From: Eledone cirrhosa | Taxonomy: Eukaryota | Assembly: GCA_964016885.1 (NCBI GenBank) | Contig: OZ024763.1 | Span: forward strand, 25,792,001-25,856,000 | Direction of reading: 5' to 3' | Length of the DNA stretch: 64,000 nucleotides | In this document: positions 1 to 64,000 of the stretch, in pieces | How the letters are laid out: each line of letters starts with the position of its first letter | Position numbering within the stretch: the stretch's first letter is position 1 | Translations under genes and position numbers: made by a program | The notes under the pieces: generated by a model | Seen by the model: the letters and a program-made list of their open reading frames with translations, nothing else | Told to the model about the DNA's origin: nothing | Database searches by the model: none

Positions 1-154
1 GCAGCAGCAGTGGAAATGGCATGCTAGGTTTGATTGGTCGAATAGACTATGGTGGTGTGTGGGGGTGGGGGGGAGGGAAATTGTGAGGTAGGAACTGAGG
101 GTCGCATGGTAAATATCCAAGTTAATACTACATCAGTAAAATTAACAATAATAA

Positions 155-1452
155 CGTCATGAAAAAAGCTACTAAGAGAAACCCTCGAAAATTTATCGTT
201 AATACAGCAGGGAAAATTTAACGCTAATACAGCAGGGAACATCATAATATTAACGACATGAAAAAGCTACTAAGAGAATCCCTCGAAAATTTATCGCTAA
301 TACAGCAGGGAAAATTTAACGCTAATACAGCAGGGAACATCATAATATTAACGACATGAAAAAGCTACTAAGAGAATCCCTCGAAAATTTATCGCTAATA
401 CAGCAGGGAAAATTTAACGCTAATACAGCAGGGAACATCATAATATTAACGACATGAAAAAGCTACTAAGAGAAACCCTCGAAAATTTATCGCTAATACA
501 GCAGGGAAAATTTAACGCTAATACAGCAGGGAACATCATAATATTAACGACAATATGTAGGCTAAAATACCTTCGTAGATTAGGTGGATGGCTGGCTGGG
601 AAAATTTGAATCAGCTCTACTGGTACATTTTAGCAGAGAAGAATGGCAAAGTGTCTTATCTCTTCAATATTTTCAGATTGAATGAATTAGGTTAAAGACA
701 GGGTAGTAAGCCTTAAAGAAGTGCATAGAGGGGGGGGGGGGGGTAGGAACTGAGGGTCGCATGGTAAATAACTGAAAGAGATACAATAGGATTAGAATAC
801 CGCATGGTAAATATCCAAGTTAATAAGTTAATACTACATCAGTAAAATTAACAATAATAACGTCATGAAAAAAGCTACTAAGAGAAACCCTCGAAAATTT
901 ATCGCTAATACAGCAGGGAAAATTTAACGCTAATACAGCAGGGAACATCATAATATTAACGACATGAAAAAGCTACTAAGAGAAACCCTCGAAAATTTAT
1001 CGCTAATACAGCAGGGAAAATTTAACGCTAATACAGCAGGGAACATCATAATATTAACGACATGAAAAAGCTACTAAGAGAAACCCTCGAAAATTTATCG
1101 CTAATACAGCAGGGAAAATTTAACGCTAATACAGCAGGGAACATCATAATATTAACGACATGAAAAAGCTACTAAGAGAAACCCTCGAAAATTTATCGCT
1201 AATACAGCAGGGAAAATTTAACGCTAATACAGCAGGGAACATCATAATATTAACGACATGAAAAAGCTACTAAGAGAAACCCTCGAAAATTTATCGCTAA
1301 TACAGCAGGGAAAATTTAACGCTAATACAGCAGGGAACATCATAATATTAACGACATGAAAAAGCTACTAAGAGAAACCCTCGAAAATTTATCGCTAATA
1401 CAGCAGGGAAAATTTAACGCTAATACAGCAGGGAACATCATAATATTAACGA
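155..1452. repeat. 98-bp minisatellite in two blocks (155-552, about 4 units; 860-1452, about 6 units) within a larger local duplication
   Basis: gacatgaaaaagctactaagagaaaccctc... recurs at 255, 353, 451 and 961, 1059, ...; both blocks are preceded by gtaggaactgagggtcgcatggtaaata. Confidence 0.9.
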
Positions 1453-1504
1453 TATATAAGGTTTATTTTCCTGTCACTAGTCTTCTCCTTTTTCGTTTTC
1501 ATAA

Positions 1505-1826
1505 CACTCACAGTCTCACTCACACTCACGCAGTCTCACTCACGCTCACGCAGTCTCACTCACACTCATGCAGTCTCACTCACACTCATGCAGTCTCACA
1601 CTCACACAGTCTCTCTCTCACTCATGGAGTCTCACTCACACTCATGCAGTCTCACACTCACACAGTCTCTCTCTCACTCATGGAGTCTCACTCACACTCA
1701 TGCAGTCTCACTCACTCACACAGTCTCATTCACACTCATGCAGTCTCATTCACACTCATGCAGTCTCACTCACACTCACGCAGTTAGACTTACAGTCTCA
1801 CTCACAGTGTCTCTCTCTCTCTCACT
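1505..1826. repeat. ~20-bp cactcatgcagtctcactca minisatellite abutting a MIB2 acceptor
   Basis: Directly visible tandem units. Confidence 0.85.
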
Positions 1827-1830
1827 CTAG

Positions 1831-1979
1831 ATTGATCAGAGGAGTTCTGGTAAGACAGCCCTACAAGTTGCTAGTCACCAGGGCCATAAAGATATTGTAT
1901 TAATGCTGCTGGAAGCTGGAGCTAATTTAGAACTCCAAGATGAAGATGGAGACACAGCACTACATTATTCAGCCTTTGG
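1831..1979 (+). CDS. MIB2: MIB2 internal exon (ankyrin repeats); gene 5' part lies upstream of the window
   Basis: ctctag acceptor, GG|gtaagt donor; translates IDQRSSGKTALQVASHQGHKDIVLMLLEAGANLELQDEDGDTALHYSAFG; phase 2 matches next exon. Confidence 0.9.
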
Positions 1980-2067
1980 GTAAGTCATTCTTCTTCTTCT
2001 TTTTCTTTTCTAACATATATACAGTGCCTAGGAGTGCTATCTTTTGTATGTTGTATATATATATTCA

Positions 2068-2104
<37 letters not shown>

Positions 2105-2105
<1 letters not shown>

Positions 2106-2739
2106 CGAACTAAGGAAAAAATTAGAGATAAGAGGGATCAGATGCTGTTTACTCGAGAGAAGGCTACGTTGGTATGGTCACGTGATGCGCATGAAAGTCG
2201 ATAGCTGTATAACAAAGTGCAGGGCAATAAAGATAGACGGTAGCCACGGAATAGGCAGACCTAGAAAAACCTGGGATGAGCTGATAAACTCCGACCTCAC
2301 ACACTTACACCTCTCCAAGACAATGTCACTGGACCGAGACCTTTGGCGGTACTCAGTAACAGAGAAGACCCGCCTTGCCAGTAGGCATCTCTAACAAAAT
2401 ACACCCCGTCCCGCCACCACCCCCACCCCATCCACACCACCCGTTCTATGTAAAGTTATGTTGGTGCCGCGCCATCCAGGCCGAAACAAATGAGATCGTG
2501 TAGGTGTCACGACAAAAAAACACACAGTCCACGCTGTAATGTGGCCATGTAGGCAACACGGTAAAAACCTCCCAGACCCACACTGTAAATGTGGTTGGTG
2601 TTAGGAAGGGCATCCAACTGTAGAAAACCTGCCAGACAGTCCTATGCGAGCAAGACAATCACTCTTGCCACAAGTGGGACTACCCCCGTCCAAACCCATG
2701 CAAGCGTGGAACACGGACGTTAAACGTTGATGATGATGA

Positions 2740-2742
<3 letters not shown>
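2105..2742 (+). mobile_element. RTE-clade LINE 3' fragment
   Basis: RRLRWYGHVMR...GRPRKTWDE RT C-terminus, 3' UTR containing tgttaggaagggcatcca, (GAT)n tail. Confidence 0.85.
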
Positions 2743-2784
<42 letters not shown>

Positions 2785-2911
2785 AAAGTTTTATTTAAAA
2801 TTGTTGGGTTACAACAAGTAAATATTTTATAACTGATATAAAGCACTCAACAAGTTTTGGAGTAGATATACGATATTAAACAAATGGAAACTATATTTAT
2901 AAAACCATATT

Positions 2912-2977
2912 TATTTCATTATACATATTTCAGGGATACCATATTAAAAATATGGCATGCCTTCTTCAGATAAAATA
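2912..2977 (-). ncRNA. Minimal type I hammerhead ribozyme
   Basis: Minus strand: tattttat CUGAAGA [agg c atgccatatt tt aatatggtat c cct] GAAA tatgta UA atgaaata; stems I and II pair. Confidence 0.75.
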
Positions 2978-3063
2978 CAATATATAAGCAGTTTTATAAA
3001 TAAATTTGACGTACCATAAATATTGATCAACTTCCATGTGCGAAGTTGGTTTGGTAGTGAGAT

Positions 3064-5185
3064 CATCATCATCATCATCATCACCGTTTTACGTCCGTTC
3101 TTCCACGCTAGCATGGGTTAGACGGGTTGTCCTGTTGTGTGCAGTGTCTGGTCGGCTGACCATGCCTTGCTCATACAGGAACTGATCTGGCTTGATTTCT
3201 ACAGCTGGATGCCCTTCCTAACACCAACCTCATTTACAGTGAGTGCTGGGTGCTTTTTCGTGGCGCCTACACGTCCACTTTACAGTGTGGGCTGGGTGCT
3301 TTTTTGCCGTGGCACCTCCACGACCACCTTGCGGTGGGGGGGGGGGGGGGGGGCATATTGTTTATATGCTTCAGCATGTACCCATGGGAGGTCAGGTACC
3401 CTGTATTACTGCGTGACGCCAGAAGTCACGGTCGTGTGTCATTGACTTTGAGAGGTGTAGTTGGGTAAGGTCGGCTTTTATCACCTCATCCCAAGTCATC
3501 TTGGGTCTCCCCACTCCGCGGTTTCCATCAACTTCTAGTGCTCTGCACCTTTTTATGCAGCTGTCATCCTTCATACGCATCACATGTCCATACCAGCGTA
3601 ACCGCCTCTCCTGCACGCAGCATTTGATTCCTCTTATGCTCAGTCTCTCTCTCAATTCATTTATGCTTTGTCGTTCACGTATATTACTGTTACACATCCA
3701 TCGGAGCATGCAGGCTTCGTTTCTCTCTAATCTACGTAAGTCTTCCACCTTCAGCGCCCAGGTCTCACTACCATGCAACATCGCTGTTCGGATACACGCA
3801 TCATACAGTCTGCCTTTCATTCTGAGGGAGAAGCCTTTTGCAGCTAGCAGTGGTAGTAGTTCCCTAAACTTCTTCCATCCCGTTCTTACCCTAGTTATTG
3901 TACTTTCTGAGCACCCACCTCCGTTGCTAATTCGGTCACCTAGGTAGCAGAAGCTGTCTACTGTTTCTACAGGGCCCTCCCAGAGATTGGTGGTACTTGT
4001 TTCCTGTGGCTGTTTGCTTGCTGTTTCAGCACAGCTGCTGCATGTGAATCCTACATTCTTAATTAAGCTTCCTGAGATCCCGCTACATCTCTTGTGTACC
4101 CATTGTTTGCATTTGAGGCAAAGAATGGAGTTCCTACCTACACCTTTCCTACATACTGAGCAAGGCCATTTCCCTGAGGGGATCTGGGTTCTGTTTTCTC
4201 GTCTACTTATAAGGACCTTAGTCTTTGTCATGTTGACTTTGAGGCCCTTTCTCTCTAGTCCCTGCTTCCAGGTTTGGAATTTATTCTCTAGTTCTACCAT
4301 AGATTCAGCTATGAGTGCGAGGTCATCAGCATACAGGAGTTCCCATGGGCATCCGGTCTTAAACTCCTCCGTTATTGCCTGCAGGACTATGATGAACAGG
4401 AGAGGGCTAAGAACAGAGCCCTGGTGGACCCCAACCTGTACGCTAAATTCCTCGCTATACTCATTGCCAATCCTAACTTTGCTGACTGCTCCCCTATACA
4501 TGGCTTGTACCGCTTTCACAAGCCATTCATCTACTCCTAGTTTTCTAAGAGCCCACCAGATTACTGCACGTGGAACTCTGTCAAAGGCTTTCTCAAGGTC
4601 GACAAATGCCAAGTAGAGTGGCTTACTTTTAGCTAGGTACTTTTCCTGTAATTGCCTCACAAGGAAGAGCGCATCAGTGGTGCCTTTCCCTGGTACAAAC
4701 CCAAATTGCATCTCGTCTATATTCACCCGGTCCCTAATCAGCTGTGCTATAACTCTTTCTGTTACTTTCATGACCTGGTCCATCAACTTTATACCTCTAT
4801 AGTTTCCTCTATCTAGTGCATCGCCTTTACCTTTGTAGCAGTTGACAATGATGCTACTGCACCAATCTTTTGGTATGGCCCCCTCTAGTATTACCTGGTT
4901 AACGATACGTGTGGTTATAGTGTGACCTACAGACCCAGATGCCTTCAGCATCTCGGCAGCTATACCCGATGGACCGGTTGCCTTCCCTATCTTCATATCT
5001 CTGATTGCCTTACTTACTACGCTGCCGCTGACTTGTACTGCTGGTCCCTGTATAGGGTCTACGTGGGGTAGGGTCTCTTCTTCCCATGCATTCTCCTCAT
5101 TTAGTAATCTATCATAATGACTCTTCCATGCATCTTTCTTCTCAGCACTTGTGAGGGCAAGCTCACCTTTATCATTCCGGATAGA
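3064..5185 (-). mobile_element. 5'-truncated RTE-clade LINE with intact RT reading frame
   Basis: ORF 3392-4996 (frame open to about 5183) with QFGF, DLEKAFD, QGSVLSP and YADD motifs; (GAT)n tail; probable TSD TGAGAT at 3058-3063 and 5186-5191. Confidence 0.95.
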
Positions 5186-5955
5186 TGAGATGTTTATAAA
5201 TATTTAGTGTTAAGCACAGTTAGAAAGAAAGACGGAGAAAAGGAAGAAGTGTATGTAAAGAAAAACAGAGAGAGATAGAGAGAGATAGGGGAGAGAGAAA
5301 TAGTGAGGAGGTGAAAAATGAGAGGCAGCTGAGGCAACAGATGAATAATAATAATTCATCATACAAATTGAGAGATTTAGGAGGGAGGGAGTACTGTGAT
5401 TATTTATTTATTTATTTATTTAGTTATAGTGTTAAGGAGACGGAGAGAAATAAAAAATAAATAAAGAGAAAACAGAGAGGTAGAGAAAAAAGAGGTAGAC
5501 CGAATAATAATAATTATATATGGGGAGGTGAGAGAAAACAATAGAGAAGCTCGAGAGGCAAAGTTAAAGTAGCCGATACTTAAATTTCATCATGTATAGA
5601 GGGAGGAGAAGAAAGAGCTATATCTAGAGAGAGGATGATAGATTTACAACTTTACGTTATGTCCTATCAATTTGAATTATCAATTCATATGAATTGGGTA
5701 TTATAATGTAAATATCAATATTCATGAATGAGACATAGATATATAATGTGTGAAAAATAATGACCATATGTTTAGTTTAAAAATTGTTAGGTCGATGTAC
5801 CAAAAACTGAGATAAAACTTCAAAAAATACGGAAATACATAAGTATATATGTACTTTCCGGAAAAAGAAATCTCTCAATTTGTATGATGAATTATTATTA
5901 TTCATCTGTTGCCTCAGCTGCCTCTCATTTTTCACCTCCTCACTATTTCTCTCTC

Positions 5956-5995
<40 letters not shown>

Positions 5996-5998
<3 letters not shown>

Positions 5999-6735
5999 GT
6001 ACTCTATATAATATATATACAGTGCCTAGTCGTGTTATCTTTTGTATGTTGTATATATTTGTAAGTCCTGAGGTACTCTATATAATATATATACAGTGCC
6101 TAGTAGTGCTATCTTTTGTATGCTGTATATATTTGTAAGTCCTGTGGTACTCTATATAATATATATACAGTGCCTAGTAGTGCTATCTTTTGTATGCTGT
6201 ATATATTTGTAAGACCTGTGGTACTCTATATAATATATATACAGTGCCTAGTAGTGCTATCTTTTGTATGCTGTATATATTTGTAAGTCCTGCGGTACTC
6301 TATATAATATATATACAGTGCCTAGTAGTGCTATCTTTTGTATGCTGTATATATTTGTAAGTCCTGCAGTACTCTATATAATATATATACAGTGCCTAGT
6401 AGTGCTATCTTTTGTATGCTGTATATATTTGTAAGTCCTGTGGTACTCTATATAATATATATACAGTGCCTAGTAGTGCTATCTTTTGTATGCTGTATAT
6501 ATTTGTAAGACCTGTGGTACTCTATATAATATATATACAGTGCCTAGTAGTGCTATCTTTTGTATGCTGTATATATTTGTAAGTCCTGCGGTACTCTATA
6601 TAATATATATACAGTACCTAGTAGTGCTATCTTTTGTATGCTGTATATATTTGTAAGTCCTGCAGTACTCTATATAATATATATACAGTGCCTAGTAGTG
6701 CTATCTTTTGTATGCTGTATATATTTGTAAGCCCT
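5996..6735. repeat. 74-bp minisatellite (about 10 copies) amplified from the R4/Dong 3' coding end
   Basis: gtactc recurs at 5999, 6073, 6147, ...; minus strand reads IQKIALLGT, contiguous with the RLE fragment. Confidence 0.85.
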
Positions 6736-7010
6736 GGGGTTTGGGTTATGTATTTCTCTGTGTGGTTTTTGTATCATTCCCAGAGCACCTATTATTATAG
6801 GTATTGTTTCAATTTTCATTGTCCACATTTGAGTTATTTCTATCTCTAGATCTTTATATTTGGAGAGTTTCTCTCTTTCCTTGGAAGATATACTGTCGTC
6901 TGTGGGGATTAATACATCTATTAGAAAAAATTTTTCTTCTTTGTGGTCTTTGACTATAATATCTGGTAGGTTGACCTTGATCTCTCTGTCTGTATGCATT
7001 GGCATATCCC
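6670..7010 (-). mobile_element. R4/Dong-type non-LTR retrotransposon fragment (restriction-like endonuclease)
   Basis: PDIIVKD...LIDVLIPTD...KEREKLSKYKDLEIEITQMW...PIIIGALG; adjacent to a TAA-type microsatellite. Confidence 0.8.
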
Positions 7011-7155
7011 AGTATTATTATCATTATTATTTCGTCCTCATGGGGTCTTTAAAATAAAGCACCAGTAATGCACTGAGGTCGTTTTAATCAACTTTCCCTT
7101 CTTCCCCCAAAATTGCTGACCTTGTGCCTATAGTAGAAACAATTATTATCATTGA

Positions 7156-7350
7156 GGGCGGTGGATTGGCAGTATCGGTAGAGGGTCGGACGCCCTGCTT
7201 TGACGCATAGAGTTACGTCCCTTTATGATCTGAGTTCAAATCCCGCCGAGGTTAACTTTGCCTTTCATCCTTACGGGGTCGATAAAATAAAGTACCAGTA
7301 ATGCACTGGGGTAATAGCTGGCCTTGTGCCAAAAGTAGAAACAATTATTA
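7156..7350 (+). mobile_element. tRNA-derived SINE family A (further copies near 8120-8340, 8787-8910, 9500-9690, 11183-11368, 12528-12725, 29780-29970, 56768-57158 x2, 62760-63085 x2; minus strand 54890-55260 x2)
   Basis: A-box-like tggcagtatcggtag, B-box gagttcaaatcc, shared core ctttgcctttcatccttacggggtcgataaaataaagtacc, (ATT)n tail. Confidence 0.85.
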
Positions 7351-7519
7351 TTTCGTCCTCATGGGGTCTTTAAAATAAAGCACCAGTAATGCACTGGGGT
7401 CGATTTAATCAACTTTCCCCTCTTCCCCCAAAATTGCTGACCTTGTGCCTATAGTAGAAATCATTATTATTATTGTTGTTACCATTTTTCTTCAAAAAAC
7501 CATTTTTTTCTCTTTCCAG

Positions 7520-7676
7520 AAACCAGCCAGAAGTAATGGAGCAGTTGTTGATGAAAGGGGCTAACATTAATGCCTTTAATAAGGGTGGCTGTAGTACACT
7601 TCATGTAGCCGTCAACAAACAGTTTGTGAAATGTGTTCGGGTATTAATAAAGTATTCGACCCCAGTTAACATTCAG
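7520..7676 (+). CDS. MIB2: MIB2 exon (ankyrin repeats)
   Basis: ttccag acceptor, CAG|gtgagt donor; NQPEVMEQLLMKGANINAFNKGGCSTLHVAVNKQFVKCVRVLIKYSTPVNIQ. Confidence 0.9.
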
Positions 7677-8937
7677 GTGAGTCACTAACAATAACAACAA
7701 GAACAACAGCAGCAGTAGCATACCACCACCTCCACCATCAACTACAGGTAACAAGAATGATCCCTCATAACCCCCTCTACAACACCCACATAAAAAAAAA
7801 AAACATCATTAACTCACTTGGCACTGACCTGGCCAAAACCGGTTCTGGTTCTATGAAACCATATCAAAAGGTTCTTACTTAAACCCATTTTAAAGGGTTC
7901 CTACTGTGGTTTTATAGGTTTTTTTCCACAAGTAGCCCTTGGATGTCTCCTCACTATTGAGGAACACATGAAAACACACACTCCAACACGCACACTCCAA
8001 CACGCACACATTAACGTATACACACTAACACAAACACACTCAATGTTTTGTCTTGTGCCGTCCTTAATGTTTATCTTGATTTGAACTCTTAGGGGTTAAT
8101 AAAGACATTATTATTATTATTAATTGTCAGTATCGGTAGAGTGTCAGACACCATGTTTTGTAGCATAGTTATGGCCCTTTAGATTCTGAGTTCAAATCCT
8201 GCCTAGATTAGCTTTGCCTTTCATCCTTACAGAGTAACAAAATAAAGTACCAGTCACACACTAGGGTCAATTTAATTGACTTTTGCCTCTGCCAAAATTG
8301 TTGGCCTTGTGCCTAAAGTAGTAACAATTATTGATATTATTATCTTCAAGTTTCACCTGGAAAAGGTGAGTGGGGAGAGAGAAGTGCTGCCCCCCCCCCC
8401 CCCAGTACACATGCTAAAAGGTGGATGAATGTAGCGAGAATGGCCCGTGTGAATGGACCTACTCTGACCATGAGCCTATAGGCTAGCTAACTTGAGGAGA
8501 GGGGTACTCTCCCTGAGTGCCCTAGAAGCGCAGGATGGTTCAGGATTGGTGGGGTACCTGAGTCACCCCTGGGTCGTCCACCCCCTATCGGGGAATTTAT
8601 TTTGTTATATAGTTTATTTTATATTTTTACATCTTCATTGTTAAATTAGTCTTGCCATTGTGCACTTTTACTCGATCTTATTGTAACCCACCCCCACCCC
8701 TCCACTCCCACTGTCTGTGTCTTTGTACTGTCTCCTAAATGTCGGCCCTTGTGGCCAATAAATGAAATCATTATTATTATTATTAATTCTGAGTTCAAAT
8801 CCCGCCGAGGTTAACTTTGCCTTTCATCCTTACGGGGTCAATAAAATAAAGTACCAGTAATACACTGGGTAATTGCTGGCCTTGTGCCTAACGTAGAAAC
8901 AATTATTAATATTATATTTATTATTTACCCCACCTAG

Positions 8938-9092
8938 GATGCATATGGAGACACAGCCCTACATGACGCCATCGGCAAAGAGAACGGTCAAATCATTGAA
9001 TCTCTTATTAGTTTACGCAATGTTGATTACACCTTACGTAACAACCGTGGTTTTAATGTGTTACATCATGCAGCTCTCAAGGGCAATAACTT
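8938..9092 (+). CDS. MIB2: MIB2 exon (ankyrin repeats)
   Basis: cctag acceptor, TT|gtaagt donor; DAYGDTALHDAIGKENGQIIESLISLRNVDYTLRNNRGFNVLHHAALKGNN. Confidence 0.92.
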
Positions 9093-9741
9093 GTAAGTAA
9101 TTCATTTATTATTATTGTTGCTGTTGTTGCTGCTGTTGCTTTCTTTTTTTTTTTTTTATTTAGAGCGGGAGGAGTTGTCAGAACCAGTAGAGCATCAGGG
9201 AAAATGCTTTAGTATATTTAGTTAACCCTTTATATACTATTGTATTTTCATGGTAAACGCTTTACGTCACATAATTAACTCACTGCGCTGGTGTGGACAT
9301 GTGATGCGCAATAGAGGAAGACTACGAAAATCACGGGCGGAGGTGGTGAGAGCAGGACCTCAGATCACTGAAGGTCACGGAGGAGATGACGAAGGACCGT
9401 GACGAATGGAGAGATGCTGTGCTGAATAGGACCCGTCCCTCCCTTGCAAGCAGGGAAAAGCAGACGTAATTATGACGATGATCATGATATATCAAAGCTA
9501 CGGGTGGTGGATTGGCAGTATCGGTAGAGGGTCGGATGCCATGCTTTTCAGCATAGTTTCGTACCTTTACGGTCTGAGTTCAAATTCCGCTGAGGTGTAC
9601 TTTCCCTTTCATCCTTACAGGGTTGATAAAATAAAGTAACAGTAATGCATTGGGGTAATTGCTGGCCTTGTGCCAAAAGTAGAAACTATTATATCAAAGC
9701 TATGAGATTTTGATATTTATTTTGAGAACAATACCTAAACA

Positions 9742-10083
9742 CAAAGGTTCTCAAACTTTTGGAGCCTACGTCCCCCTCACGGTTACATGATACCCCTAAG
9801 TATCCCCCTCCAACCCTATTTCCAGAGAGACCTGCCTACACACAAATTGTAAATAATATATAATAAATATAATAAATGAAATCATTAATTATATATAATA
9901 AATTATATAATATATACTATGTATAAATAAATATTATATATTTTTTATTTTACTCTATTTATATAGAATATATATAATTTGATATTTAATATACTATTTT
10001 ATTATCCCTACCAACCACCCTATTGCCCTCTTAGGCTTCAGCGCTGGCCCCAGGGGCATTGATGCCCACTTTAAGAACCTTCG
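9742..10083. mobile_element. Possible hAT-like MITE
   Basis: Imperfect TIRs caaaggttctcaaact / actttaagaaccttcg; no convincing 8-bp TSD. Confidence 0.35.
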
Positions 10084-10134
10084 CTTTAGGGTATTTAGTT
10101 GACTCTTTAGCATTATATTACTCTATATATACTA

Positions 10135-11144
10135 CTAGCATTAAAGCCCGGCGTTGCTCGGGGTCATTAAGTTACCAAAGTTAGGTTGCAGCACTTTTTT
10201 GTCTGCCAGGCACTTGGTGAATGAATTGCAGACCTGGAAGCATGAGCTGCGCCAGCAGTGACAATTGTAGTTTCGCCTATGGATATTATCTCTGTGCAAA
10301 AAAGTGTTGAAATTTATTGTTTCACAGTACTTGCGCAACACGCGAGTAGACGATGCCAGCTGAACAACAGAGCTGCGATGGAGTTGTTCTGCATGGTTGT
10401 CTGTGTGTTTTCTAAATTTAAGACAGTAGGGAGGGTTGTGATATGAGGGAGAGTTAGCTGCTGTTTCTAGCAGGTTTAGTGACCTCATAGAGGATATGTG
10501 TTTTCTAAATTTAAGACAGTAGGGAGTGGTGTGATATGAGGGAGAGTTAGCTGCTGTTTCTAGCAGGTTTAGTGACCTCATAGAGGATATGTGTTTTCTA
10601 AATTTAAGACAGTAGGGAGTGGTGTGATATGAGGGAGAGTTAGCTGCTGTTTCTAGCAGGTTTAGTGACCTCATAGAGGATATTATTGTTTATCATCTAT
10701 ATATATAAAACTGACTGCACGCCTAACGAAATTTACAGATACATATATTTTAAATAAACTTATATAATTTTTGCTTTTTTTTACGAAATATTTGCTTGTT
10801 TTACGTAGTCTTTAAATAGACTTGTTTTCAAGTAAAAATTATTGTGTTAATGTCATTTTAAACGCTGAGAAAGCCAGCGTAATTTTTTTAATTTTTGCAC
10901 GCAGACGCTCAATGTAAACAGAACAAAGGGAAATAACTGATCACTTACGCTCAAAAATCGATACATTATATTCGATTTCGTCATATAGGGTGGGTCAATT
11001 TGAAATTTTTTTTTTTCCGATGTCTTCGCTAGGGCTCAATGTACAAGTATAGCAATTTCGGTGCAATTCCGTGAGAGAATCTAAGAGGAGATGTGTGCCA
11101 AAAATCGATAGACAGACAGACAACCACAGTTTTATATATATAGA
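10135..11144 (-). mobile_element. Non-autonomous Helitron
   Basis: Minus strand starts TC (tctatatatataaaactg) and ends with hairpin cccgagcaacgccggg plus CTAG; inserted between A and T with no TSD; internal 93-bp repeat x3 (10403-10683). Confidence 0.85.
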
Positions 11145-11880
11145 TTGTATTTTCATGGTAAACACTTTATTTCACATAATTATTGGCAGTATCGGTAGAG
11201 GGTCAGACGCCATGCTTTACAACAAAAAGTTACGTCCCTTTATGGTCTGAGTTCAAATCCCACTGAGGTTAACTTTGCCTTTCATCCTTACGGGGTCAAT
11301 AAAATAAAGTACCGGTGATACACTGGGATAATTGCTGGCCATGTGCCAAAAGTAGAAACAATTATTAAATCTACGAGATTTTGGTATTATTTATTTTGAG
11401 AACAATACCTTAACGTAAGTATGAACAACCAGTTACAGCCGGTTTGAACAGAAATAGGTTAAGAGAATTCTGGTCTGATGTGGTCGGTTTAAATGTTAAA
11501 GGGTTATGACTTTTTATTTTCTGAGTCTTCTGGCTAAAGACAGACTTTTTTTTTTGGGGGGGGGGGGGGGGGGGGATCTACCGGTTGCAACTCCTGGCAG
11601 AAAGAGCAATGGGAAACAAAGCGTCTTGTTCAAGGACATAACACATCGCTCAGCCCAGGAATTGAACTTTCAACCTCATGATTGTGAATCCAATTCCCTA
11701 ACCACAAAGCTACATGTCTTCATATTATATTCAAAAATATAGTTTATTCCATTTTTTTTTCTCATTTTTTTTTTTTGAAGCTACAGAAACATGGAAAGGG
11801 GTGTTTTATACTCGAATTATTTTATGCTCAAGTGATATTATACACAAAGAAATACATATATATTCTCTTTTTAACTTCAG

Positions 11881-12007
11881 TGCCACTGAAAAGATTCTGC
11901 AGAAATGTCGACGCATTGTTGATATTAAGAAAGATGATGGTTTTGCCGCATTACACCTAGCTGCTTTGAATGGTCACCGAGAGGTTGCTAATACACTCCT
12001 TACTGTG
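11881..12007 (+). CDS. MIB2: MIB2 exon (ankyrin repeats)
   Basis: ttcag acceptor, GTG|gtgagt donor; ATEKILQKCRRIVDIKKDDGFAALHLAALNGHREVANTLLTV (KKDDGFxALHLAALN is typical of Mind bomb). Confidence 0.92.
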
Positions 12008-12470
12008 GTGAGTTACTAATACCCCCCCTTACAGTGGTGAGTTACTGATACCCTCCTTACAGTGGTGAGTTGCTTATACACTCCTTACAGTGGTGAGTTG
12101 CTAATAAACTCCTTACTGTGGTGAATTAGTAATACATTCCTTACAGTGGTGAGTCGTGAGTTGCTAATACATTCCTTAGTGTTGAGTTGCTAATAGACTC
12201 CATACAGTGGTGAGTTGCTAATACCCTCCTTACAGTGGTGAGTTGCTAATACCCTCCTTACAGTGGTGAGTTGCTAATACCCTCCTTACAGTGGTGAGTT
12301 GCTAATACACTCCATACAGTGGTGTGTTACTAATACCCTCCTTACAGTGGTGAGTTGCTAATACACGCCTTACTGTGGTGAGTGGTGAGTTACTAAAACA
12401 CTCCTTACCATGGTGAGTTACTAATACACTCCTTGCAATGGTATGTACCTAATACTCTCCTCATTGTGGT
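11984..12470 (+). repeat. ~28-bp minisatellite built from the exon end and splice donor
   Basis: About 15 copies of gttgctaatacactccttacagtg|gtga. Confidence 0.9.
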
Positions 12471-12998
12471 CACTGTTTGGGTGGGGTGGTTCAACCAATT
12501 TTGTTGCTTATTATTATTATCTTCATAGGGCGGTGGATTGGCAGTATCGGTAGAGGGTCGGACGCCATGCTTTGACGTATCGAGTTACGGCCCTTGCCAT
12601 TCTGATTTCAAATCCCGCCGAGGTTAACTTTGCCTTTCATCCTTATGGGGTCGATAAAATAAAGTACCAGTAATACACTGGGTATTTCCTGGCCTTGTGC
12701 CTAACGTAGAAAGAATTATTATTATCTTCATTCCCATTACCAAAACCACCATCAGGATCTTTACCCTTCCCACCACCAACATCCTCCCCATCACCAACAT
12801 CCTCCTCACCACCAGCATCCGCCTCACCACCATCCTCATCCTCCACCACCACCATCATCCTCCATCATCCTCCACCATCATCCTCCCCACCACCATCATC
12901 CTTCCCCCCACCACCATCATCCTCACCACCCTCATCATCCTTCCTCCCACCACCATCATCCTCACCACCACCATTCATATCCTGTTTCTCTTTTCTAG

Positions 12999-13208
12999 GG
13001 CCAAGCCGAGTTAGATATTCGTAATAATCGTCTACAGACCCCGCTCCTGCTTGCTGTGTCCCAGGGCCATATAGGACTGGCTGACTTACTGATATCGAAA
13101 GGAGCCGATATCAATGCTGAAGATGAAGATGGCGACATCTGCTTACATCTGGCACTCCTCAGACAGACGGTTGGAAGCGAAAGTGAACACTCACAGGTAC
13201 TAGACGGC
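12999..13208 (+). CDS. MIB2: MIB2 exon (ankyrin repeats)
   Basis: ttctag acceptor, GGC|gtaagt donor; GQAELDIRNNRLQTPLLLAVSQGHIGLADLLISKGADINAEDEDGDICLHLALLRQ... Confidence 0.9.
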
Positions 13209-13254
13209 GTAAGTGGATACATTTTGTACATAAAACACAGATACACGCATGCAC

Positions 13255-13329
<75 letters not shown>

Positions 13330-13464
13330 TTACATACACCCATACTTTTAACACTGAATATCCAATACATGTAAAAGTTTTGAGTGCTTAAAAAGGTACC
13401 ACCAGTAGTAACTAATATTACTCACCAACTGGCAGCTATATATTTAGATATATATATATAATAT

Positions 13465-13866
13465 CATCATCATCATCATCACTGGTTTACCTTCGTTCCT
13501 CCACGCTAGCATGGGTTAGACGAGTTGTCCTGTTTGTGGGCAGTGTCCGGTCGGCTGACCATGTCTTGCTCATACGGGAACTGACTGATTCTGGCCTGAT
13601 TTCTACAGCTGGATGCCCTTCCTAACACAACCTCATTTACAGTGAGTGCTGGGTGCTTTTTTGCCGTGGCACCTCCACGACCACTTTGCAGTGGAATGAT
13701 AGGGACCCCAGTCCCTATCATCTCATTTCTACAGCTGAGTAAACTGGAGCAATGTGAAATAAAGTGTCTTGCTCAAGGAAACAACACATCACCCGGTCTG
13801 AGAATTGAACTCACAACCTTTCGATTGCAAGCCCAACGATCTAACCACTAAGCTATGCGCCTTCAC
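13465..13866 (-). mobile_element. tRNA-derived SINE family B with RTE-derived 3' tail (also 27672-28010 +, 32698-33042 +, 61250-61660 -)
   Basis: tggtttagtggttag A-box, gagttcaattc B-box, ccttgagcaagacac core; 3' end shared with the RTE 3' UTR; (GAT)n tail. Confidence 0.85.
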
Positions 13867-14027
13867 TATTATGTATATGTATATACATATATATATATGC
13901 ATATATATATATATATATGTGTATGTATAAACAAAATTAAAATTTGATTTTTCACTCTCACACAGTGGATTATATGAATACATTTATTTTATGTACGTAT
14001 TTAATTTCTTTCTCCATCTTTTGACAG

Positions 14028-14203
14028 ATTCGCACAGAACTAGGTTTAGGTGAGGAAGATGAGCGTTCAGGTGTTGTTGTAGCGTGTTACCTTGCACAGC
14101 AAGGTGCAGATATCCATCATAAAAACCACCGAAAAGTCATACCACTCGACATCATACATGACAAACTATTAGGAGAAAGGGTGAAGCGGTTTGCCTCAAT
14201 TTC
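14028..14203 (+). CDS. MIB2: MIB2 exon (last ankyrin repeat / linker)
   Basis: gacag acceptor, TC|gtaagt donor; IRTELGLGEEDERSGVVVACYLAQQGADIHHKNHRKVIPLDIIHDKLLGERVKRFASIS. Confidence 0.88.
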
Positions 14204-15300
14204 GTAAGTATGGAGAAACAATAGCACTGCAAAAATAAACTTTTCCTTGCATTGCTTTTAATATTTTCATATTTGTTTTCGGTTGCTAAATACAGTCAGG
14301 GGTCGCTGCTTTTCCTGAAGGTCAATAGTTCTTCTAACTCGAGCGGGAGCGCCTTTCCATTGTCAATTTGCATTGATCATCTGCAAAGCTGCATTGATCT
14401 ATGTTATATACACACCATTATATACAGTTATATACATAATATACACACCCAGAGTTATATATGTTATATACACACCATTATATATACCAATATACACACA
14501 TCATTATATATACACTATTATATATGCACCATTATATATCTAATCTAATCTATTCTGGTTGAGTCTACACTCGCAAATAAGAAGAAACAGGGCCGCCCTT
14601 AGGAGCATTGGATTTGGTGTACTTCATATTTGTTTTGATTGCTGAATACAATCAGGGGTCGCTGCTTCTCCTGAGAGTCAATAGTTCTCTTGTAACTCGA
14701 ACAGGAGTGCCTTTCCATTGTCAATTTGCATTGATAATCTGCAAAGCCGCATTGTTCTCAGAACCACTACACCAGTCTTTCGTTGTGTGCAGCGGGAACT
14801 ACTGCCACCCATTGATTTGGCAGGATTTTTTTTTTTTTAAATTACTTATTTTATAGCATGTGTGCGTATATATAACATATTTTATCTTATTTATAAATAG
14901 TCGCAAAACCAAACAGCTTGTCTTGTGCTTATTTGTCAGGGCCTATGAGAGTGGGGTCCAGCTGGTACTTTGTTCTGGGGCCCAAGAGCTAAGAAGGCCG
15001 CACAGCAACCATGCAACATCCATTTTGAGAAAAATCTTTGCCTGCTTCGGGCCCCAAAGGGTTCTTGTACCACCTTGTAGAATTTCTCTTGAAGGCCCTG
15101 TTATTTGTTACAGTTCCTTGTGCACTGGGGCCAGTTGTATCAACCTTAATGCACTGAAACAACTTACCTTCAGCTATCAGTTGATGAGATGGAACTCTCT
15201 GTGTTTCGTTCGTTTTTCCGTTGTCGTCGCCCATATTTTTTATTATTTTGTATGATTTTAGCTACGTGGGGTCCTTTTTTCAAATATATATGTATGTGTT

Positions 15301-15332
<32 letters not shown>

Positions 15333-15525
15333 AAGTATTTCCATAGAAAAGGTAAAGGAAAGAAGAGTGCTCTATGTATAGTACAGAGCTATTTAATGAC
15401 ATAATAAACAACACAATATAATTATTCCATTACCAAAGGTTTCAGGAGACTAGACTATCTTTACAGAAACGTCCAGAATAAGAAAGTGTGAAGTATTTCA
15501 GATGTTAAAGTCCTTTATTGATAAG

Positions 15526-15599
15526 GCTGTGATACATATTTCAATGACGACAGTGGCCATGCAATCTGCCTAATCCGTGCTATGATCTCATCAGACAGC
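15526..15599 (-). ncRNA. Minimal type I hammerhead ribozyme
   Basis: Minus strand: gctgt CUGAUGA [45-nt stem II region] GAAA tatgta UC acagc; AATAAA just downstream. Confidence 0.65.
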
Positions 15600-15904
15600 T
15601 TCTTACATAATAAGGTTACGTTCTCGAGGCAATCCAAATTAAAACGATAAGGGAACAGACAAAGACAATGCCCTTGAAGCCTTTGTGTATTTAGCAAAAT
15701 ATAACTGAATCATTATCAATCATATATATGAAATTAGGAGAATAATATTACATTAGGTATGACTCAAAGTTATAGCTGCCATATAGAAGGTACTAATCGA
15801 GTTGTTTGAGGCAATCACAAAGCACTCAGTATATACATATATATATATGTATATGCATATATATATATGTATATATATATGTGTATGTATATATGTATAT
15901 ATAT

Positions 15905-18900
15905 ATAAAAACAAATAACAAAACGAAATTAAATTTCGTTTCGTTTGTAACTCACTTTTGTATGACTGACGCTTAAACAATTAAGTTAAAAATGTACATC
16001 TACATATGCATACTGAAATACTAGTGTGTATATGAATACACACACGTATACATATGTAGGTGTAACAAGTCTTTCACTGGTTGCTTTACTGTGAGCAACC
16101 CAGCTATTTTGTATGTAAACACACAGACAAACCGGTTTTTAGAGTCATACTGGTTTTCGGGGGAACACCTTCCCTCTATTCTCCAGAAAGCCAGACAAGG
16201 AATATTGAACTAGTTTCGTTGTTGTTACAACTCATCAGCAATATTTACCTATCTACCGGCCCCTCTGGAGAATTGTAAAAGCACATATCGTTATATGCTT
16301 TTTCTATGAAAATTAGTAGTGGGCAGACTAATTTGCATAGAGTGTGAGTACGCACCGGTTCAGCGGAGACGATAAAAACAAATAACAAAACGAAATTAAA
16401 TTTCGTTTCGTTTGTAACTCACTTTTGTATGACTGACGCTTAAACAATTAAGTTAAAAATGTACATCTACATATGCATACTGAAATACTAGTGTGTATAT
16501 GAATACACACACGTATACATATGTAGGTGTAACAAGTCTTTCACTGGTTGCTTTACTGTGAGCAACCCAGCTATTTTGTATGTAAACACACAGACAAACC
16601 GGTTTTTAGAGTCATACTGGTTTTCGGGGGAACACCTTCCCTCTATTCTCCAGAAAGCCAGACAAGGAATATTGAACTAGTTTCGTTGTTGTTACAACTC
16701 ATCAGCAATATTTACCTATCTACCGGCCCCTCTGGAGAATTGTAAAAGCACATATCGTTATATGCTTTTTCTATGAAAATTAGTAGTGGGCAGACTAATT
16801 TGCATAGAGTGTGAGTACGCACCGGTTCAGCGGAGACGATAAAAACAAATAACAAAACGAAATTAAATTTCGTTTCGTTTGTAACTCACTTTTGTATGAC
16901 TGACGCTTAAACAATTAAGTTAAAAATGTACATCTACATATGCATACTGAAATACTAGTGTGTATATGAATACACACACGTATACATATGTAGGTGTAAC
17001 AAGTCTTTCACTGGTTGCTTTACTGTGAGCAACCCAGCTATTTTGTATGTAAACACACAGACAAACCGGTTTTTAGAGTCATACTGGTTTTCGGGGGAAC
17101 ACCTTCCCTCTATTCTCCAGAAAGCCAGACAAGGAATATTGAACTAGTTTCGTTGTTGTTACAACTCATCAGCAATATTTACCTATCTACCGGCCCCTCT
17201 GGAGAATTGTAAAAGCACATATCGTTATATGCTTTTTCTATGAAAATTAGTAGTGGGCAGACTAATTTGCATAGAGTGTGAGTACGCACCGGTTCAGCGG
17301 AGACGATAAAAACAAATAACAAAACGAAATTAAATTTCGTTTCGTTTGTAACTCACTTTTGTATGACTGACGCTTAAACAATTAAGTTAAAAATGTACAT
17401 CTACATATGCATACTGAAATACTAGTGTGTATATGAATACACACACGTATACATATGTAGGTGTAACAAGTCTTTCACTGGTTGCTTTACTGTGAGCAAC
17501 CCAGCTATTTTGTATGTAAACACACAGACAAACCGGTTTTTAGAGTCATACTGGTTTTCGGGGGAACACCTTCCCTCTATTCTCCAGAAAGCCAGACAAG
17601 GAATATTGAACTAGTTTCGTTGTTGTTACAACTCATCAGCAATATTTACCTATCTACCGGCCCCTCTGGAGAATTGTAAAAGCACATATCGTTATATGCT
17701 TTTTCTATGAAAATTAGTAGTGGGCAGACTAATTTGCATAGAGTGTGAGTACGCACCGGTTCAGCGGAGACGATAAAAACAAATAACAAAACGAAATTAA
17801 ATTTCGTTTCGTTTGTAACTCACTTTTGTATGACTGACGCTTAAACAATTAAGTTAAAAATGTACATCTACATATGCATACTGAAATACTAGTGTGTATA
17901 TGAATACACACACGTATACATATGTAGGTGTAACAAGTCTTTCACTGGTTGCTTTATTGAATATTGAACTAGTTTCGTTGTTGTTACAACTCATCAGCAA
18001 TATTTACCTATCTACCGGCCCCTCTGGAGAATTGTAAAAGCACATATCGTTATATGCTTTTTCTATGAAAATTAGTAGTGGGCAGACTAATTTGCATAGA
18101 GTGTGAGTACGCACCGGTTCAGCGGAGACGATAAAAACAAATAACAAAACGAAATTAAATTTCGTTTCGTTTGTAACTCACTTTTGTATGACTGACGCTT
18201 AAACAATTAAGTTAAAAATGTACATCTACATATGCATACTGAAATACTAGTGTGTATATGAATACACACACGTATACATATGTAGGTGTAACAAGTCTTT
18301 CACTGGTTGCTTTACTGTGAGCAACCCAGCTATTTTGTATGTAAACACACAGACAAACCGGTTTTTAGAGTCATACTGGTTTTCGGGGGAACACCTTCCC
18401 TCTATTCTCCAGAAAGCCAGACAAGGAATATTGAACTAGTTTCGTTGTTGTTACAACTCATCAGCAATATTTACCTATCTACCGGCCCCTCTGGAGAATT
18501 GTAAAAGCACATATCGTTATATGCTTTTTCTATGAAAATTAGTAGTGGGCAGACTAATTTGCATAGAGTGTGAGTACGCACCGGTTCAGCGGAGACGATA
18601 AAAACAAATAACAAAACGAAATTAAATTTCGTTTCGTTTGTAACTCACTTTTGTATGACTGACGCTTAAACAATTAAGTTAAAAATGTACATCTACATAT
18701 GCATACTGAAATACTAGTGTGTATATGAATACACACACGTATACATATGTAGGTGTAACAAGTCTTTCACTGGTTGCTTTACTGTGAGCAACCCAGCTAT
18801 TTTGTATGTAAACACACAGACAAACCGGTTTTTAGAGTCATACTGGTTTTCGGGGGAACACCTTCCCTCTATTCTCCAGAAAGCCAGACAAGGAATATTG

Positions 18901-21745
18901 AACTAGTTTCGTTGTTGTTACAACTCATCAGCAATATTTACCTATCTACCGGCCCCTCTGGAGAATTGTAAAAGCACATATCGTTATATGCTTTTTCTAT
19001 GAAAATTAGTAGTGGGCAGACTAATTTGCATAGAGTGTGAGTACGCACCGGTTCAGCGGAGACGATAAAAACAAATAACAAAACGAAATTAAATTTCGTT
19101 TCGTTTGTAACTCACTTTTGTATGACTGACGCTTAAACAATTAAGTTAAAAATGTACATCTACATATGCATACTGAAATACTAGTGTGTATATGAATACA
19201 CACACGTATACATATGTAGGTGTAACAAGTCTTTCACTGGTTGCTTTACTGTGAGCAACCCAGCTATTTTGTATGTAAACACACAGACAAACCGGTTTTT
19301 AGAGTCATACTGGTTTTCGGGGGAACACCTTCCCTCTATTCTCCAGAAAGCCAGACAAGGAATATTGAACTAGTTTCGTTGTTGTTACAACTCATCAGCA
19401 ATATTTACCTATCTACCGGCCCCTCTGGAGAATTGTAAAAGCACATATCGTTATATGCTTTTTCTATGAAAATTAGTAGTGGGCAGACTAATTTGCATAG
19501 AGTGTGAGTACGCACCGGTTCAGCGGAGACGATAAAAACAAATAACAAAACGAAATTAAATTTCGTTTCGTTTGTAACTCACTTTTGTATGACTGACGCT
19601 TAAACAATTAAGTTAAAAATGTACATCTACATATGCATACTGAAATACTAGTGTGTATATGAATACACACACGTATACATATGTAGGTGTAACAAGTCTT
19701 TCACTGGTTGCTTTACTGTGAGCAACCCAGCTATTTTGTATGTAAACACACAGACAAACCGGTTTTTAGAGTCATACTGGTTTTCGGGGGAACACCTTCC
19801 CTCTATTCTCCAGAAAGCCAGACAAGGAATATTGAACTAGTTTCGTTGTTGTTACAACTCATCAGCAATATTTACCTATCTACCGGCCCCTCTGGAGAAT
19901 TGTAAAAGCACATATCGTTATATGCTTTTTCTATGAAAATTAGTAGTGGGCAGACTAATTTGCATAGAGTGTGAGTACGCACCGGTTCAGCGGAGACGAT
20001 AAAAACAAATAACAAAACGAAATTAAATTTCGTTTCGTTTGTAACTCACTTTTGTATGACTGACGCTTAAACAATTAAGTTAAAAATGTACATCTACATA
20101 TGCATACTGAAATACTAGTGTGTATATGAATACACACACGTATACATATGTAGGTGTAACAAGTCTTTCACTGGTTGCTTTACTGTGAGCAACCCAGCTA
20201 TTTTGTATGTAAACACACAGACAAACCGGGTTGCTCACAGTAAAGCAACCAGTGAAAGACTTGTTACACCTACATATGTATACGTGTGTGTATTCATATA
20301 CACACTAGTATTTCAGTATGCATATGTAGATGTACATTTTTAACTTAATTGTTTAAGCGTCAGTCATACAAAAGTGAGTTACAAACGAAACGAAATTTAA
20401 TTTCGTTTTGTTATTTGTTTTTATCGTCTCCGCTGAACCGGTGCGTACTCACACTCTATGCAAATTAGTCTGCCCACTACTAATTTTCATAGAAAAAGCA
20501 TATAACGATATGTGCTTTTACAATTCTCCAGAGGGGCCGGTAGATAGGTAAATATTGCTGATGAGTTGTAACAACAACGAAACTAGTTCAATATTCCTTG
20601 TCTGGCTTTCTGGAGAATAGAGGGAAGGTGTTCCCCCGAAAACCAGTATGACTCTAAAAACCGGTTTGTCTGTGTGTTTACATACAAAATAGCTGGGTTG
20701 CTCACAGTAAAGCAACCAGTGAAAGACTTGTTACACCTACATATGTATACGTGTGTGTATTCATATACACACTAGTATTTCAGTATGCATATGTAGATGT
20801 ACATTTTTAACTTAATTGTTTAAGCGTCAGTCATACAAAAGTGAGTTACAAACGAAACGAAATTTAATTTCGTTTTGTTATTTGTTTTTATCGTCTCCGC
20901 TGAACCGGTGCGTACTCACACTCTATGCAAATTAGTCTGCCCACTACTAATTTTCATAGAAAAAGCATATAACGATATGTGCTTTTACAATTCTCCAGAG
21001 GGGCCGGTAGATAGGTAAATATTGCTGATGAGTTGTAACAACAACGAAACTAGTTCAATATTCCTTGTCTGGCTTTCTGGAGAATAGAGGGAAGGTGTTC
21101 CCCCGAAAACCAGTATGACTCTAAAAACCGGTTTGTCTGTGTGTTTACATACAAAATAGCTGGGTTGCTCACAGTAAAGCAACCAGTGAAAGACTTGTTA
21201 CACCTACATATGTATACGTGTGTGTATTCATATACACACTAGTATTTCAGTATGCATATGTAGATGTACATTTTTAACTTAATTGTTTAAGCGTCAGTCA
21301 TACAAAAGTGAGTTACAAACGAAACGAAATTTAATTTCGTTTTGTTATTTGTTTTTATCGTCTCCGCTGAACCGGTGCGTACTCACACTCTATGCAAATT
21401 AGTCTGCCCACTACTAATTTTCATAGAAAAAGCATATAACGATATGTGCTTTTACAATTCTCCAGAGGGGCCGGTAGATAGGTAAATATTGCTGATGAGT
21501 TGTAACAACAACGAAACTAGTTCAATATTCCTTGTCTGGCTTTCTGGAGAATAGAGGGAAGGTGTTCCCCCGAAAACCAGTATGACTCTAAAAACCGGTT
21601 TGTCTGTGTGTTTACATACAAAATAGCTGGGTTGCTCACAGTAAAGCAACCAGTGAAAGACTTGTTACACCTACATATGTATACGTGTGTGTATTCATAT
21701 ACACACTAGTATTTCAGTATGCATATGTAGATGTACATTTTTAAC

Positions 21746-21751
<6 letters not shown>
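15905..21751. mobile_element. Retrozyme-like array 1: 467-bp hammerhead-bearing monomer, about 9.5 copies (ribozyme on -) then about 3.3 inverted copies (ribozyme on +), flanked by (TA)n
   Basis: Unit starts at 15905, 16372, 16839, 17306, 17773, 18131, 18598, 19065, 19532, 19999; inversion at about 20228; 12 hammerhead cores. Confidence 0.9.
20524..20617 (+). ncRNA. Hammerhead ribozyme of array 1 (representative; + cores at 20558, 21025, 21492; nine - strand cores from 16232 to 19859)
   Basis: aatattg CUGAUGA gttgt-aaca-acaac GAAA ctag UU caatatt; stem I extends to ttctccaga/tctggagaa; palindromic stem III CTAG. Confidence 0.92.
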
Positions 21752-21789
<38 letters not shown>

Positions 21790-21793
<4 letters not shown>

Positions 21794-22363
21794 CCCAGTA
21801 CAACCTGTCTCATGGTCGGGTCGTTGGCGACTAAACTGGCAACCCCACCAAGGTTTCTTGGTGAGGAGGGTGACTTTGGACATAATGCAGGACTAAAAAC
21901 GAAACCTGTCAAAGGGCAAAGGAGCTCTTAAGAGTCAATGGCCATCCAAAATCACCGGGAGAGATGACCCCTTAGCCTTTGTCAAGGCAGAATTCTAGGA
22001 GAAGGAAAACTCTGATATAACACCTGCAACTCTGATGGTATCCAATGATGTTGACTTGTTCTTCTTTTTGGTAAATATCATCTTGGTTAAGAGAGGGGGA
22101 CTGGCTTTGTGCAGTGCCTTTGCTCACTATAAAAGCTTCACGGCACAGGCATTGCTTTATATCTGGAGATCTCTCTGCACTTGTCGTCACAGGGTACCAT
22201 GGGCCCAGCACTATGTGTCAATAATTGTCACAAGTGTAGTGTTTGTACCAGAGTTTTCAAGTCGCTGGCTGGACTAAAAAGTCACACTCGTTCAGCGCAT
22301 CAGTAGGGGTTCTCCTACATGGATATAAAGTAGTGGCCATACTCGAAAACGAGTTGGCAGCCA

Positions 22364-22365
<2 letters not shown>
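21790..22365 (-). repeat. Interspersed repeat of uncertain class (related diverged copy at about 28013-28500, +)
   Basis: Shared start ggctgcc...tcgtt-tcgagtat-gccat and shared internal blocks; flanked by (TA)n. Confidence 0.5.
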
Positions 22366-22414
<49 letters not shown>

Positions 22415-22492
22415 TCTCGGGAATTTTACCCACTATAGATAGATATATATGATGTAGGACAGAACAACGGAGAAACACAAAATAAAACCCTA

Positions 22493-22535
22493 GTCACTGA
22501 GGAGGTCGCAGAATGTGTGACGAAAGAGCTTTGAC
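22493..22535 (+). ncRNA. Degenerate minimal hammerhead
   Basis: gtca CUGAGGA g gtcgca-gaatg-tgtgac GAAA gagc UU tgac, inside a ~250-bp TA-flanked insert. Confidence 0.5.
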
Positions 22536-22843
22536 AATATATAAACAACCTTCTGGTTATCGAACCAACCAACCAACCGGAAATTTATGATAAATTGAAG
22601 TGAAAACCAACAAGTGAGTGTGTTTTTATTGGTAACATGACCTTCCCAAAGTATAACAATATGTATATATATATATATATATATGTATATGTGTGGTAAG
22701 GGTGGGTGAGAGTATGTGTGTATTTTTCTCTCTCTCTGTGTGGCTATATTGATTCATTTTTTTTCTCTCTCTCTCTCTCTCACTTTCTGTCCTTGTCTCA
22801 TTTTATTTTTTCCACATATCATTCCTTTTTCTTTCTTCCAAAG

Positions 22844-23040
22844 AAGGAGTCATAAAGCTGCAGGCCAAATTGAGGGTCCCAGAAACCATATCAATGACTG
22901 TGTGGTGTGCTCTGATAAACCAGCCAATGTGAAATTCCAGCCTTGCGGCCATGTTGTTACCTGTGAAGACTGCAGCCTAAAAATTACAATTAAAAAATGT
23001 ATCCAGTGTAAAGTGCCTGTAATTAGTAAAATTGGAGTTG
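22844..23040 (+). CDS. MIB2: MIB2 exon encoding first RING finger
   Basis: Polypyrimidine tract, AAG/AAG tandem acceptor, G|gtaggt donor; CVVCSDKPANVKFQPCGHVVTCEDCSLKITIKKCIQCKVPV (C3HC4); phases 2 and 1 fit neighbouring exons. Confidence 0.9.
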
Positions 23041-23477
23041 GTAGGTAGAAGGTTCTATATCTGTCTGTCTATATAGCTATCTATCTATCTATCTATTTTT
23101 CTATCTGTCTCTCTGTCTAGCTGTCTGTCTGTCTGTTTAGCTGTTTGTCTATCTCTCTGTCTGTCTGTGTGTCTATTCATGTGTCTGTCTGTCTATGTAT
23201 CTATCTCTGTGTCTATCTGTATCCAGTGGAATCTCCCTGTAATTAGTAAAATTGAAGTTGGTAGGTAGAGGTTCTATATCTGTCTGTCTGTCTGCCTGCC
23301 TGTCTGTCTGTCTGCCTAGCTGTCTATATGTCTTTATGTCTGTGTGTCTATCTATCTGTCTGTCTGTTCGGCTTCGTACATTATATATATCTGTGTGTGT
23401 ATATACATATATATATATACAACTTTAAATAGGTTTAAACATTTGGAAGTCTGACAATGCGTGCAAGATCAAAGGTG

Positions 23478-23532
<55 letters not shown>

Positions 23533-23836
23533 AAACTGGGACGGGAACAAAAACAGAGAGGCAGTACAAAGGTTTATTAGGCTCACGCTCTTATATATAT
23601 ATTAAAAAAACACACAGTCCACGATGTAATGTGGCCGTGTAGGTAACAGTAAAAACCTCCCAGTCCACACTGTAAACGTGGTTGGTGTTAGGAAGGGCAT
23701 CCAGCCGTAGAAAACCCGCCAGACAGTCCTATACGAGCAAGACAACCAATCTTGCCTCAAGTGGGAAAATTCCCGTCCAAACCCATGCTAGCGTGGAAGA
23801 TGGACGTTAAACGATGAGATATATATATATATATAT

Positions 23837-26800
23837 ATTGGAATAAATGCTCTGAAATAGCGATATATATGTGAATATAGACATAGAATATTCGAAAATA
23901 TTCTGTATGTTTATAATAAACATTTTGAAGACCTAATCGCTATAGAATAGAATACGTCACGTATTACAATTAGATTCTCGATAAAAGCAAGGGAAGTAAT
24001 CTACGCGTTTCATTCTTGTTAGAAATCATCAGGACCACATATCCAGTGCTTTTATCGAGAATGACACAGCTAGAGACTTATAGAATACTTAGCTGTGTAC
24101 AGGAACTGGTTTGAAAGAGCGGTTGCCGGTCCGGCAGAAATTAGAAATTGGAATAAATGCTCTGAAATAGCGATATATATGTGAATATAGACATAGAATA
24201 TTCGAAAATATTCTGTATGTTTATAATAAACATTTTGAAGACCTAATCGCTATAGAATAGAATACGTCACGTATTACAATTAGATTCTCGATAAAAGCAA
24301 GGGAAGTAATCTACGCGTTTCATTCTTGTTAGAAATCATCAGGACCACATATCCAGTGCTTTTATCGAGAATGACACAGCTAGAGACTTATAGAATACTT
24401 AGCTGTGTACAGGAACTGGTTTGAAAGAGCGGTTGCCGGTCCGGCAGAAATTAGAAATTGGAATAAATGCTCTGAAATAGCGATATATATGTGAATATAG
24501 ACATAGAATATTCGAAAATATTCTGTATGTTTATAATAAACATTTTGAAGACCTAATCGCTATAGAATAGAATACGTCACGTATTACAATTAGATTCTCG
24601 ATAAAAGCAAGGGAAGTAATCTACGCGTTTCATTCTTGTTAGAAATCATCAGGACCACATATCCAGTGCTTTTATCGAGAATGACACAGCTAGAGACTTA
24701 TAGAATACTTAGCTGTGTACAGGAACTGGTTTGAAAGAGCGGTTGCCGGTCCGGCAGAAATTAGAAATTGGAATAAATGCTCTGAAATAGCGATATATAT
24801 GTGAATATAGACATAGAATATTCGAAAATATTCTGTATGTTTATAATAAACATTTTGAAGACCTAATCGCTATAGAATAGAATACGTCACGTATTACAAT
24901 TAGATTCTCGATAAAAGCAAGGGAAGTAATCTACGCGTTTCATTCTTGTTAGAAATCATCAGTCCTGATGATTTCTAACAAGAATGAAACGCGTAGATTA
25001 CTTCCCTTGCTTTTATCGAGAATCTAATTGTAATACGTGACGTATTCTATTCTATAGCGATTAGGTCTTCAAAATGTTTATTATAAACATACAGAATATT
25101 TTCGAATATTCTATGTCTATATTCACATATATATCGCTATTTCAGAGCATTTATTCCAATTTCTAATTTCTGCCGGACCGGCAACCGCTCTTTCAAACCA
25201 GTTCCTGTACACAGCTAAGTATTCTATAAGTCTCTAGCTGTGTCATTCTCGATAAAAGCACTGGATATGTGGTCCTGATGATTTCTAACAAGAATGAAAC
25301 GCGTAGATTACTTCCCTTGCTTTTATCGAGAATCTAATTGTAATACGTGACGTATTCTATTCTATAGCGATTAGGTCTTCAAAATGTTTATTATAAACAT
25401 ACAGAATATTTTCGAATATTCTATGTCTATATTCACATATATATCGCTATTTCAGAGCATTTATTCCAATTTCTAATTTCTGCCGGACCGGCAACCGCTC
25501 TTTCAAACCAGTTCCTGTACACAGCTAAGTATTCTATAAGTCTCTAGCTGTGTCATTCTCGATAAAAGCACTGGATATGTGGTCCTGATGATTTCTAACA
25601 AGAATGAAACGCGTAGATTACTTCCCTTGCTTTTATCGAGAATCTAATTGTAATACGTGACGTATTCTATTCTATAGCGATTAGGTCTTCAAAATGTTTA
25701 TTATAAACATACAGAATATTTTCGAATATTCTATGTCTATATTCACATATATATCGCTATTTCAGAGCATTTATTCCAATTTCTAATTTCTGCCGGACCG
25801 GCAACCGCTCTTTCAAACCAGTTCCTGTACACAGCTAAGTATTCTATAAGTCTCTAGCTGTGTCATTCTCGATAAAAGCACTGGATATGTGGTCCTGATG
25901 ATTTCTAACAAGAATGAAACGCGTAGATTACTTCCCTTGCTTTTATCGAGAATCTAATTGTAATACGTGACGTATTCTATTCTATAGCGATTAGGTCTTC
26001 AAAATGTTTATTATAAACATACAGAATATTTTCGAATATTCTATGTCTATATTCACATATATATCGCTATTTCAGAGCATTTATTCCAATTTCTAATTTC
26101 TGCCGGACCGGCAACCGCTCTTTCAAACCAGTTCCTGTACACAGCTAAGTATTCTATAAGTCTCTAGCTGTGTCATTCTCGATAAAAGCACTGGATATGT
26201 GGTCCTGATGATTTCTAACAAGAATGAAACGCGTAGATTACTTCCCTTGCTTTTATCGAGAATCTAATTGTAATACGTGACGTATTCTATTCTATAGCGA
26301 TTAGGTCTTCAAAATGTTTATTATAAACATACAGAATATTTTCGAATATTCTATGTCTATATTCACATATATATCGCTATTTCAGACCATTTATTCCAAT
26401 TTCTAATTTCTGCCGGACCGGCAACCGCTCTTTCAAACCAGTTCCTGTACACAGCTAAGTATTCTATAAGTCTCTAGCTGTGTCATTCTCGATAAAAGCA
26501 CTGGATATGTGGTCCTGATGATTTCTAACAAGAATGAAACGCGTAGATTACTTCCCTTGCTTTTATCGAGAATCTAATTGTAATACGTGACGTATTCTAT
26601 TCTATAGCGATTAGGTCTTCAAAATGTTTATTATAAACATACAGAATATTTTCGAATATTCTATGTCTATATTCACATATATATCGCTATTTCAGAGCAT
26701 TTATTCCAATTTCTAATTTCTGCCGGACCGGCAACCACTCTTTCAAACCAGTTCCTGTACACAGCTAAGTATTCTATAAGTCTCTAGCTGTGTCATTCTC

Positions 26801-27601
26801 GATAAAAGCACTGGATATGTGGTCCTGATGATTTCTAACAAGAATGAAACGCGTAGATTACTTCCCTTGCTTTTATCGAGAATCTAATTGTAATACGTGA
26901 CGTATTCTATTCTATAGCGATTAGGTCTTCAAAATGTTTATTATAAACATACAGAATATTTTCGAATATTCTATGTCTATATTCACATATATATCGCTAT
27001 TTCAGAGCATTTATTCCAATTTCTAATTTCTGCCGGACCGGCAACCGCTCTTTCAAACCAGTTCCTGTACACAGCTAAGTATTCTATAAGTCTCTAGCTG
27101 TGTCATTCTCGATAAAAGCACTGGATATGTGGTCCTGATGATTTCTAACAAGAATGAAACGCGTAGATTACTTCCCTTGCTTTTATCGAGAATCTAATTG
27201 TAATACGTGACGTATTCTATTCTATAGCGATTAGGTCTTCAAAATGTTTATTATAAACATACAGAATATTTTCGAATATTCTATGTCTATATTCACATAT
27301 ATATCGCTATTTCAGAGCATTTATTCCAATTTCTAATTTCTGCCGGACCGGCAACCGCTCTTTCAAACCAGTTCCTGTACACAGCTAAGTATTCTATAAG
27401 TCTCTAGCTGTGTCATTCTCGATAAAAGCACTGGATATGTGGTCCTGATGATTTCTAACAAGAATGAAACGCGTAGATTACTTCCCTTGCTTTTATCGAG
27501 AATCTAATTGTAATACGTGACGTATTCTATTCTATAGCGATTAGGTCTTCAAAATGTTTATTATAAACATACAGAATATTTTCGAATATTCTATGTCTAT
27601 A

Positions 27602-27605
<4 letters not shown>
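23837..27605. mobile_element. Retrozyme-like array 2: 310-bp hammerhead-bearing monomer, about 3.6 copies (ribozyme on -) then about 8.5 inverted copies (ribozyme on +), flanked by (TA)n
   Basis: 310-bp period (ggtcctgatg at 25271, 25581, ..., 27441); inversion at 24962-24965; only two substitutions noticed (26387, 26737). Confidence 0.9.
25245..25333 (+). ncRNA. Hammerhead ribozyme of array 2 (representative)
   Basis: tggtc CUGAUGA t-ttct-aaca-agaa-t GAAA cgcg UA gatta; distal stem I attctcgataaaagca/tgcttttatcgagaat is a perfect 16-bp pairing; palindromic stem III CGCG. Confidence 0.85.
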
Positions 27606-27673
<68 letters not shown>

Positions 27674-28921
27674 GGAGGCACATGGTTTAGTGGTTAGAGC
27701 ATTGGCCTTGCAATCAAAAGGTTGTGAGTTCAATTCTCAGACCGGGTGATGTGTTGTTTCCTTGAGCAAGACACTATTTCACATTGCTCCAGTTTACTCA
27801 GCTGTAGAAATGAGATGATAGGACTGGGGTCCCTATCATTCCACTGCAAAGTGGTCGTGGAGGTGCCACGACAAAAATGCACCCAGCACTGACTGTAAAT
27901 GAGGTTGGTGTTAGGAAAAGCATCCAGCTGTAGAAATCAAGCCAGAATCAGTTCCCGTCCCATCCTTGCAAGCAGGGAAAAAGCAGTCGTAAAATGAAAT
28001 GATGATGATAATGGCTGCCCCCTCGTTATCGAGTATAGCCATTGCACAATATAACATTATTAATAATTATCAATTAATTCTATCGTGCAATGCCTGTGCA
28101 TGAAGATTTTTTTAAAGTGGGGAAAGACTGTGCACTGAGCCAATCCCACTCTGTGAGCGACAGTAGCTATAACCTGAAAAGAAGAAAAGATCAACATCAT
28201 CGGTAACTACTGATCCACAGGTTTTGTGTTGGAATTATCCCCGTTTCCTGTGTTGCCTTCTCCTAGAAGAATGCCCTGACAAAGGCTAGGGGTCCTTCAC
28301 TTCCAGTGTTATAACCGTGCGACTGGGTATCCAGCCTGATTATTTCTATGTCCCCACACTTATACACATGTATATACATCTTTACACATTTTTTTTTTGG
28401 AAGGGGGGGATAACCATTGACTCTTATGAGTTCTTCCACCCTTTGTCAGGTTTTATTTTTTGTCCTGCAGCGTGTGCATAATTTCCTTCCTCACTAAGTA
28501 AACATCTATATAGAATTGACTGTCCCATCTCAAATTAGAAACCATTCTTTCATATTTCAATCTCAGAACAAGGTTTGGAACATAAGTCGCATATGGCTTC
28601 TCGCCCTCAATTTCTTTCCTTTATTTTATTTTATTTTATTTTAGTAAAAAAAATAAGTTGTGGCTTATCTATGAATGTATCAATTATAATAATTGAAGTA
28701 GACATTAGGAGAAGATAACTCTTGATCTTAGAAGAAATTAATGAGTCACTACAGGTTTATTACCCTTACTTAGGTAAAGAAAACTTGTTTGGGCACCATC
28801 TTATGTGGATATTTATAGCGGGTCAAATGCTAGGATTAATGGTTGTGTTGTGGTGTTGGTCTTTCCAATAGCTAATTCTATCTACTGGTCGCAATCCAGG
28901 ATATGCTCCGAAATCAATAGA

Positions 28922-29011
28922 TGTGTCCGAGGAACCTGTGAATCCAGAGTCTGGTCGATCCACACACAGATCGCACCTCGAGCTGTTTGCCGGGGAAACA
29001 ATTGTAACACA
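28922..29011 (+). ncRNA. Hammerhead variant with long stem II (core CCGAGGA)
   Basis: tgtgt CCGAGGA ... GAAA caattg UA acaca; homologous to 37046-37137. Confidence 0.6.
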
Positions 29012-29077
29012 CAATAATTTGAGTTCCGATGCATCACTGATTTTTCGTTTTCCATTCTATATATATATATATATATA

Positions 29078-29410
29078 CAGAGTACCCGACCTCCCATGGG
29101 TACATGCTGAAGCATATAAACAATATGCCCCCACACCCCCCACCGCAAGGTGGTCGTGGAGGTGCCACAGCAAAAAAGCACCCAGCCCACACTGTAAAGT
29201 GGACGTGTAGGCGCCACGAAAAAGTACCCAGCACTCACTGTAAATGAGGTTGGTGTTAGGAAGGGCATCCAGCTGTAGAAATCAAGCCAGATCAGTTCCT
29301 GTATGAGCAAGGCATGGTCAGCCGACCAGACACTGCACACAACAGGACAACCCGTCTAACCCATGCTAGCGTGGAAGAACGGACGTAAAACGGTGATGAT
29401 GATGATGATG
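29078..29410 (+). mobile_element. RTE 3' UTR-only insertion (other RTE tails at 23605-23818, 35380-35662, 35685-35905, 36380-36540, 37525-37800, 57695-58290, 63783-63985)
   Basis: Near-exact reverse complement of 3064-3400; (GAT)n tail. Confidence 0.85.
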
Positions 29411-29586
29411 ATATATATATATATATATATAACTACATGGCTAAATACAATAAATGTAGTCTGAGTTTTTCGAATATTAATAATAACATTCGATTCGTTT
29501 GCAATTATGCAAACAAGCCTCAATTTTATAGCCATGTCAGTAGAATGAACACTTCATTCTTGCTCTTGTTTGGCATGCGAACAGAA

Positions 29587-29630
29587 CTGCAGACACTAAC
29601 GTTTCTGAGTATCACCCTTCATCAGTGCAG
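29587..29630 (-). ncRNA. Minimal hammerhead in the loop of a ~100-bp inverted repeat (29461-29563 / 29656-29755)
   Basis: Minus strand: ctgca CUGAUGA a-ggg-tgata-ctc-a GAAA cgttagtg UC tgcag. Confidence 0.65.
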
Positions 29631-29966
29631 CCAAACTGTCAGAGCTAGTCAAAATGCAAGAATGAAGTGTTCATTCTACTGACATGGCTATAAAATTGAG
29701 GCTTGTTTGCATAATTGCAAACAAATCGAATGTTATTAATATTCGAAAAACTCAGCTTATATTTATTATACATATATAAAGGGCGGTGGATTAGCAGTAT
29801 CGGTAGAGGGTCGGACGCCATGCTTTGACGTATGGAGTTACGGCCCTTGCCATTCTGAGTTCAAATCCCGCCGAGGTTAACTTTGCCTTTCATCCTTACG
29901 GGGTTGATAAAATAAAGTACCAGTAATGCACTGAGTACTTGCTGGCCTTGTGCCAATAGTAGAAAC

Positions 29967-30005
<39 letters not shown>

Positions 30006-30248
30006 AAGTATTTCCGAGGAAAAAGCAAGTTAGGCGTATGTTAATATTGTCTAAGGTCCTGAAACCTTTAGTAATGGAGTAGTTATATATTGTGAGGACA
30101 ACCTGTCTAACCCATGCTAGCGTGGAAGAAGGGACGTAAAACGGTGATGATGATGATAACTATATATATATATATATATTATATATATACACTATATATA
30201 TATATACACACTATATATATATATATATCTGTAAATAATCTCTCTCTG

Positions 30249-30286
<38 letters not shown>

Positions 30287-30339
30287 CTCTATATATATAT
30301 ATATACTCTCTCTATATATATATATGCTCTATATATATA

Positions 30340-30391
<52 letters not shown>

Positions 30392-30730
30392 TCTATATAT
30401 ATATATATATATATATACTCTATATATATATATATATATACTATATATATATATATATATATACACTCTATATATATATATATATATATACACTCTATAT
30501 ATATATATATATATATATACACTCTATATATGTATATATATATACACTCTATATATGTATATATATATACACTCTATATATGTATATATATACACACTCT
30601 ATATATGTATATATATATATATACACTCTATATATATATATACTCTATATATACACTCTATATATATATATCTGTAAATAATCTCTCTCTGTCTCTATAT
30701 ATCTATATATATGTATTATTTCTTCTCTAG

Positions 30731-30963
30731 ATACTTCAGATGGCTCCTCCTTCAGTATTCTAAATACACAGCCAACCTCACTGGATTCCACACATCAACA
30801 GATCCAAGAGTTGGAAGAACAGATCACATGTTCTATCTGCATGGAACGGCGTCGCAACATGGCGTTTGTGTGCGGCCACACCACGTGCAAAGAGTGCGGG
30901 GACGTGTTGAAGCAGTGTCATATGTGTCGCAAACCAATTCAGAAGAAAATCATTTTGTATTGA
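30731..30963 (+). CDS. MIB2: MIB2 terminal coding exon, C-terminal RING finger
   Basis: ctctag acceptor; ...QIQELEEQITCSICMERRRNMAFVCGHTTCKECGDVLKQCHMCRKPIQKKIILY-TGA. Two RINGs after the ankyrins fit MIB2 (MIB1 has three). Confidence 0.92.
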
Positions 30964-30966
30964 AAA

Positions 30967-30972
30967 AATAAA
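30967..30972 (+). promoter_or_regulatory. Candidate polyadenylation signal for MIB2
   Basis: AATAAA directly after the stop codon; an alternative AATAAA at 34774-34779 is followed by a GT-rich tract. Confidence 0.3.
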
Positions 30973-31614
30973 AATTAACCTCCACACCCCCTCCACCACC
31001 ACACACTCACCCACATTCTCCTACACACACACACACACACAATTTTCGAACCTCCTCCCCTCTATATATACATAACATATACACACACACACATACACAC
31101 ACATATACATGCACACAAACCACTCACTCACCCACAGTGTCACCCACACCCGCCATCTTCCGAAACATTTCCCATACATACACACATACATATATCTATA
31201 TATATATATATATACATGCTCACGCACCACACACCCACCCGCGGTCATCCATACCCACTATCTCCGCTTCATACACACACACCTACATATATACACACTC
31301 ACCCACACCCATCCACACCCACCCACAATCATCTACACCCACCCACAGTCACCATACCCACCCACACCCAATCACAGTCACCCACAATCATCTACACCCA
31401 CCAACAGTGCCCCACACCCACCAACAGTCCCCTTCACCCACCATCTTCCAAACTACCTCCCTTTCCATACGCACACATACATAAAGACACAGACGCACAT
31501 ACCCACTCACACCACTACTGTAGCCTTCATCACCGACTTGCCTCTTACCATCACCCTTCGCTCTCTCTACCTCTCTCACCCTCCCTCTTTTGCTCACTTC
31601 TGTTCCTTCCATGA

Positions 31615-31650
<36 letters not shown>

Positions 31651-31869
31651 AGGTGAAACTCCGGAGTAACAAGACTCACTACTTAGCCATAACAAATGAA
31701 TATTTAAACCCTACTTTGGTATTGAGTACTGTTTTCTCTTCTTGTCCATCTACTACATACGGATTGTGTTCTTGAGCAAGACACTTTATTTCATGCTGCT
31801 CCAGTTTGCTCAGTTGTAGAAATGAGTTGTGATGTCACTGGTGCCAAGCTTGGACATCATCATATATAG

Positions 31870-31918
<49 letters not shown>

Positions 31919-32065
31919 GATATTTAAAGGTTAAAAAAGGTTCAATGAATAAATCAAAGAATAAAGTTTTACAATAGATTAGAAGCACTCCACAGATATG
32001 GTTTTCCGGAGTTATTAATTTTAATTCAAAATATTAACAAAAATAGACATTCTTGTGATCAAGTA

Positions 32066-32132
32066 TATTTTATTATACATATTTCAGAGGTACTGAGCTA
32101 TCTTCAACAGTACATCCTCATCAGATAAAATA
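32066..32132 (-). ncRNA. Hammerhead (inverted partner of 32206-32272)
   Basis: Reverse complement of the + copy with two substitutions in stem II. Confidence 0.75.
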
Positions 32133-32205
32133 AGATGATGCATGACATACCTACCATGGCTGAATTTTAACCATCTACTTAGTCAGGGTATGTCAAGCAT
32201 CATCT

Positions 32206-32272
32206 TATTTTATCTGATGAGGACGTACTGTTGAAGATAGCTCAGTACCTCCGAAATATGTATAATAAAATA
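32206..32272 (+). ncRNA. Minimal type I hammerhead ribozyme
   Basis: tattttat CUGAUGA gga-c-gtactg...cagtac-c-tcc GAAA tatgta UA ataaaata; 8-bp stem I. Confidence 0.85.
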
Positions 32273-33672
32273 TACTTGATCACAAGAATGTCTATTTTTG
32301 TTAATATTTTGAATTAATATATCATCATCATCATCATCATCGTTTAATATATTGTTAGTCACTGGTGTCAAGCTGTATTGGCCATTGCCTTTCCCTTGGT
32401 CAATATTGGTGGCGTGGAGAGTGAAGACTGGTATGCATGGGTGACTGCTGGTCTTCCACATACAACCTTACCCAGACTTGTGTCTCGGAGGGGTACTTTC
32501 TAGGTGAAAATCCTTTGGTCATTCATGACTGAAAGGGTCTTTACCCTTATATATATATATTTATTAAAATAACAGATTAAAGTTTAAGCAAAGAATCCCT
32601 GCTTTCATCCTTAACGGGTTCTTATATATTTGATATATATTTATCCTTATCGAGCCCTCTTTGGATTTTAGTCTTCACATTTATTATTATTACTATATAG
32701 GCACATGGCTCATTGGTTAGAGCATTGGCCTTGCAATCGAAAGGTTGTGAGTTCAATTCTCAGACCGGATGATGTGTTGTTTCCTTGAGCAAGACACTTT
32801 ATTTCACATTGCTCCAGTTTACTCAGCTGTAGAAATGAGATGATAGGGACTGGGGTCCCTATCATTCCACTGCAAAGTGGTCGTGGAGGTGCCACGGCAA
32901 AAAAAGCACCCACCACTCACTGTAAATGAGGTTGGTGTTAGGAAGGGCATCCAGCTGTAGAAATCAAGCCAGAATCAGTTCCCGTCCCACCCTTGCAAGC
33001 AGGGAAAAGTGGACGTAAAATGAAATGATGATGAAATGATGATATATATAAATATATATTATATTTAGAATGATGAGAAGTGACACACGAGTTGATATAT
33101 ATTAGGAAAATAAAAAAAAACAGTAGAAAATGCTAATGGGATTTTTTCATAGAATAACAGCAAAACATTAATTTTAAATAAGGGAGACAATTAATCGTAC
33201 AGGTTTCAGGAGTTTGCACTCTCACTCGACTCCATACCATTCTCACTCAACTCCATACCACCCTCACTCAACTCCATACCACGCTCACTCTTCCTTCACT
33301 TTCGCTTGTTTTTATTTTATTTATTTATTTTTTTTCAAGAAAAAGAAATTATTTTCAATATTTATAAAAACCTCCCCAACACCACCACCACCACACTACC
33401 CTGCCACCACCACACACTACCCCGCTACCACCACCACACTACTCCGCCACCACCACCACACTACCCCGCTACCACCACCACATAGTCACATCCATCTTAC
33501 GTCACCTCCACACCTCCCATCAACTTTATCTACTACCTCCATTTCATCATCTGCGTGTGTGTGTATATATATATATAATGTGAGTGTTTGTATGTATGTA
33601 TATATATATATATATACACATGTTTGTGTATGTATGAATATATGTATATATATATATATATATATACATGTT

Positions 33673-33721
<49 letters not shown>

Positions 33722-33750
33722 GTGTGTGCATGTATATAAACATATGTGTG

Positions 33751-33783
<33 letters not shown>

Positions 33784-34131
33784 TCACACATACATATATA
33801 AACCTATTGCCTTCACATATTTTCCCGGTCACTAAATCTGCTTTACTCATGTGATTTTCTCCCACCCCCTTCTCTCTCCCCTCTTATTTCTCCCTCCATC
33901 TCATATACCACACTTTAATGACCATTTCAACACATACATCATACTCACACATACACACACTCATATATATACATACATACGTACATATGTACATAGGTAC
34001 ACATGTATATATGTATATGTATATGTATCTATATATACATGGATACATATATATATATATATATATATGAAGTGAACCTAAACATTTTGTGCTCACCCGT
34101 GAACCTTCAGTAACTCCACATTACACTCCCT

Positions 34132-34175
<44 letters not shown>

Positions 34176-35908
34176 AAAAGAATGAAACGAAATTTCATTT
34201 CTCACTATATATATATATATGTATATATACATGCATCTATGTATATATATATTTGTATGTATGCTTGTGTGTTTTCGTATATATATATATTTATATATAC
34301 ATACACACTCACACACACACTCACACACACACTCACACATACACTCACTCATACACTCACTCATACACTCACTCATACACACACTAATATCTATATATTT
34401 GGAGAAAGAAGAAGAAAAGAATTTAACACAGAACAGAAGAAAAATCAAATAAAATCAAATAAAAAAACAATGACAAAACAACAATTAACACTTCCACATA
34501 AGGAAGGAAAGAAAGAACCAAACAAAAATGAAAAAAAATATCAAAATAAAATAATACAAAATTTCCAAAAAACTAATAAGAAAAAAAAACTGTCGAACCA
34601 CTCCACTCCAAAAAAATGCAAACAAAAAACAAAACATTGCAAAATGATAATAATGATAATGATAATAATGATAATATAATTAACTGACAAAAATTAAATA
34701 ACTCAACTCCCTTTTTCCCCCACCCACCACCACCACCACCACCTCCAAAAAAAAACTATATATATATATGATGAATAAACACATTAAATTATATATAATG
34801 TATATAATAAGTAAACAACATCTAATTAAAATTACTTACTCATATTTTGGTTGTTGTTGTTGTTATTTGGTTAGTATGTGTGTTGAGGAGGGATGTGGGG
34901 CTGTATTTTATTTATGGGACTTTTAGAATTTTTCTTTCTTCTTTTTTCCTCTTCTGCTATTGTTTCTTTTTTGATGAAGGACTAATGTCTGAAACGTTCA
35001 TATTGTGTTGTTTTTTTTGTTATGCTTTTTTTTCACCCTTTTCATCTAGGGATTAACCCAATGATGCTCATTATTAATTTGTTTCTAAGTGTTTGTTTTT
35101 ATTGTTTTTACTATGTTTCATAGTTGACTTTGCACTATGTGTGTGTGTGTGTGTATATTTATATATGTATATATTTTTATGTATGTTCGAGAGTCCATCA
35201 TATATATATATGTGTGTGTGATCACCTGGTGACAAACGTTTCAAAAAGACCTGATGGCAGTCAACATCACTTGGCACAGACGTGATAAAACCGCTCGTGA
35301 TCGTGTTCGTTGGCAACTACTTACTGCTCAATGCACAGAAGAACCTAAGATTAAGAAGAAAAAAAATATATATATATAAGACCCGCCTTCCCACGGGTAC
35401 AAGCTGAAGCATATAGACAATGTGCCCCCACCCTCTCCCACTGCAAAGTGGTCGTGGAGGTGCCACGGAAAAAAAGCTCCCAGCACTCACTGTAAATGAG
35501 GTTGGTGTTAGGAAGGGCATCCAGCTGTAGAAATCAAGCCAGAATCGGTCAGTTCCTATATGAGCAAGACAAGGTCAGCCGACTGGACACTGCCCACAAC
35601 AGGACAACCCGTCTAACCCATGCTAGCGTGGAAGAACGGACGTAAAACAATGATGATGATGAGATATATATATATATATATAACATCATCATCGTTTAAC
35701 GTCCGTCTTCCACGCTAGCATGGGTTAGACGGGAGTTGTGCCACTTGAGTCAAGGTTGGTTGGGTGACCGTGTCTCACTCGTATAGGACTATCTGGCAGG
35801 CTTTCTATGGCTGGATGCCCTTCCAAACACCAACCACATTTACAGTGTGGAACTGGGAACTTTTTACCGTGTTACCTACACGGCCACATTACAGCGTGGA
35901 CTGTGAGT

Positions 35909-35939
<31 letters not shown>

Positions 35940-36132
35940 CATATATATATATATTTGAAAGAAAGGAAAAGAATGACTTCACTTGTAGTTCTGAATAATT
36001 TGATTTAATTTTATATAAAATTAAATAAAATTATTTAGAACTACAAGTGAAGTCATTCTTTCCCCTCTTTTCAAATATACCTAACTGTACTAAGGATCTC
36101 ACACATTTTCCAATATATATATATATATGTTA

Positions 36133-36174
<42 letters not shown>

Positions 36175-37045
36175 TTTATCATTTATTTTGTTTGACCTGT
36201 TTAGCTTGACTTGTTTTTTGGCTTAGGTGGTTAATGCCTTCTTCACCACTTTTTCAGTTTTAACATATATTTAGCTCTGGTTTTTTAACTATAGAGCGCT
36301 TGCCAGCATAACTCTGATTTTGCGTTTCGTTTCGCTTTTTCTACCCGCCGAAATGCGATTACCGCTGAATTTATATATAAATGAGGTTGGTGTTAGGAAG
36401 GGCATCCAGCTGTAGAAATCAAGCCAAAATCAGTTCCTGTAAGAGCAAAGCATGGTCAGCCGACAAGACACTGCCCACAACAGGACAACCCGTCTAACCC
36501 ATGCTAGCATGGAAGAACGGACGTAAAACGGTGATGATGATAACATCTTTCCTACTGGTTTATTAAAACATGTAAGGTAAATTATTTGAATTTAGTTGGA
36601 CTCAAATGAGTTATTCTTCCAAGAACGTGCAGTAAGAGACAAGACAAAATAATAATTCATAGGAAATTCATATATATATATAATTATAAAGTGAAATGAC
36701 AGGAGGCCAAATATGTTGAAGTTCCTTAATTTTCTTTTTTATTACTTTAAACACCTTGCACATTTCAGTGGCCAGGTTGTGTAAGAACCCGGTGACATCA
36801 TCAGGTGTAGATTGTGTAATATATGTATACCAACGAAATGATGGTAAACTTTAAGGAAGCAAGCAAAGATAAAACAGAGAGGAAAAACTGTGTGCTATGT
36901 TTTTGACTCAGAGACGGACGTAGTAGCATGCTGCCACATTGCATACACAGGCAGTATGCCGAATGAGCACTCGATGCTCTTAGGGAGCAGAGTATCAATA
37001 GTATGAACATATCAGGGACTCTCAGACGCGAGTCTACATGTTAAA

Positions 37046-37137
37046 ACATATCTGAGAAGCTTCCGATTCCAGAGTCAAGTTCGATCATTAATAGATCGTT
37101 CCTCGAGCTGATCAACAGTGAAACATATGTAATATGT
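37046..37137 (+). ncRNA. Hammerhead variant with long stem II (core CUGA-GA)
   Basis: acatat CUGAGA ... GAAA catatg UA atatgt; palindromic stem III. Confidence 0.6.
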
Positions 37138-37191
37138 AATTAAATATGTATATGATGCAATACTGATTCTTTGTTCCCTTATATATCAATG

Positions 37192-37229
<38 letters not shown>

Positions 37230-37904
37230 ATATATCTATATCTAGGGTGGGTAAAATTCCTGAGATACATGGACGAGTTCTCTCCGGTGGTCTTTGTCCT
37301 TCATCATTGCCGCCATGTCTGCGTCTCCCATAGACCAGTGTTTGTCCTTAGGGCATCAGTCTATGTCAACCTCGGTTTCCCTCTTCTAGTGTGTGCGTGT
37401 GGGACTCCCAAAGGACCACAGTGCAGTGTCAGCTCTGAATGTTGGTCAGTGAGCATGTCCAGCTAACCTCAGTCTGATGGCTGAACTCCTGCTATTTCAA
37501 CAGCTATGTGTGTATGTCATCATATCATCATTTAATGTCCATTTTCCACATTAGCATGGGTTAGACGGGCTGTCCCATTGTGAAACAAGCCAGGTCGAAT
37601 GATCATGTTTTGCTCATGCAGAACTGATTTTGGCTTGATTTCTACAGCTGGATGCCCTTCCTAACACCAACCACATTTACAGTGTGAGCTAGGTGGTTTT
37701 TGTCATGACACTCGCATGATCATTTTACAGTGTGGGCTGGGTGCTTTTTGTTGTGACACCTACACGACGACCTTATAGTGTGGGCTGGGTGCTCCTTGTT
37801 GTGATGTATATATATGTATATATATATATATATTACTATGTGTGTGTGTGGTCCTCCCCATGGACGTTAATCATTGATGATGATGATGATGATATATATA
37901 TTTA

Positions 37905-38742
37905 CAGGGTGCGGACGATATCTTTTCACAATTTTCAACTGCTAATTTTATGCAAATTTTTTTTACTTCTGTTGTCACTCTTGTCTTCATAAAAACAGTG
38001 ACTATATTTTCATTATTTATTTTCAGAATAATTGATTATGAATAATTTTGAACCTCCAAATTTGTGGAAGAGACACGGAGTTCTTCTTGGAATCTGCGCC
38101 GGGAGGACAAATAAGACCAGAAGTTCAACTCCCAGAACAGGTGGCTCGCTGTCTCATCCAAAGACGTGCCCAGAGTCATGCAGACAAAGTTTCCAGGTGT
38201 CGTCAGCAGTCAAGGTGACGTCATGCCACCTCACTTCTTCCCCGAGGGCCTCAAGCTGAACACCGATGGCTACATCCGCATTCTGAGCGAGGTAGTAAAA
38301 CCCTGGATCGACCAGGTAGCTGCAGGTAGGCCGTACATGTGGGCAGCAAGACTCAGCGACCTGTCATACCAGCCGAAAGACCCAAGCCTGGCTGTCAGAG
38401 AACTTCGTCGACCACACTTCACCTGACATCTGGCCTCCCAGGTCGCCTGACTACAACCCCTCGACTTCTTTGTGTGGGGCGCAGTGGAACGAGACACCAA
38501 CAGATCTAGCTGAAGGCCAGGATCACAAGTGCCTTTAGGGGCCTAAGTCGGGGGACAGTGATGAAGGCCTGTGGTCAGTTCCGAGGCCGTCATCGAAGCC
38601 AATGGCGGGTTTATCGAGTGAACTCGAAAGAACAAGTCATGAAGATAAACTGACTCAAGTTTGATAAGCATATCTTAAAAAATAAAACTACTGTGTTATT
38701 TTTTCCTAGACAGTAATCTTGCGAACAGATATCGTCCGCACC

Positions 38743-38745
<3 letters not shown>
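37905..38745 (+). mobile_element. Internally deleted Tc1/mariner-superfamily transposon, DD37D (maT) type
   Basis: TIRs cagggtgcggacgatatc / gatatcgtccgcaccctg, TA flanks; frameshifted transposase QQD-(37 aa)-D with WPPRSPDYNPLDFFVWG. Confidence 0.88.
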
Positions 38746-38810
<65 letters not shown>

Positions 38811-38892
38811 TGTATGTGTTGTTGTTGTTGATAATTAATCTTGTCACATGAAATCATGACTTTGGAAAAATTAAAATCCTTTATCATTGCAG

Positions 38893-41800
38893 CCACCACC
38901 ACCAACACTACCATCACCACTACTATCACCTCTATCACTACCAACACTACCACCACCACCACCAACACTACCATCACCACTACTATCACCTCTATCACTA
39001 CCAACACTACCACCACCAACAACACTACCATCAACACTACTATCACCTCTATCACTACCAACACTACCACCACCACCAACACTACCATCACCACTACTAT
39101 CACCTCTATCACTACCAACACTACCACCACCACCACCAACACTACCACCACCACCAACAACACTACCACCACCACTACTATCACCTCTATCACTACCAAC
39201 ACTACCACCACCACCACCAACACTACCATCACCACTACTATCACCTCTATCACTACCAACACTACCATCACCACTACTATCACCTCTATCACTACCAACA
39301 CTACCACCACCACCAACAACACTACCAACACCACTACTATCACCTCTATCACTACCAACACTACCACCACCACCAACACTACCACCACCACTACTATCAC
39401 CTCTATCACTACCAACACTACCACCACCACCAACAACACTACCACCACCACTACTATCACCTCTATCACTACCAACACTACCACCACCACCACCAACACT
39501 ACCACCACCACTACTATCACCTCTATCACTACCACCACCACTACTATCACCTCTATCACTACCAACACTACCACCACCACCACCAACACTACCATCACCA
39601 CTACTATCACCTCTATCACTACCAACACTACCACCACCACCACCAACACTACCACCAACAACACTACCACCACCACTACTATCACCTCTATCACTACCAA
39701 CACTACCACCACCACCAACACTACCATCACCACTACTATCACCTCTATCACTACCAACACTACCACCACCACCACCAACAACACTACCATCACCACTACT
39801 ATCACCTCTATCACTACCAACACTACCACCACCACCAACACTACCACCACCACTACTATCACCTCTATCACTACCAACACTACCACCACCACCAACACTA
39901 CCATCACCACTACTATCACCTCTATCACTACCAACACTACCACCACCACCACCAACACTACCACCACCACTACTATCACCTCTATCACTACCAACACTAC
40001 CACCACCACCAACACTACCATCACCACTACTATCACCTCTATCACTACCAACACCACCACCACCACCAACACTACCACCACCACTACTATCACCTCTATC
40101 ACTACCAACACTACCACCACCACCAACAACACTACCACCACCACCAACAACACTACCACCACCACTACTATCACCTCTATCACTACCAACACCACCACCA
40201 CCACCAACACTACCACCACCACTACTATCACCTCTATCACTACCAACACTACCACCACCACCACCAACACTACCACCACCACTACTATCACCTCTATCAC
40301 TACCAACACTACCACCACCACCACCAACACTACCATCACCACTACTATCACCTCTATCACTACCAACACTACCACCACCACCAACAACACTACCATCACC
40401 ACTACTATCACCTCTATCACTACCAACACTACCACCACCACCAACACTACCACCACCACTACTATCACCTCTATCACTACCAACACTACCACCACCACCA
40501 ACACTACCATCACCACTACTATCACCTCTATCACTACCAACACTACCACCACCACCACCAACACTACCACCACCACTACTATCACCTCTATCACTACCAA
40601 CACTACCACCACCACCAACACTACCACCACCACTACTATCACCTCTATCACTACCAACACTACCACCACCAACAACACTACCATCACCACTACTATCACC
40701 TCTATCACTACCAACACTACCACCACCACCAACACTACCACCACCACTACTATCACCTCTATCACTACCAACACTACCACCACCACCAACACTACCATCA
40801 CCACTACTATCACCTCTATCACTACCAACACTACCACCACCACCAACACTACTATCACCTCTATCACTACCAACACTACCAACACCACCAACAACACTAC
40901 CACCACCACTACTATCACCTCTATCACTACCAACACTACCACCACCAACAACACTACCATCACCACTACTATCGCCTCTATCACTACCAACACCACCACC
41001 ACCACCAACACTACCACCACCACTACTATCACCTCTATCACTACCAACACTACCACCACCACCAACAACACTACCACCACCACCACCAACACTACCACCA
41101 CCACTACTATCACCTCTATCCCTACCAACACTACCACCACCACCAACAACACTACCACCACCACTACTATCACCTCTATCACTACCAACACTACCACCAC
41201 CACCAACACTACCATCACCACTACTATCACCTCTATCACTACCAACACTACCACCACCACCACCAACACTACCATCACCACTACTATCACCTCTATCACT
41301 ACCAACACTACCACCACCACCAACACTACCACCACCACTACTATCACCTCTATCACTACCAACACTACCACCACCAACAACAACACTACCAACACCACTA
41401 CTATCACCTCTATCACTACCAACACTACCACCACCACCAACACTACCACCACCACTACTATCACCTCTATCACTACCAACACTACCACCACCACCAACAC
41501 TACCACCACCACTACTATCACCTCTATCACTACCAACACTACCACCACCACCAACACTACCAACACCACTACTAACACCTCTATCACTACCAACACTACC
41601 ACCACCACCAACACTACCACCACCACTACTATCACCTCTATCACTACCAACACTACCACCACCACCAACAACACTACCACCACCACTACTATCACCTCTA
41701 TCACTACCAACACTACCACCACCACCACCAACACTACCACCACCACTACTATCACCTCTATCACTACAACCACCACTACTATCACCTCTATCACTACCAA

Positions 41801-44800
41801 CACTACCACCACCACCACCAACACTACCATCACCACTACTATCACCTCTATCACTACCAACACTACCACCACCACCACCAACACTACCACCACCACCAAC
41901 AACACTACCACCACCACTACTATCACCTCTATCACTACCAACACTACCACCACCACCAACAACACTACCATCACCACTACTATCACCTCTATCACTACCA
42001 ACACCACCACCACCACCAACACTACCACCACCACTACTATCACCTCTATCACTACCAACACTACCACCAACAACACTACCACCACCACTACTATCACCTC
42101 TATCACTACCAACACTACCACCACCACCACCAACACTACCACCACCACTACTATCACCTCTATCACTACCACCACCACTACTATCACCTCTATCACTACC
42201 AACACTACCACCACCACCACCAACACTACCATCACCACTACTATCACCTCTATCACTACCAACACTACCACCACCACCACCAACACTACCACCACCACTA
42301 CTATCACCTCTATCACTACCAACACTACCACCACCACCAACAACACTACCATCACCACTACTATCACCTCTATCACTACCAACACCACCACCACCACCAA
42401 CACTACCATCACCACTACTATCACCTCTATCACTACCAAGACTACCACCACCACCAACAACACTACCATCACCACTACTATCACCTCTATCACTACCAAC
42501 ACTACCACCACCACCAACACTACCACCACCACTACTATCACCTCTATCACTACCAACACTACCACCACCACCAACACTACCATCACCACTACTATCACCT
42601 CTATCACTACCAACACTACCACCACCACCACCAACACTACCACCACCACTACTATCACCTCTATCACTACCAACACTACCACCACCACCAACACTACCAC
42701 CACCACTACTATCACCTCTATCACTACCAACACTACCACCACCAACAACACTACCACCACCACTACTATCACCTCTATCACTACCAACACTACCACCACC
42801 ACCAACACTACCACCACCACTACTATCACCTCTATCACTACCAACACTACCACCACCACCAACACTACCATCACCACTACTATCACCTCTATCACTACCA
42901 ACACTACCACCACCACCAACACTACTATCACCTCTATCACTACCAACACTACCACCACCACCAACACTACCATCACCACTACTATCACCTCTATCACTAC
43001 CAACACTACCACCACCACCACCAACACTACCACCACCACTACTATCACCTCTATCACTACCAACACTACAACCACCACCAACAACACTACCACCACAACT
43101 ACTATCACCTCTATCACTACCAACACTACCACCACCACCAACAACACTACCACCACCACTACTATCACCTCTATCACTACCAACACTACCACCACCACCA
43201 ACACTACCACCACCACTACTATCACCTCTATCACTACCAACACTACCACCACCAACAACACTACCATCAACACTACTATCACCTCTATCACTACCAACAC
43301 TACCACCACCACCAACACTACCATCACCACTACTATCACCTCTATCACTACCAACACTACCACCACCACCAACACTACCATCACCACTACTATCACCTCT
43401 ATCACTACCAACACTACCACCACCACCACCAACACTACCACCACCACTACTATCACCTCTATCACTACCAACACTACCACCACCACCAACAACACTACCA
43501 CCACCACTACTATCACCTCTATCACTACCAACACTACCACCACCACCAACAACACTACCACCACCACTACTATCACCTCTATCACTACCAACACTACCAC
43601 CACTAACAACACTACCACCACCACTACTATCACCTCTATCACTACCAACACTACCACCACCAACAACAACACTACCATCAACACTACTATCACCTCTATC
43701 ACTACCAACACTACCACCACCACCAACAACACTACCACCACCACTACTATCACCTCTATCACTACCAACACTACCACCACCACCAACACTACCACCACCA
43801 CTACTATCACCTCTATCACTACCAACACTACCACCACCAACAACACTACCACCACCACTACTATCACCTCTATCACTACCAACACTACCACCACCACCAA
43901 CAACACTACCACCACCACTACTATCACCTCTATCACTACCAACACTCACCACCACCAACAACACTACCACCACCACTACTATCACCTCTATCACTACCAC
44001 ACCACCACCAACAACAACACTACCACCACCACTACTATCACCTCTATCACTACCAACACTACCACCACCAACAACACTACCACCACCACTACTATCACCT
44101 CTATCACTACCAACACTACCACCACCACCAACAACACTACCACCACCACTACTATCACCTCTATCACTACCAACACTACCACCACCACCAACAACACTAC
44201 CACCACCACTACTATCACCTCTATCACTACCAACACTACCACCACCACCAACAACACTACCACCACCACTACTATCACCTCTATCACTACCAACAATACC
44301 ACCACCAACAACAACACTACCACCACCACTACTATCACCTCTATCACTACCAACACTACCACCACCTACAACAACACTACCACCACCACTACTATCACCT
44401 CTATCACTACCAACACTACCACCACCAACAACAACACTACCACCACCACTACTATCACCTCTATCACTACCAACACTACCACCACCAACAACAACTACCA
44501 CCACCACTACTATCACCTCTATCACTACCAACACTACCACCACCACCAACAACACTACCACCACCACTACTATCACCTCTATCACTACCAACACTACCAC
44601 CACCACCAACAACACTACCACCACCACTACTATCACCTCTATCACTACCAACACTACTACCACCACCACCAACAACACTACCACCACCACTACTATCACC
44701 TCTATCACTACCAACACTACCACCACCACCAACAACACTACCACCACCACTACTATCACCTCTATCACTACCAACACTACCACCACCACCAACAACACTA

Positions 44801-47800
44801 CCATCACCACTACTATCACCTCTATCACTACCAACACTACCACCACCACCAACAACAACACTACCACCACCACTACTATCACCTCTATCACTACCAACAC
44901 TACCACCACCACCAACAACACTACCACCACCACTACTATCACCTCTATCACTACCAACACTACCACCACTAACAACACTACCACCACCACTACTATCACC
45001 TCTATCACTACCAACACTACCACCACCAACAACAATACTACCACCACCACTACTATCACCTCTATCATTACCAACACTACCACCACTAACAACACTACCA
45101 CCACCACTACTATCACCTCTATCACTACCACCACCAACAACAACACTACCACCACCACTACTATCACCTCTATCACTACCAACACTACCACCACTAACAA
45201 CACTACCACCACCACTACTATCACCTCTATCACTACCAACACTACCACCACCACCAACAACACTACCACCTCCACTACTATCACCTCTATCACTACCAAC
45301 ACTACCACCACCAACAACAACACTACCACCACCACTACTATCACCTCTATCACTACCAACACTACCACCACCACCAACAACACTACCATCACCACTACTA
45401 TCACCTCTATCACTACCACCACCACCAACAACACTACCACCACCACTACTATCACCTCTATCACTACCACCACCACCAACAACACTACCACCACCACTAC
45501 TATCACCTCTATCACTACCAACACTACCACCACCACCAACACTACCACCACCACTACTATCACCTCTATCACTACCAACACTACCACCACCACCAACACT
45601 ACCATCACCACTACTATCACCTCTATCACTACCAACACTACCACCACCACCACCAACACTACCACCACCACTACTATCACCTCTATCACTACCAACACTA
45701 CAACCACCACCAACAACACTACCACCACAACTACTATCACCTCTATCACTACCAACACTACCACCACCACCAACAACACTACCACCACCACTACTATCAC
45801 CTCTATCACTACCAACACTACCACCACCACCAACACTACCACCACCACTACTATCACCTCTATCACTACCAACACTACCACCACTAACAACACTACCACC
45901 ACCACTACTATCACCTCTATCACTACCAACACTACCACTACCAACAACAACACTACCACCACCACTACTATCACCTCTATCACTACCAACACTACCACCA
46001 CCAACAACACTACCATCACCACTACTATCACCTCTATCACTACCAACACTACCACCACCACCACCAACAACACTACCATCACCACTACTATCACCTCTAT
46101 CACTACCAACACTACCACCACCACCAACAACACTACCACCACCACTACTATCACCTCTATCACTACCAACACTACCACCACCACCAACAACACTACCACC
46201 ACCACTACTATCACCTCTATCACTACCAACACTACCACCACTAACAACACTACCACCACTAACAACACTACCACCACCACTACTATCACCTCTATCACTA
46301 CCAACACTACCACCACCAACAACAACACTACCACCACCACTACTATCACCTCTATCATTACCAACACTACCACCACTAACAACACTACCACCACCACTAC
46401 TATCACCTCTATCACTACCACCACCAACAACAACACTACCACCACCACTACTATCACCTCTATCACTACCAACACTACCACCACTAACAACACTACCACC
46501 ACCACTACTATCACCTCTATCACTACCAACACTACCACCACCACCAACAACACTACCACCTCCACTACTATCACCTCTATCACTACCAACACTACCACCA
46601 CCAACAACAACACTACCACCACCACTACTATCACCTCTATCACTACCAACACTACCACCACCACCAACAACACTACCATCACCACTACTATCACCTCTAT
46701 CACTACCACCACCACCAACAACACTACCACCACCACTACTATCACCTCTATCACTACCACCACCACCAACAACACTACCACCACCACTACTATCACCTCT
46801 ATCACTACCAACACTACCACCACCACCAACAACACTACCACCACCACTACTATCACCTCTATCACTACCAACACTACTACCACCACCACCAACAACACTA
46901 CCACCACCACTACTATCACCTCTATCACTACCAACACTACCACCACCACCAACAACACTACCATCACCACTACTATCACCTCTATCACTACCAACACTAC
47001 CACCACCACCACCAACACTACCACCACCACTACTATCACCTCTATCACTACCAACACTACCACCACCACCAACAACACTACCACCACCACTACTATCACC
47101 TCTATCACTACCAACACTACCACCACCACCAACAACACTACCACCACCACTACTATCACCTCTATCACTACCAACACTACCACCACCACCAACACTACCA
47201 TCATCACTACTATCACCTCTATCACTACCAACACTACCACCACCACCAACAACACTACCACCACCACTACTATCACCTCTATCACTACCAACACTACCAT
47301 CACCACTACTATCACCTCTATCACTACCAACACTACTACCACCACCACCACCAACACTACCATTACCACTACTATCACCTCTATCACTACCAACACTACC
47401 ACCACCACCAACAACACTACCATCACCACTACTATCACCTCTATCACTACCAACACTACCACCACTACCAACAACACTACCACCACCACTACTATCACCT
47501 CTATCACTACCAACACTACCACCACCACTACTATCACCTCTATCACTACCAACACTACCACCACCACCAACAACACTACCACCACCACTACTATGACCTC
47601 TATCACTACCAACACTACCACCACCACCAACAACACTACCACCACCACTACTATCACCTCTATCACTACCAACACTACCACCACCACCACCAACACTACC
47701 ACCACCACTACTATCACCTCTATCACTACCAACACTACCACCACCCACCAACACTACCATCACCACTACTATCACCTCTATCACTACCAACACTACCACC

Positions 47801-50800
47801 ACCACCAACACTACCATCACCACTACTATCACCTCTATCACTACCAACACTACCACCACCAACAACACTACCACCACCACTACTATCACCTCTATCACTA
47901 CCAACACTACCACCACCACCAACACTACCACCACCACTACTATCACCTCTATCACTACCAACACTACCACCCAACACTACCACCACCACTACTATCACCT
48001 CTATCACTACCAACACTACCACCACCAACAACACTACCACCACCACTACTATCACCTCTATCACTACCAACACTACCACCACCAACAACACTACCACCAC
48101 CACTACTATCACCTCTATCACTACCAACACTACCACCACCACCAACAACACTACCACCACCACTACTATCACCTCTATCACTACCAACACTACCACCACC
48201 ACCAACACTACCATCACCACTACTATCACCTCTATCACTACCACACTACCACCACCAACAACACTACCACCACCACTACTATCACCTCTATCACTACCAA
48301 CACTACCACCACCACTACTATCACCTCTATCACTACCACACTACCACCACCACCAACACTACCATCACCACTACTATCACCTCTATCACTACCAACACTA
48401 CCACCACCACCAACAACACTACCACCACCACTACTATCACCTCTATCACTACCAACACTACCACCACCAACAACACTACCATCACCACTACTATCACCTC
48501 TATCACTACCAACACTACCACCACCACCAACAACACTACCATCACCACTACTATCACCTCTATCACTACCAACACTACCATCACCACTACTATCACCTCT
48601 ATCACTACCAACACTACCACCACCACCACCAACAACACTACCACCACCACTACTATCACCTCTATCACTACCAACACTACCACCACCACCAACAACACTA
48701 CCACCACCACTACTATCACCTCTATCACTACCAACACTACCACCACTAACAACACTACCACCACCACTACCAACACTACCACCACTAACAACACTACCAC
48801 CACCACTACTATCACCTCTATCACTACCACCACCACAACAACACTACCACCACCACTACTATCACCTCTATCACTACCAACACTACCACCACTAACAACA
48901 CTACCACCACCACTACTATCACCTCTATCACTACCAACACTACCACCACCACCAACAACACTACCACCTCCACTACTATCACCTCTATCACTACCAACAC
49001 TACCACACACCAACAACAACACTACCACCACCACTACTATCACCTCTATCACTACCAACACTACCACCACCACTACTATCACCTCTATCACTACCAACAC
49101 TACCACCACCACCAACAACACTACCATCACCACTACTATCACCTCTATCACTACCACCACCACCAACAACACTACCACCACCACTACTATCACCTCTATC
49201 ACTACCACCCACCACCAACAACACTACCACCACCACTACTATCACCTCTATCACTACCAACACTTCCACCACCACCAACACTACCACCACCACTACTATC
49301 ACCTCTATCACTACCAACACTACCACCACCACCAACACTACCATCACCACTACTATCACCTCTATCACTACCAACACTACCACCACCACCACCAACACTA
49401 CCACCACCACTACTATCACCTCTATCACTACCAACACTACCACCACCACCAACAACACTACCACCACCACTACTATCACCTCTATCACTACCAACACTAC
49501 CACCACCACCAACACTACCACCACCACTACTATCACCTCTATCACTACCAACACTACTACCACCACCAACAACACTACCATCACCACTACTATCACCTCT
49601 ATCACTACCAACACTACCACCACCACCACCAACAACACTACCATCACCACTACTATCACCTCTATCACTACCAACACTACCACCACCACCAACAACACTA
49701 CCACCACCACTACTATCACCTCTATCACTACCAACACTACCACCACCACCAACAACACTACCACCACCACTACTATCACCTCTATCACTACCAACACTAC
49801 CACCACTAACAACACTACCACCACCACTACTATCACCTCTATCACTACCAACACTACCACCACCAACAACAACACTACCACCACCACTACTATCACCTCT
49901 ATCATTACCAACACTACCACCACTAACAACACTACCACCACCACTACTATCACCTCTATCACTACCACCACCAACAACAACACTACCACCACCACTACTA
50001 TCACCTCTATCACTACCAACACTACCACCACTAACAACACTACCACCACCACTACTATCACCTCTATCACTACCAACACTACCAACACCACCAACAACAC
50101 TACCACCTCCACTACTATCACCTCTATCACTACCAACACTACCACCACCAACAACAACACTACCACCACCACTACTATCACCTCTATCACTACCAACACT
50201 ACCACCACCACCAACAACACTACCATCACCACTACTATCACCTCTATCACTACCACCACCACCAACAACACTACCACCACCACTACTATCACCTCTATCA
50301 CTACCAACACTACCACCACCACCAACAACACTACCACCACCACTACTATCACCTCTATCACTACCAACACTACTACCACCACCACTACTATCACCTCTAT
50401 CACTACCAACACTACCACCACCACCAACAACACTACCATCACCACTACTATCACCTCTATCACTACCAACACTACCACCACCACCACACACCCCACACTA
50501 CCACCACCACTACTATCACCACTACTTCACCTCATCACTACCACACTACCACACCACCACCAACACTACCACCACCACTACTATCACCTCTATCACTACC
50601 AACACTACCACCACCACCAACAACACTACCACCACCACTACTATCACCTCTATCACTACCAACACTACCACCACCACCAACAACACTACCACCACCACTA
50701 CTATCACCTCTATCACTACCAACACTACCACCACCACCAACACTACCATCATCACTACTATCACCTCTATCACTACCAACACTACCACCACCACCAACAA

Positions 50801-52920
50801 CACTACCACCACCACTACTATCACCTCTATCACTACCAACACTACCATCACCACTACTATCACCTCTATCACTACCAACACTACCACCACCACCAACAAC
50901 ACTACCACCACCACTACTATCACCTCTATCACTACCAACACTACCAACACCACTACTATCACCTCTATCACTACCCAACACTACCACCACCACCAACAAC
51001 ACTACCACCACCACTACTATCACCTCTATCACTACCAACACAACACCACACCACAACTATCACCTCTATCACTACCAACACAACCACCACCACCAACAAC
51101 ACTACCACCACCACTACTATCACCTCTATCACTACCAACACTACCACCACCACCAACAACACTACCACCACCACTACTATCACCTCTATCACTACCAACA
51201 CTACCACCACCACCACCAACACTACCACCACCACTACTATCACCTCTATCACTACCAACACTACCACCACCACCACCAACACTACCATCACCACTACTAT
51301 CACCTCTATCACTACCAACACTACCACCAACACTACCACCACCACTACTATCACCTCTATCACTACCAACACTACCACCACCACTACTATCACCTCAAAC
51401 ACTACCAACACTACCACCACCACCAACAACACTACCATCACCACTACTATCACCTCTATCACTACCAACACTACCACCACTACCAACAACACTACCACCA
51501 CCACTACTATCACCTCTATCACTACCAACACTACCACACCACAACAACACTACCACCACCACTACTATCACCTCTATCACTACCAACACTACCACCACCA
51601 CCAACACTACCACACCACTACTATCACCTCTATCACTACCAACACTACCACCACCAACAACACTACCACCACCACTACTATCACCTCTATCACTACCAAC
51701 ACTACCACCACCACCAACACTACCACCACCACTACTATCACCTCTATCACTACCAACACTACCACCACCAACACACTACCACCACCACTACATCACCTCT
51801 ATCACTACCAACACTACCACCACCACCAACACTACCACCACCACTACTATCACCTCTATCACTACCAACACTACCACCACCACCAACACTACCATCACCA
51901 CTACTAACACCTCTATCACTACCAACACTACCACCACCAACAACACTACCACCACCACTACTATCACCTCTATCACTACCAACACTACCACCACCACCAA
52001 CACTACCACCACCACTACTATCACCTCTATCACTACCAACACTACCACCACCACCAACACTACCACCACCACTACTATCACCTCTATCACTACCAACACT
52101 ACCACCACCAACAACACTACCACCACCACTACTATCACCTCTATCACTACCAACACTACCACCACCACCAACACTACCACCACCACCAACACTACCATCA
52201 CCACTACTATCACCTCTATCACTACCAACACTACCACCACCACCAACAACACTACCACCACCACTACTATCCCTCTATCACTACCAACACTACCACCACC
52301 ACTACTATCACCTCTATCACTACCAACACTACCACCACCAACAACACTACCACCACCACTACTATCACCTCTATCACTACCAACACTACCACCACCACCA
52401 ACACTACCACCACCACTACTATCACCTCTATCACTACCAAAACTACCACCACCACCAACACTACCATCACCACTACTATCACCTCTATCACTACCAACAC
52501 TACCACCACCACCAACAACACTACCACCACCACTACTATCACCTCTATCACTACCAACACTACCACCACCAACAACACTACCACCACCACTACTATCACC
52601 TCTATCACTACCAACACTACCACCACCACCAACAACACTACCACCACCACTACTATCACCTCTATCACTACCAACACTACCAACACTACCATCACCACTA
52701 CTATCACCTCTATCACTACCAACACTACCACCACCACCAACACTACCATCACCACTACTATCACCTCTATCACTACCAACACTACCATTACCACTACTAT
52801 CACCTCTATCACTACCAACACTACCACCACCACCAACAACACTACCATCACCACTACTATCACCTCTATCACTACCAACACTACCACCACCAACGACAAC
52901 ACTACCATTACCACTATCAC
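38893..52920. repeat. ~14-kb minisatellite with variable ~54-63 bp unit actactatcacctctatcactaccaacact(acc)n aacact(acc)n
   Basis: Directly visible; almost no G on the + strand. Confidence 0.95.
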
Positions 52921-54810
52921 CACGAACCAACAACAACTCTTCTACCACACTACCATCATCACCATCACCACCAACAACACAACCAACAACAACCACCACC
53001 ACTACCACCGCCTCCAACAACAGCTCCACCACCACCACTACCAACAATACCAACACCACAACCACCAACAACAACAGCCACCACAACTACCAAGTACACC
53101 AACACCAACACAACCACCAACACCAACAATAACAACAATAACAACATGACCACCACAACCAACAACACCATAACCACCATACCACCATCATAACCATCAC
53201 CGCTACCACCATCCTCACTAACAATAACACTGCAATCCAACACCACCACCACTAACAACAACCACAACCACCACCACCACAACGATCACAACATCACCAC
53301 CATCAAAACACCACCACCACAACAAAACCACAATTACCATAACCACAACACTATCACCAACACCACCACCACCACAACAACAACAACAAAATCATCACAA
53401 CACCACCACAACGATCACAACATCACCACCATCACAACACCACCACCACAACAAAACCACAATTACCATAACCACAACACTATCACCAACACCACCACCA
53501 CCACAACAACAACAAAATCATCACAACACCACCACAACGATCACAACATCACCACCATCACAACACCACCACCACAACAAAACTGCAATTACCATAACCA
53601 CAACACTATCACCAACACCACCTAACAACCACCACAACACCACAACCATCACAACGCCACCACCACAGCAACCACCATCCCCACCACAACGCCACAACCA
53701 TCACAACACCACCACCACAGCAACCACCATCCCCACCACAACCATCACAACGCCACCACCACAGCAACCACCATCCCCCACCACAACACCACAACCATCA
53801 CAACACCACCACCACAGCAACCACCATCCCCACCACAACACCACAACCATCACAACGCCACCACCACAGCAACCACCATCCCCACCACAACACCACAACC
53901 ATCACAACACCACCACCACAGCAACCACCATCCCCACCACAACACCACAACCATCACAACACCACCACCACAACAACCACCATCCCCACCACAACACCAC
54001 AACCATCACAACGCCACCACCACAACAACCACCATCCCCACCACAACACCACAACCATCACAACGCCACCACCACAGCAACCACCATCCCCACCACAACA
54101 CCACAACCATCACAACACCACCACCACAGCAACCACCATCCCCACCACAACACCACAACCATCACAACACCACCACCACAACAACCACCATCCCCACCAC
54201 AACACCACAACCATCACAACGCCACCACCACAGCAACCACCATCCCCACCACAACACCACATCCATCACAACGCCACCACCACAGCAACCACCATCCCCA
54301 CCACAACACCACAACCATCACAACGCCACCACCACAGCAACCACCATCCCCACCACAACCATCACAACGCCACCACCACAACAACCACCATCCCCACCAC
54401 AACACCACAACCACCACAACACCACAACCATCACAACACCACCACCACAGCAACCACCATCCCCACCACAACACCACAACCATCATAACACCACCACCAC
54501 AACAACCACCATCCCCACCACAACCATCACAACACCACCTACAACAACCCCCATCCCCACCACAACACCACAACCATCACAACACCACCACCACAACAAC
54601 CACCATCCCCACCACAACCATCACAACACCACCTACAATAACCATCATCCCCACCACAACACCACAACCATCACAACACCACCATCCCCAATACAACACC
54701 ACAACAACCACCACCACAACCATCAGAACCCCCCCCCCCAACACCACAACCATCACAACACCACCTACAACAACCACCACCACCACCACCACCACCATCA
54801 CCCTCACAAC
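52921..54810. repeat. ACC/AAC-rich composite satellite (~125-bp and ~60-bp units)
   Basis: Repeated accatcacaacgccaccaccacagcaaccaccatccccaccacaacaccaca. Confidence 0.85.
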
Positions 54811-55884
54811 ACTAATTCATTGCATGTAAAGGGTGTGTTTTAATAAAACAAACTTTATAAAGAACCGTTTCGGTCAGAAAACAATAATGACTGTTTCTAC
54901 TTTTGGCAGAAGACCAGCAATTAGCCAGTGCATTACTGGTACTTTATTTTATCAACCCCATAAAGATGAAAGGCAAAGTTAACCTCAGCAGAATTTGGAC
55001 TTAAATCGTAAAGGGCCATAACTCTATGCTGCAAAGCATGGCGTCCGACCCTCTGCAATACAACAATAATGGTTTCTTATATAGGCACAAGGCTAGCCAT
55101 TTGTGGCGAGGAGAAAGTCGATTAAATCGACCTCAGTACATTACTGGTACTTTATTTTATCCACCACCGTAAGGATGAAAAGCAAAGTTAACCTCGGCAG
55201 GATTTGAACTCAGAACGTAAAGGGCCATAACTCTGTGCTGCAAAGCAGGGCGTCCGACTACAATACAAGACAGCTATAATAGTCACAGATTTTCTTCTCT
55301 CTATCTCAACTACTCCCCCTCTCTCTTACCGTTATATTCTCCCCTTCCTATTACTACTACTCTTTCACTTCCTTCTTCTATTTATTCTCTTTCACATTTT
55401 TTACGTTCTCCTCTTTCTCTCCCCCTTCTACACATCCTATACCTGTTCCTTCTTCTCTCTTCCTCCACTTTCTTCATATCCATCCCGCCTCTATCTTCTC
55501 CTTTTCCTCTTCCTCTGTTTTTTTTGTTTTTTTTGCATCTACTCCCTCTCCTCCTCCTCCACAATCCAAACCTGTCTTGACATCCACCATGATCACCCCG
55601 ACCTCATCCTATCCCTCTCACCCCCTCTCTCTTCTTCACATCCACCACTACCACGACCTCATCCTAACCCTCTCGCCCCTTCCCTCTTCTTCACATCCAC
55701 CACCACCACCACCTTCTATCTCTCCCGTTCCCTACCCCGCCGTCCTCCTTCTTCACCTCCTACGACACCTGCCCAGCTCGATAAAATCTTATTATATAAC
55801 TCGGTTGGGTTATCTGACTACAAGAAGTTTTGGTTACCTGAGTGTGTTTTGTTTTGTGCAGAGGCAGACGACAAAACAAACTGA

Positions 55885-56040
55885 CAGACACGAAAAACAG
55901 AGACAGACAGACTAACAAACGGACAGAGACAGACAGATAGACTAACAAACGGACAGAGACAGACAGACAGACTAACAAACGGACAGAGACAGACAGATAG
56001 ACTAACAAACGGACAGAGACAGACAGATAGACTAGACAAG
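55885..56040. repeat. 30-bp tandem repeat
   Basis: actaacaaacggacagagacagacagatag, about 4-5 copies. Confidence 0.85.
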
Positions 56041-56406
56041 CTGACAGACAGACGAAGTGACAGCTAGATAGACAAGCAGACAGAAAGATAAACAAGTTGA
56101 CAAAAGAACAGACAAACTGACAAAGTCATTCATTTAAGTCAGGTACTTGCAAGGGTAAAAAAACATTCGTTGCTGCTGCTGTCGTTGCTTTTATTAGAAA
56201 ATATTTTACCCAAAAATATCTTTACATTTACCAAAAAATACTTATATATATTTTAACCAAATATATATATATATATATATATGCATATATTTTTAAAACC
56301 AAATATATATATATTTTTTTAACCAAATATATATATATATATATTTTAAAACCAAATATATACACATATATATATTAACCAAATATATACGTATATATAT
56401 TTACCA

Positions 56407-56448
<42 letters not shown>

Positions 56449-56599
56449 TATGTAGTTGACGGACGAGAGAAAAAAACTACTCAATACCGAAGTAGTGTTT
56501 AAATATATACGTTAATATATATATATATATTAATCACCTGTCTTGGAGTGAAGATCCAGGAAAGAGAGAAAGAAAGAGAAACGAATTCCAGTAGTCATC

Positions 56600-56682
56600 A
56601 TGATCGAAAATCTTTCTTTTGTTTTTGGGGAATCCTCAACATATCTTCTCGTTGCTCTACTAGTTTTAGGGTTCATATATAT
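56600..56682 (+). CDS. Cytochrome P450 (CYP3 clan) exon 1, membrane anchor
   Basis: ATG...AT|gtgagt; MIENLSFVFGESSTYLLVALLVLGFIY hydrophobic anchor; phase 2 joins exon 2 in frame. Confidence 0.75.
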
Positions 56683-58599
56683 GTGAGTAGACCAACAGAT
56701 ACTTCTGTCTATCTATTTTATTTTCTCTCCTTCTTCTTCCTCTCATTCTTCTTCTTATTATTATTATAGGCGATGGATTGGCAAAATCGGTAGAGAGTCG
56801 GACACCATGCTTTGCAGCATAGAGTTACGTCCCTTTATGATCTGAGTTCAAATCCCGCCGAGGTTAACTTTGCCTTTCATCCTTACGGGGTCGATAAAAT
56901 AAAGTACCAGTAATACACTGGGATAATTGCTGGCCTTGTGCCCAATGTAGAAACAATTATTATAGGCGATGGATTGGCAGTATCGGTAGAGGGTCGAACG
57001 CCATGCTTTGCAGCATAGAGTTACGTCCCTTTACGGTCTCAGTTCAAATCCCGTCGAGGTTAACTTTGCCTTTCATCCTTACGGGGTCGATAAAATAAAG
57101 TACCAGTAATACACTGGGATAATTGCTGGCCTTGTGCCAAAAAGTAGAAACAATTATTGTTCTTAGTCTGTTTGTCTTTTTCTCGTTCTTCTTCGTCTTT
57201 CGTCTCTCTCTATCTGTCAGTCTTCGCCTTCCTCCTCCTGCTCCTCCTGTTGTTGCTGTTGCTGTTGTTGTTGTTGTTCAATGCGAAATTAGAAGTTCTG
57301 CAACAGGTGTAGTAATATTTATGGTATGGTATGGTCCCATAACTCCTGATAGAAACGTAGGGGCACTGTATTGACATACAGCGTTTCTTGGAGATCTTGA
57401 GCCTGGTGGAGCCCTTCCCTCTCCAGGCCTGAGTACAGCAGATTTCTTCCAGAGAAATATAGAAATTGAGAGAGAGAGAGGGAGGAAGTGAGAAAAAGAT
57501 ATAGAGGAAGAATCGACCCCAGTATTAGACTGGTACTTTTTTTAAAGACCTCGAAAGGATGAAAGCCAAAGTTGGCTTTGACACTAGTCCTTCATGAGAA
57601 GAAAAAGTTAGAAATTACATAGATTGAAGGGACGGGTGGGGCAGAATTGGAAAAAATGTTTTTAGAGAAAAATAACTAGTCCATTCATGTTGCCATCATC
57701 ATCATCATCGTTTAACGTCCGTATTCCACGCTTGCATGGGTTTGGACGGGAGTTTTCCCACTTGAGGCAAGATTTGTTGTCCTGCTCGCATAGGACTGTC
57801 TGGCGGGTTTTCTACGGCTGGATGCCCTTCCTAACACCAACCACGTTTACAGTGTGGAAACTGGGAGGGTTTTACCGTGTTACCTACACGACCACATTAC
57901 AGCGTGGACTGTCTGGCGGGTTTTCTACGGCTGGATGCCCTTCCTAACACCAACCACGTTTACAGTGTAGAAACTGGGAGGTTTTTACTGTGTTGCCTAC
58001 ACGGCCACATTACAGCGTGGACTGTCTGGCGGGTTTTCTACGGCTGGATGCCCTTCCTAACACCAACCACGTTTACAGTGTGGAAACTGGGAGGTTTTTA
58101 CCGTGTTACCTACACGGCCACATTACAGCGTGGACTGTGTGTTGTCTTTTTGTCGTGACACCTACACAACCTCATTTGTTTCGGCCTGAATGTTGTGGTA
58201 CCAACATAACTTTACATTGAAAAGGGTGGTGTGGATGGAGTGGGGGTAGTGAGACGGGGGGGGGGTGTATTTTTATTAGAGGTGCCTCTCTTGGAAAACT
58301 ATTGATGCTGGCTGGTGTTTTGTGTATGATATATTTTTTAAGAAAAATGGATGATGGAGCGCGTCTACCTATAATAGAAAAAAAAACGTTTTGTATAAAG
58401 AGATATACTTGTGCGTTTGTGTGTGTTATTATACGTCCTGTTGTTAAGTTATTATACGTCCTGTCATTAAATAGAGTGCAAGAATCAATGCGAGCAAGAT
58501 GCCGGCCTCTGGCCTGTCCGAGGATGTCAGTAACTCTGCTTGTGTATTGATCTAGCCTGTTGACAACACTTACTAACGGAGAAGAAAGCAGATGTTATA

Positions 58600-59890
58600 C
58601 AATGATGAATGATGGTGTGGTGATGGTGGTTGTGGTGGTGTGGTGATGGTGTGATGATAATGGGGGTGTGGTGATGGTGTGATGATTGTGGTGATGGTAT
58701 GATGGTGGTGGTGGTGTCGTGGTGATGGTATGATGGTGATGATGATAATGTTGGTGTGGTGATGGTATGGTGGTGGTGTGGTGATGGTGTGATGATTGTG
58801 GTGATGGTATGATGGCATGATGGTAGTGGTGGTGGTATAGTGGTGATGATGGTGGTGGTGGTGGTGTGGTGATGGTGTGATGATTGTGGTGATGGTATGA
58901 TGGCATGATGGTAGTGGTGGTGGTATAGTGGTGATGATGGTGGTGGTGTGGTGATAGTATGATGATAATGGTGATGGTGTGATGATTGTGGTGATGGTAT
59001 GGTGGTGGTGGTATAGTGGTGATGATGGTGGTGATGGTATGATGATAATGGTGGTGTGGTGATGGTATGATGGTGATGATGATAATGTTGGTGTGGTGAT
59101 GGTGATGATGATAATGTTGGTGTGGTGATGGTATGGCGGTGGCGTGATGATTGTGGTGATGGTATGATGGTGGTGGTGGTATAGTGATGATGATGGTGGT
59201 GGTGTGGTGATGGTATGATGATAATGGTGGTGTGGTGATGGTATGATGGTGGTGGTGGTATAGTGATGATGATGGTGGTGGTGGTGGTGTGGTGATGGTA
59301 TGATGATAATGGTGGTGTGGTGATGGTATGATGGTGGTGGTGGTATAGTGATGATGATGGTGGTGGTGGTGGTGTGGTGATGGTATGATGATAATGGTGG
59401 TGTGGTGATGGTGGTGATGGTATGATGGTGGTGTCGTGATGGTGTGATTATTGTGGTGATGGTATGATGGTGGTAGTGGTGTTGTGGTGATGGTATGATG
59501 GTGATGATGATAATGTTGGTGTGGTGATGGTATGGTGGTGGTGTGGTGATGGTGATCACGATGATGATGGTGATGGTGATGGTGTGGTGATGGTATGATG
59601 ATAATGGTGGTGTGGTGATGGTGTGATGATTGTAGTGATGGTATGATGGTGGTGGTGGTGTTGCGGTGATGGTATGATGGTGATGATGATAATGTTGGTG
59701 TGGTGATGGTATGGTGGTGGTGTGGTGATGGTGATCACGATGATGATGGTGATGGTGATGGTGTGATGATGATGATGGTGTAGTAATGATTATGATGATG
59801 ATGTGATGGTATGTTGGTGATGATGATGATAGTGATAATGGTATGGTGATGATATGATGATGATGATGATGTGATGGCTGTGTTGATGTT
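58600..59890. repeat. GGT/GAT compound microsatellite in CYP intron 1
   Basis: Directly visible. Confidence 0.9.
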
Positions 59891-61122
59891 TTTTCCTTCT
59901 CAACTCAGTTATTTTTTCAGTTGATTAAAAATTCTTTTTTTAGATTTACAGATAATCACCACATGGTCACATGTTATGACAACCTGCACTTAACTATATA
60001 TTTTTCATGAAGATGGCGTACCCTGGTTGGAATGTTTTGTTTTGGGGTTTATTTTTACAATGTCATATCAGCTTATCTATTTTAGATTTGCAGATAATCA
60101 CCATATGGTCGCATGTTATGACAACCTGCACTTAACTATATATTGTTCATGCAGATAGCGTACCCTGGTTGGAATTTGTGTTTATCTATTAGTTTTACAA
60201 TGTCATAATGGCTTATCTATTGCTTCTAAGAAATAAGATATCGCTGCCTTATCTGGGTTAAAATATGTCCTTGGCCTTTTCAACTCTGTCAAGTGTGAGA
60301 TAGTACAATGTAATTATGTTGCAGAATCATGGTTGTGTGTCAGTGGTGTATATAGAGAGAAGTACACAAAGAGATATGTGTTCAATCATGGTTGTGTGTC
60401 AGTGGTGTATATAGAGAGAAGTACACAAAGAGATATGTGTTCAATCTTAGAGGTTCAAAAACCACCAAAGTGACAAACATTTTACCTGCGGAAGGAATAG
60501 TGAATATAAATCAATAAAAAGAATATATTAAAGTGTACTAACCATCCAATTATGACTATAACACCCGGACATATTCAAATAAGAGTGTTTTGCTATAATA
60601 AGTGAAGAATCCATATTGTAGATGTAGCTCATCGGTGGGTGCCTAGCCATATGATTAACACTTCTATAAAAAATATATCAGATAACTAAGTAAACATGCA
60701 TGGTATAGCCCATGGTGGTGTGAATAGACCAAAAGACCACTAAAAATAGTAGCCCAGAGCCATTCAACTTTAGAAACTCTACTTACATATAGAAATGAAA
60801 CAGGAGCTAAAATTAACAGAGTTAATATCATCCTTTTTATTATATATATATATATTATATATATATTATATATATATATATATGAAGTGTTTCCGTAGGA
60901 AGGGTAAAAGAAAGGAGAGTGCTCTATGTATGCTACAGAACTACATAATTATGTAATAAACAACATAAGACAATTATTCCATTTACCAAAGGTTTCACGA
61001 AGACAGACTAACCCAACAGGGACATCTGAAATTGCTCATAAGAATGAAAATTTAATACGGAAGTAAGATATGAATTGGTATTAGCTTTGTTTTTAAATTC
61101 ATATCTTACGTCTATATTAAAT

Positions 61123-61195
61123 TTCCATTCTGATGAGCGATTTCAGACATCTCTGTTGGGTTCGTCTGTCTTAGTGAAACCTTTGGTAAATGGAA
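61123..61195 (+). ncRNA. Type I hammerhead ribozyme with a decayed inverted partner (about 60977-61050, -)
   Basis: ttccatt CUGAUGA [long stem II] GAAA cc-ttt-gg UA aatggaa; the partner's core is mutated to CUUAUGA. Confidence 0.8.
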
Positions 61196-62347
61196 TAATT
61201 GTCTTATGTTGATTATTACATAATTATATTATATTATATATATATATATATCATCATCATCATTGTTTTACGTCCGTTCTTCCACGCTAGCATGGGTTAG
61301 ACGGGTTGTCCTGTTGTGGGTAGTGTCTGGTCGGCTGACCATGTCTTGCTCATACGGGAACTGATTCTGGCTTGATTTCTACAGCTGGATGCCCTTCCTA
61401 ACACCGACCTCATTTACAGTGAGTGCTGGGTGCTTTTTTTCCGTGGCGCCTACATGTTCTCTTTTACAGTGTGGGCTGGGTGCTTTTTTTTTTTTTTTTT
61501 TTGCCATGGCACCTCCACGTCCACTTTGTAGTGGAATGATAGGAACCCCAGTCCTATCATCTCATTTCTACAGCTGAGTAAACTGGAGCAATGTGAAATA
61601 AAGTATCTTGCTCAAGGAAACAACACATTACCCGGTCCGAGAATTGAACTCACAACCTATATATATATATATAATATATACTATTGTCAATGTCTGGTTC
61701 GATGGCCAACTAAGTACCAGTTAACAAACCATTTTCCTCTAGGGATGTGGTCAGTTTCCTTCTGACTACTCATTCTGTGACCACTCTGCTGTGTGACGGA
61801 CAGAGGGTGAAATAAGTCTTTTATAATATAGACTAGGTGTCCCCTCCTCATTGGCCCTCATTACCACCCCTCCCACAGATCTATTGGCAGTATTAACTTT
61901 AAGCATGACATAAGTTATCTCCCTCTTCTTTCAACTTAAAAAAGGGGTTACCTCCCCTTTTCACTCCTACATATAAGCGTGACGGACAGACAGTGAAACA
62001 GCTCATCTTTTGTAATATAGATTAACCACAAGTTTGATGTCTGAAAATGATAATTTTTGTAACATAAATCACAGCAAAACTAACCAGCAGGAGACCCAGG
62101 GGTAGACCTTGAGCAAGATAATTGGATAACATCCACGAGCTTGGCTGGTCTCACTTGGGGATCCAGCTGGATCAGTTGGAGACGAATGCTTCTGACAGGA
62201 CCCGCTGGAAGGAGTGTTTGAGGACTCTTCCCCCATGACCCCAAGAAATCACAGCAACAACAAAAGCAATAGTGTGTGTGTGTGTGTGTGTTGAACAATG
62301 TACTTCATTAACAGTTTGTGAGTGTCTTCTACAATTCTTTTCTCCAG

Positions 62348-62444
62348 ATATTTTAATTGGCCATATTCATATCTAAAGTCATATGGATTTCCAGGACCTA
62401 AACCTCGGTTACCTTGGGGTAATTTGAAAGAAGTACAAATCAAG
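62348..62444 (+). CDS. Cytochrome P450 (CYP3 clan) exon 2
   Basis: ctccag acceptor, AAG|gtcagt donor; YFNWPYSYLKSYGFPGPKPRLPWGNLKEVQIK contains the proline-rich PGP-x-P-x-x-P-x-GN hinge of microsomal P450s. Confidence 0.85.
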
Positions 62445-63591
62445 GTCAGTATATTTGCATATTGGGTCAATAACCTGTCTCCATGGTGTTGTGTTTTTAT
62501 TGTTGTTGTTGCTCGTTTGTTTCTCTGTCTTCTTCCCTCTCTTCTCTCTCTTCTGCTTTTCCGTCTTCTCCCTCATTCCTCTTCTTCTCTTCTCTCTCTC
62601 TTCTTCTCTCTCTTCGGCTTCTCCGTCTTCTCTCTCTTTCCTCTTCTCTTCTCTCTTCTCTCTCTCTTCCTCTCTCTCTTCAGGTCTTTTCTTACCCTGC
62701 AAAGTTTCTCTTCAAACTAATATTACAATTCAACACACCCCATGTTGTTTTATTATTATATTGGCAGTATCGGTAGAGGGTCGGATGCATTGCTTTGAAG
62801 CATAGAGTTACCTCCCTGTCTGATCTGAGTTCAAATCCCGCCGAGGTTAACTTTGCCTTCCATCCTTCCGGGGTCGATAAAATAAAGTACCAGTAATGCA
62901 CTGGGTAATTGCTGGCCTTGTGCCAAAAGTAGAAACAATTATTATTACCATCATCACCTTCACAGTCTGAGTTCAAATCCCGCCGAGGTTAACTTTGCCT
63001 TTCATCCATACGGCGGTCGATAAAATAAAGTACCAGTAATGTACTGGATAATTGCTGGCCTTGTGCCAAAAGTAGAAACAATTATTACCATCATCACCAC
63101 CATCATCATTATATGTTTTGATTCAAGTGATAAATATTTATAATGTTACATAATTTCTTCTGACAGAGATACTAGATATCTATATATAGATATATTTACA
63201 GTCTGAGGTGTGACCATAGTGTGTGCAAACGCACACAGTTTCACAATCTAAATATAGCAAACGAGAAAAAAAGAATTTCATTCAACAAAGATTATCCTCA
63301 CAGTTCCACAACTGAAATTCAATGAGAAGCAAGTAAGGGAGAAAACTCTTATAGCTTGAGCTGATACTAGAGATTTTTTATTAATTGCTTCCCTTCACTC
63401 TACATTGTGTATTCAGGGGAGGTTACTCTATCAGTGACTTATTGCGCCCAGAGTGTGCAGAAGATTACGGCAATGCCATTGGAGTGGACCTTGTACCTTG
63501 TCAATAAGCCAACTTTGTGAAAAATCTTACATATTTCTATCCTATAAAACCTCTTCAGTACATTCATTCATATCTGTTTTATTTTTTGTAG

Positions 63592-63644
63592 GGAAAATTT
63601 GTCACTGATGCTGAATGGTTGAACAAATATGGGGATGTTGTGGG
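63592..63644 (+). CDS. Cytochrome P450 (CYP3 clan) exon 3; gene continues beyond the window
   Basis: ttgtag acceptor, GG|gtgaga donor; 53 nt, GKFVTDAEWLNKYGDVVG, resembling the CYP3A exon ending KYGKVWG. Confidence 0.82.
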
Positions 63645-64000
63645 GTGAGAAAATATTTATATATATATTAATATAATTAATTAATTTTTATTCATATTTA
63701 TATCTAGGCATGTTTATACACACACGTGTGTGGTTGTGAGTGTATATAAATTTTTATGTGTGTGGTTATATATATATATATATATCATCATCATCATTTA
63801 ACCTTCATCTTCCACGGTAGCATGGGCTAGATGGTTTTGTTCCATTTGATGTGAGAATGGTCGGGAGACCTTGTCTCGCTTGTACAGAAGTGTCTCTGGC
63901 AGGATTTTTACAGCTGGATGCCCTTCCTAAACTGTGGACTGGGAGCCTTTTTACCATGTCTCCTACACAACCACCTTACAATAGTATATATTTATATATA

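Follow-up and report, generated by a model that had tools for sequence, protein, structure and literature searches.

The window (the whole stretch of 64,000 nucleotides that was analysed) contains two tandem arrays that are confirmed as real and represent young insertions of two genome-wide families of non-LTR retrozymes, here called A and B. In each of them monomers of 467 bp (A) or 310 bp (B) form two arms facing head to head, with one hammerhead ribozyme per full unit, on the minus strand in the left arm and on the plus strand in the right arm, and (TA)n borders the arrays on all four sides. This layout had been described from the sequence alone, and its coordinates hold. In the list below, phase 1 of a monomer is the first base past the predicted ribozyme cut, and "long" and "short" denote the two outer ends characteristic of each family.

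15830..15904, no strand: interrupted (TA)n, left target flank of insertion A
15905..20229, minus strand: left arm of insertion A, 9.25 units of the 467-bp monomer with 9 hammerheads; outer end at phase 303, the long end
17957..17958, minus strand: internal jump in the left arm of A (-109 bp, +2 bases), beginning 8 nt past a predicted cleavage site
20228..20229, no strand: inversion junction of A, 2-nt microhomology (overlap), phases 73 and 107
20228..21751, plus strand: right arm of insertion A, 3.26 units with 3 hammerheads; outer end at phase 229, the short end
20551..20595, plus strand: example of an A hammerhead, with helices I (7 bp), II (5 bp) and III (palindromic, 6 nt); cleavage predicted after 20588 (triplet GUU)
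21752..21793, no strand: (TA)n, right target flank of insertion A
22833..23045, plus strand: host reading frame with a C3HC4 RING finger (PF13920, E=2.4e-12)
23819..23836, no strand: (TA)n, left target flank of insertion B
23837..24962, minus strand: left arm of insertion B, 3.63 units of the 310-bp monomer with 3 complete hammerheads; outer end at phase 165, the long end
24962..24962, no strand: inversion junction of B, 1-nt microhomology (overlap), phases 280 and 277
24962..27605, plus strand: right arm of insertion B, about 8.5 units with 8 complete hammerheads and 2 substitutions; the outer end, here the short one, lies at phase 130 and runs into (AT)n as far as 139
25269..25311, plus strand: example of a B hammerhead, with helices I (6 bp, two of the pairs G-U), II (U-U followed by 4 bp) and III (palindromic, 6 nt); cleavage predicted after 25305 (triplet GUA)
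27606..27671, no strand: (TA)n, right target flank of insertion B

The units of array A differ by zero substitutions, and its left arm is split into stretches of 4.39 and 4.86 units by the 109-bp deletion with its 2-nt insert. The right arm of B belongs to a minority lineage with G at phase 276. The RING-finger exon between the insertions is part of neither, and it is present as a single copy in the assembly, so there is no second haplotype at this place to show an empty allele. A and B, initially treated as one system, are independent insertions flanking this exon; their adjacency is no sign of a common unit, as a rough calculation under uniform distribution predicts about 4.5 neighbours of this kind.

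Within each arm the monomers (GC content 37% in A and 35% in B) follow one another head to tail, without LTRs, and, judging by their size and sequence, they are probably non-coding. The two are indeed unrelated, similarity being confined to the hammerhead (73% over 62 nt). All hammerheads (9 minus and 3 plus in A, 3 minus and 8 plus in B) are of type I, and the core, three helices and palindromic helix III are present in every full unit. By the definitions of PMC4209133 they are ordinary metazoan type I hammerheads with a short palindromic helix III, and the label "minimal" that had been given to them does not apply. The GUU cleavage triplet of A and the U-U first pair of helix II in B are unusual and may weaken self-cleavage; among frog retrozymes, 8 of 9 were without cleavage in vitro (10.64898/2026.07.22.740005). 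An Rfam search of the window yields no family at or above its gathering score; below that score, A matches Hammerhead_HH9 with E=1.5e-8 (38.6 bits, cut-off 52) and B with E=0.079 at best. Folding predictions permit a hammerhead dimer for both families and assign both a stable circular fold (z = -8.7 and -4.4 for A and B, respectively).

These features support the identification of A and B as retrozymes. LTR retrozymes, with a type III hammerhead in two LTRs and a 4-bp duplication, are a different class, as follows from the type I topology, tandem units and 12–14-bp duplications observed here. The insertions consist solely of the two short monomers, and thus lack the open reading frame that defines an autonomous Penelope-like element (PLE). 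They have the non-coding tandem unit, the type I hammerhead in each unit and the dispersed family with target duplications that characterize non-LTR retrozymes; at the same time, their insertion anatomy is of the PLE type, with an inverted head-to-head copy, a tail at one end, a duplication and an AT-rich target.

Exact copies of the hammerhead number 5,201 for A and 9,227 for B, the latter spread over about 1,500 loci, and together the two families occupy roughly 5 Mb of the genome. B is very young, with 29 private substitutions in 53 kb of well-covered sites. At its phase 276, the A allele is found in 8,787 genomic copies and the G allele in 440; an apparent G-to-A change at this phase in runs X1, X5, and X9 was considered as editing or selection and rejected, as it is the majority genomic allele. 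Matches to family B occur in 20 public runs from 16 studies with 17 organism labels, including one 340-nt contig in X5 and X9 (depth 10 and 34, respectively); RNA runs are absent from those listed. Such matches are equally well accounted for by carry-over, given about 9,000 copies in the source genome, and horizontal spread is not invoked. The raw run X21 yielded 0 B reads in 1.9 Gb and is not counted as a test.

The polarity observed in the window is general. All 50 two-armed loci examined (30 A and 20 B) have a minus arm followed by a plus arm, and among the fully listed arrays of two position-ordered lists this order was found for 19 of 23, the remaining four having one orientation and none the reverse. 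Arms reach 12 units in A and 17 in B; the ratio of about 9 to 3.5 units common to the two window arrays is not general, and the arm with the long end is the longer one in 16 of 22 A and 8 of 19 B loci. Single-arm loci make up 9 of 59 by BLAST (8 A and 1 B), and three of these retain, by eye, a remnant of the other arm of no more than 13 nt.

The outer ends fall at fixed sites, two per family, and each insertion uses one of each. By BLAST-defined ends, 45 of 46 classifiable loci combine a long and a short end, one has two long ends and none two short ones (p about 7e-13 under independent choice of ends), while four further loci have one aberrant end. A stricter script based on exact matches classified 41 of 49 loci as long plus short and one as long plus long, leaving seven unclassified, and all 28 facing pairs in a position-ordered check of C1:0-101.5 Mb agree with the rule. 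The two ends are offset by a tail of 26–74 nt. The sequence-only reading had rightly seen four different ends in the window but took them for arbitrary AT-rich positions, i.e., for priming at accidental breaks; the fixed sites, their use one each per insertion and the 12–14-bp duplications contradict that part.

Both ends finish on AT or TA able to pair with the target, and a duplication abuts both. Flanks share at least 9 nt at 9 of the 14 loci where both are informative, as compared with 14 of 116 mismatched pairs; seven of the nine are target duplications of 12–14 nt and two lie in periodic flanks. Such duplications point to a staggered endonuclease cut. At 11 of 49 loci just one of the two sides has a non-TA base within 10 nt; the duplication therefore either does not occur everywhere or has since been modified.

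It could be argued that only one site is a priming site and that the short end is made later, by a fixed endonuclease cut resolving an intermediate, as in the explanation of PLE tails in PMC8557442. Such resolution likewise predicts exactly one tail per insertion, and it fits the slight heterogeneity of the short end (229–235 in A, 127–139 in B). Against it, in vitro reverse transcription itself begins at the two sites bounding the tail (PMC11167929), and both ends can pair with the target and are abutted by the duplication; we regard it as rather unlikely.

Amplification at the DNA level, either by rolling-circle replication of extrachromosomal DNA circles or by growth as a satellite, followed by capture where (TA)n is broken, would yield uniform tandem arrays and end-joining marks such as those observed. 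It leaves unexplained the uniform ribozyme-strand polarity, the paired fixed ends, the duplications and the same anatomy in RT-coding PLEs (see below), and is very improbable. An artefact of assembly or library, i.e., fold-back reads, can practically be dismissed: the window junctions are known from the assembly alone, but the flanks do not mirror each other, the phases of 49 junctions differ, templated inserts are present in several of these, and target duplications lie to either side. In addition, the same ends, phases 139 and 170 with (AT)n behind them, recur in contigs of public run X1, which may itself be the sample that was assembled.

The junctions between arms bear on a further explanation, proposed for PLEs in PMC3846280, in which a single primed cDNA folds back, primes itself and is copied into the inverted arm. 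This was suggested as a general mechanism by the two window junctions, which, together with a few other loci, are near-palindromic (phase offsets 34 and -3 nt; the latter is atypical of family B). Over 49 junctions, offsets are uniform (KS p=0.72), with 13 within 40 nt as compared with 10.3 expected, which rules it out in that role. Moreover, a copied arm cannot outrun its template, yet either arm is longer in many loci; nothing would halt the copy at a second fixed phase; and in three loci (L061, L066, L113) variants shared by the arms are in register from the outer ends and not from the junction. Fold-back is therefore improbable.

Two separately primed cDNAs joined by microhomology, as had been suggested, agree better with the junction data. 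Microhomology of at least 2 nt is present at 19 of 35 insert-free junctions (about 18% expected, p=1.5e-6), and 7 of 10 inserts of at least 7 nt are copied from the monomer. The 5' ends of arms lie at the cleavage site in 5 of 98 cases, close to the 5.3 expected. The earlier proposal of internal priming away from the cleavage site is upheld.

Penelope-like RT genes, presupposed by that proposal, are indeed present in the genome: reading frames of 938 and 1,096 aa combine RT with GIY-YIG and contain a CxxxxCxxC linker. Inverted pairs of RT- and GIY-YIG-coding PLEs at (TA)n have one long and one short end in all five pairs inspected, and three more pairs, from two other families, show the same by coordinates. 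The rule connects two sets of earlier observations, the tail and inverted copy known for Penelope and, from in vitro work, the pair of start sites and the extension of both strands. A specific partner of A or B did not emerge. The last 110 nt of A and B have no convincing match among six PLE or PLE-like 3' ends (best shuffle scores 5/300 and 21/300, with eight comparisons each; 150 of 10,596 GIY-YIG candidates were scored). A similarity of the last 47 nt of B to PLE family F2 failed shuffling (21/300), and BLAST of the monomers against 44 GIY-YIG loci matched only separate small hammerhead elements beside PLEs. Family C, whose helix II resembles that of B, was rejected as a partner, as no open reading frame of its own could be linked to it in 20 loci.

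The nature of the template is reflected in variants within arrays. Locus-private substitutions are fixed in every covering unit, partial, or limited to a single unit in 9, 8, and 97 cases in A and in 4, 2, and 23 cases in B. A shifted period runs through whole arrays in both arms (20 units at 468 bp, nine listed units at 308 bp), and all 275 joins at the cleavage site are free of indels. Multi-lap copying of one unit, part of the original proposal, is supported. Several loci have mixed units, which are impossible from a monomer circle and hence count against a circle-only template.

The same PLE machinery with two primers might instead, in the manner of L1 twin priming, have copied an uncleaved linear multimeric transcript, array length being kept by later unequal exchange, with no circle. 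In six of eight interpretable mixed-unit loci the unit bearing a variant has the same number in both arms when units are numbered from the outer ends, which implies a template longer than one unit; uncleaved RNA is the main in vitro substrate (PMC11167929); and at L066 units of 467 and 480 bp alternate in just one of the arms, which points to expansion after insertion. The L066 pattern was rejected as proof of a dimer circle, since its 13-nt insert is limited to one arm, other variants there have a longer period and unequal exchange is equally likely. Arguing against the linear multimer are the private B variants, mostly present in one unit or all, the indels fixed across up to 20 units in both arms, and the length of the arms. 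The few partial B variants also speak against slow homogenisation, which should leave many partial states. Fixed variants could have been copied from unsampled uniform arrays. On balance, a linear template without a circle is unlikely, though less so than endonuclease resolution.

The anatomy of these loci leads us to favour, as the probable explanation, double-ended target-primed reverse transcription by a Penelope protein acting in trans, often on a monomer circle, and closed by end joining. In this model, A and B would be non-coding retrozyme RNAs borrowing the RT and GIY-YIG protein of a PLE. By analogy with other retrozymes, arrays would be transcribed, and hammerheads, probably as dimers, would release monomers that are then circularised. 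A PLE protein complex would bind the RNA and cut both (TA)n strands about 12 nt apart, leaving two 3' overhangs; the duplication is observed at seven loci and the enzyme is presumed. Both 3' ends would prime internally, one at the downstream site, giving the long end, and one 26–74 nt upstream, giving the short end; the pairing of one of each is seen in the genome, and would reflect an asymmetric complex. Each cDNA would then go round a varying number of times, with a monomer circle as template in many cases and multimeric RNA in some, as variant patterns suggest. Finally, host end joining would link the two cDNA ends mid-array, with 0–5 nt of microhomology or templated inserts, the junction anatomy being observed and the pathway presumed. 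The product would read flank-(TA)n, antisense arm, sense arm, (TA)n-flank, and the same process would explain the inverted copy and one-end tail of the autonomous PLEs of this genome. The earlier interpretation is thus partly supported; it missed the main rule, namely, fixed ends used one of each.

A comparable process is L1 twin priming, in which both target nicks prime cDNA, producing an inverted left part, microhomology at the junction and a target duplication. There the first primer sits at the poly(A) end and the second at variable internal sites, and inversion affects a minority of events, whereas in A and B neither site is terminal, each has a fixed position, and insertions normally have two arms.

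Metazoan non-LTR retrozymes resemble A and B in being non-coding tandems of units of 150–450+ bp, with GC below 50% and a type I hammerhead per unit (PMC7229834; 10.64898/2026.07.22.740005), without LTRs and with a stable predicted circular fold. Dependence on PLEs and circle-templated tandem cDNA have been proposed for them. Such retrozymes are described as plain head-to-tail arrays, in contrast to the two multi-unit arms of A and B, with nearly every insertion two-armed and two fixed ends used one each. The word "inverted" is absent from the main text of PMC7229834, and the part of 10.64898/2026.07.22.740005 that was covered does not treat ends or inversions.

Autonomous PLEs (Neptune, Penelope/Poseidon, Naiad) share with A and B a 5'-truncated, inverted head-to-head copy, a one-end tail, a duplication of about 10 bp (8–10 bp), the preference for (TA)n targets and a hammerhead near the 3' end (PMC8557442, PMC3846280). 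Unlike these endonuclease-coding elements, A and B code nothing, run many laps per arm and have tails of 26–74 nt. In these two studies the inversion is attributed to self-priming and the tail to resolution by the endonuclease; our data favour two primers and two start sites. The claim of an undescribed bidirectional architecture was therefore overstated, with inverted copies known for autonomous PLEs and circle-templated tandem insertion already proposed for retrozymes (PMC7229834, PMC4209133). The parts are separately known, and we found no report of this anatomy for retrozymes or of the one-of-each rule.

The closest biochemical parallel is PAc, a Poseidon of Anolis, which in vitro cleaves and extends both strands of AT-rich DNA and begins reverse transcription at two internal positions of the RNA, one at each boundary of the tail; a dimeric protein is predicted (PMC11167929). 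It requires no RNA-DNA homology beyond a base or two and no RNA cleavage for insertion (PMC11167929). A and B agree with it in the AT-rich target, the cutting and extension of both strands and the two internal start sites. They differ from the account in PMC11167929 in that the two ends of one product are not considered as a pair there, ordinary second-strand synthesis comes last, and non-autonomous or circular templates do not figure. As start sites did not differ between strands in vitro (PMC11167929), their coupling is a finding from genomic sequence.

How animal retrozymes move, and why PLEs carry an inverted copy and a one-end tail, are left open in PMC7229834, PMC8557442, PMC11167929, and 10.64898/2026.07.22.740005; A and B bear on both questions. 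A full Penelope insertion signature in elements without coding capacity is anatomical evidence for mobilisation in trans. Multimer arms with a readable phase make fold-back and two-primer models testable against each other, and two primers win. The one-long-one-short rule also predicts precisely what the published in vitro PLE system should produce. It may equally well be true as not that PLE integration is intrinsically double-ended, with an asymmetric protein pair, two set start positions on one RNA unit and a host-joined middle instead of a second strand, retrozyme circles being a rolling template for both enzymes. If so, retrozymes would have recorded the double-ended PLE reaction in thousands of genomic copies.

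Arrays A and B each consist of two oppositely oriented arms of tandem units, and their layout is confirmed as the sequence-only reading described it:

15905–20229, minus strand: left arm of array A, 467-bp monomer, with one internal 109-bp deletion
20228–21751, plus strand: right arm of array A, 467-bp monomer
23837–24962, minus strand: left arm of array B, 310-bp monomer
24962–27605, plus strand: right arm of array B, 310-bp monomer

The motif scan found a type I hammerhead in every full unit. Rfam HH9 matches (A, E = 1.5e-8; B, E = 0.079) are under the curated cut-off, and no Rfam family reached the cut-off in the 64-kb window. The ribozyme is the sole sequence common to the two monomers, which are numbered from the base following the predicted cut (phase 1). 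Helix III is in both a 6-nt palindrome, hence a dimer fold is possible. The predicted A cut follows GUU and B helix II starts with U-U, either of which may reduce ribozyme activity. A RING-finger exon, single-copy in the assembly, sits between the arrays.

Window position 25271 (B phase 276) is G in the window's lineage, giving a G-U pair in helix I, and A in 95% of genomic copies, giving a Watson–Crick pair; among the arrays listed, one allele runs throughout each, save single units. B phases 226–305 (window 25221–25300) align at 74% over 80 nt to the palindromic centre of an insertion of C, a further hammerhead family, and on this alignment a decayed antisense half-hammerhead may lie within B, and B itself may derive from a head-to-head insertion. 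Beyond the arrays, a single type I hammerhead-like motif with a GUC triplet and a 7-bp helix I lies at 29580–29632 on the minus strand. Elsewhere the window contains an ACC-rich tandem array of 13.9 kb (38893–52794, period about 57–60 bp) followed by related arrays up to 54812, and two tandem arrays of near-identical repeats, 98 bp (147–1452) and 74 bp (5998–6740), the latter beginning inside a (TA)n tract. The hammerhead scan called no motif in these last two.

Neither monomer is unique to this locus: the 3.0-Gb genome contains 5,201 exact copies of the A hammerhead 30-mer, and 8,787 and 440 of the two alleles of the B 28-mer, the window's B being the minority allele. Two similarity searches gave 608 and 130 candidates, of which 40 each were scored; the listed matches provided 39 A and 20 B loci (six other listed B places were omitted). 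With L062 and L063 excluded as duplicates of L061 and the window included, the sample comprises 38 A and 21 B insertions, selected by likeness to the window monomers. L061–L063 (G000:C25) represent a single A insertion in three copies made by a larger duplication; one copy is a unit shorter, so array length can change after insertion.

By BLAST, 50 of the 59 insertions have two arms, and all 50 run minus-then-plus, with the RNA-sense 3' ends outward; polarity at the other two-armed loci sampled is that of the window and not random. Nine insertions have one arm, three of them keeping, by eye, a remnant of at most 13 nt of the other. Among 23 fully listed arrays in two position-ordered lists, 19 are minus-then-plus, four have a single orientation and none is reversed. 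The outer ends, which the sequence-only reading placed at different AT-rich positions, occupy two fixed phases per family: about 303 (long) or 229–235 (short) in A, and 159–172, mostly 165 (long), or 127–139 (short, blurred by an AT run) in B. From the 774 forward-strand B long ends in the genome we infer some 1,500 B insertions.

One long and one short end were observed in 45 of the 50 two-armed loci (BLAST ends), with one long+long pair, no short+short pair and four loci with an aberrant end; under independent choice of ends, 45/46 has p ~7e-13. A stricter exact-match script assigned 41 of 49 loci to long+short, one to long+long and none to short+short, leaving seven unclassified. An unselected check took the B ends adjoining (TA)n in the first 101.5 Mb of C1, of which 34 are short and 52 long: facing pairs at most 16 kb apart were long+short in 28 of 28 cases, and 30 ends stayed unpaired under the exact patterns used. 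In contigs from public run X1, possibly the assembled sample, (AT)n follows B ends that lie at phases 139 and 170.

The Penelope-like elements (PLEs) inspected in the same genome end likewise. A GIY-YIG search (10,596 candidates, 150 scored, 14 loci extended) revealed at several loci long RT + GIY-YIG frames (938 and 1,096 aa) with the CxxxxCxxC linker that marks the Neptune/Nematis type (PMC8557442). Inverted pairs of three coding PLE families at (TA)n have long+short 3' ends in all five inspected cases, a pair at L152 not being counted, with tails of 64, 48 and 37 nt; coordinates give long+short as well for two F2 pairs and a single pair of C. The ends of A and B gave no convincing match to any of the six PLE or PLE-like 3' ends compared. 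The 3' ends of coding PLE families F1, F4, F6 and probably F2 have a hammerhead-like motif, missed by the motif scan and identified by eye (L155:5895–5960, L162:4385–4450, L123 in the 3' UTR, L152:6420–6465), whose core starts U-U-G-A-N-A-A, i.e., a U3-A8 pair instead of C3-G8; F4 also has GCAA instead of GAAA. The F3 hammerhead has the usual core.

Further small hammerhead families occur at (TA)n, namely B2, A2, A3 and C (L121:2430–2870, L160:7700–8340, L144:2700–3264, L162:4630–4836, L159:6580–6720 and 7500–7700). B2 is 78% like B; the hammerheads of A2 and A3 resemble that of A but carry GUA. Candidate places number 1,551 for A3, whose period is about 500 bp, and 2,461 for C. Head-to-head arms are present in B2 and C. 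The (TA)n ends also host nested elements (L096, L119, L099, L160), including A and B insertions directly behind F4 ends, an A inside an A-like copy of greater age and, next to an F5 PLE, a tiny A insertion.

Both flanks are interrupted, and hence informative, in 14 of 49 loci. At least 9 nt are common to both flanks in nine of these, compared with 14 of 116 mismatched flank pairs; the nine comprise seven duplications of 12–14 nt and two periodic flanks, and one, L091, is located outside any microsatellite. Against target duplication count 11 of the 49 loci, where a non-TA base lies within 10 nt of the insertion on one side only. Duplication and polarity would be expected from a staggered cut leaving two 3' overhangs, each extended as cDNA.

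In 17 A and 17 B loci each arm is longer than one unit; the longest arms have 12 and 17 units, respectively. None of the 275 cleavage-site joins found has an indel, which argues against template jumps from one cut linear monomer to the next. Most private substitutions occur either in one unit or in every unit (A, excluding the window's array, L066 and duplicates: 97 in one unit, 8 partial, 9 fixed; B: 23, 2 and 4), and period shifts, to 468 throughout one array (20 units) and to 308 in another (9 units listed), are common to both arms; these patterns fit passage via a one-unit circle. In mixed-unit loci, eight of them interpretable, the variant's unit number, counted inward from each arm's outer end, is equal in the two arms in six, partly so in one and not in one, suggesting that some templates were multimers and that both primers often began in the same unit. 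In runs X5 and X9, under other organism labels, B (compared with window 24996–25305) forms a single clean cyclic 340-nt contig at low depth, probably carry-over and a caution for scans inferring circular RNAs from such contigs.

Both window junctions are near-palindromic, suggesting fold-back, an explanation made unlikely as the general mechanism by the uniform phase offsets of 49 junctions (KS p = 0.72; at most 40 nt in 13, 10.3 expected). Either arm may be the longer, which copying of one arm from the other would not allow. Arm 5' ends show no excess at the cleavage site (5/98; 5.3 expected). The proposed joining of two cDNAs by microhomology is supported: at least 2 nt are shared at 19 of 35 insert-free junctions (about 18% expected, p = 1.5e-6). 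Inserts occur at 14 of 49 junctions, and seven of the ten of at least 7 nt match the monomer better than shuffles do. Microhomology with monomer-copied inserts is characteristic of end joining by polymerase theta.

Parts of this picture have been described. Non-LTR retrozymes were defined, their circles shown and PLEs proposed as mobilisers in PMC7229834, whose main text lacks the word "inverted"; phylogeny ties retrozymes to pLTRs, leaving the mechanism open (10.64898/2026.07.22.740005). For PLEs, an inverted copy, one-ended tail and (TA)n targets (PMC8557442), and duplications of 8–10 bp with proposed self-priming (PMC3846280), were reported. PMC4209133 describes opposite-strand hammerhead pairs 100–700 bp apart and proposes insertion from a circle template, and PMC11167929 describes two strands both cut and extended, with two internal start sites. 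The overall outline of the sequence-only reading stands; it missed the paired fixed ends and target duplication, and it rated the inverted layout as more novel than it is. Outside subscription journals and repeat databases, our literature searches turned up no description of two-armed retrozyme insertions or of the one-long-one-short rule.

Retrozymes A and B show the Penelope insertion signature in full. The best-fitting and quite probable mechanism is priming from both ends at two fixed sites, on a circle in many insertions; twin priming is a known process in L1. These insertions are relevant to two open questions and make a direct in vitro test possible.

Follow-up and report, generated by a model that had tools for sequence, protein, structure and literature searches.

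How the retrozymes of animals return to DNA is an open question. Penelope-like elements (PLEs) have been proposed from co-occurrence and pLTR homology, with the insertion mechanism not shown (10.64898/2026.07.22.740005). A hammerhead-bearing repeat array in the octopus Eledone cirrhosa raises the same question. The window analysed here is a 64,000-nt stretch of contig OZ024763.1. An earlier note on this DNA had described a tandem array of 467-nt monomers at 15905..21751, identical bar one deletion and very recently inserted. We recovered the 467-nt period across the whole interval. Period comparisons gave 0 mismatches in 1585, 1804 and 1057, and the one deletion lies at 17957-17958. The tandem order holds within each arm. 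However, the array is not a single head-to-tail run; the strand switches at 20228/20229. Two divergent arms result, with nine hammerhead cores on the minus strand, three on the plus strand and TA tracts on both flanks. We conclude that the array is a very recent single insertion, as supported by the identity of its copies. Unit position 1 is the first base past the predicted ribozyme cut (window 20589). The features are as follows.

15830..15904, no strand: left TA-rich microsatellite flank, the insertion target
15905..20229, minus: minus arm of ~9.3 units, carrying nine hammerhead cores and ending on the outside (3') at unit position 303 (the "long" end, A)
15905..15978, minus: ~70-nt "tail" (unit 230-303), found at the long end only, with a 13-bp hairpin
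16232, 16699, 17166, 17633, 17991, 18458, 18925, 19392 and 19859, minus: the nine hammerhead cores of this arm
17957..17958, minus: deletion junction, with 2 nt in place of unit 9-119 (net -109); one copy loses the outer stem I
20228..20229, no strand: inner head-to-head junction, where unit 73 on minus meets unit 107 on plus and the two overlap by 2 nt
20228..21751, plus: plus arm of 3.26 units, carrying three hammerhead cores and ending on the outside (3') at unit position 229 (the "short" end, B)
20458..20465, plus: octamer ATGCAAAT, located 100 nt before the core
20524..20617, plus: type I hammerhead with long bulged stem I, 5-bp stem II (loop AACA) and palindromic 2-bp helix III
20589..21055, plus: single cut-to-cut monomer of 467 nt; its ends pair via stem I, closing a multi-hairpin fold
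20621..20717, plus: hairpins at unit 33-49 and at unit 107-129, both beyond the ribozyme; subfamilies of 86-94% identity show compensatory changes in them
20991-21084 and 21458-21551, plus: further hammerheads
21752..21793, no strand: right (TA)n flank

The hammerhead is intact. Its core, CUGAUGA..GAAA..GUU, begins at 20558 and has GUU at 20586-20588. The G-C-closed 5-bp stem II with loop AACA and the long bulged stem I at 20524-20617 (folding z -4.5) were recovered as described in the earlier note. Helix III consists of an A-U and a C-G pair within the palindrome ACUAGU. The CUGANGA / GAAA / UH core, three helices and open-ended helix I place the motif in type I. The earlier label, canonical minimal hammerhead, was right about a hammerhead with a palindromic helix III and wrong about the minimal class. 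In PMC4209133 the canonical form is given as a 6-bp helix I, a 4-bp helix II and a palindromic helix III of 1-2 bp, whereas min-HHR is the form without helix III. The min-HHRs of metazoan PLEs, like our motif, have a palindrome in the helix III region and are predicted to act as dimers. They differ in having a short helix I and neither helix III nor loop 3; in E. cirrhosa, helix I comprises 7 bp plus a bulged extension, and helix III is a 2-bp stem with a covarying palindrome. The same architecture and dimer mode as ours are described in that source.

Comparison of variants supports the hammerhead helices. Among 14 hand-picked variants, drawn from three real lineages and one solo motif (L152) so that cells are not independent events, two-sided changes occur in 13 of 18 pairs, 88.5% of cells are paired and the core is invariant. 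Covariation extends to the palindrome of helix III (UA 9, GC 4, AU 1). In the fold of a two-unit stretch both cores are open and helix III forms between units; the constrained double hammerhead lies 1.8 kcal/mol above the optimum. Covariation and the two-unit fold support the predicted cut after 20588, probably in dimers. No Rfam hammerhead family matched at its gathering score. The top model, RF02275 (Hammerhead_HH9), reached 38.6 bits against a gathering score of 52 (E 1.9e-8), so that the Infernal comparison suggested in the earlier note gave an alignment and no formal family assignment. HH9 aligns over its full length, including the bulged stem I, with helix III 5 nt shorter here. A general core pattern has 52,932 matches in the genome and 0 for a reversed control. 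Hence, a chance origin of the core motif is excluded. From its sequence, we classify the motif as a canonical animal type I hammerhead with a 2-bp palindromic helix III, for which self-cleavage is predicted.

Folding of the monomer was compared with shuffled controls, circular mode included, as the earlier note had proposed. The monomer is far more stable than its shuffles, both when linear (z -7.6, 0 of 100 as stable) and when circular (z -7.4, 0 of 40), and four flank controls gave z between +1.7 and -2.1. The antisense strand folds equally well (z -7.9). Hence, self-complementarity and the folding z-score, being strand-symmetric, are not evidence of circular RNA. Two extra hairpins quoted earlier are present, although the sequences given for them come from the strand complementary to that of the ribozyme. 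By analogy with the retrozymes of coral, mussel and axolotl, a compact circular RNA of the 467-nt unit is plausible.

The unit has a GC content of about 0.36 and the array carries 12 hammerhead cores. The longest stop-to-stop frame inside the unit is 70 aa. The repeated 65-aa ORF starts with TTG and runs on the opposite strand to the ribozyme. Pfam gave no match for it, which agrees with its earlier dismissal as incidental. The unit contains no reverse transcriptase (RT) plus GIY-YIG ORF, and tblastn of four PLE proteins found no match in the window. The octamer ATGCAAAT is a possible promoter element; a sister family retains it in some copies, 80-88 nt ahead of the core, and a neighbouring 310-nt family lacks it. 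A snRNA-type promoter, of the kind attributed to newt satellite 2, was not confirmed by literature search and we set the idea aside.

The unit is not confined to this locus. The genome holds 9,265 matches to the family core, with near-identical unit copies on many contigs and no LTR layout among the mapped loci of the family. With its short non-coding tandem unit, one hammerhead per unit and dispersed copies, the family is, judged from its sequence, a non-LTR retrozyme. The metazoan non-LTR retrozymes of coral, mussel and axolotl described in PMC7229834 likewise have a tandem low-GC non-coding unit, one type I hammerhead and thousands of copies; those of axolotl share the short helix III and cut better as dimers. 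Our unit differs in length, at 467 nt against RNAs of 170-400 nt and repeats of 150-450 bp. Circular RNA has been shown for those retrozymes and is a plausible form of the E. cirrhosa unit. PMC7229834 also proposes PLEs as the mobilising partner. The words "inverted" and "octopus" are absent from its main text, and the titles and abstract openings that we searched held no earlier description of octopus hammerheads or of retrozymes arranged in two arms like these.

The mapped loci follow a rule of two fixed ends. Where a two-armed locus has both outer ends at a fixed site, one long end (~303) is paired with one short end (229-234) in 39 of 41 cases. The pairing occurs in 27 of the 29 loci chosen by identity (p 8e-7), in 12 of 12 chosen by position on C1 and in 19 of 19 loci of the neighbouring 310-nt family. 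The two outer ends are constant, while inner junctions differ among dozens of loci. There, the arms are joined head to head, sharing 0-4 nt or separated by a few filler bases. Each arm has up to 12 or more units. Among 27 long/short loci, the long-end arm exceeds the other in length at 17 and falls short of it at 10. The target is AT-rich or a microsatellite at the 58 two-armed loci whose flanks were compared. Target-site duplication is weak overall (12 of 58 loci against 10.9% in mismatched pairs), with clear 7-8 nt duplications at L022, L043, L049 and L135. The 11-nt candidate at the window's array is indistinguishable from microsatellite noise.

Inverted 5'-truncated arms, a one-sided tail and two fixed 3' ends, as at these 39 of 41 loci, are the insertion marks of a PLE. 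Endonuclease-bearing PLEs are likewise described with arms inverted head to head, a target that is AT-rich or a microsatellite, two fixed ends, a tail at one of them and a hammerhead upstream of the start sites (PMC8557442, PMC11167929). By analogy, the ~70-nt segment at unit 230-303 may be the counterpart of the Penelope-like tail. The tail of those PLEs is 30-40 bp (Craig et al. 2021, PMC8557442); here it is ~70 nt, there is no ORF and an arm has up to 12 or more units. In the in vitro work of Frangieh et al. (2024, PMC11167929), both strands of AT-rich DNA were cut and extended by a Penelope-like protein, which initiated at two neighbouring sites inside the RNA; the tail is defined by these two sites. 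Ribozyme cleavage was not needed in that system. The long/short pairing is nearly strict in E. cirrhosa, whereas Craig et al. say "often" of one end and Frangieh et al. report no strand difference in start site in vitro.

PLEs co-occur in the E. cirrhosa genome. The autonomous elements encode RVT_1, with GIY-YIG in three of four ORFs scanned, and carry hammerhead-like motifs. Long and short divergent ends in TA tracts were seen at seven of their nine two-armed loci. A partner related in sequence did not emerge from a search that scored 150 of 10,597 GIY-YIG candidates and took in 50 stretches of the genome; five pLTR/tail regions (blastn, nhmmer) gave TA-type matches only. Nor was a PLE arm joined to the repeat in any of 14 extended stretches, most of them surrounding loci with a single arm or an atypical layout. 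A candidate PLE-retrozyme chimera at L156 was rejected, its PLE piece being a 191-nt, 82% identical fragment lacking a terminal repeat. Li, Clavereau and Pollet (2026; 10.64898/2026.07.22.740005) reach the same conclusion, that PLE machinery mobilises non-LTR retrozymes. Their link comes from co-occurrence and pLTR homology, and in their Xenopus case an autonomous element has a related terminal repeat; ours comes from insertion scars, and in the five E. cirrhosa regions compared neither pLTR homology nor such a repeat was found. They observed cleavage in one of nine retrozyme dimers. In their main text "tail" is absent and "inverted" occurs only in a reference title.

The arrays also bear on the template. 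Inner ends show no excess at the ribozyme cut, with 5 of 78 at unit positions 1-25 (4.2 expected). Hence, the cut linear RNA is not the template, and run-off at the cut was rejected. Enrichment of inner ends at 216-265, a range chosen post hoc, occurs in both arm types (10 and 7). We therefore discarded the idea that the long-end copy runs into the primer of the short end, a pause at RNA structure being equally likely. Locus-private variants are common to both arms at L126, L127, L128, L129, L034 and L043. At L179, 18 units over two arms are identical to one another and 29 substitutions from the window's unit. Other loci are less uniform. Variants at L168 are common to units in a mosaic pattern and hence DNA-level unit duplication, or multi-unit templates, also contribute to shaping arrays. 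Three loci speak against a monomer circle in every event: at L123 one variant is in unit -1 of both arms and in no other unit, two unit types alternate at L022, and a 4-unit block repeats at L039 without continuing as a 4-mer circle would. Higher-order repeats were dropped as proof of multimer circles, the continuation at L039 and L022 being unlike that of circles. We lean towards a circle as template for fully homogeneous arrays such as the window's, and uncut multimers in other events.

The reading that we favour, and consider probable, is a very recent non-LTR retrozyme insertion whose two arms likely arose by two-sided Penelope-type priming on a template that was probably circular or an uncut multi-unit RNA. 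Briefly, multi-unit RNA would be transcribed from existing arrays. Adjacent hammerheads are predicted to pair by the palindromic helix III and cut after GUU, freeing 467-nt monomers. Monomer ends, held by stem I, could be ligated to circles, in which a lone ribozyme would be partnerless and weak. A Penelope-type RT/GIY-YIG protein, perhaps a dimer, would nick both strands of a TA tract. One 3' end would prime at unit ~303 and the other at 229-234. Both copies run back over up to 12 or more units and stop at variable places, a pattern seen in the mapped arms.

The same two-sided insertion could instead always use an uncut linear multi-unit transcript. Uniform arrays would then come from uniform sources and later DNA-level duplication, with a ribozyme that only trims or is inherited from a pLTR, and no circles. 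We judge this unlikely. Variants fixed in all units of both arms would have to pass through a bottleneck of a single unit and then be amplified again, copying with 5' truncation can only make linear arrays shorter, hairpins distant from the ribozyme covary and the monomer ends pair. Fold-back of the cDNA after a single priming event, the inverted arm being a self-copy, would account for variants at equal unit offset in both arms (L123, L056, L022). The unit is also rich in hairpins, and inner ends cluster by strong ones. However, neither arm is always the template, given the 17 to 10 split in arm length, a second arm stopping at the other fixed site is left unexplained, and the in vitro enzyme extends both strands (PMC11167929). 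Fold-back is thus quite improbable.

We regard an RT of another kind, of LINE type, as highly improbable. This reading invokes twin priming of the L1 kind; other RT elements exist in the genome, and a Penelope-like partner with a homologous end was not found among the elements compared. However, the position of the inner primer does not vary, the two arms overlap in template coordinates and no poly(A) tail is present. The target, inversion and one-sided tail match instead the genome's Penelope-like elements and the literature (PMC8557442). Finally, the array could be an ordinary DNA-level satellite or a long-read fold-back assembly artefact with an incidental hammerhead. The units are 100% identical, the inversion could resemble a chimeric read, and the short contigs of unrecorded kind (four of six runs) that contain the unit carry no information on ends, strand or circles and do not reach across the inner junction. 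This account is scarcely credible and already largely refuted: dozens of loci have differing inner junctions and the same two outer ends, the layout is common to three families and the autonomous elements, the ribozyme helices covary, and the arms are unequal and not mirror images.

The array probably lies in a host gene, flanked by two candidate exons.

14028..14203, plus: upstream host exon with open frame and a GT donor past 14203, no Pfam match
22844..23040, plus: downstream host exon, coding for a RING finger of the C3HC4 type (PF13920, E 2e-12)

The downstream exon joins the upstream one in frame. We infer this splice join from sequence, and the array is then likely to occupy an 8.6-kb intron (14204-22843). 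If so, the host pre-mRNA is predicted to contain three hammerheads in sense orientation and a perfect duplex of 1.5 kb. According to Li et al. (2026), retrozymes are excluded from introns, whereas this copy is likely intronic.

For the retrozymes themselves, the insertion scars point to the machinery and give its start sites, ~303 and 229-234. The 467-nt RNA, a TA target and the intact-looking RT-endonuclease ORFs of the same genome make the reading testable in the published in vitro system. More tentatively, a dimeric, telomerase-related Penelope-type RT may assign one DNA end and one start point to each active site and copy a ribozyme-made circle by the rolling-circle route. Such an enzyme would account for the inverted copy and one-sided tail of all endonuclease-bearing PLEs. 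Some 50,000 hammerheads of the same type would have spread in this way, recognised by RNA shape and not by partner sequence. If that were true, the arrays would be genomic records of rolling-circle reverse transcription.

The 467-nt period claimed in the earlier note was confirmed. Unit position 1 was set at 20589, immediately past the predicted hammerhead cut, and each 20-mer was mapped to the unit. Three exact segments emerged, two of them sharing a strand (15905-17956 and 17959-20229) and the third, 20228-21751, lying on the opposite strand. There were no mismatches between periods, and unit positions 9-119 were missing from one copy. The copies are thus identical except for one deletion, as had been described. 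The earlier description of a tandem array held for the period and had missed the inversion into two arms. The minus-strand arm contains nine hammerhead cores and the plus-strand arm three. In both arms, ribozyme-sense RNA is directed outward, into TA tracts.

Features of the window considered alongside the 467-nt array
14028-14203 and 22844-23040, plus strand: exons of the candidate RING-finger host gene, joined in frame
23837-27614: second two-armed hammerhead array with a 310-nt unit, palindrome ACGCGU, loop AACA as in the 467-nt unit, and TA tracts
29619, 32118 and 32214: core-like CTGATGA, in other repeat families
38893-54802, plus strand: 16-kb tandem array, almost G-free (CCA/ACT-type)

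Arms were mapped at 40 loci, comprising the window and 39 others from the listed similarity matches. Eight one-armed loci were left out, as were L024 (a duplicate), L047 (nested) and L054 (left arm not ending in a TA tract). In 27 of the remaining 29 two-armed loci, one arm ended near unit position 303 (the long end) and the other at 224-234 (the short end; p = 8e-7 against a coin toss). The exceptions were L053 (long/long) and L058 (short/short). A second set of 24 insertions was taken by position along contig C1, from part of the core-pattern matches listed. All 12 two-armed insertions with both ends read were long/short. Nine of the 24 were one-armed, and by eye three of these showed a stub of the opposite end. 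Ends were atypical at L134 and L166, and at L179 the reading stopped short of the end. Inner arm junctions differ between loci, which counts against an assembly artefact. We conclude that near-strict long/short, two-armed insertion is a feature deserving attention.

The 310-nt unit resembles the 467-nt unit only around the hammerhead. Its window array has fixed ends near unit positions 139 and 165 and an inner junction inside the ribozyme core. Across this family, 19 of 21 loci were two-armed with typical ends, always pairing an end near 139 with another at 159-172; the other two loci were L110 (atypical) and L118 (one-armed). A third retrozyme family has units of ~480-510 nt, ~65-70% like the 467-nt unit (L100:7979-9901, L101:3000-3600 and 1-500, L084, L130, L131, L151, L153-L155, L157, L159). 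Its hammerhead stems are compensatory, the octamer of the 467-nt unit often lies upstream and its ends resemble homologues of the long and short ends. Hammerhead-like motifs of further repeat families flank L069, L092, L096 and L097.

Individual 467-nt loci varied in other ways. A 14-kb array (L163 and L164, G000:C1:5738326-5752444) has 31 cores in one arm and one in the other. The flanks of a one-armed copy (L167:1061-1560) are mutually inverted for ~11 bases around TA runs. L023 and L024, 78 kb apart on G000:C25, carry one and the same insertion between matching flanks, the result of either segmental duplication or a haplotype left uncollapsed. Beyond the long end at L156:1835-1988 lie ~150 nt of degenerate TA sequence, against only a few TA bases on the other flank. 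Judging from these flanks, insertion itself may create or lengthen part of a TA tract. A seeming chimera of retrozyme and Penelope-like element (PLE) at L156 was rejected on closer analysis.

GIY-YIG elements are abundant in this genome, with 10,597 candidates, of which 150 were scored. Four long ORFs were scanned; all had RVT_1, three had GIY-YIG and three had the CX4CXXC linker, a trait of Neptune and Nematis according to PMC8557442. Hammerhead-like motifs were found by scanning in three PLE families, and chosen by eye in two more. Some have the U3-A8 core variant, also reported in PMC4209133. Neptune-type families with long open ORFs (L090:2250-7600, L092:1775-6700, L093, L102, L108) have variant U3-A8 cores, one with GCAA for GAAA; one family has a tail, the stretch between the two ends, of ~65 nt compared with the 30-40 nt usually cited. 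At seven of nine autonomous PLE loci with both arms readable, the arms end unequally far from the motif, both in TA tracts; the other two were ambiguous. In Frangieh et al. (PMC11167929), a Penelope-like protein cuts AT-rich DNA on both strands and extends each, with starts at two neighbouring internal RNA sites that delimit the tail. The start did not differ between strands and ribozyme cleavage was dispensable. Together, the PLE arm ends and these start sites fit the retrozyme scars, and Penelope-type insertion is the likely machinery. Five PLE terminal regions had no homology to the 467-nt unit beyond TA-type sequence.

Which template was copied can be partly deduced. A single arm can pass the cut site as many as 12 times, and inner ends show no excess at it (5 of 78, 4.2 expected). 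Hence, the template is not a cut linear monomer. Variants private to one locus, among sampled loci only and possibly marking subfamilies, occur in every unit of both arms at L126 (14 of 14 units), L127, L128, L129, L034 and L043. At L179, 18 units are identical to one another and differ from the window unit by 29 substitutions. Such uniformity needs a one-unit bottleneck followed by re-amplification. Other loci count against circles as the sole template. At L123, one variant occurs in unit -1 of both arms and in no other unit; in L022, two unit types alternate except at the primed end; in L039, a 4-unit block is repeated and then not continued; L168 is a mosaic of variants among units. L123 also shows that a single stretch can be copied into both arms, which sets it apart from L1 twin priming. 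On balance, we slightly favour a circle as template for uniform arrays such as the 467-nt array of the window.

The earlier note had read the further hairpins of the self-complementary monomer as expected for a compact circular RNA. Folding was indeed strong (z -7.6 linear, -7.4 circular), with the two ends paired via stem I. However, the antisense strand folds equally well (z -7.9), so the z-score indicates neither circle nor strand. In subfamilies 86-94% identical, between 2 and 8 pairs had changed on both sides, where 0.4 to 1.5 were expected, and most of them still paired; these comparisons share ancestry and use the structure predicted from the window copy. The double changes lie in stem II and in two hairpins that are not part of the ribozyme; among single changes G-U was commoner than A-C. 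Such compensatory changes are better evidence than the z-score for selection on RNA shape.

The ribozyme itself is ordinary. Folding of 20519-20622 (z -4.5) recovered the 5-bp stem II and long, bulged stem I claimed previously. Of the label "canonical minimal hammerhead", only "canonical" stands; judged against the definitions in PMC4209133, the motif is a canonical metazoan type I hammerhead, not min-HHR. In Rfam, no match to the unit's hammerhead reached gathering scores, and HH9 aligned end to end at 38.6 bits against a gathering score of 52. The general core pattern had 52,932 matches in the 3.0-Gb genome and none in the reversed control; the pattern of the 467-nt family had 9,265. In an alignment of 14 variants, hand-picked from 55 distinct ones, 88.5% of cells were paired, with two-sided changes in 13 of 18 pairs; the rows are three lineages and one solo motif, hence few independent events. 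Pairing fell to 37-47% in slid controls. Across variants, the central dinucleotide of helix III remains self-complementary (UA, GC, AU), which is sensible only as pairing between two ribozymes. In the optimal fold of a two-unit span, both cores are open and the palindromes pair between units; a strict double hammerhead lies 1.8 kcal/mol higher. The core of a single unit is prone to mispairing.

By its sequence-level features, the 467-nt repeat would belong with non-LTR retrozymes. In Li et al. (10.64898/2026.07.22.740005), only one of nine retrozyme dimers self-cleaved. Inverted arms and tails are not described in the portions examined of the main texts of retrozyme papers, and our literature searches listed no paper on this two-armed layout.

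Splicing of the exon that ends at 14203 to the RING-finger exon would keep the reading frame. The 467-nt array therefore likely lies within an 8.6-kb intron of a plus-strand gene, which may resemble mind bomb E3 ligases. Such an intron would hold a perfect inverted repeat of 1.5 kb together with three hammerheads in sense orientation.

Follow-up and report, generated by a model that had tools for sequence, protein, structure and literature searches.

The 64-kb window analyzed here carries two 310-bp tandem arrays in opposite orientation, delimited by TRF at 23837-24962 and 24962-27614. Position 24962 is the meeting point of two head-to-head arms, where monomer position 280 is joined to 277 with one shared base. 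Monomer positions are counted from 25306, just after the predicted ribozyme cut, and one unit from predicted cut to predicted cut thus occupies 25306-25615 on the plus strand. The left arm (23837-24962) comprises 3.63 units with the hammerhead sense on the minus strand; its outer or 'tail' end corresponds to monomer 165, and the outermost 35 nt (23837-23871, minus strand, monomer 131-165) form a tail present at this end only, comparable to the tail of Penelope-like elements (PLEs) described in PMC11167929. The right arm (24962-27605) comprises 8.53 units with the hammerhead sense on the plus strand and ends at 27605 with monomer 130, or with monomer 139 when a single mismatch into the TA run is tolerated. 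Both outer ends lie within (TA)n, the target microsatellites being visible in the sequence at 23819-23836 on the left and 27605-27671 on the right. Substitutions across the whole array are limited to two, at 26387 and 26737. There are 13 hammerhead cores, nine on the plus and four on the minus strand, and the two central ones are without most or all of the 5' strand of stem I because the arms meet head-to-head at 24962. The 310-bp unit has a GC content of about 34%. The array holds no stop-to-stop frame of 120 amino acids, hence no open reading frame (ORF) and none combining reverse transcriptase (RT) with GIY-YIG, and an Rfam scan at gathering thresholds matched nothing in the whole window.

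Coding stretches for a RING finger are found on both sides of the array, at about 22830-23045 and 30748-30960 on the plus strand (overall span 22830-30960), and ankyrin stretches lie upstream on the same strand. The array is therefore likely to be intronic, these stretches suggesting a Mind-bomb-like E3 ligase as the host gene, and the right arm would then likely run in the sense direction of its host. In this position, the pre-mRNA would include eight hammerheads in sense orientation, all complete, as well as an inverted repeat of 1.1 kb. Owing to the head-to-head layout, sense hammerhead multimers would arise from transcription of either strand.

The type I hammerhead, recognized from sequence and fold, can be described for the copy at 25269-25311 on the plus strand. 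Its stem I strands (25269-25274 and 25306-25311) flank a core starting at 25275, with U10.1 at 25282, loop II (AACA) at 25287-25290, U11.1 at 25295, the palindromic stem III at 25299-25304 and a GUA site ending at 25305, after which the cut is predicted. All 13 cores read CUGAUGA-U UUCU AACA AGAA U-GAAA-CGCG-UA; the original prediction was accurate in that the core, the GUA site and the CGCG palindrome are intact and that U·U closes stem II, at positions 10.1/11.1, in every copy. Measured against the canonical type I consensus (PMC3088659, as given there), C3 U4 G5 A6 N7 G8 A9, G12 A13 A14, the A15.1-U16.1 pair and H17 are all present, and the canonical G10.1-C11.1 pair is replaced in the family by U·U, A-U or G·U. 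Six base pairs, two of them G-U, make up stem I. The longest perfect stem, also foreseen, pairs 16 bp of monomer 13-28 (25318-25333) with monomer 250-265 (25555-25570) of the same unit on the plus strand. The monomer folds with a z score of -4.4 relative to 100 dinucleotide shuffles. In the predicted ensemble, pair probabilities reach 0.85-0.99 for stem I, 0.13-0.16 for stem II and 0.0 for a monomeric stem III, and two copies of the stem III palindrome are predicted to pair together at -9.5 kcal/mol. The branched unit that had been drawn is correct in its four inverted pairs, all of which exist, except that atgtttat-t-ataaacat, with its 1-nt loop, cannot form as drawn.

Loop II is the same in array 1, the other hammerhead array of the original prediction, and the two monomers are otherwise unrelated, as it had stated: BLAST similarity is limited to the hammerhead region (73% over 62 nt). 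The shared AACA had been read as a hint of either a tertiary contact or protein recognition. A UA-containing bulge of the 5' strand of stem I, 6-7 bp from the core, accompanies the AACA loop in three families, an arrangement that fits a loop-loop contact better than a protein site. Loop II would most likely serve the loop I-loop II contact known in hammerheads (PMC6155905), and the sequences carry no sign of protein recognition.

An exact-pattern search of the 3.0-Gb source genome returned 18,303 intact cores, with none for the reversed control under the same exact pattern, and 1,014 tail-to-TA junctions; roughly 2,000 family loci are estimated. The combination of U·U with an AACA loop gave 5,568 matches, and a residue other than U at 10.1 with the same loop gave 4,014, of which 100 out of 100 among the matches listed are A-U. 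G or C at 10.1 occurs in 52 copies, every one with U11.1 (six arrays account for 51 G·U copies, and the remaining copy is C·U), and a residue other than U at 11.1 in six copies genome-wide. The census patterns found no G-C pair at 10.1/11.1 across the genome. Two sets of loci were then compared: 21 not picked by their end, namely the present array and 20 of the best family matches, and 80 picked by the 165 end, which lie on contig C1 and represent the first 81 of the 1,014 tail junctions after removal of one that the sample already contained. A core is included in 76 of these 80 loci, where U·U accounts for 58 and A-U for 18, and U·U is found in 505 of 707 copies. Comparison of genomic copies, the check originally suggested, thus identifies U·U as the family majority and not as the state of a decayed copy; a family consensus with a normal closing pair, which would have spoken against this reading, was not encountered. 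The same comparison disposes of AACA as a fixed consensus, since the loop alleles AACA, AACG, AAUA and UACG were each found filling whole arrays. The second G-U pair of stem I is peculiar to few loci as well, being seen in 4/76 while the remaining 72/76 have A at that site. The AAUA subfamilies are all U·U and hold 19 of the 24 G8 mutants as well as the most diverged loci, which makes U·U likely to be ancestral and A-U derived. Units identical to those of this array dominate 15 other loci on several contigs, in agreement with the recent mobilization that had been proposed. The family can be classed with the animal retrozymes, as a young 310-nt repeat that codes for no protein.

The U·U closure itself had been presented as atypical, a view that does not survive the literature. 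Natural hammerheads with U10.1-U11.1 exist, and this is described as the best-tolerated mispair at the position (PMC3088659); about 60,000 axolotl motifs with a U·U mismatch have been reported (PMC7229834), and U·U closes stem II in several other hammerhead families of the present genome. The pair is not new but a published, tolerated variant, ordinary for the hammerhead class.

The organization of the insertions is more informative. In the set not picked by end, 20 of 21 loci consist of two head-to-head arms, and 19 of 21 have one end at monomer 127-139 and the other at 159-172, the exceptions being L031, which is truncated, and L039, which is single-armed. An inverted partner arm ending at 138-139 accompanies 76 of the 80 loci picked by the 165 end, the remaining four being one-armed. 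Both ends lie in TA at 90 of 93 two-armed loci, and the polarity is constant at nearly all loci, the hammerhead 3' side facing outward. Insertions of EN+ PLEs are described as carrying an inverted copy and a tail of 30-40 nt at one end only (PMC8557442, PMC3846280). In vitro, a PLE protein was reported to cut and extend both strands of AT-rich DNA and to start reverse transcription at a pair of RNA sites that delimit the tail (PMC11167929). By this analogy, the array layout matches the inversion-plus-tail mark of a Penelope-like insertion, which would make a PLE protein the candidate enzyme. Many GIY-YIG matches and frames combining RT with GIY-YIG are present in the genome, and one RT plus GIY-YIG family shares the TTCA-(TA)n-tail pattern at its end and has a U·U hammerhead-like motif. 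Among the 50 GIY-YIG loci examined out of 10,597 first-look candidates (30 GIY-YIG and 20 long-ORF loci), no helper or pLTR homologous to the 310-nt unit was found. Matches at L173, L207, L211 and L220 were rejected as helper pLTRs; they are separate small hammerhead elements beside ORFs.

The two arms of a locus also share their sequence variants. A seven-site hammerhead haplotype is the same in both arms at 62 of 65 loci, where independent drawing of the arms would give 16%; among the three that do not match, L170 reflects an alignment artefact, L140 switches in step, after the second unit in both arms, and only L114 differs. The predicted cut site is crossed by 171 of 180 arms, and at least three times by 113 of them. 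Inner arm ends are spread evenly over the unit (chi-square p = 0.87), with 4/182 within 5 nt of the cut. Arm ends by run-off at the cut site were considered and rejected, the inner ends not being enriched there.

The anatomy, census, insertion layout and haplotype sharing described above are direct observations, and we propose that they probably reflect a retrozyme whose slow, dimeric U·U hammerhead operates in a cycle where a Penelope-like element copies single circular RNAs into (TA)n. Read-through transcription of an array would first produce a multimeric RNA, in which adjacent hammerheads would pair through their palindromic stem III and release monomers that a host ligase would close into circles. 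A Penelope-type RT/GIY-YIG protein would cut both strands of a TA run, and cDNA would be primed on each strand at two RNA sites separated by about 26-35 nt (130-139 and 165). Both cDNAs would travel several times round one RNA before their 3' ends are joined by microhomology-mediated repair, which would leave two head-to-head arms and one tail; long arms would grow later by block duplication. What we infer in this cycle is the cleavage, the circular RNA, the enzyme and the way in which the cDNAs are joined. A more specific version, in which a dimeric Penelope protein performs twin-primed rolling-circle reverse transcription on one self-cleaved circular 310-nt RNA from two fixed priming sites, and in which only circles with a working U·U hammerhead found lineages, is advanced more tentatively, as a possibility that we rate somewhat below an even chance.

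The nature of the RNA template is the point on which the strongest competing explanation turns. A Penelope-like protein might copy an uncleaved linear multimer, such as a weak U·U ribozyme would leave behind, into arrays that were made long and uniform later by unequal exchange and gene conversion; unprocessed RNA is indeed described as the main substrate for one PLE in vitro (PMC11167929). At L044, L123 and L140, variants confined to the outer unit or units keep one order in both arms, a pattern more easily explained by a linear multimer, or by a template switch, than by a single monomer circle. Block duplication after insertion, which such a history would involve, is plain in five long arrays (L242, L244, L245, L246 and L258), and variants common to both arms but out of order in L242, L247 and L114 show gene conversion or template exchange. 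Because of these processes, neither the length nor the uniformity of an arm can be read purely as a product of reverse transcription. Pairs of mutants at a regular spacing were considered as a mark of multimeric circles and set aside: their period does not continue through both arms, and block duplication fits better. Against a linear template, however, same-order shared variants occur in only 3 of 101 loci, and the 94 loci with at least three units have 29 different majority units, 19 of them seen once, and 758 of their 940 units match the majority unit of their own locus. The G·U locus L250 provides a sharper case. It is a mosaic in which two haplotypes are present as single units. L254 is fixed for the first of them, with nine full units and with both arms carrying G10.1, and L252 for the second, at 7/7 sites. 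In L250, no unit with the 5' half of L254 comes after a unit with G10.1, so that linear read-through of L250 cannot yield L254 and self-joining of the unit is required. Fixation elsewhere of single units from a mosaic array points to a monomer circle copied repeatedly, in a case that consists of one set of six loci and whose parentage is inferred. One internal jump in L250 begins exactly at monomer position 1. On balance we regard the linear template as unlikely, and a circular monomer remains our preferred substrate.

A second explanation would treat the U·U hammerhead as a dead or irrelevant passenger, the family spreading only through its Penelope priming signals. Stem II is predicted to be weak, PLE insertion in vitro was reported to be unharmed by hammerhead mutants (PMC11167929), Naiad PLEs are described as spreading without canonical hammerheads (PMC8557442), and most Xenopus candidates were inactive, 8 of 9 predicted retrozyme dimers having shown no cleavage in vitro (10.64898/2026.07.22.740005). 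The distribution of mutants in the genome argues otherwise. Copies mutated at G8 (24), G12 (24) and U11.1 (6) exist, yet neither their coordinates nor the sampled loci revealed an array fixed for any of these changes in approximately 2,000 loci; the closest to a dead array is L247, with G12A in 4 of 8 cores. Whole-array changes within the hammerhead do become fixed at N7, at 10.1, in loop II, or in stem I where pairing is kept, and the 35 types of fixed variant at 31 positions in the 101 loci include none in the core. The 101-locus sample is by itself weak, with a chance of about 0.28 of missing the 12 core sites. A hand estimate that scales its 17 private fixed events to some 2,000 loci gives about one event per site, so that at the three core sites tested about three fixed events would be expected and none was seen, a modest test. 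Cleavage is therefore likely to be needed for spread, as mutants at these three sites fill no whole array. The axolotl U·U motif was reported to be cleaved, by 22% in 1 h as monomers and far better as a dimer (PMC7229834), and by analogy the present hammerhead would likely cut slowly and as a dimer. The attenuated but functional ribozyme of the original prediction fits both this precedent and the absence of dead-core arrays. Four sequencing runs compared with one unit are given no weight here, since a circle, tandem DNA and carry-over would look alike in them: cover in X1 is very deep and variant-rich, and X3, X5 and X6 gave single 340-base contigs at a depth of 10-26. The mutant distribution and the axolotl precedent make a passenger role for the hammerhead quite improbable.

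Hardly more credit, and marginally less, can be given to an inversion produced by a single cDNA folding back and priming itself, instead of by two cDNAs. Self-priming was proposed for head-to-head copies of rotifer Penelopes (PMC3846280) and would give both arms the same haplotype, as is observed. A copy cannot exceed its template, however, and either arm may be the longer, the tail arm being so in 50 of 92 loci. In only 3 of 92 loci do the two arms join at one and the same monomer position; elsewhere the junctions connect scattered, unrelated positions. Inner ends and junction types were assessed in 91 of the 101 loci, the other 10 being single-armed, complex or cut off, and the junctions were scored against each locus's own unit. 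The 91 junctions comprise 14 blunt ones, 55 sharing 1-6 nt, one sharing 16 nt and 21 with insertions, many of which are copied from the unit; microhomology of at least 2 nt is present in 39 of the 70 insertion-free junctions, for 17.8% in simulated random joins. We take this pattern to resemble microhomology-mediated end joining. Finally, an ordinary satellite propagated without any RNA step, through recombination of DNA or through extrachromosomal DNA circles, would account for the tandem layout and for the duplications after insertion but is scarcely credible in view of the fixed paired ends, one-sided tail, TA targeting and constant polarity at nearly all loci, the conserved ribozyme core and the stability of the predicted fold.

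The value of this family accordingly lies less in the U·U pair than in the genetic evidence it brings on the insertion of retrozymes and Penelope elements. For retrozymes, the step from circular RNA into tandem genomic DNA has so far been hypothetical, and the literature consulted calls the source of the inverted-plus-tail insertions of Penelope elements undefined; the family bears on both questions. If the twin-primed scheme is true, some 2,000 loci would constitute a readable pedigree in which the retrozyme circle model and the Penelope inverted-plus-tail structure could be tested together. About 18,000 near-identical units with marked haplotypes and stereotyped ends offer a small, defined substrate for in vitro work, and the family also amounts to a natural mutational scan of the hammerhead, position 10.1 being free among U, A and G while U11.1 is held.

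Several parts of the proposal have antecedents. Integration by PLEs from a circular template was already proposed (PMC4209133, PMC7229834), as was a PLE origin of retrozymes (10.64898/2026.07.22.740005). Our literature search, which covered sources outside subscription papers and some supplements, found no two-armed tailed retrozyme insertions and no haplotype transmission. The closest known counterparts are the non-LTR retrozymes of animals (Cervera and de la Pena 2020, PMC7229834), described as tandem units of 150-450 bp with a GC content below 50%, without ORF or LTR, with one type I hammerhead per unit and a self-paired fold, at dispersed loci. The 310-nt element has every one of these sequence-level features. 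Among them, axolotl Rtz_353 with its hammerhead HHR_Amex2 likewise has U·U at the base of stem II, and Amex2 cleaves better as a dimer. The present family is nevertheless a different sequence family, and its head-to-head arms, fixed ends and TA targeting have no counterpart in the portions of that report considered here. Conversely, circles and cleavage were demonstrated for the retrozymes of PMC7229834, whereas for the 310-nt family both are predicted.

The natural U10.1·U11.1 hammerheads (Perreault et al. 2011, PMC3088659) also begin stem II with U·U, and weak palindromic stems III are described as common among them, as in our family; unlike in that study, the count of U·U here extends over approximately 18,000 copies, alongside which alleles with A-U and G·U also spread. 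With EN+ PLEs of the Neptune/Nematis type (PMC8557442, PMC3846280, PMC11167929, PMC4209133), the family shares the inverted 5'-truncated copy, the 30-40 nt tail at one end, microsatellite or AT-rich targets, a type I hammerhead and two RT start sites. It differs from them by the absence of an ORF, by arms many small units long, and by a unit without homology to the pLTR among the PLE loci examined. The view of retrozymes as non-autonomous PLE derivatives (Li, Clavereau and Pollet 2026, 10.64898/2026.07.22.740005) likewise relies on joint occurrence with PLEs and proposes the use of their enzyme. As described there, its basis is co-occurrence and pLTR similarity and it favors local tandem expansion, whereas the case made here for the 310-nt family is built on the insertion footprint and on haplotype transmission.

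The U·U pair that closes stem II (10.1/11.1) in array 2, the 310-nt retrozyme-type hammerhead repeat at window 23837..27605, recurs in at least four further hammerhead families of the same genome, represented by the locus groups L096, L098, L212 and L196; L201 and L137; L207, L211 and L220; and L173:2711. One of these families carries an AACA or AAUA loop and additionally forms a separate two-strand array. An older relative of the 310-nt repeat (L149:3950-4630, L160:2920-3330, L129:7750-7960 and L097:5-111) is about 72-78% alike over monomer positions 59-235, counted from window 25306, and likewise ends at position 165; its core is of the U3-A8 type and its closing pair is G-C.

A Penelope-like element (PLE) found at L173 and L222-L241, whose linker is of the CxxxxCxxC type and whose GIY-YIG domain lies at the C-terminus, bears at its 3' end a hammerhead-like motif with a U3-A8 core. 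Stem II of this motif is mostly closed by U·U, its loop is A-rich and variable, and the usual register of stem I gives no pairing. The copies terminate in TTTTCA-(TA)n; some have a tail of about 35 nt and others lack it, and exactly one tail is present in three of the four loci having both ends.

In the 310-nt family, a 45-nt internal repeat occurs at L250:3391, where the jump begins precisely at the predicted cut site and possibly reflects run-off from the end of a cleaved RNA. Single arms reach about 45 units (L127 with L258) and about 27 units (L104 with L257), with repeated variants scattered along them; either expansion after insertion or an assembly error could account for them.

Array 1, the other hammerhead tandem array of the window (15905-21751), is built of 467-nt units with a GUU site and a stem II closed by G-C; it shares with array 2 the layout of a (TA)n target and two head-to-head arms. 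Between its two ends lie 74 nt of the unit, exceeding the usual tail length, and an internal jump is seen near 17959. Ankyrin (1831, 8938, 11900 and 12999) and two RING (22830 and 30748) coding stretches on the + strand between 1831 and 30960 suggest that both arrays are intronic in a Mind-bomb-like E3 ligase gene.

Elsewhere in the window, a C/A-rich tandem repeat of about 16 kb (38893-54802) is nearly devoid of G on its + strand. A stop-to-stop frame of 603 aa on the - strand (3392-5203), which contains a reverse-transcriptase-like YADD motif, is probably a LINE fragment. Further hammerhead-like motifs lie at 2969, 29625 and 63558, all on the - strand, and two others form a head-to-head pair at 32124 (-) and 32214 (+), an arrangement resembling that of short PLE-end insertions.
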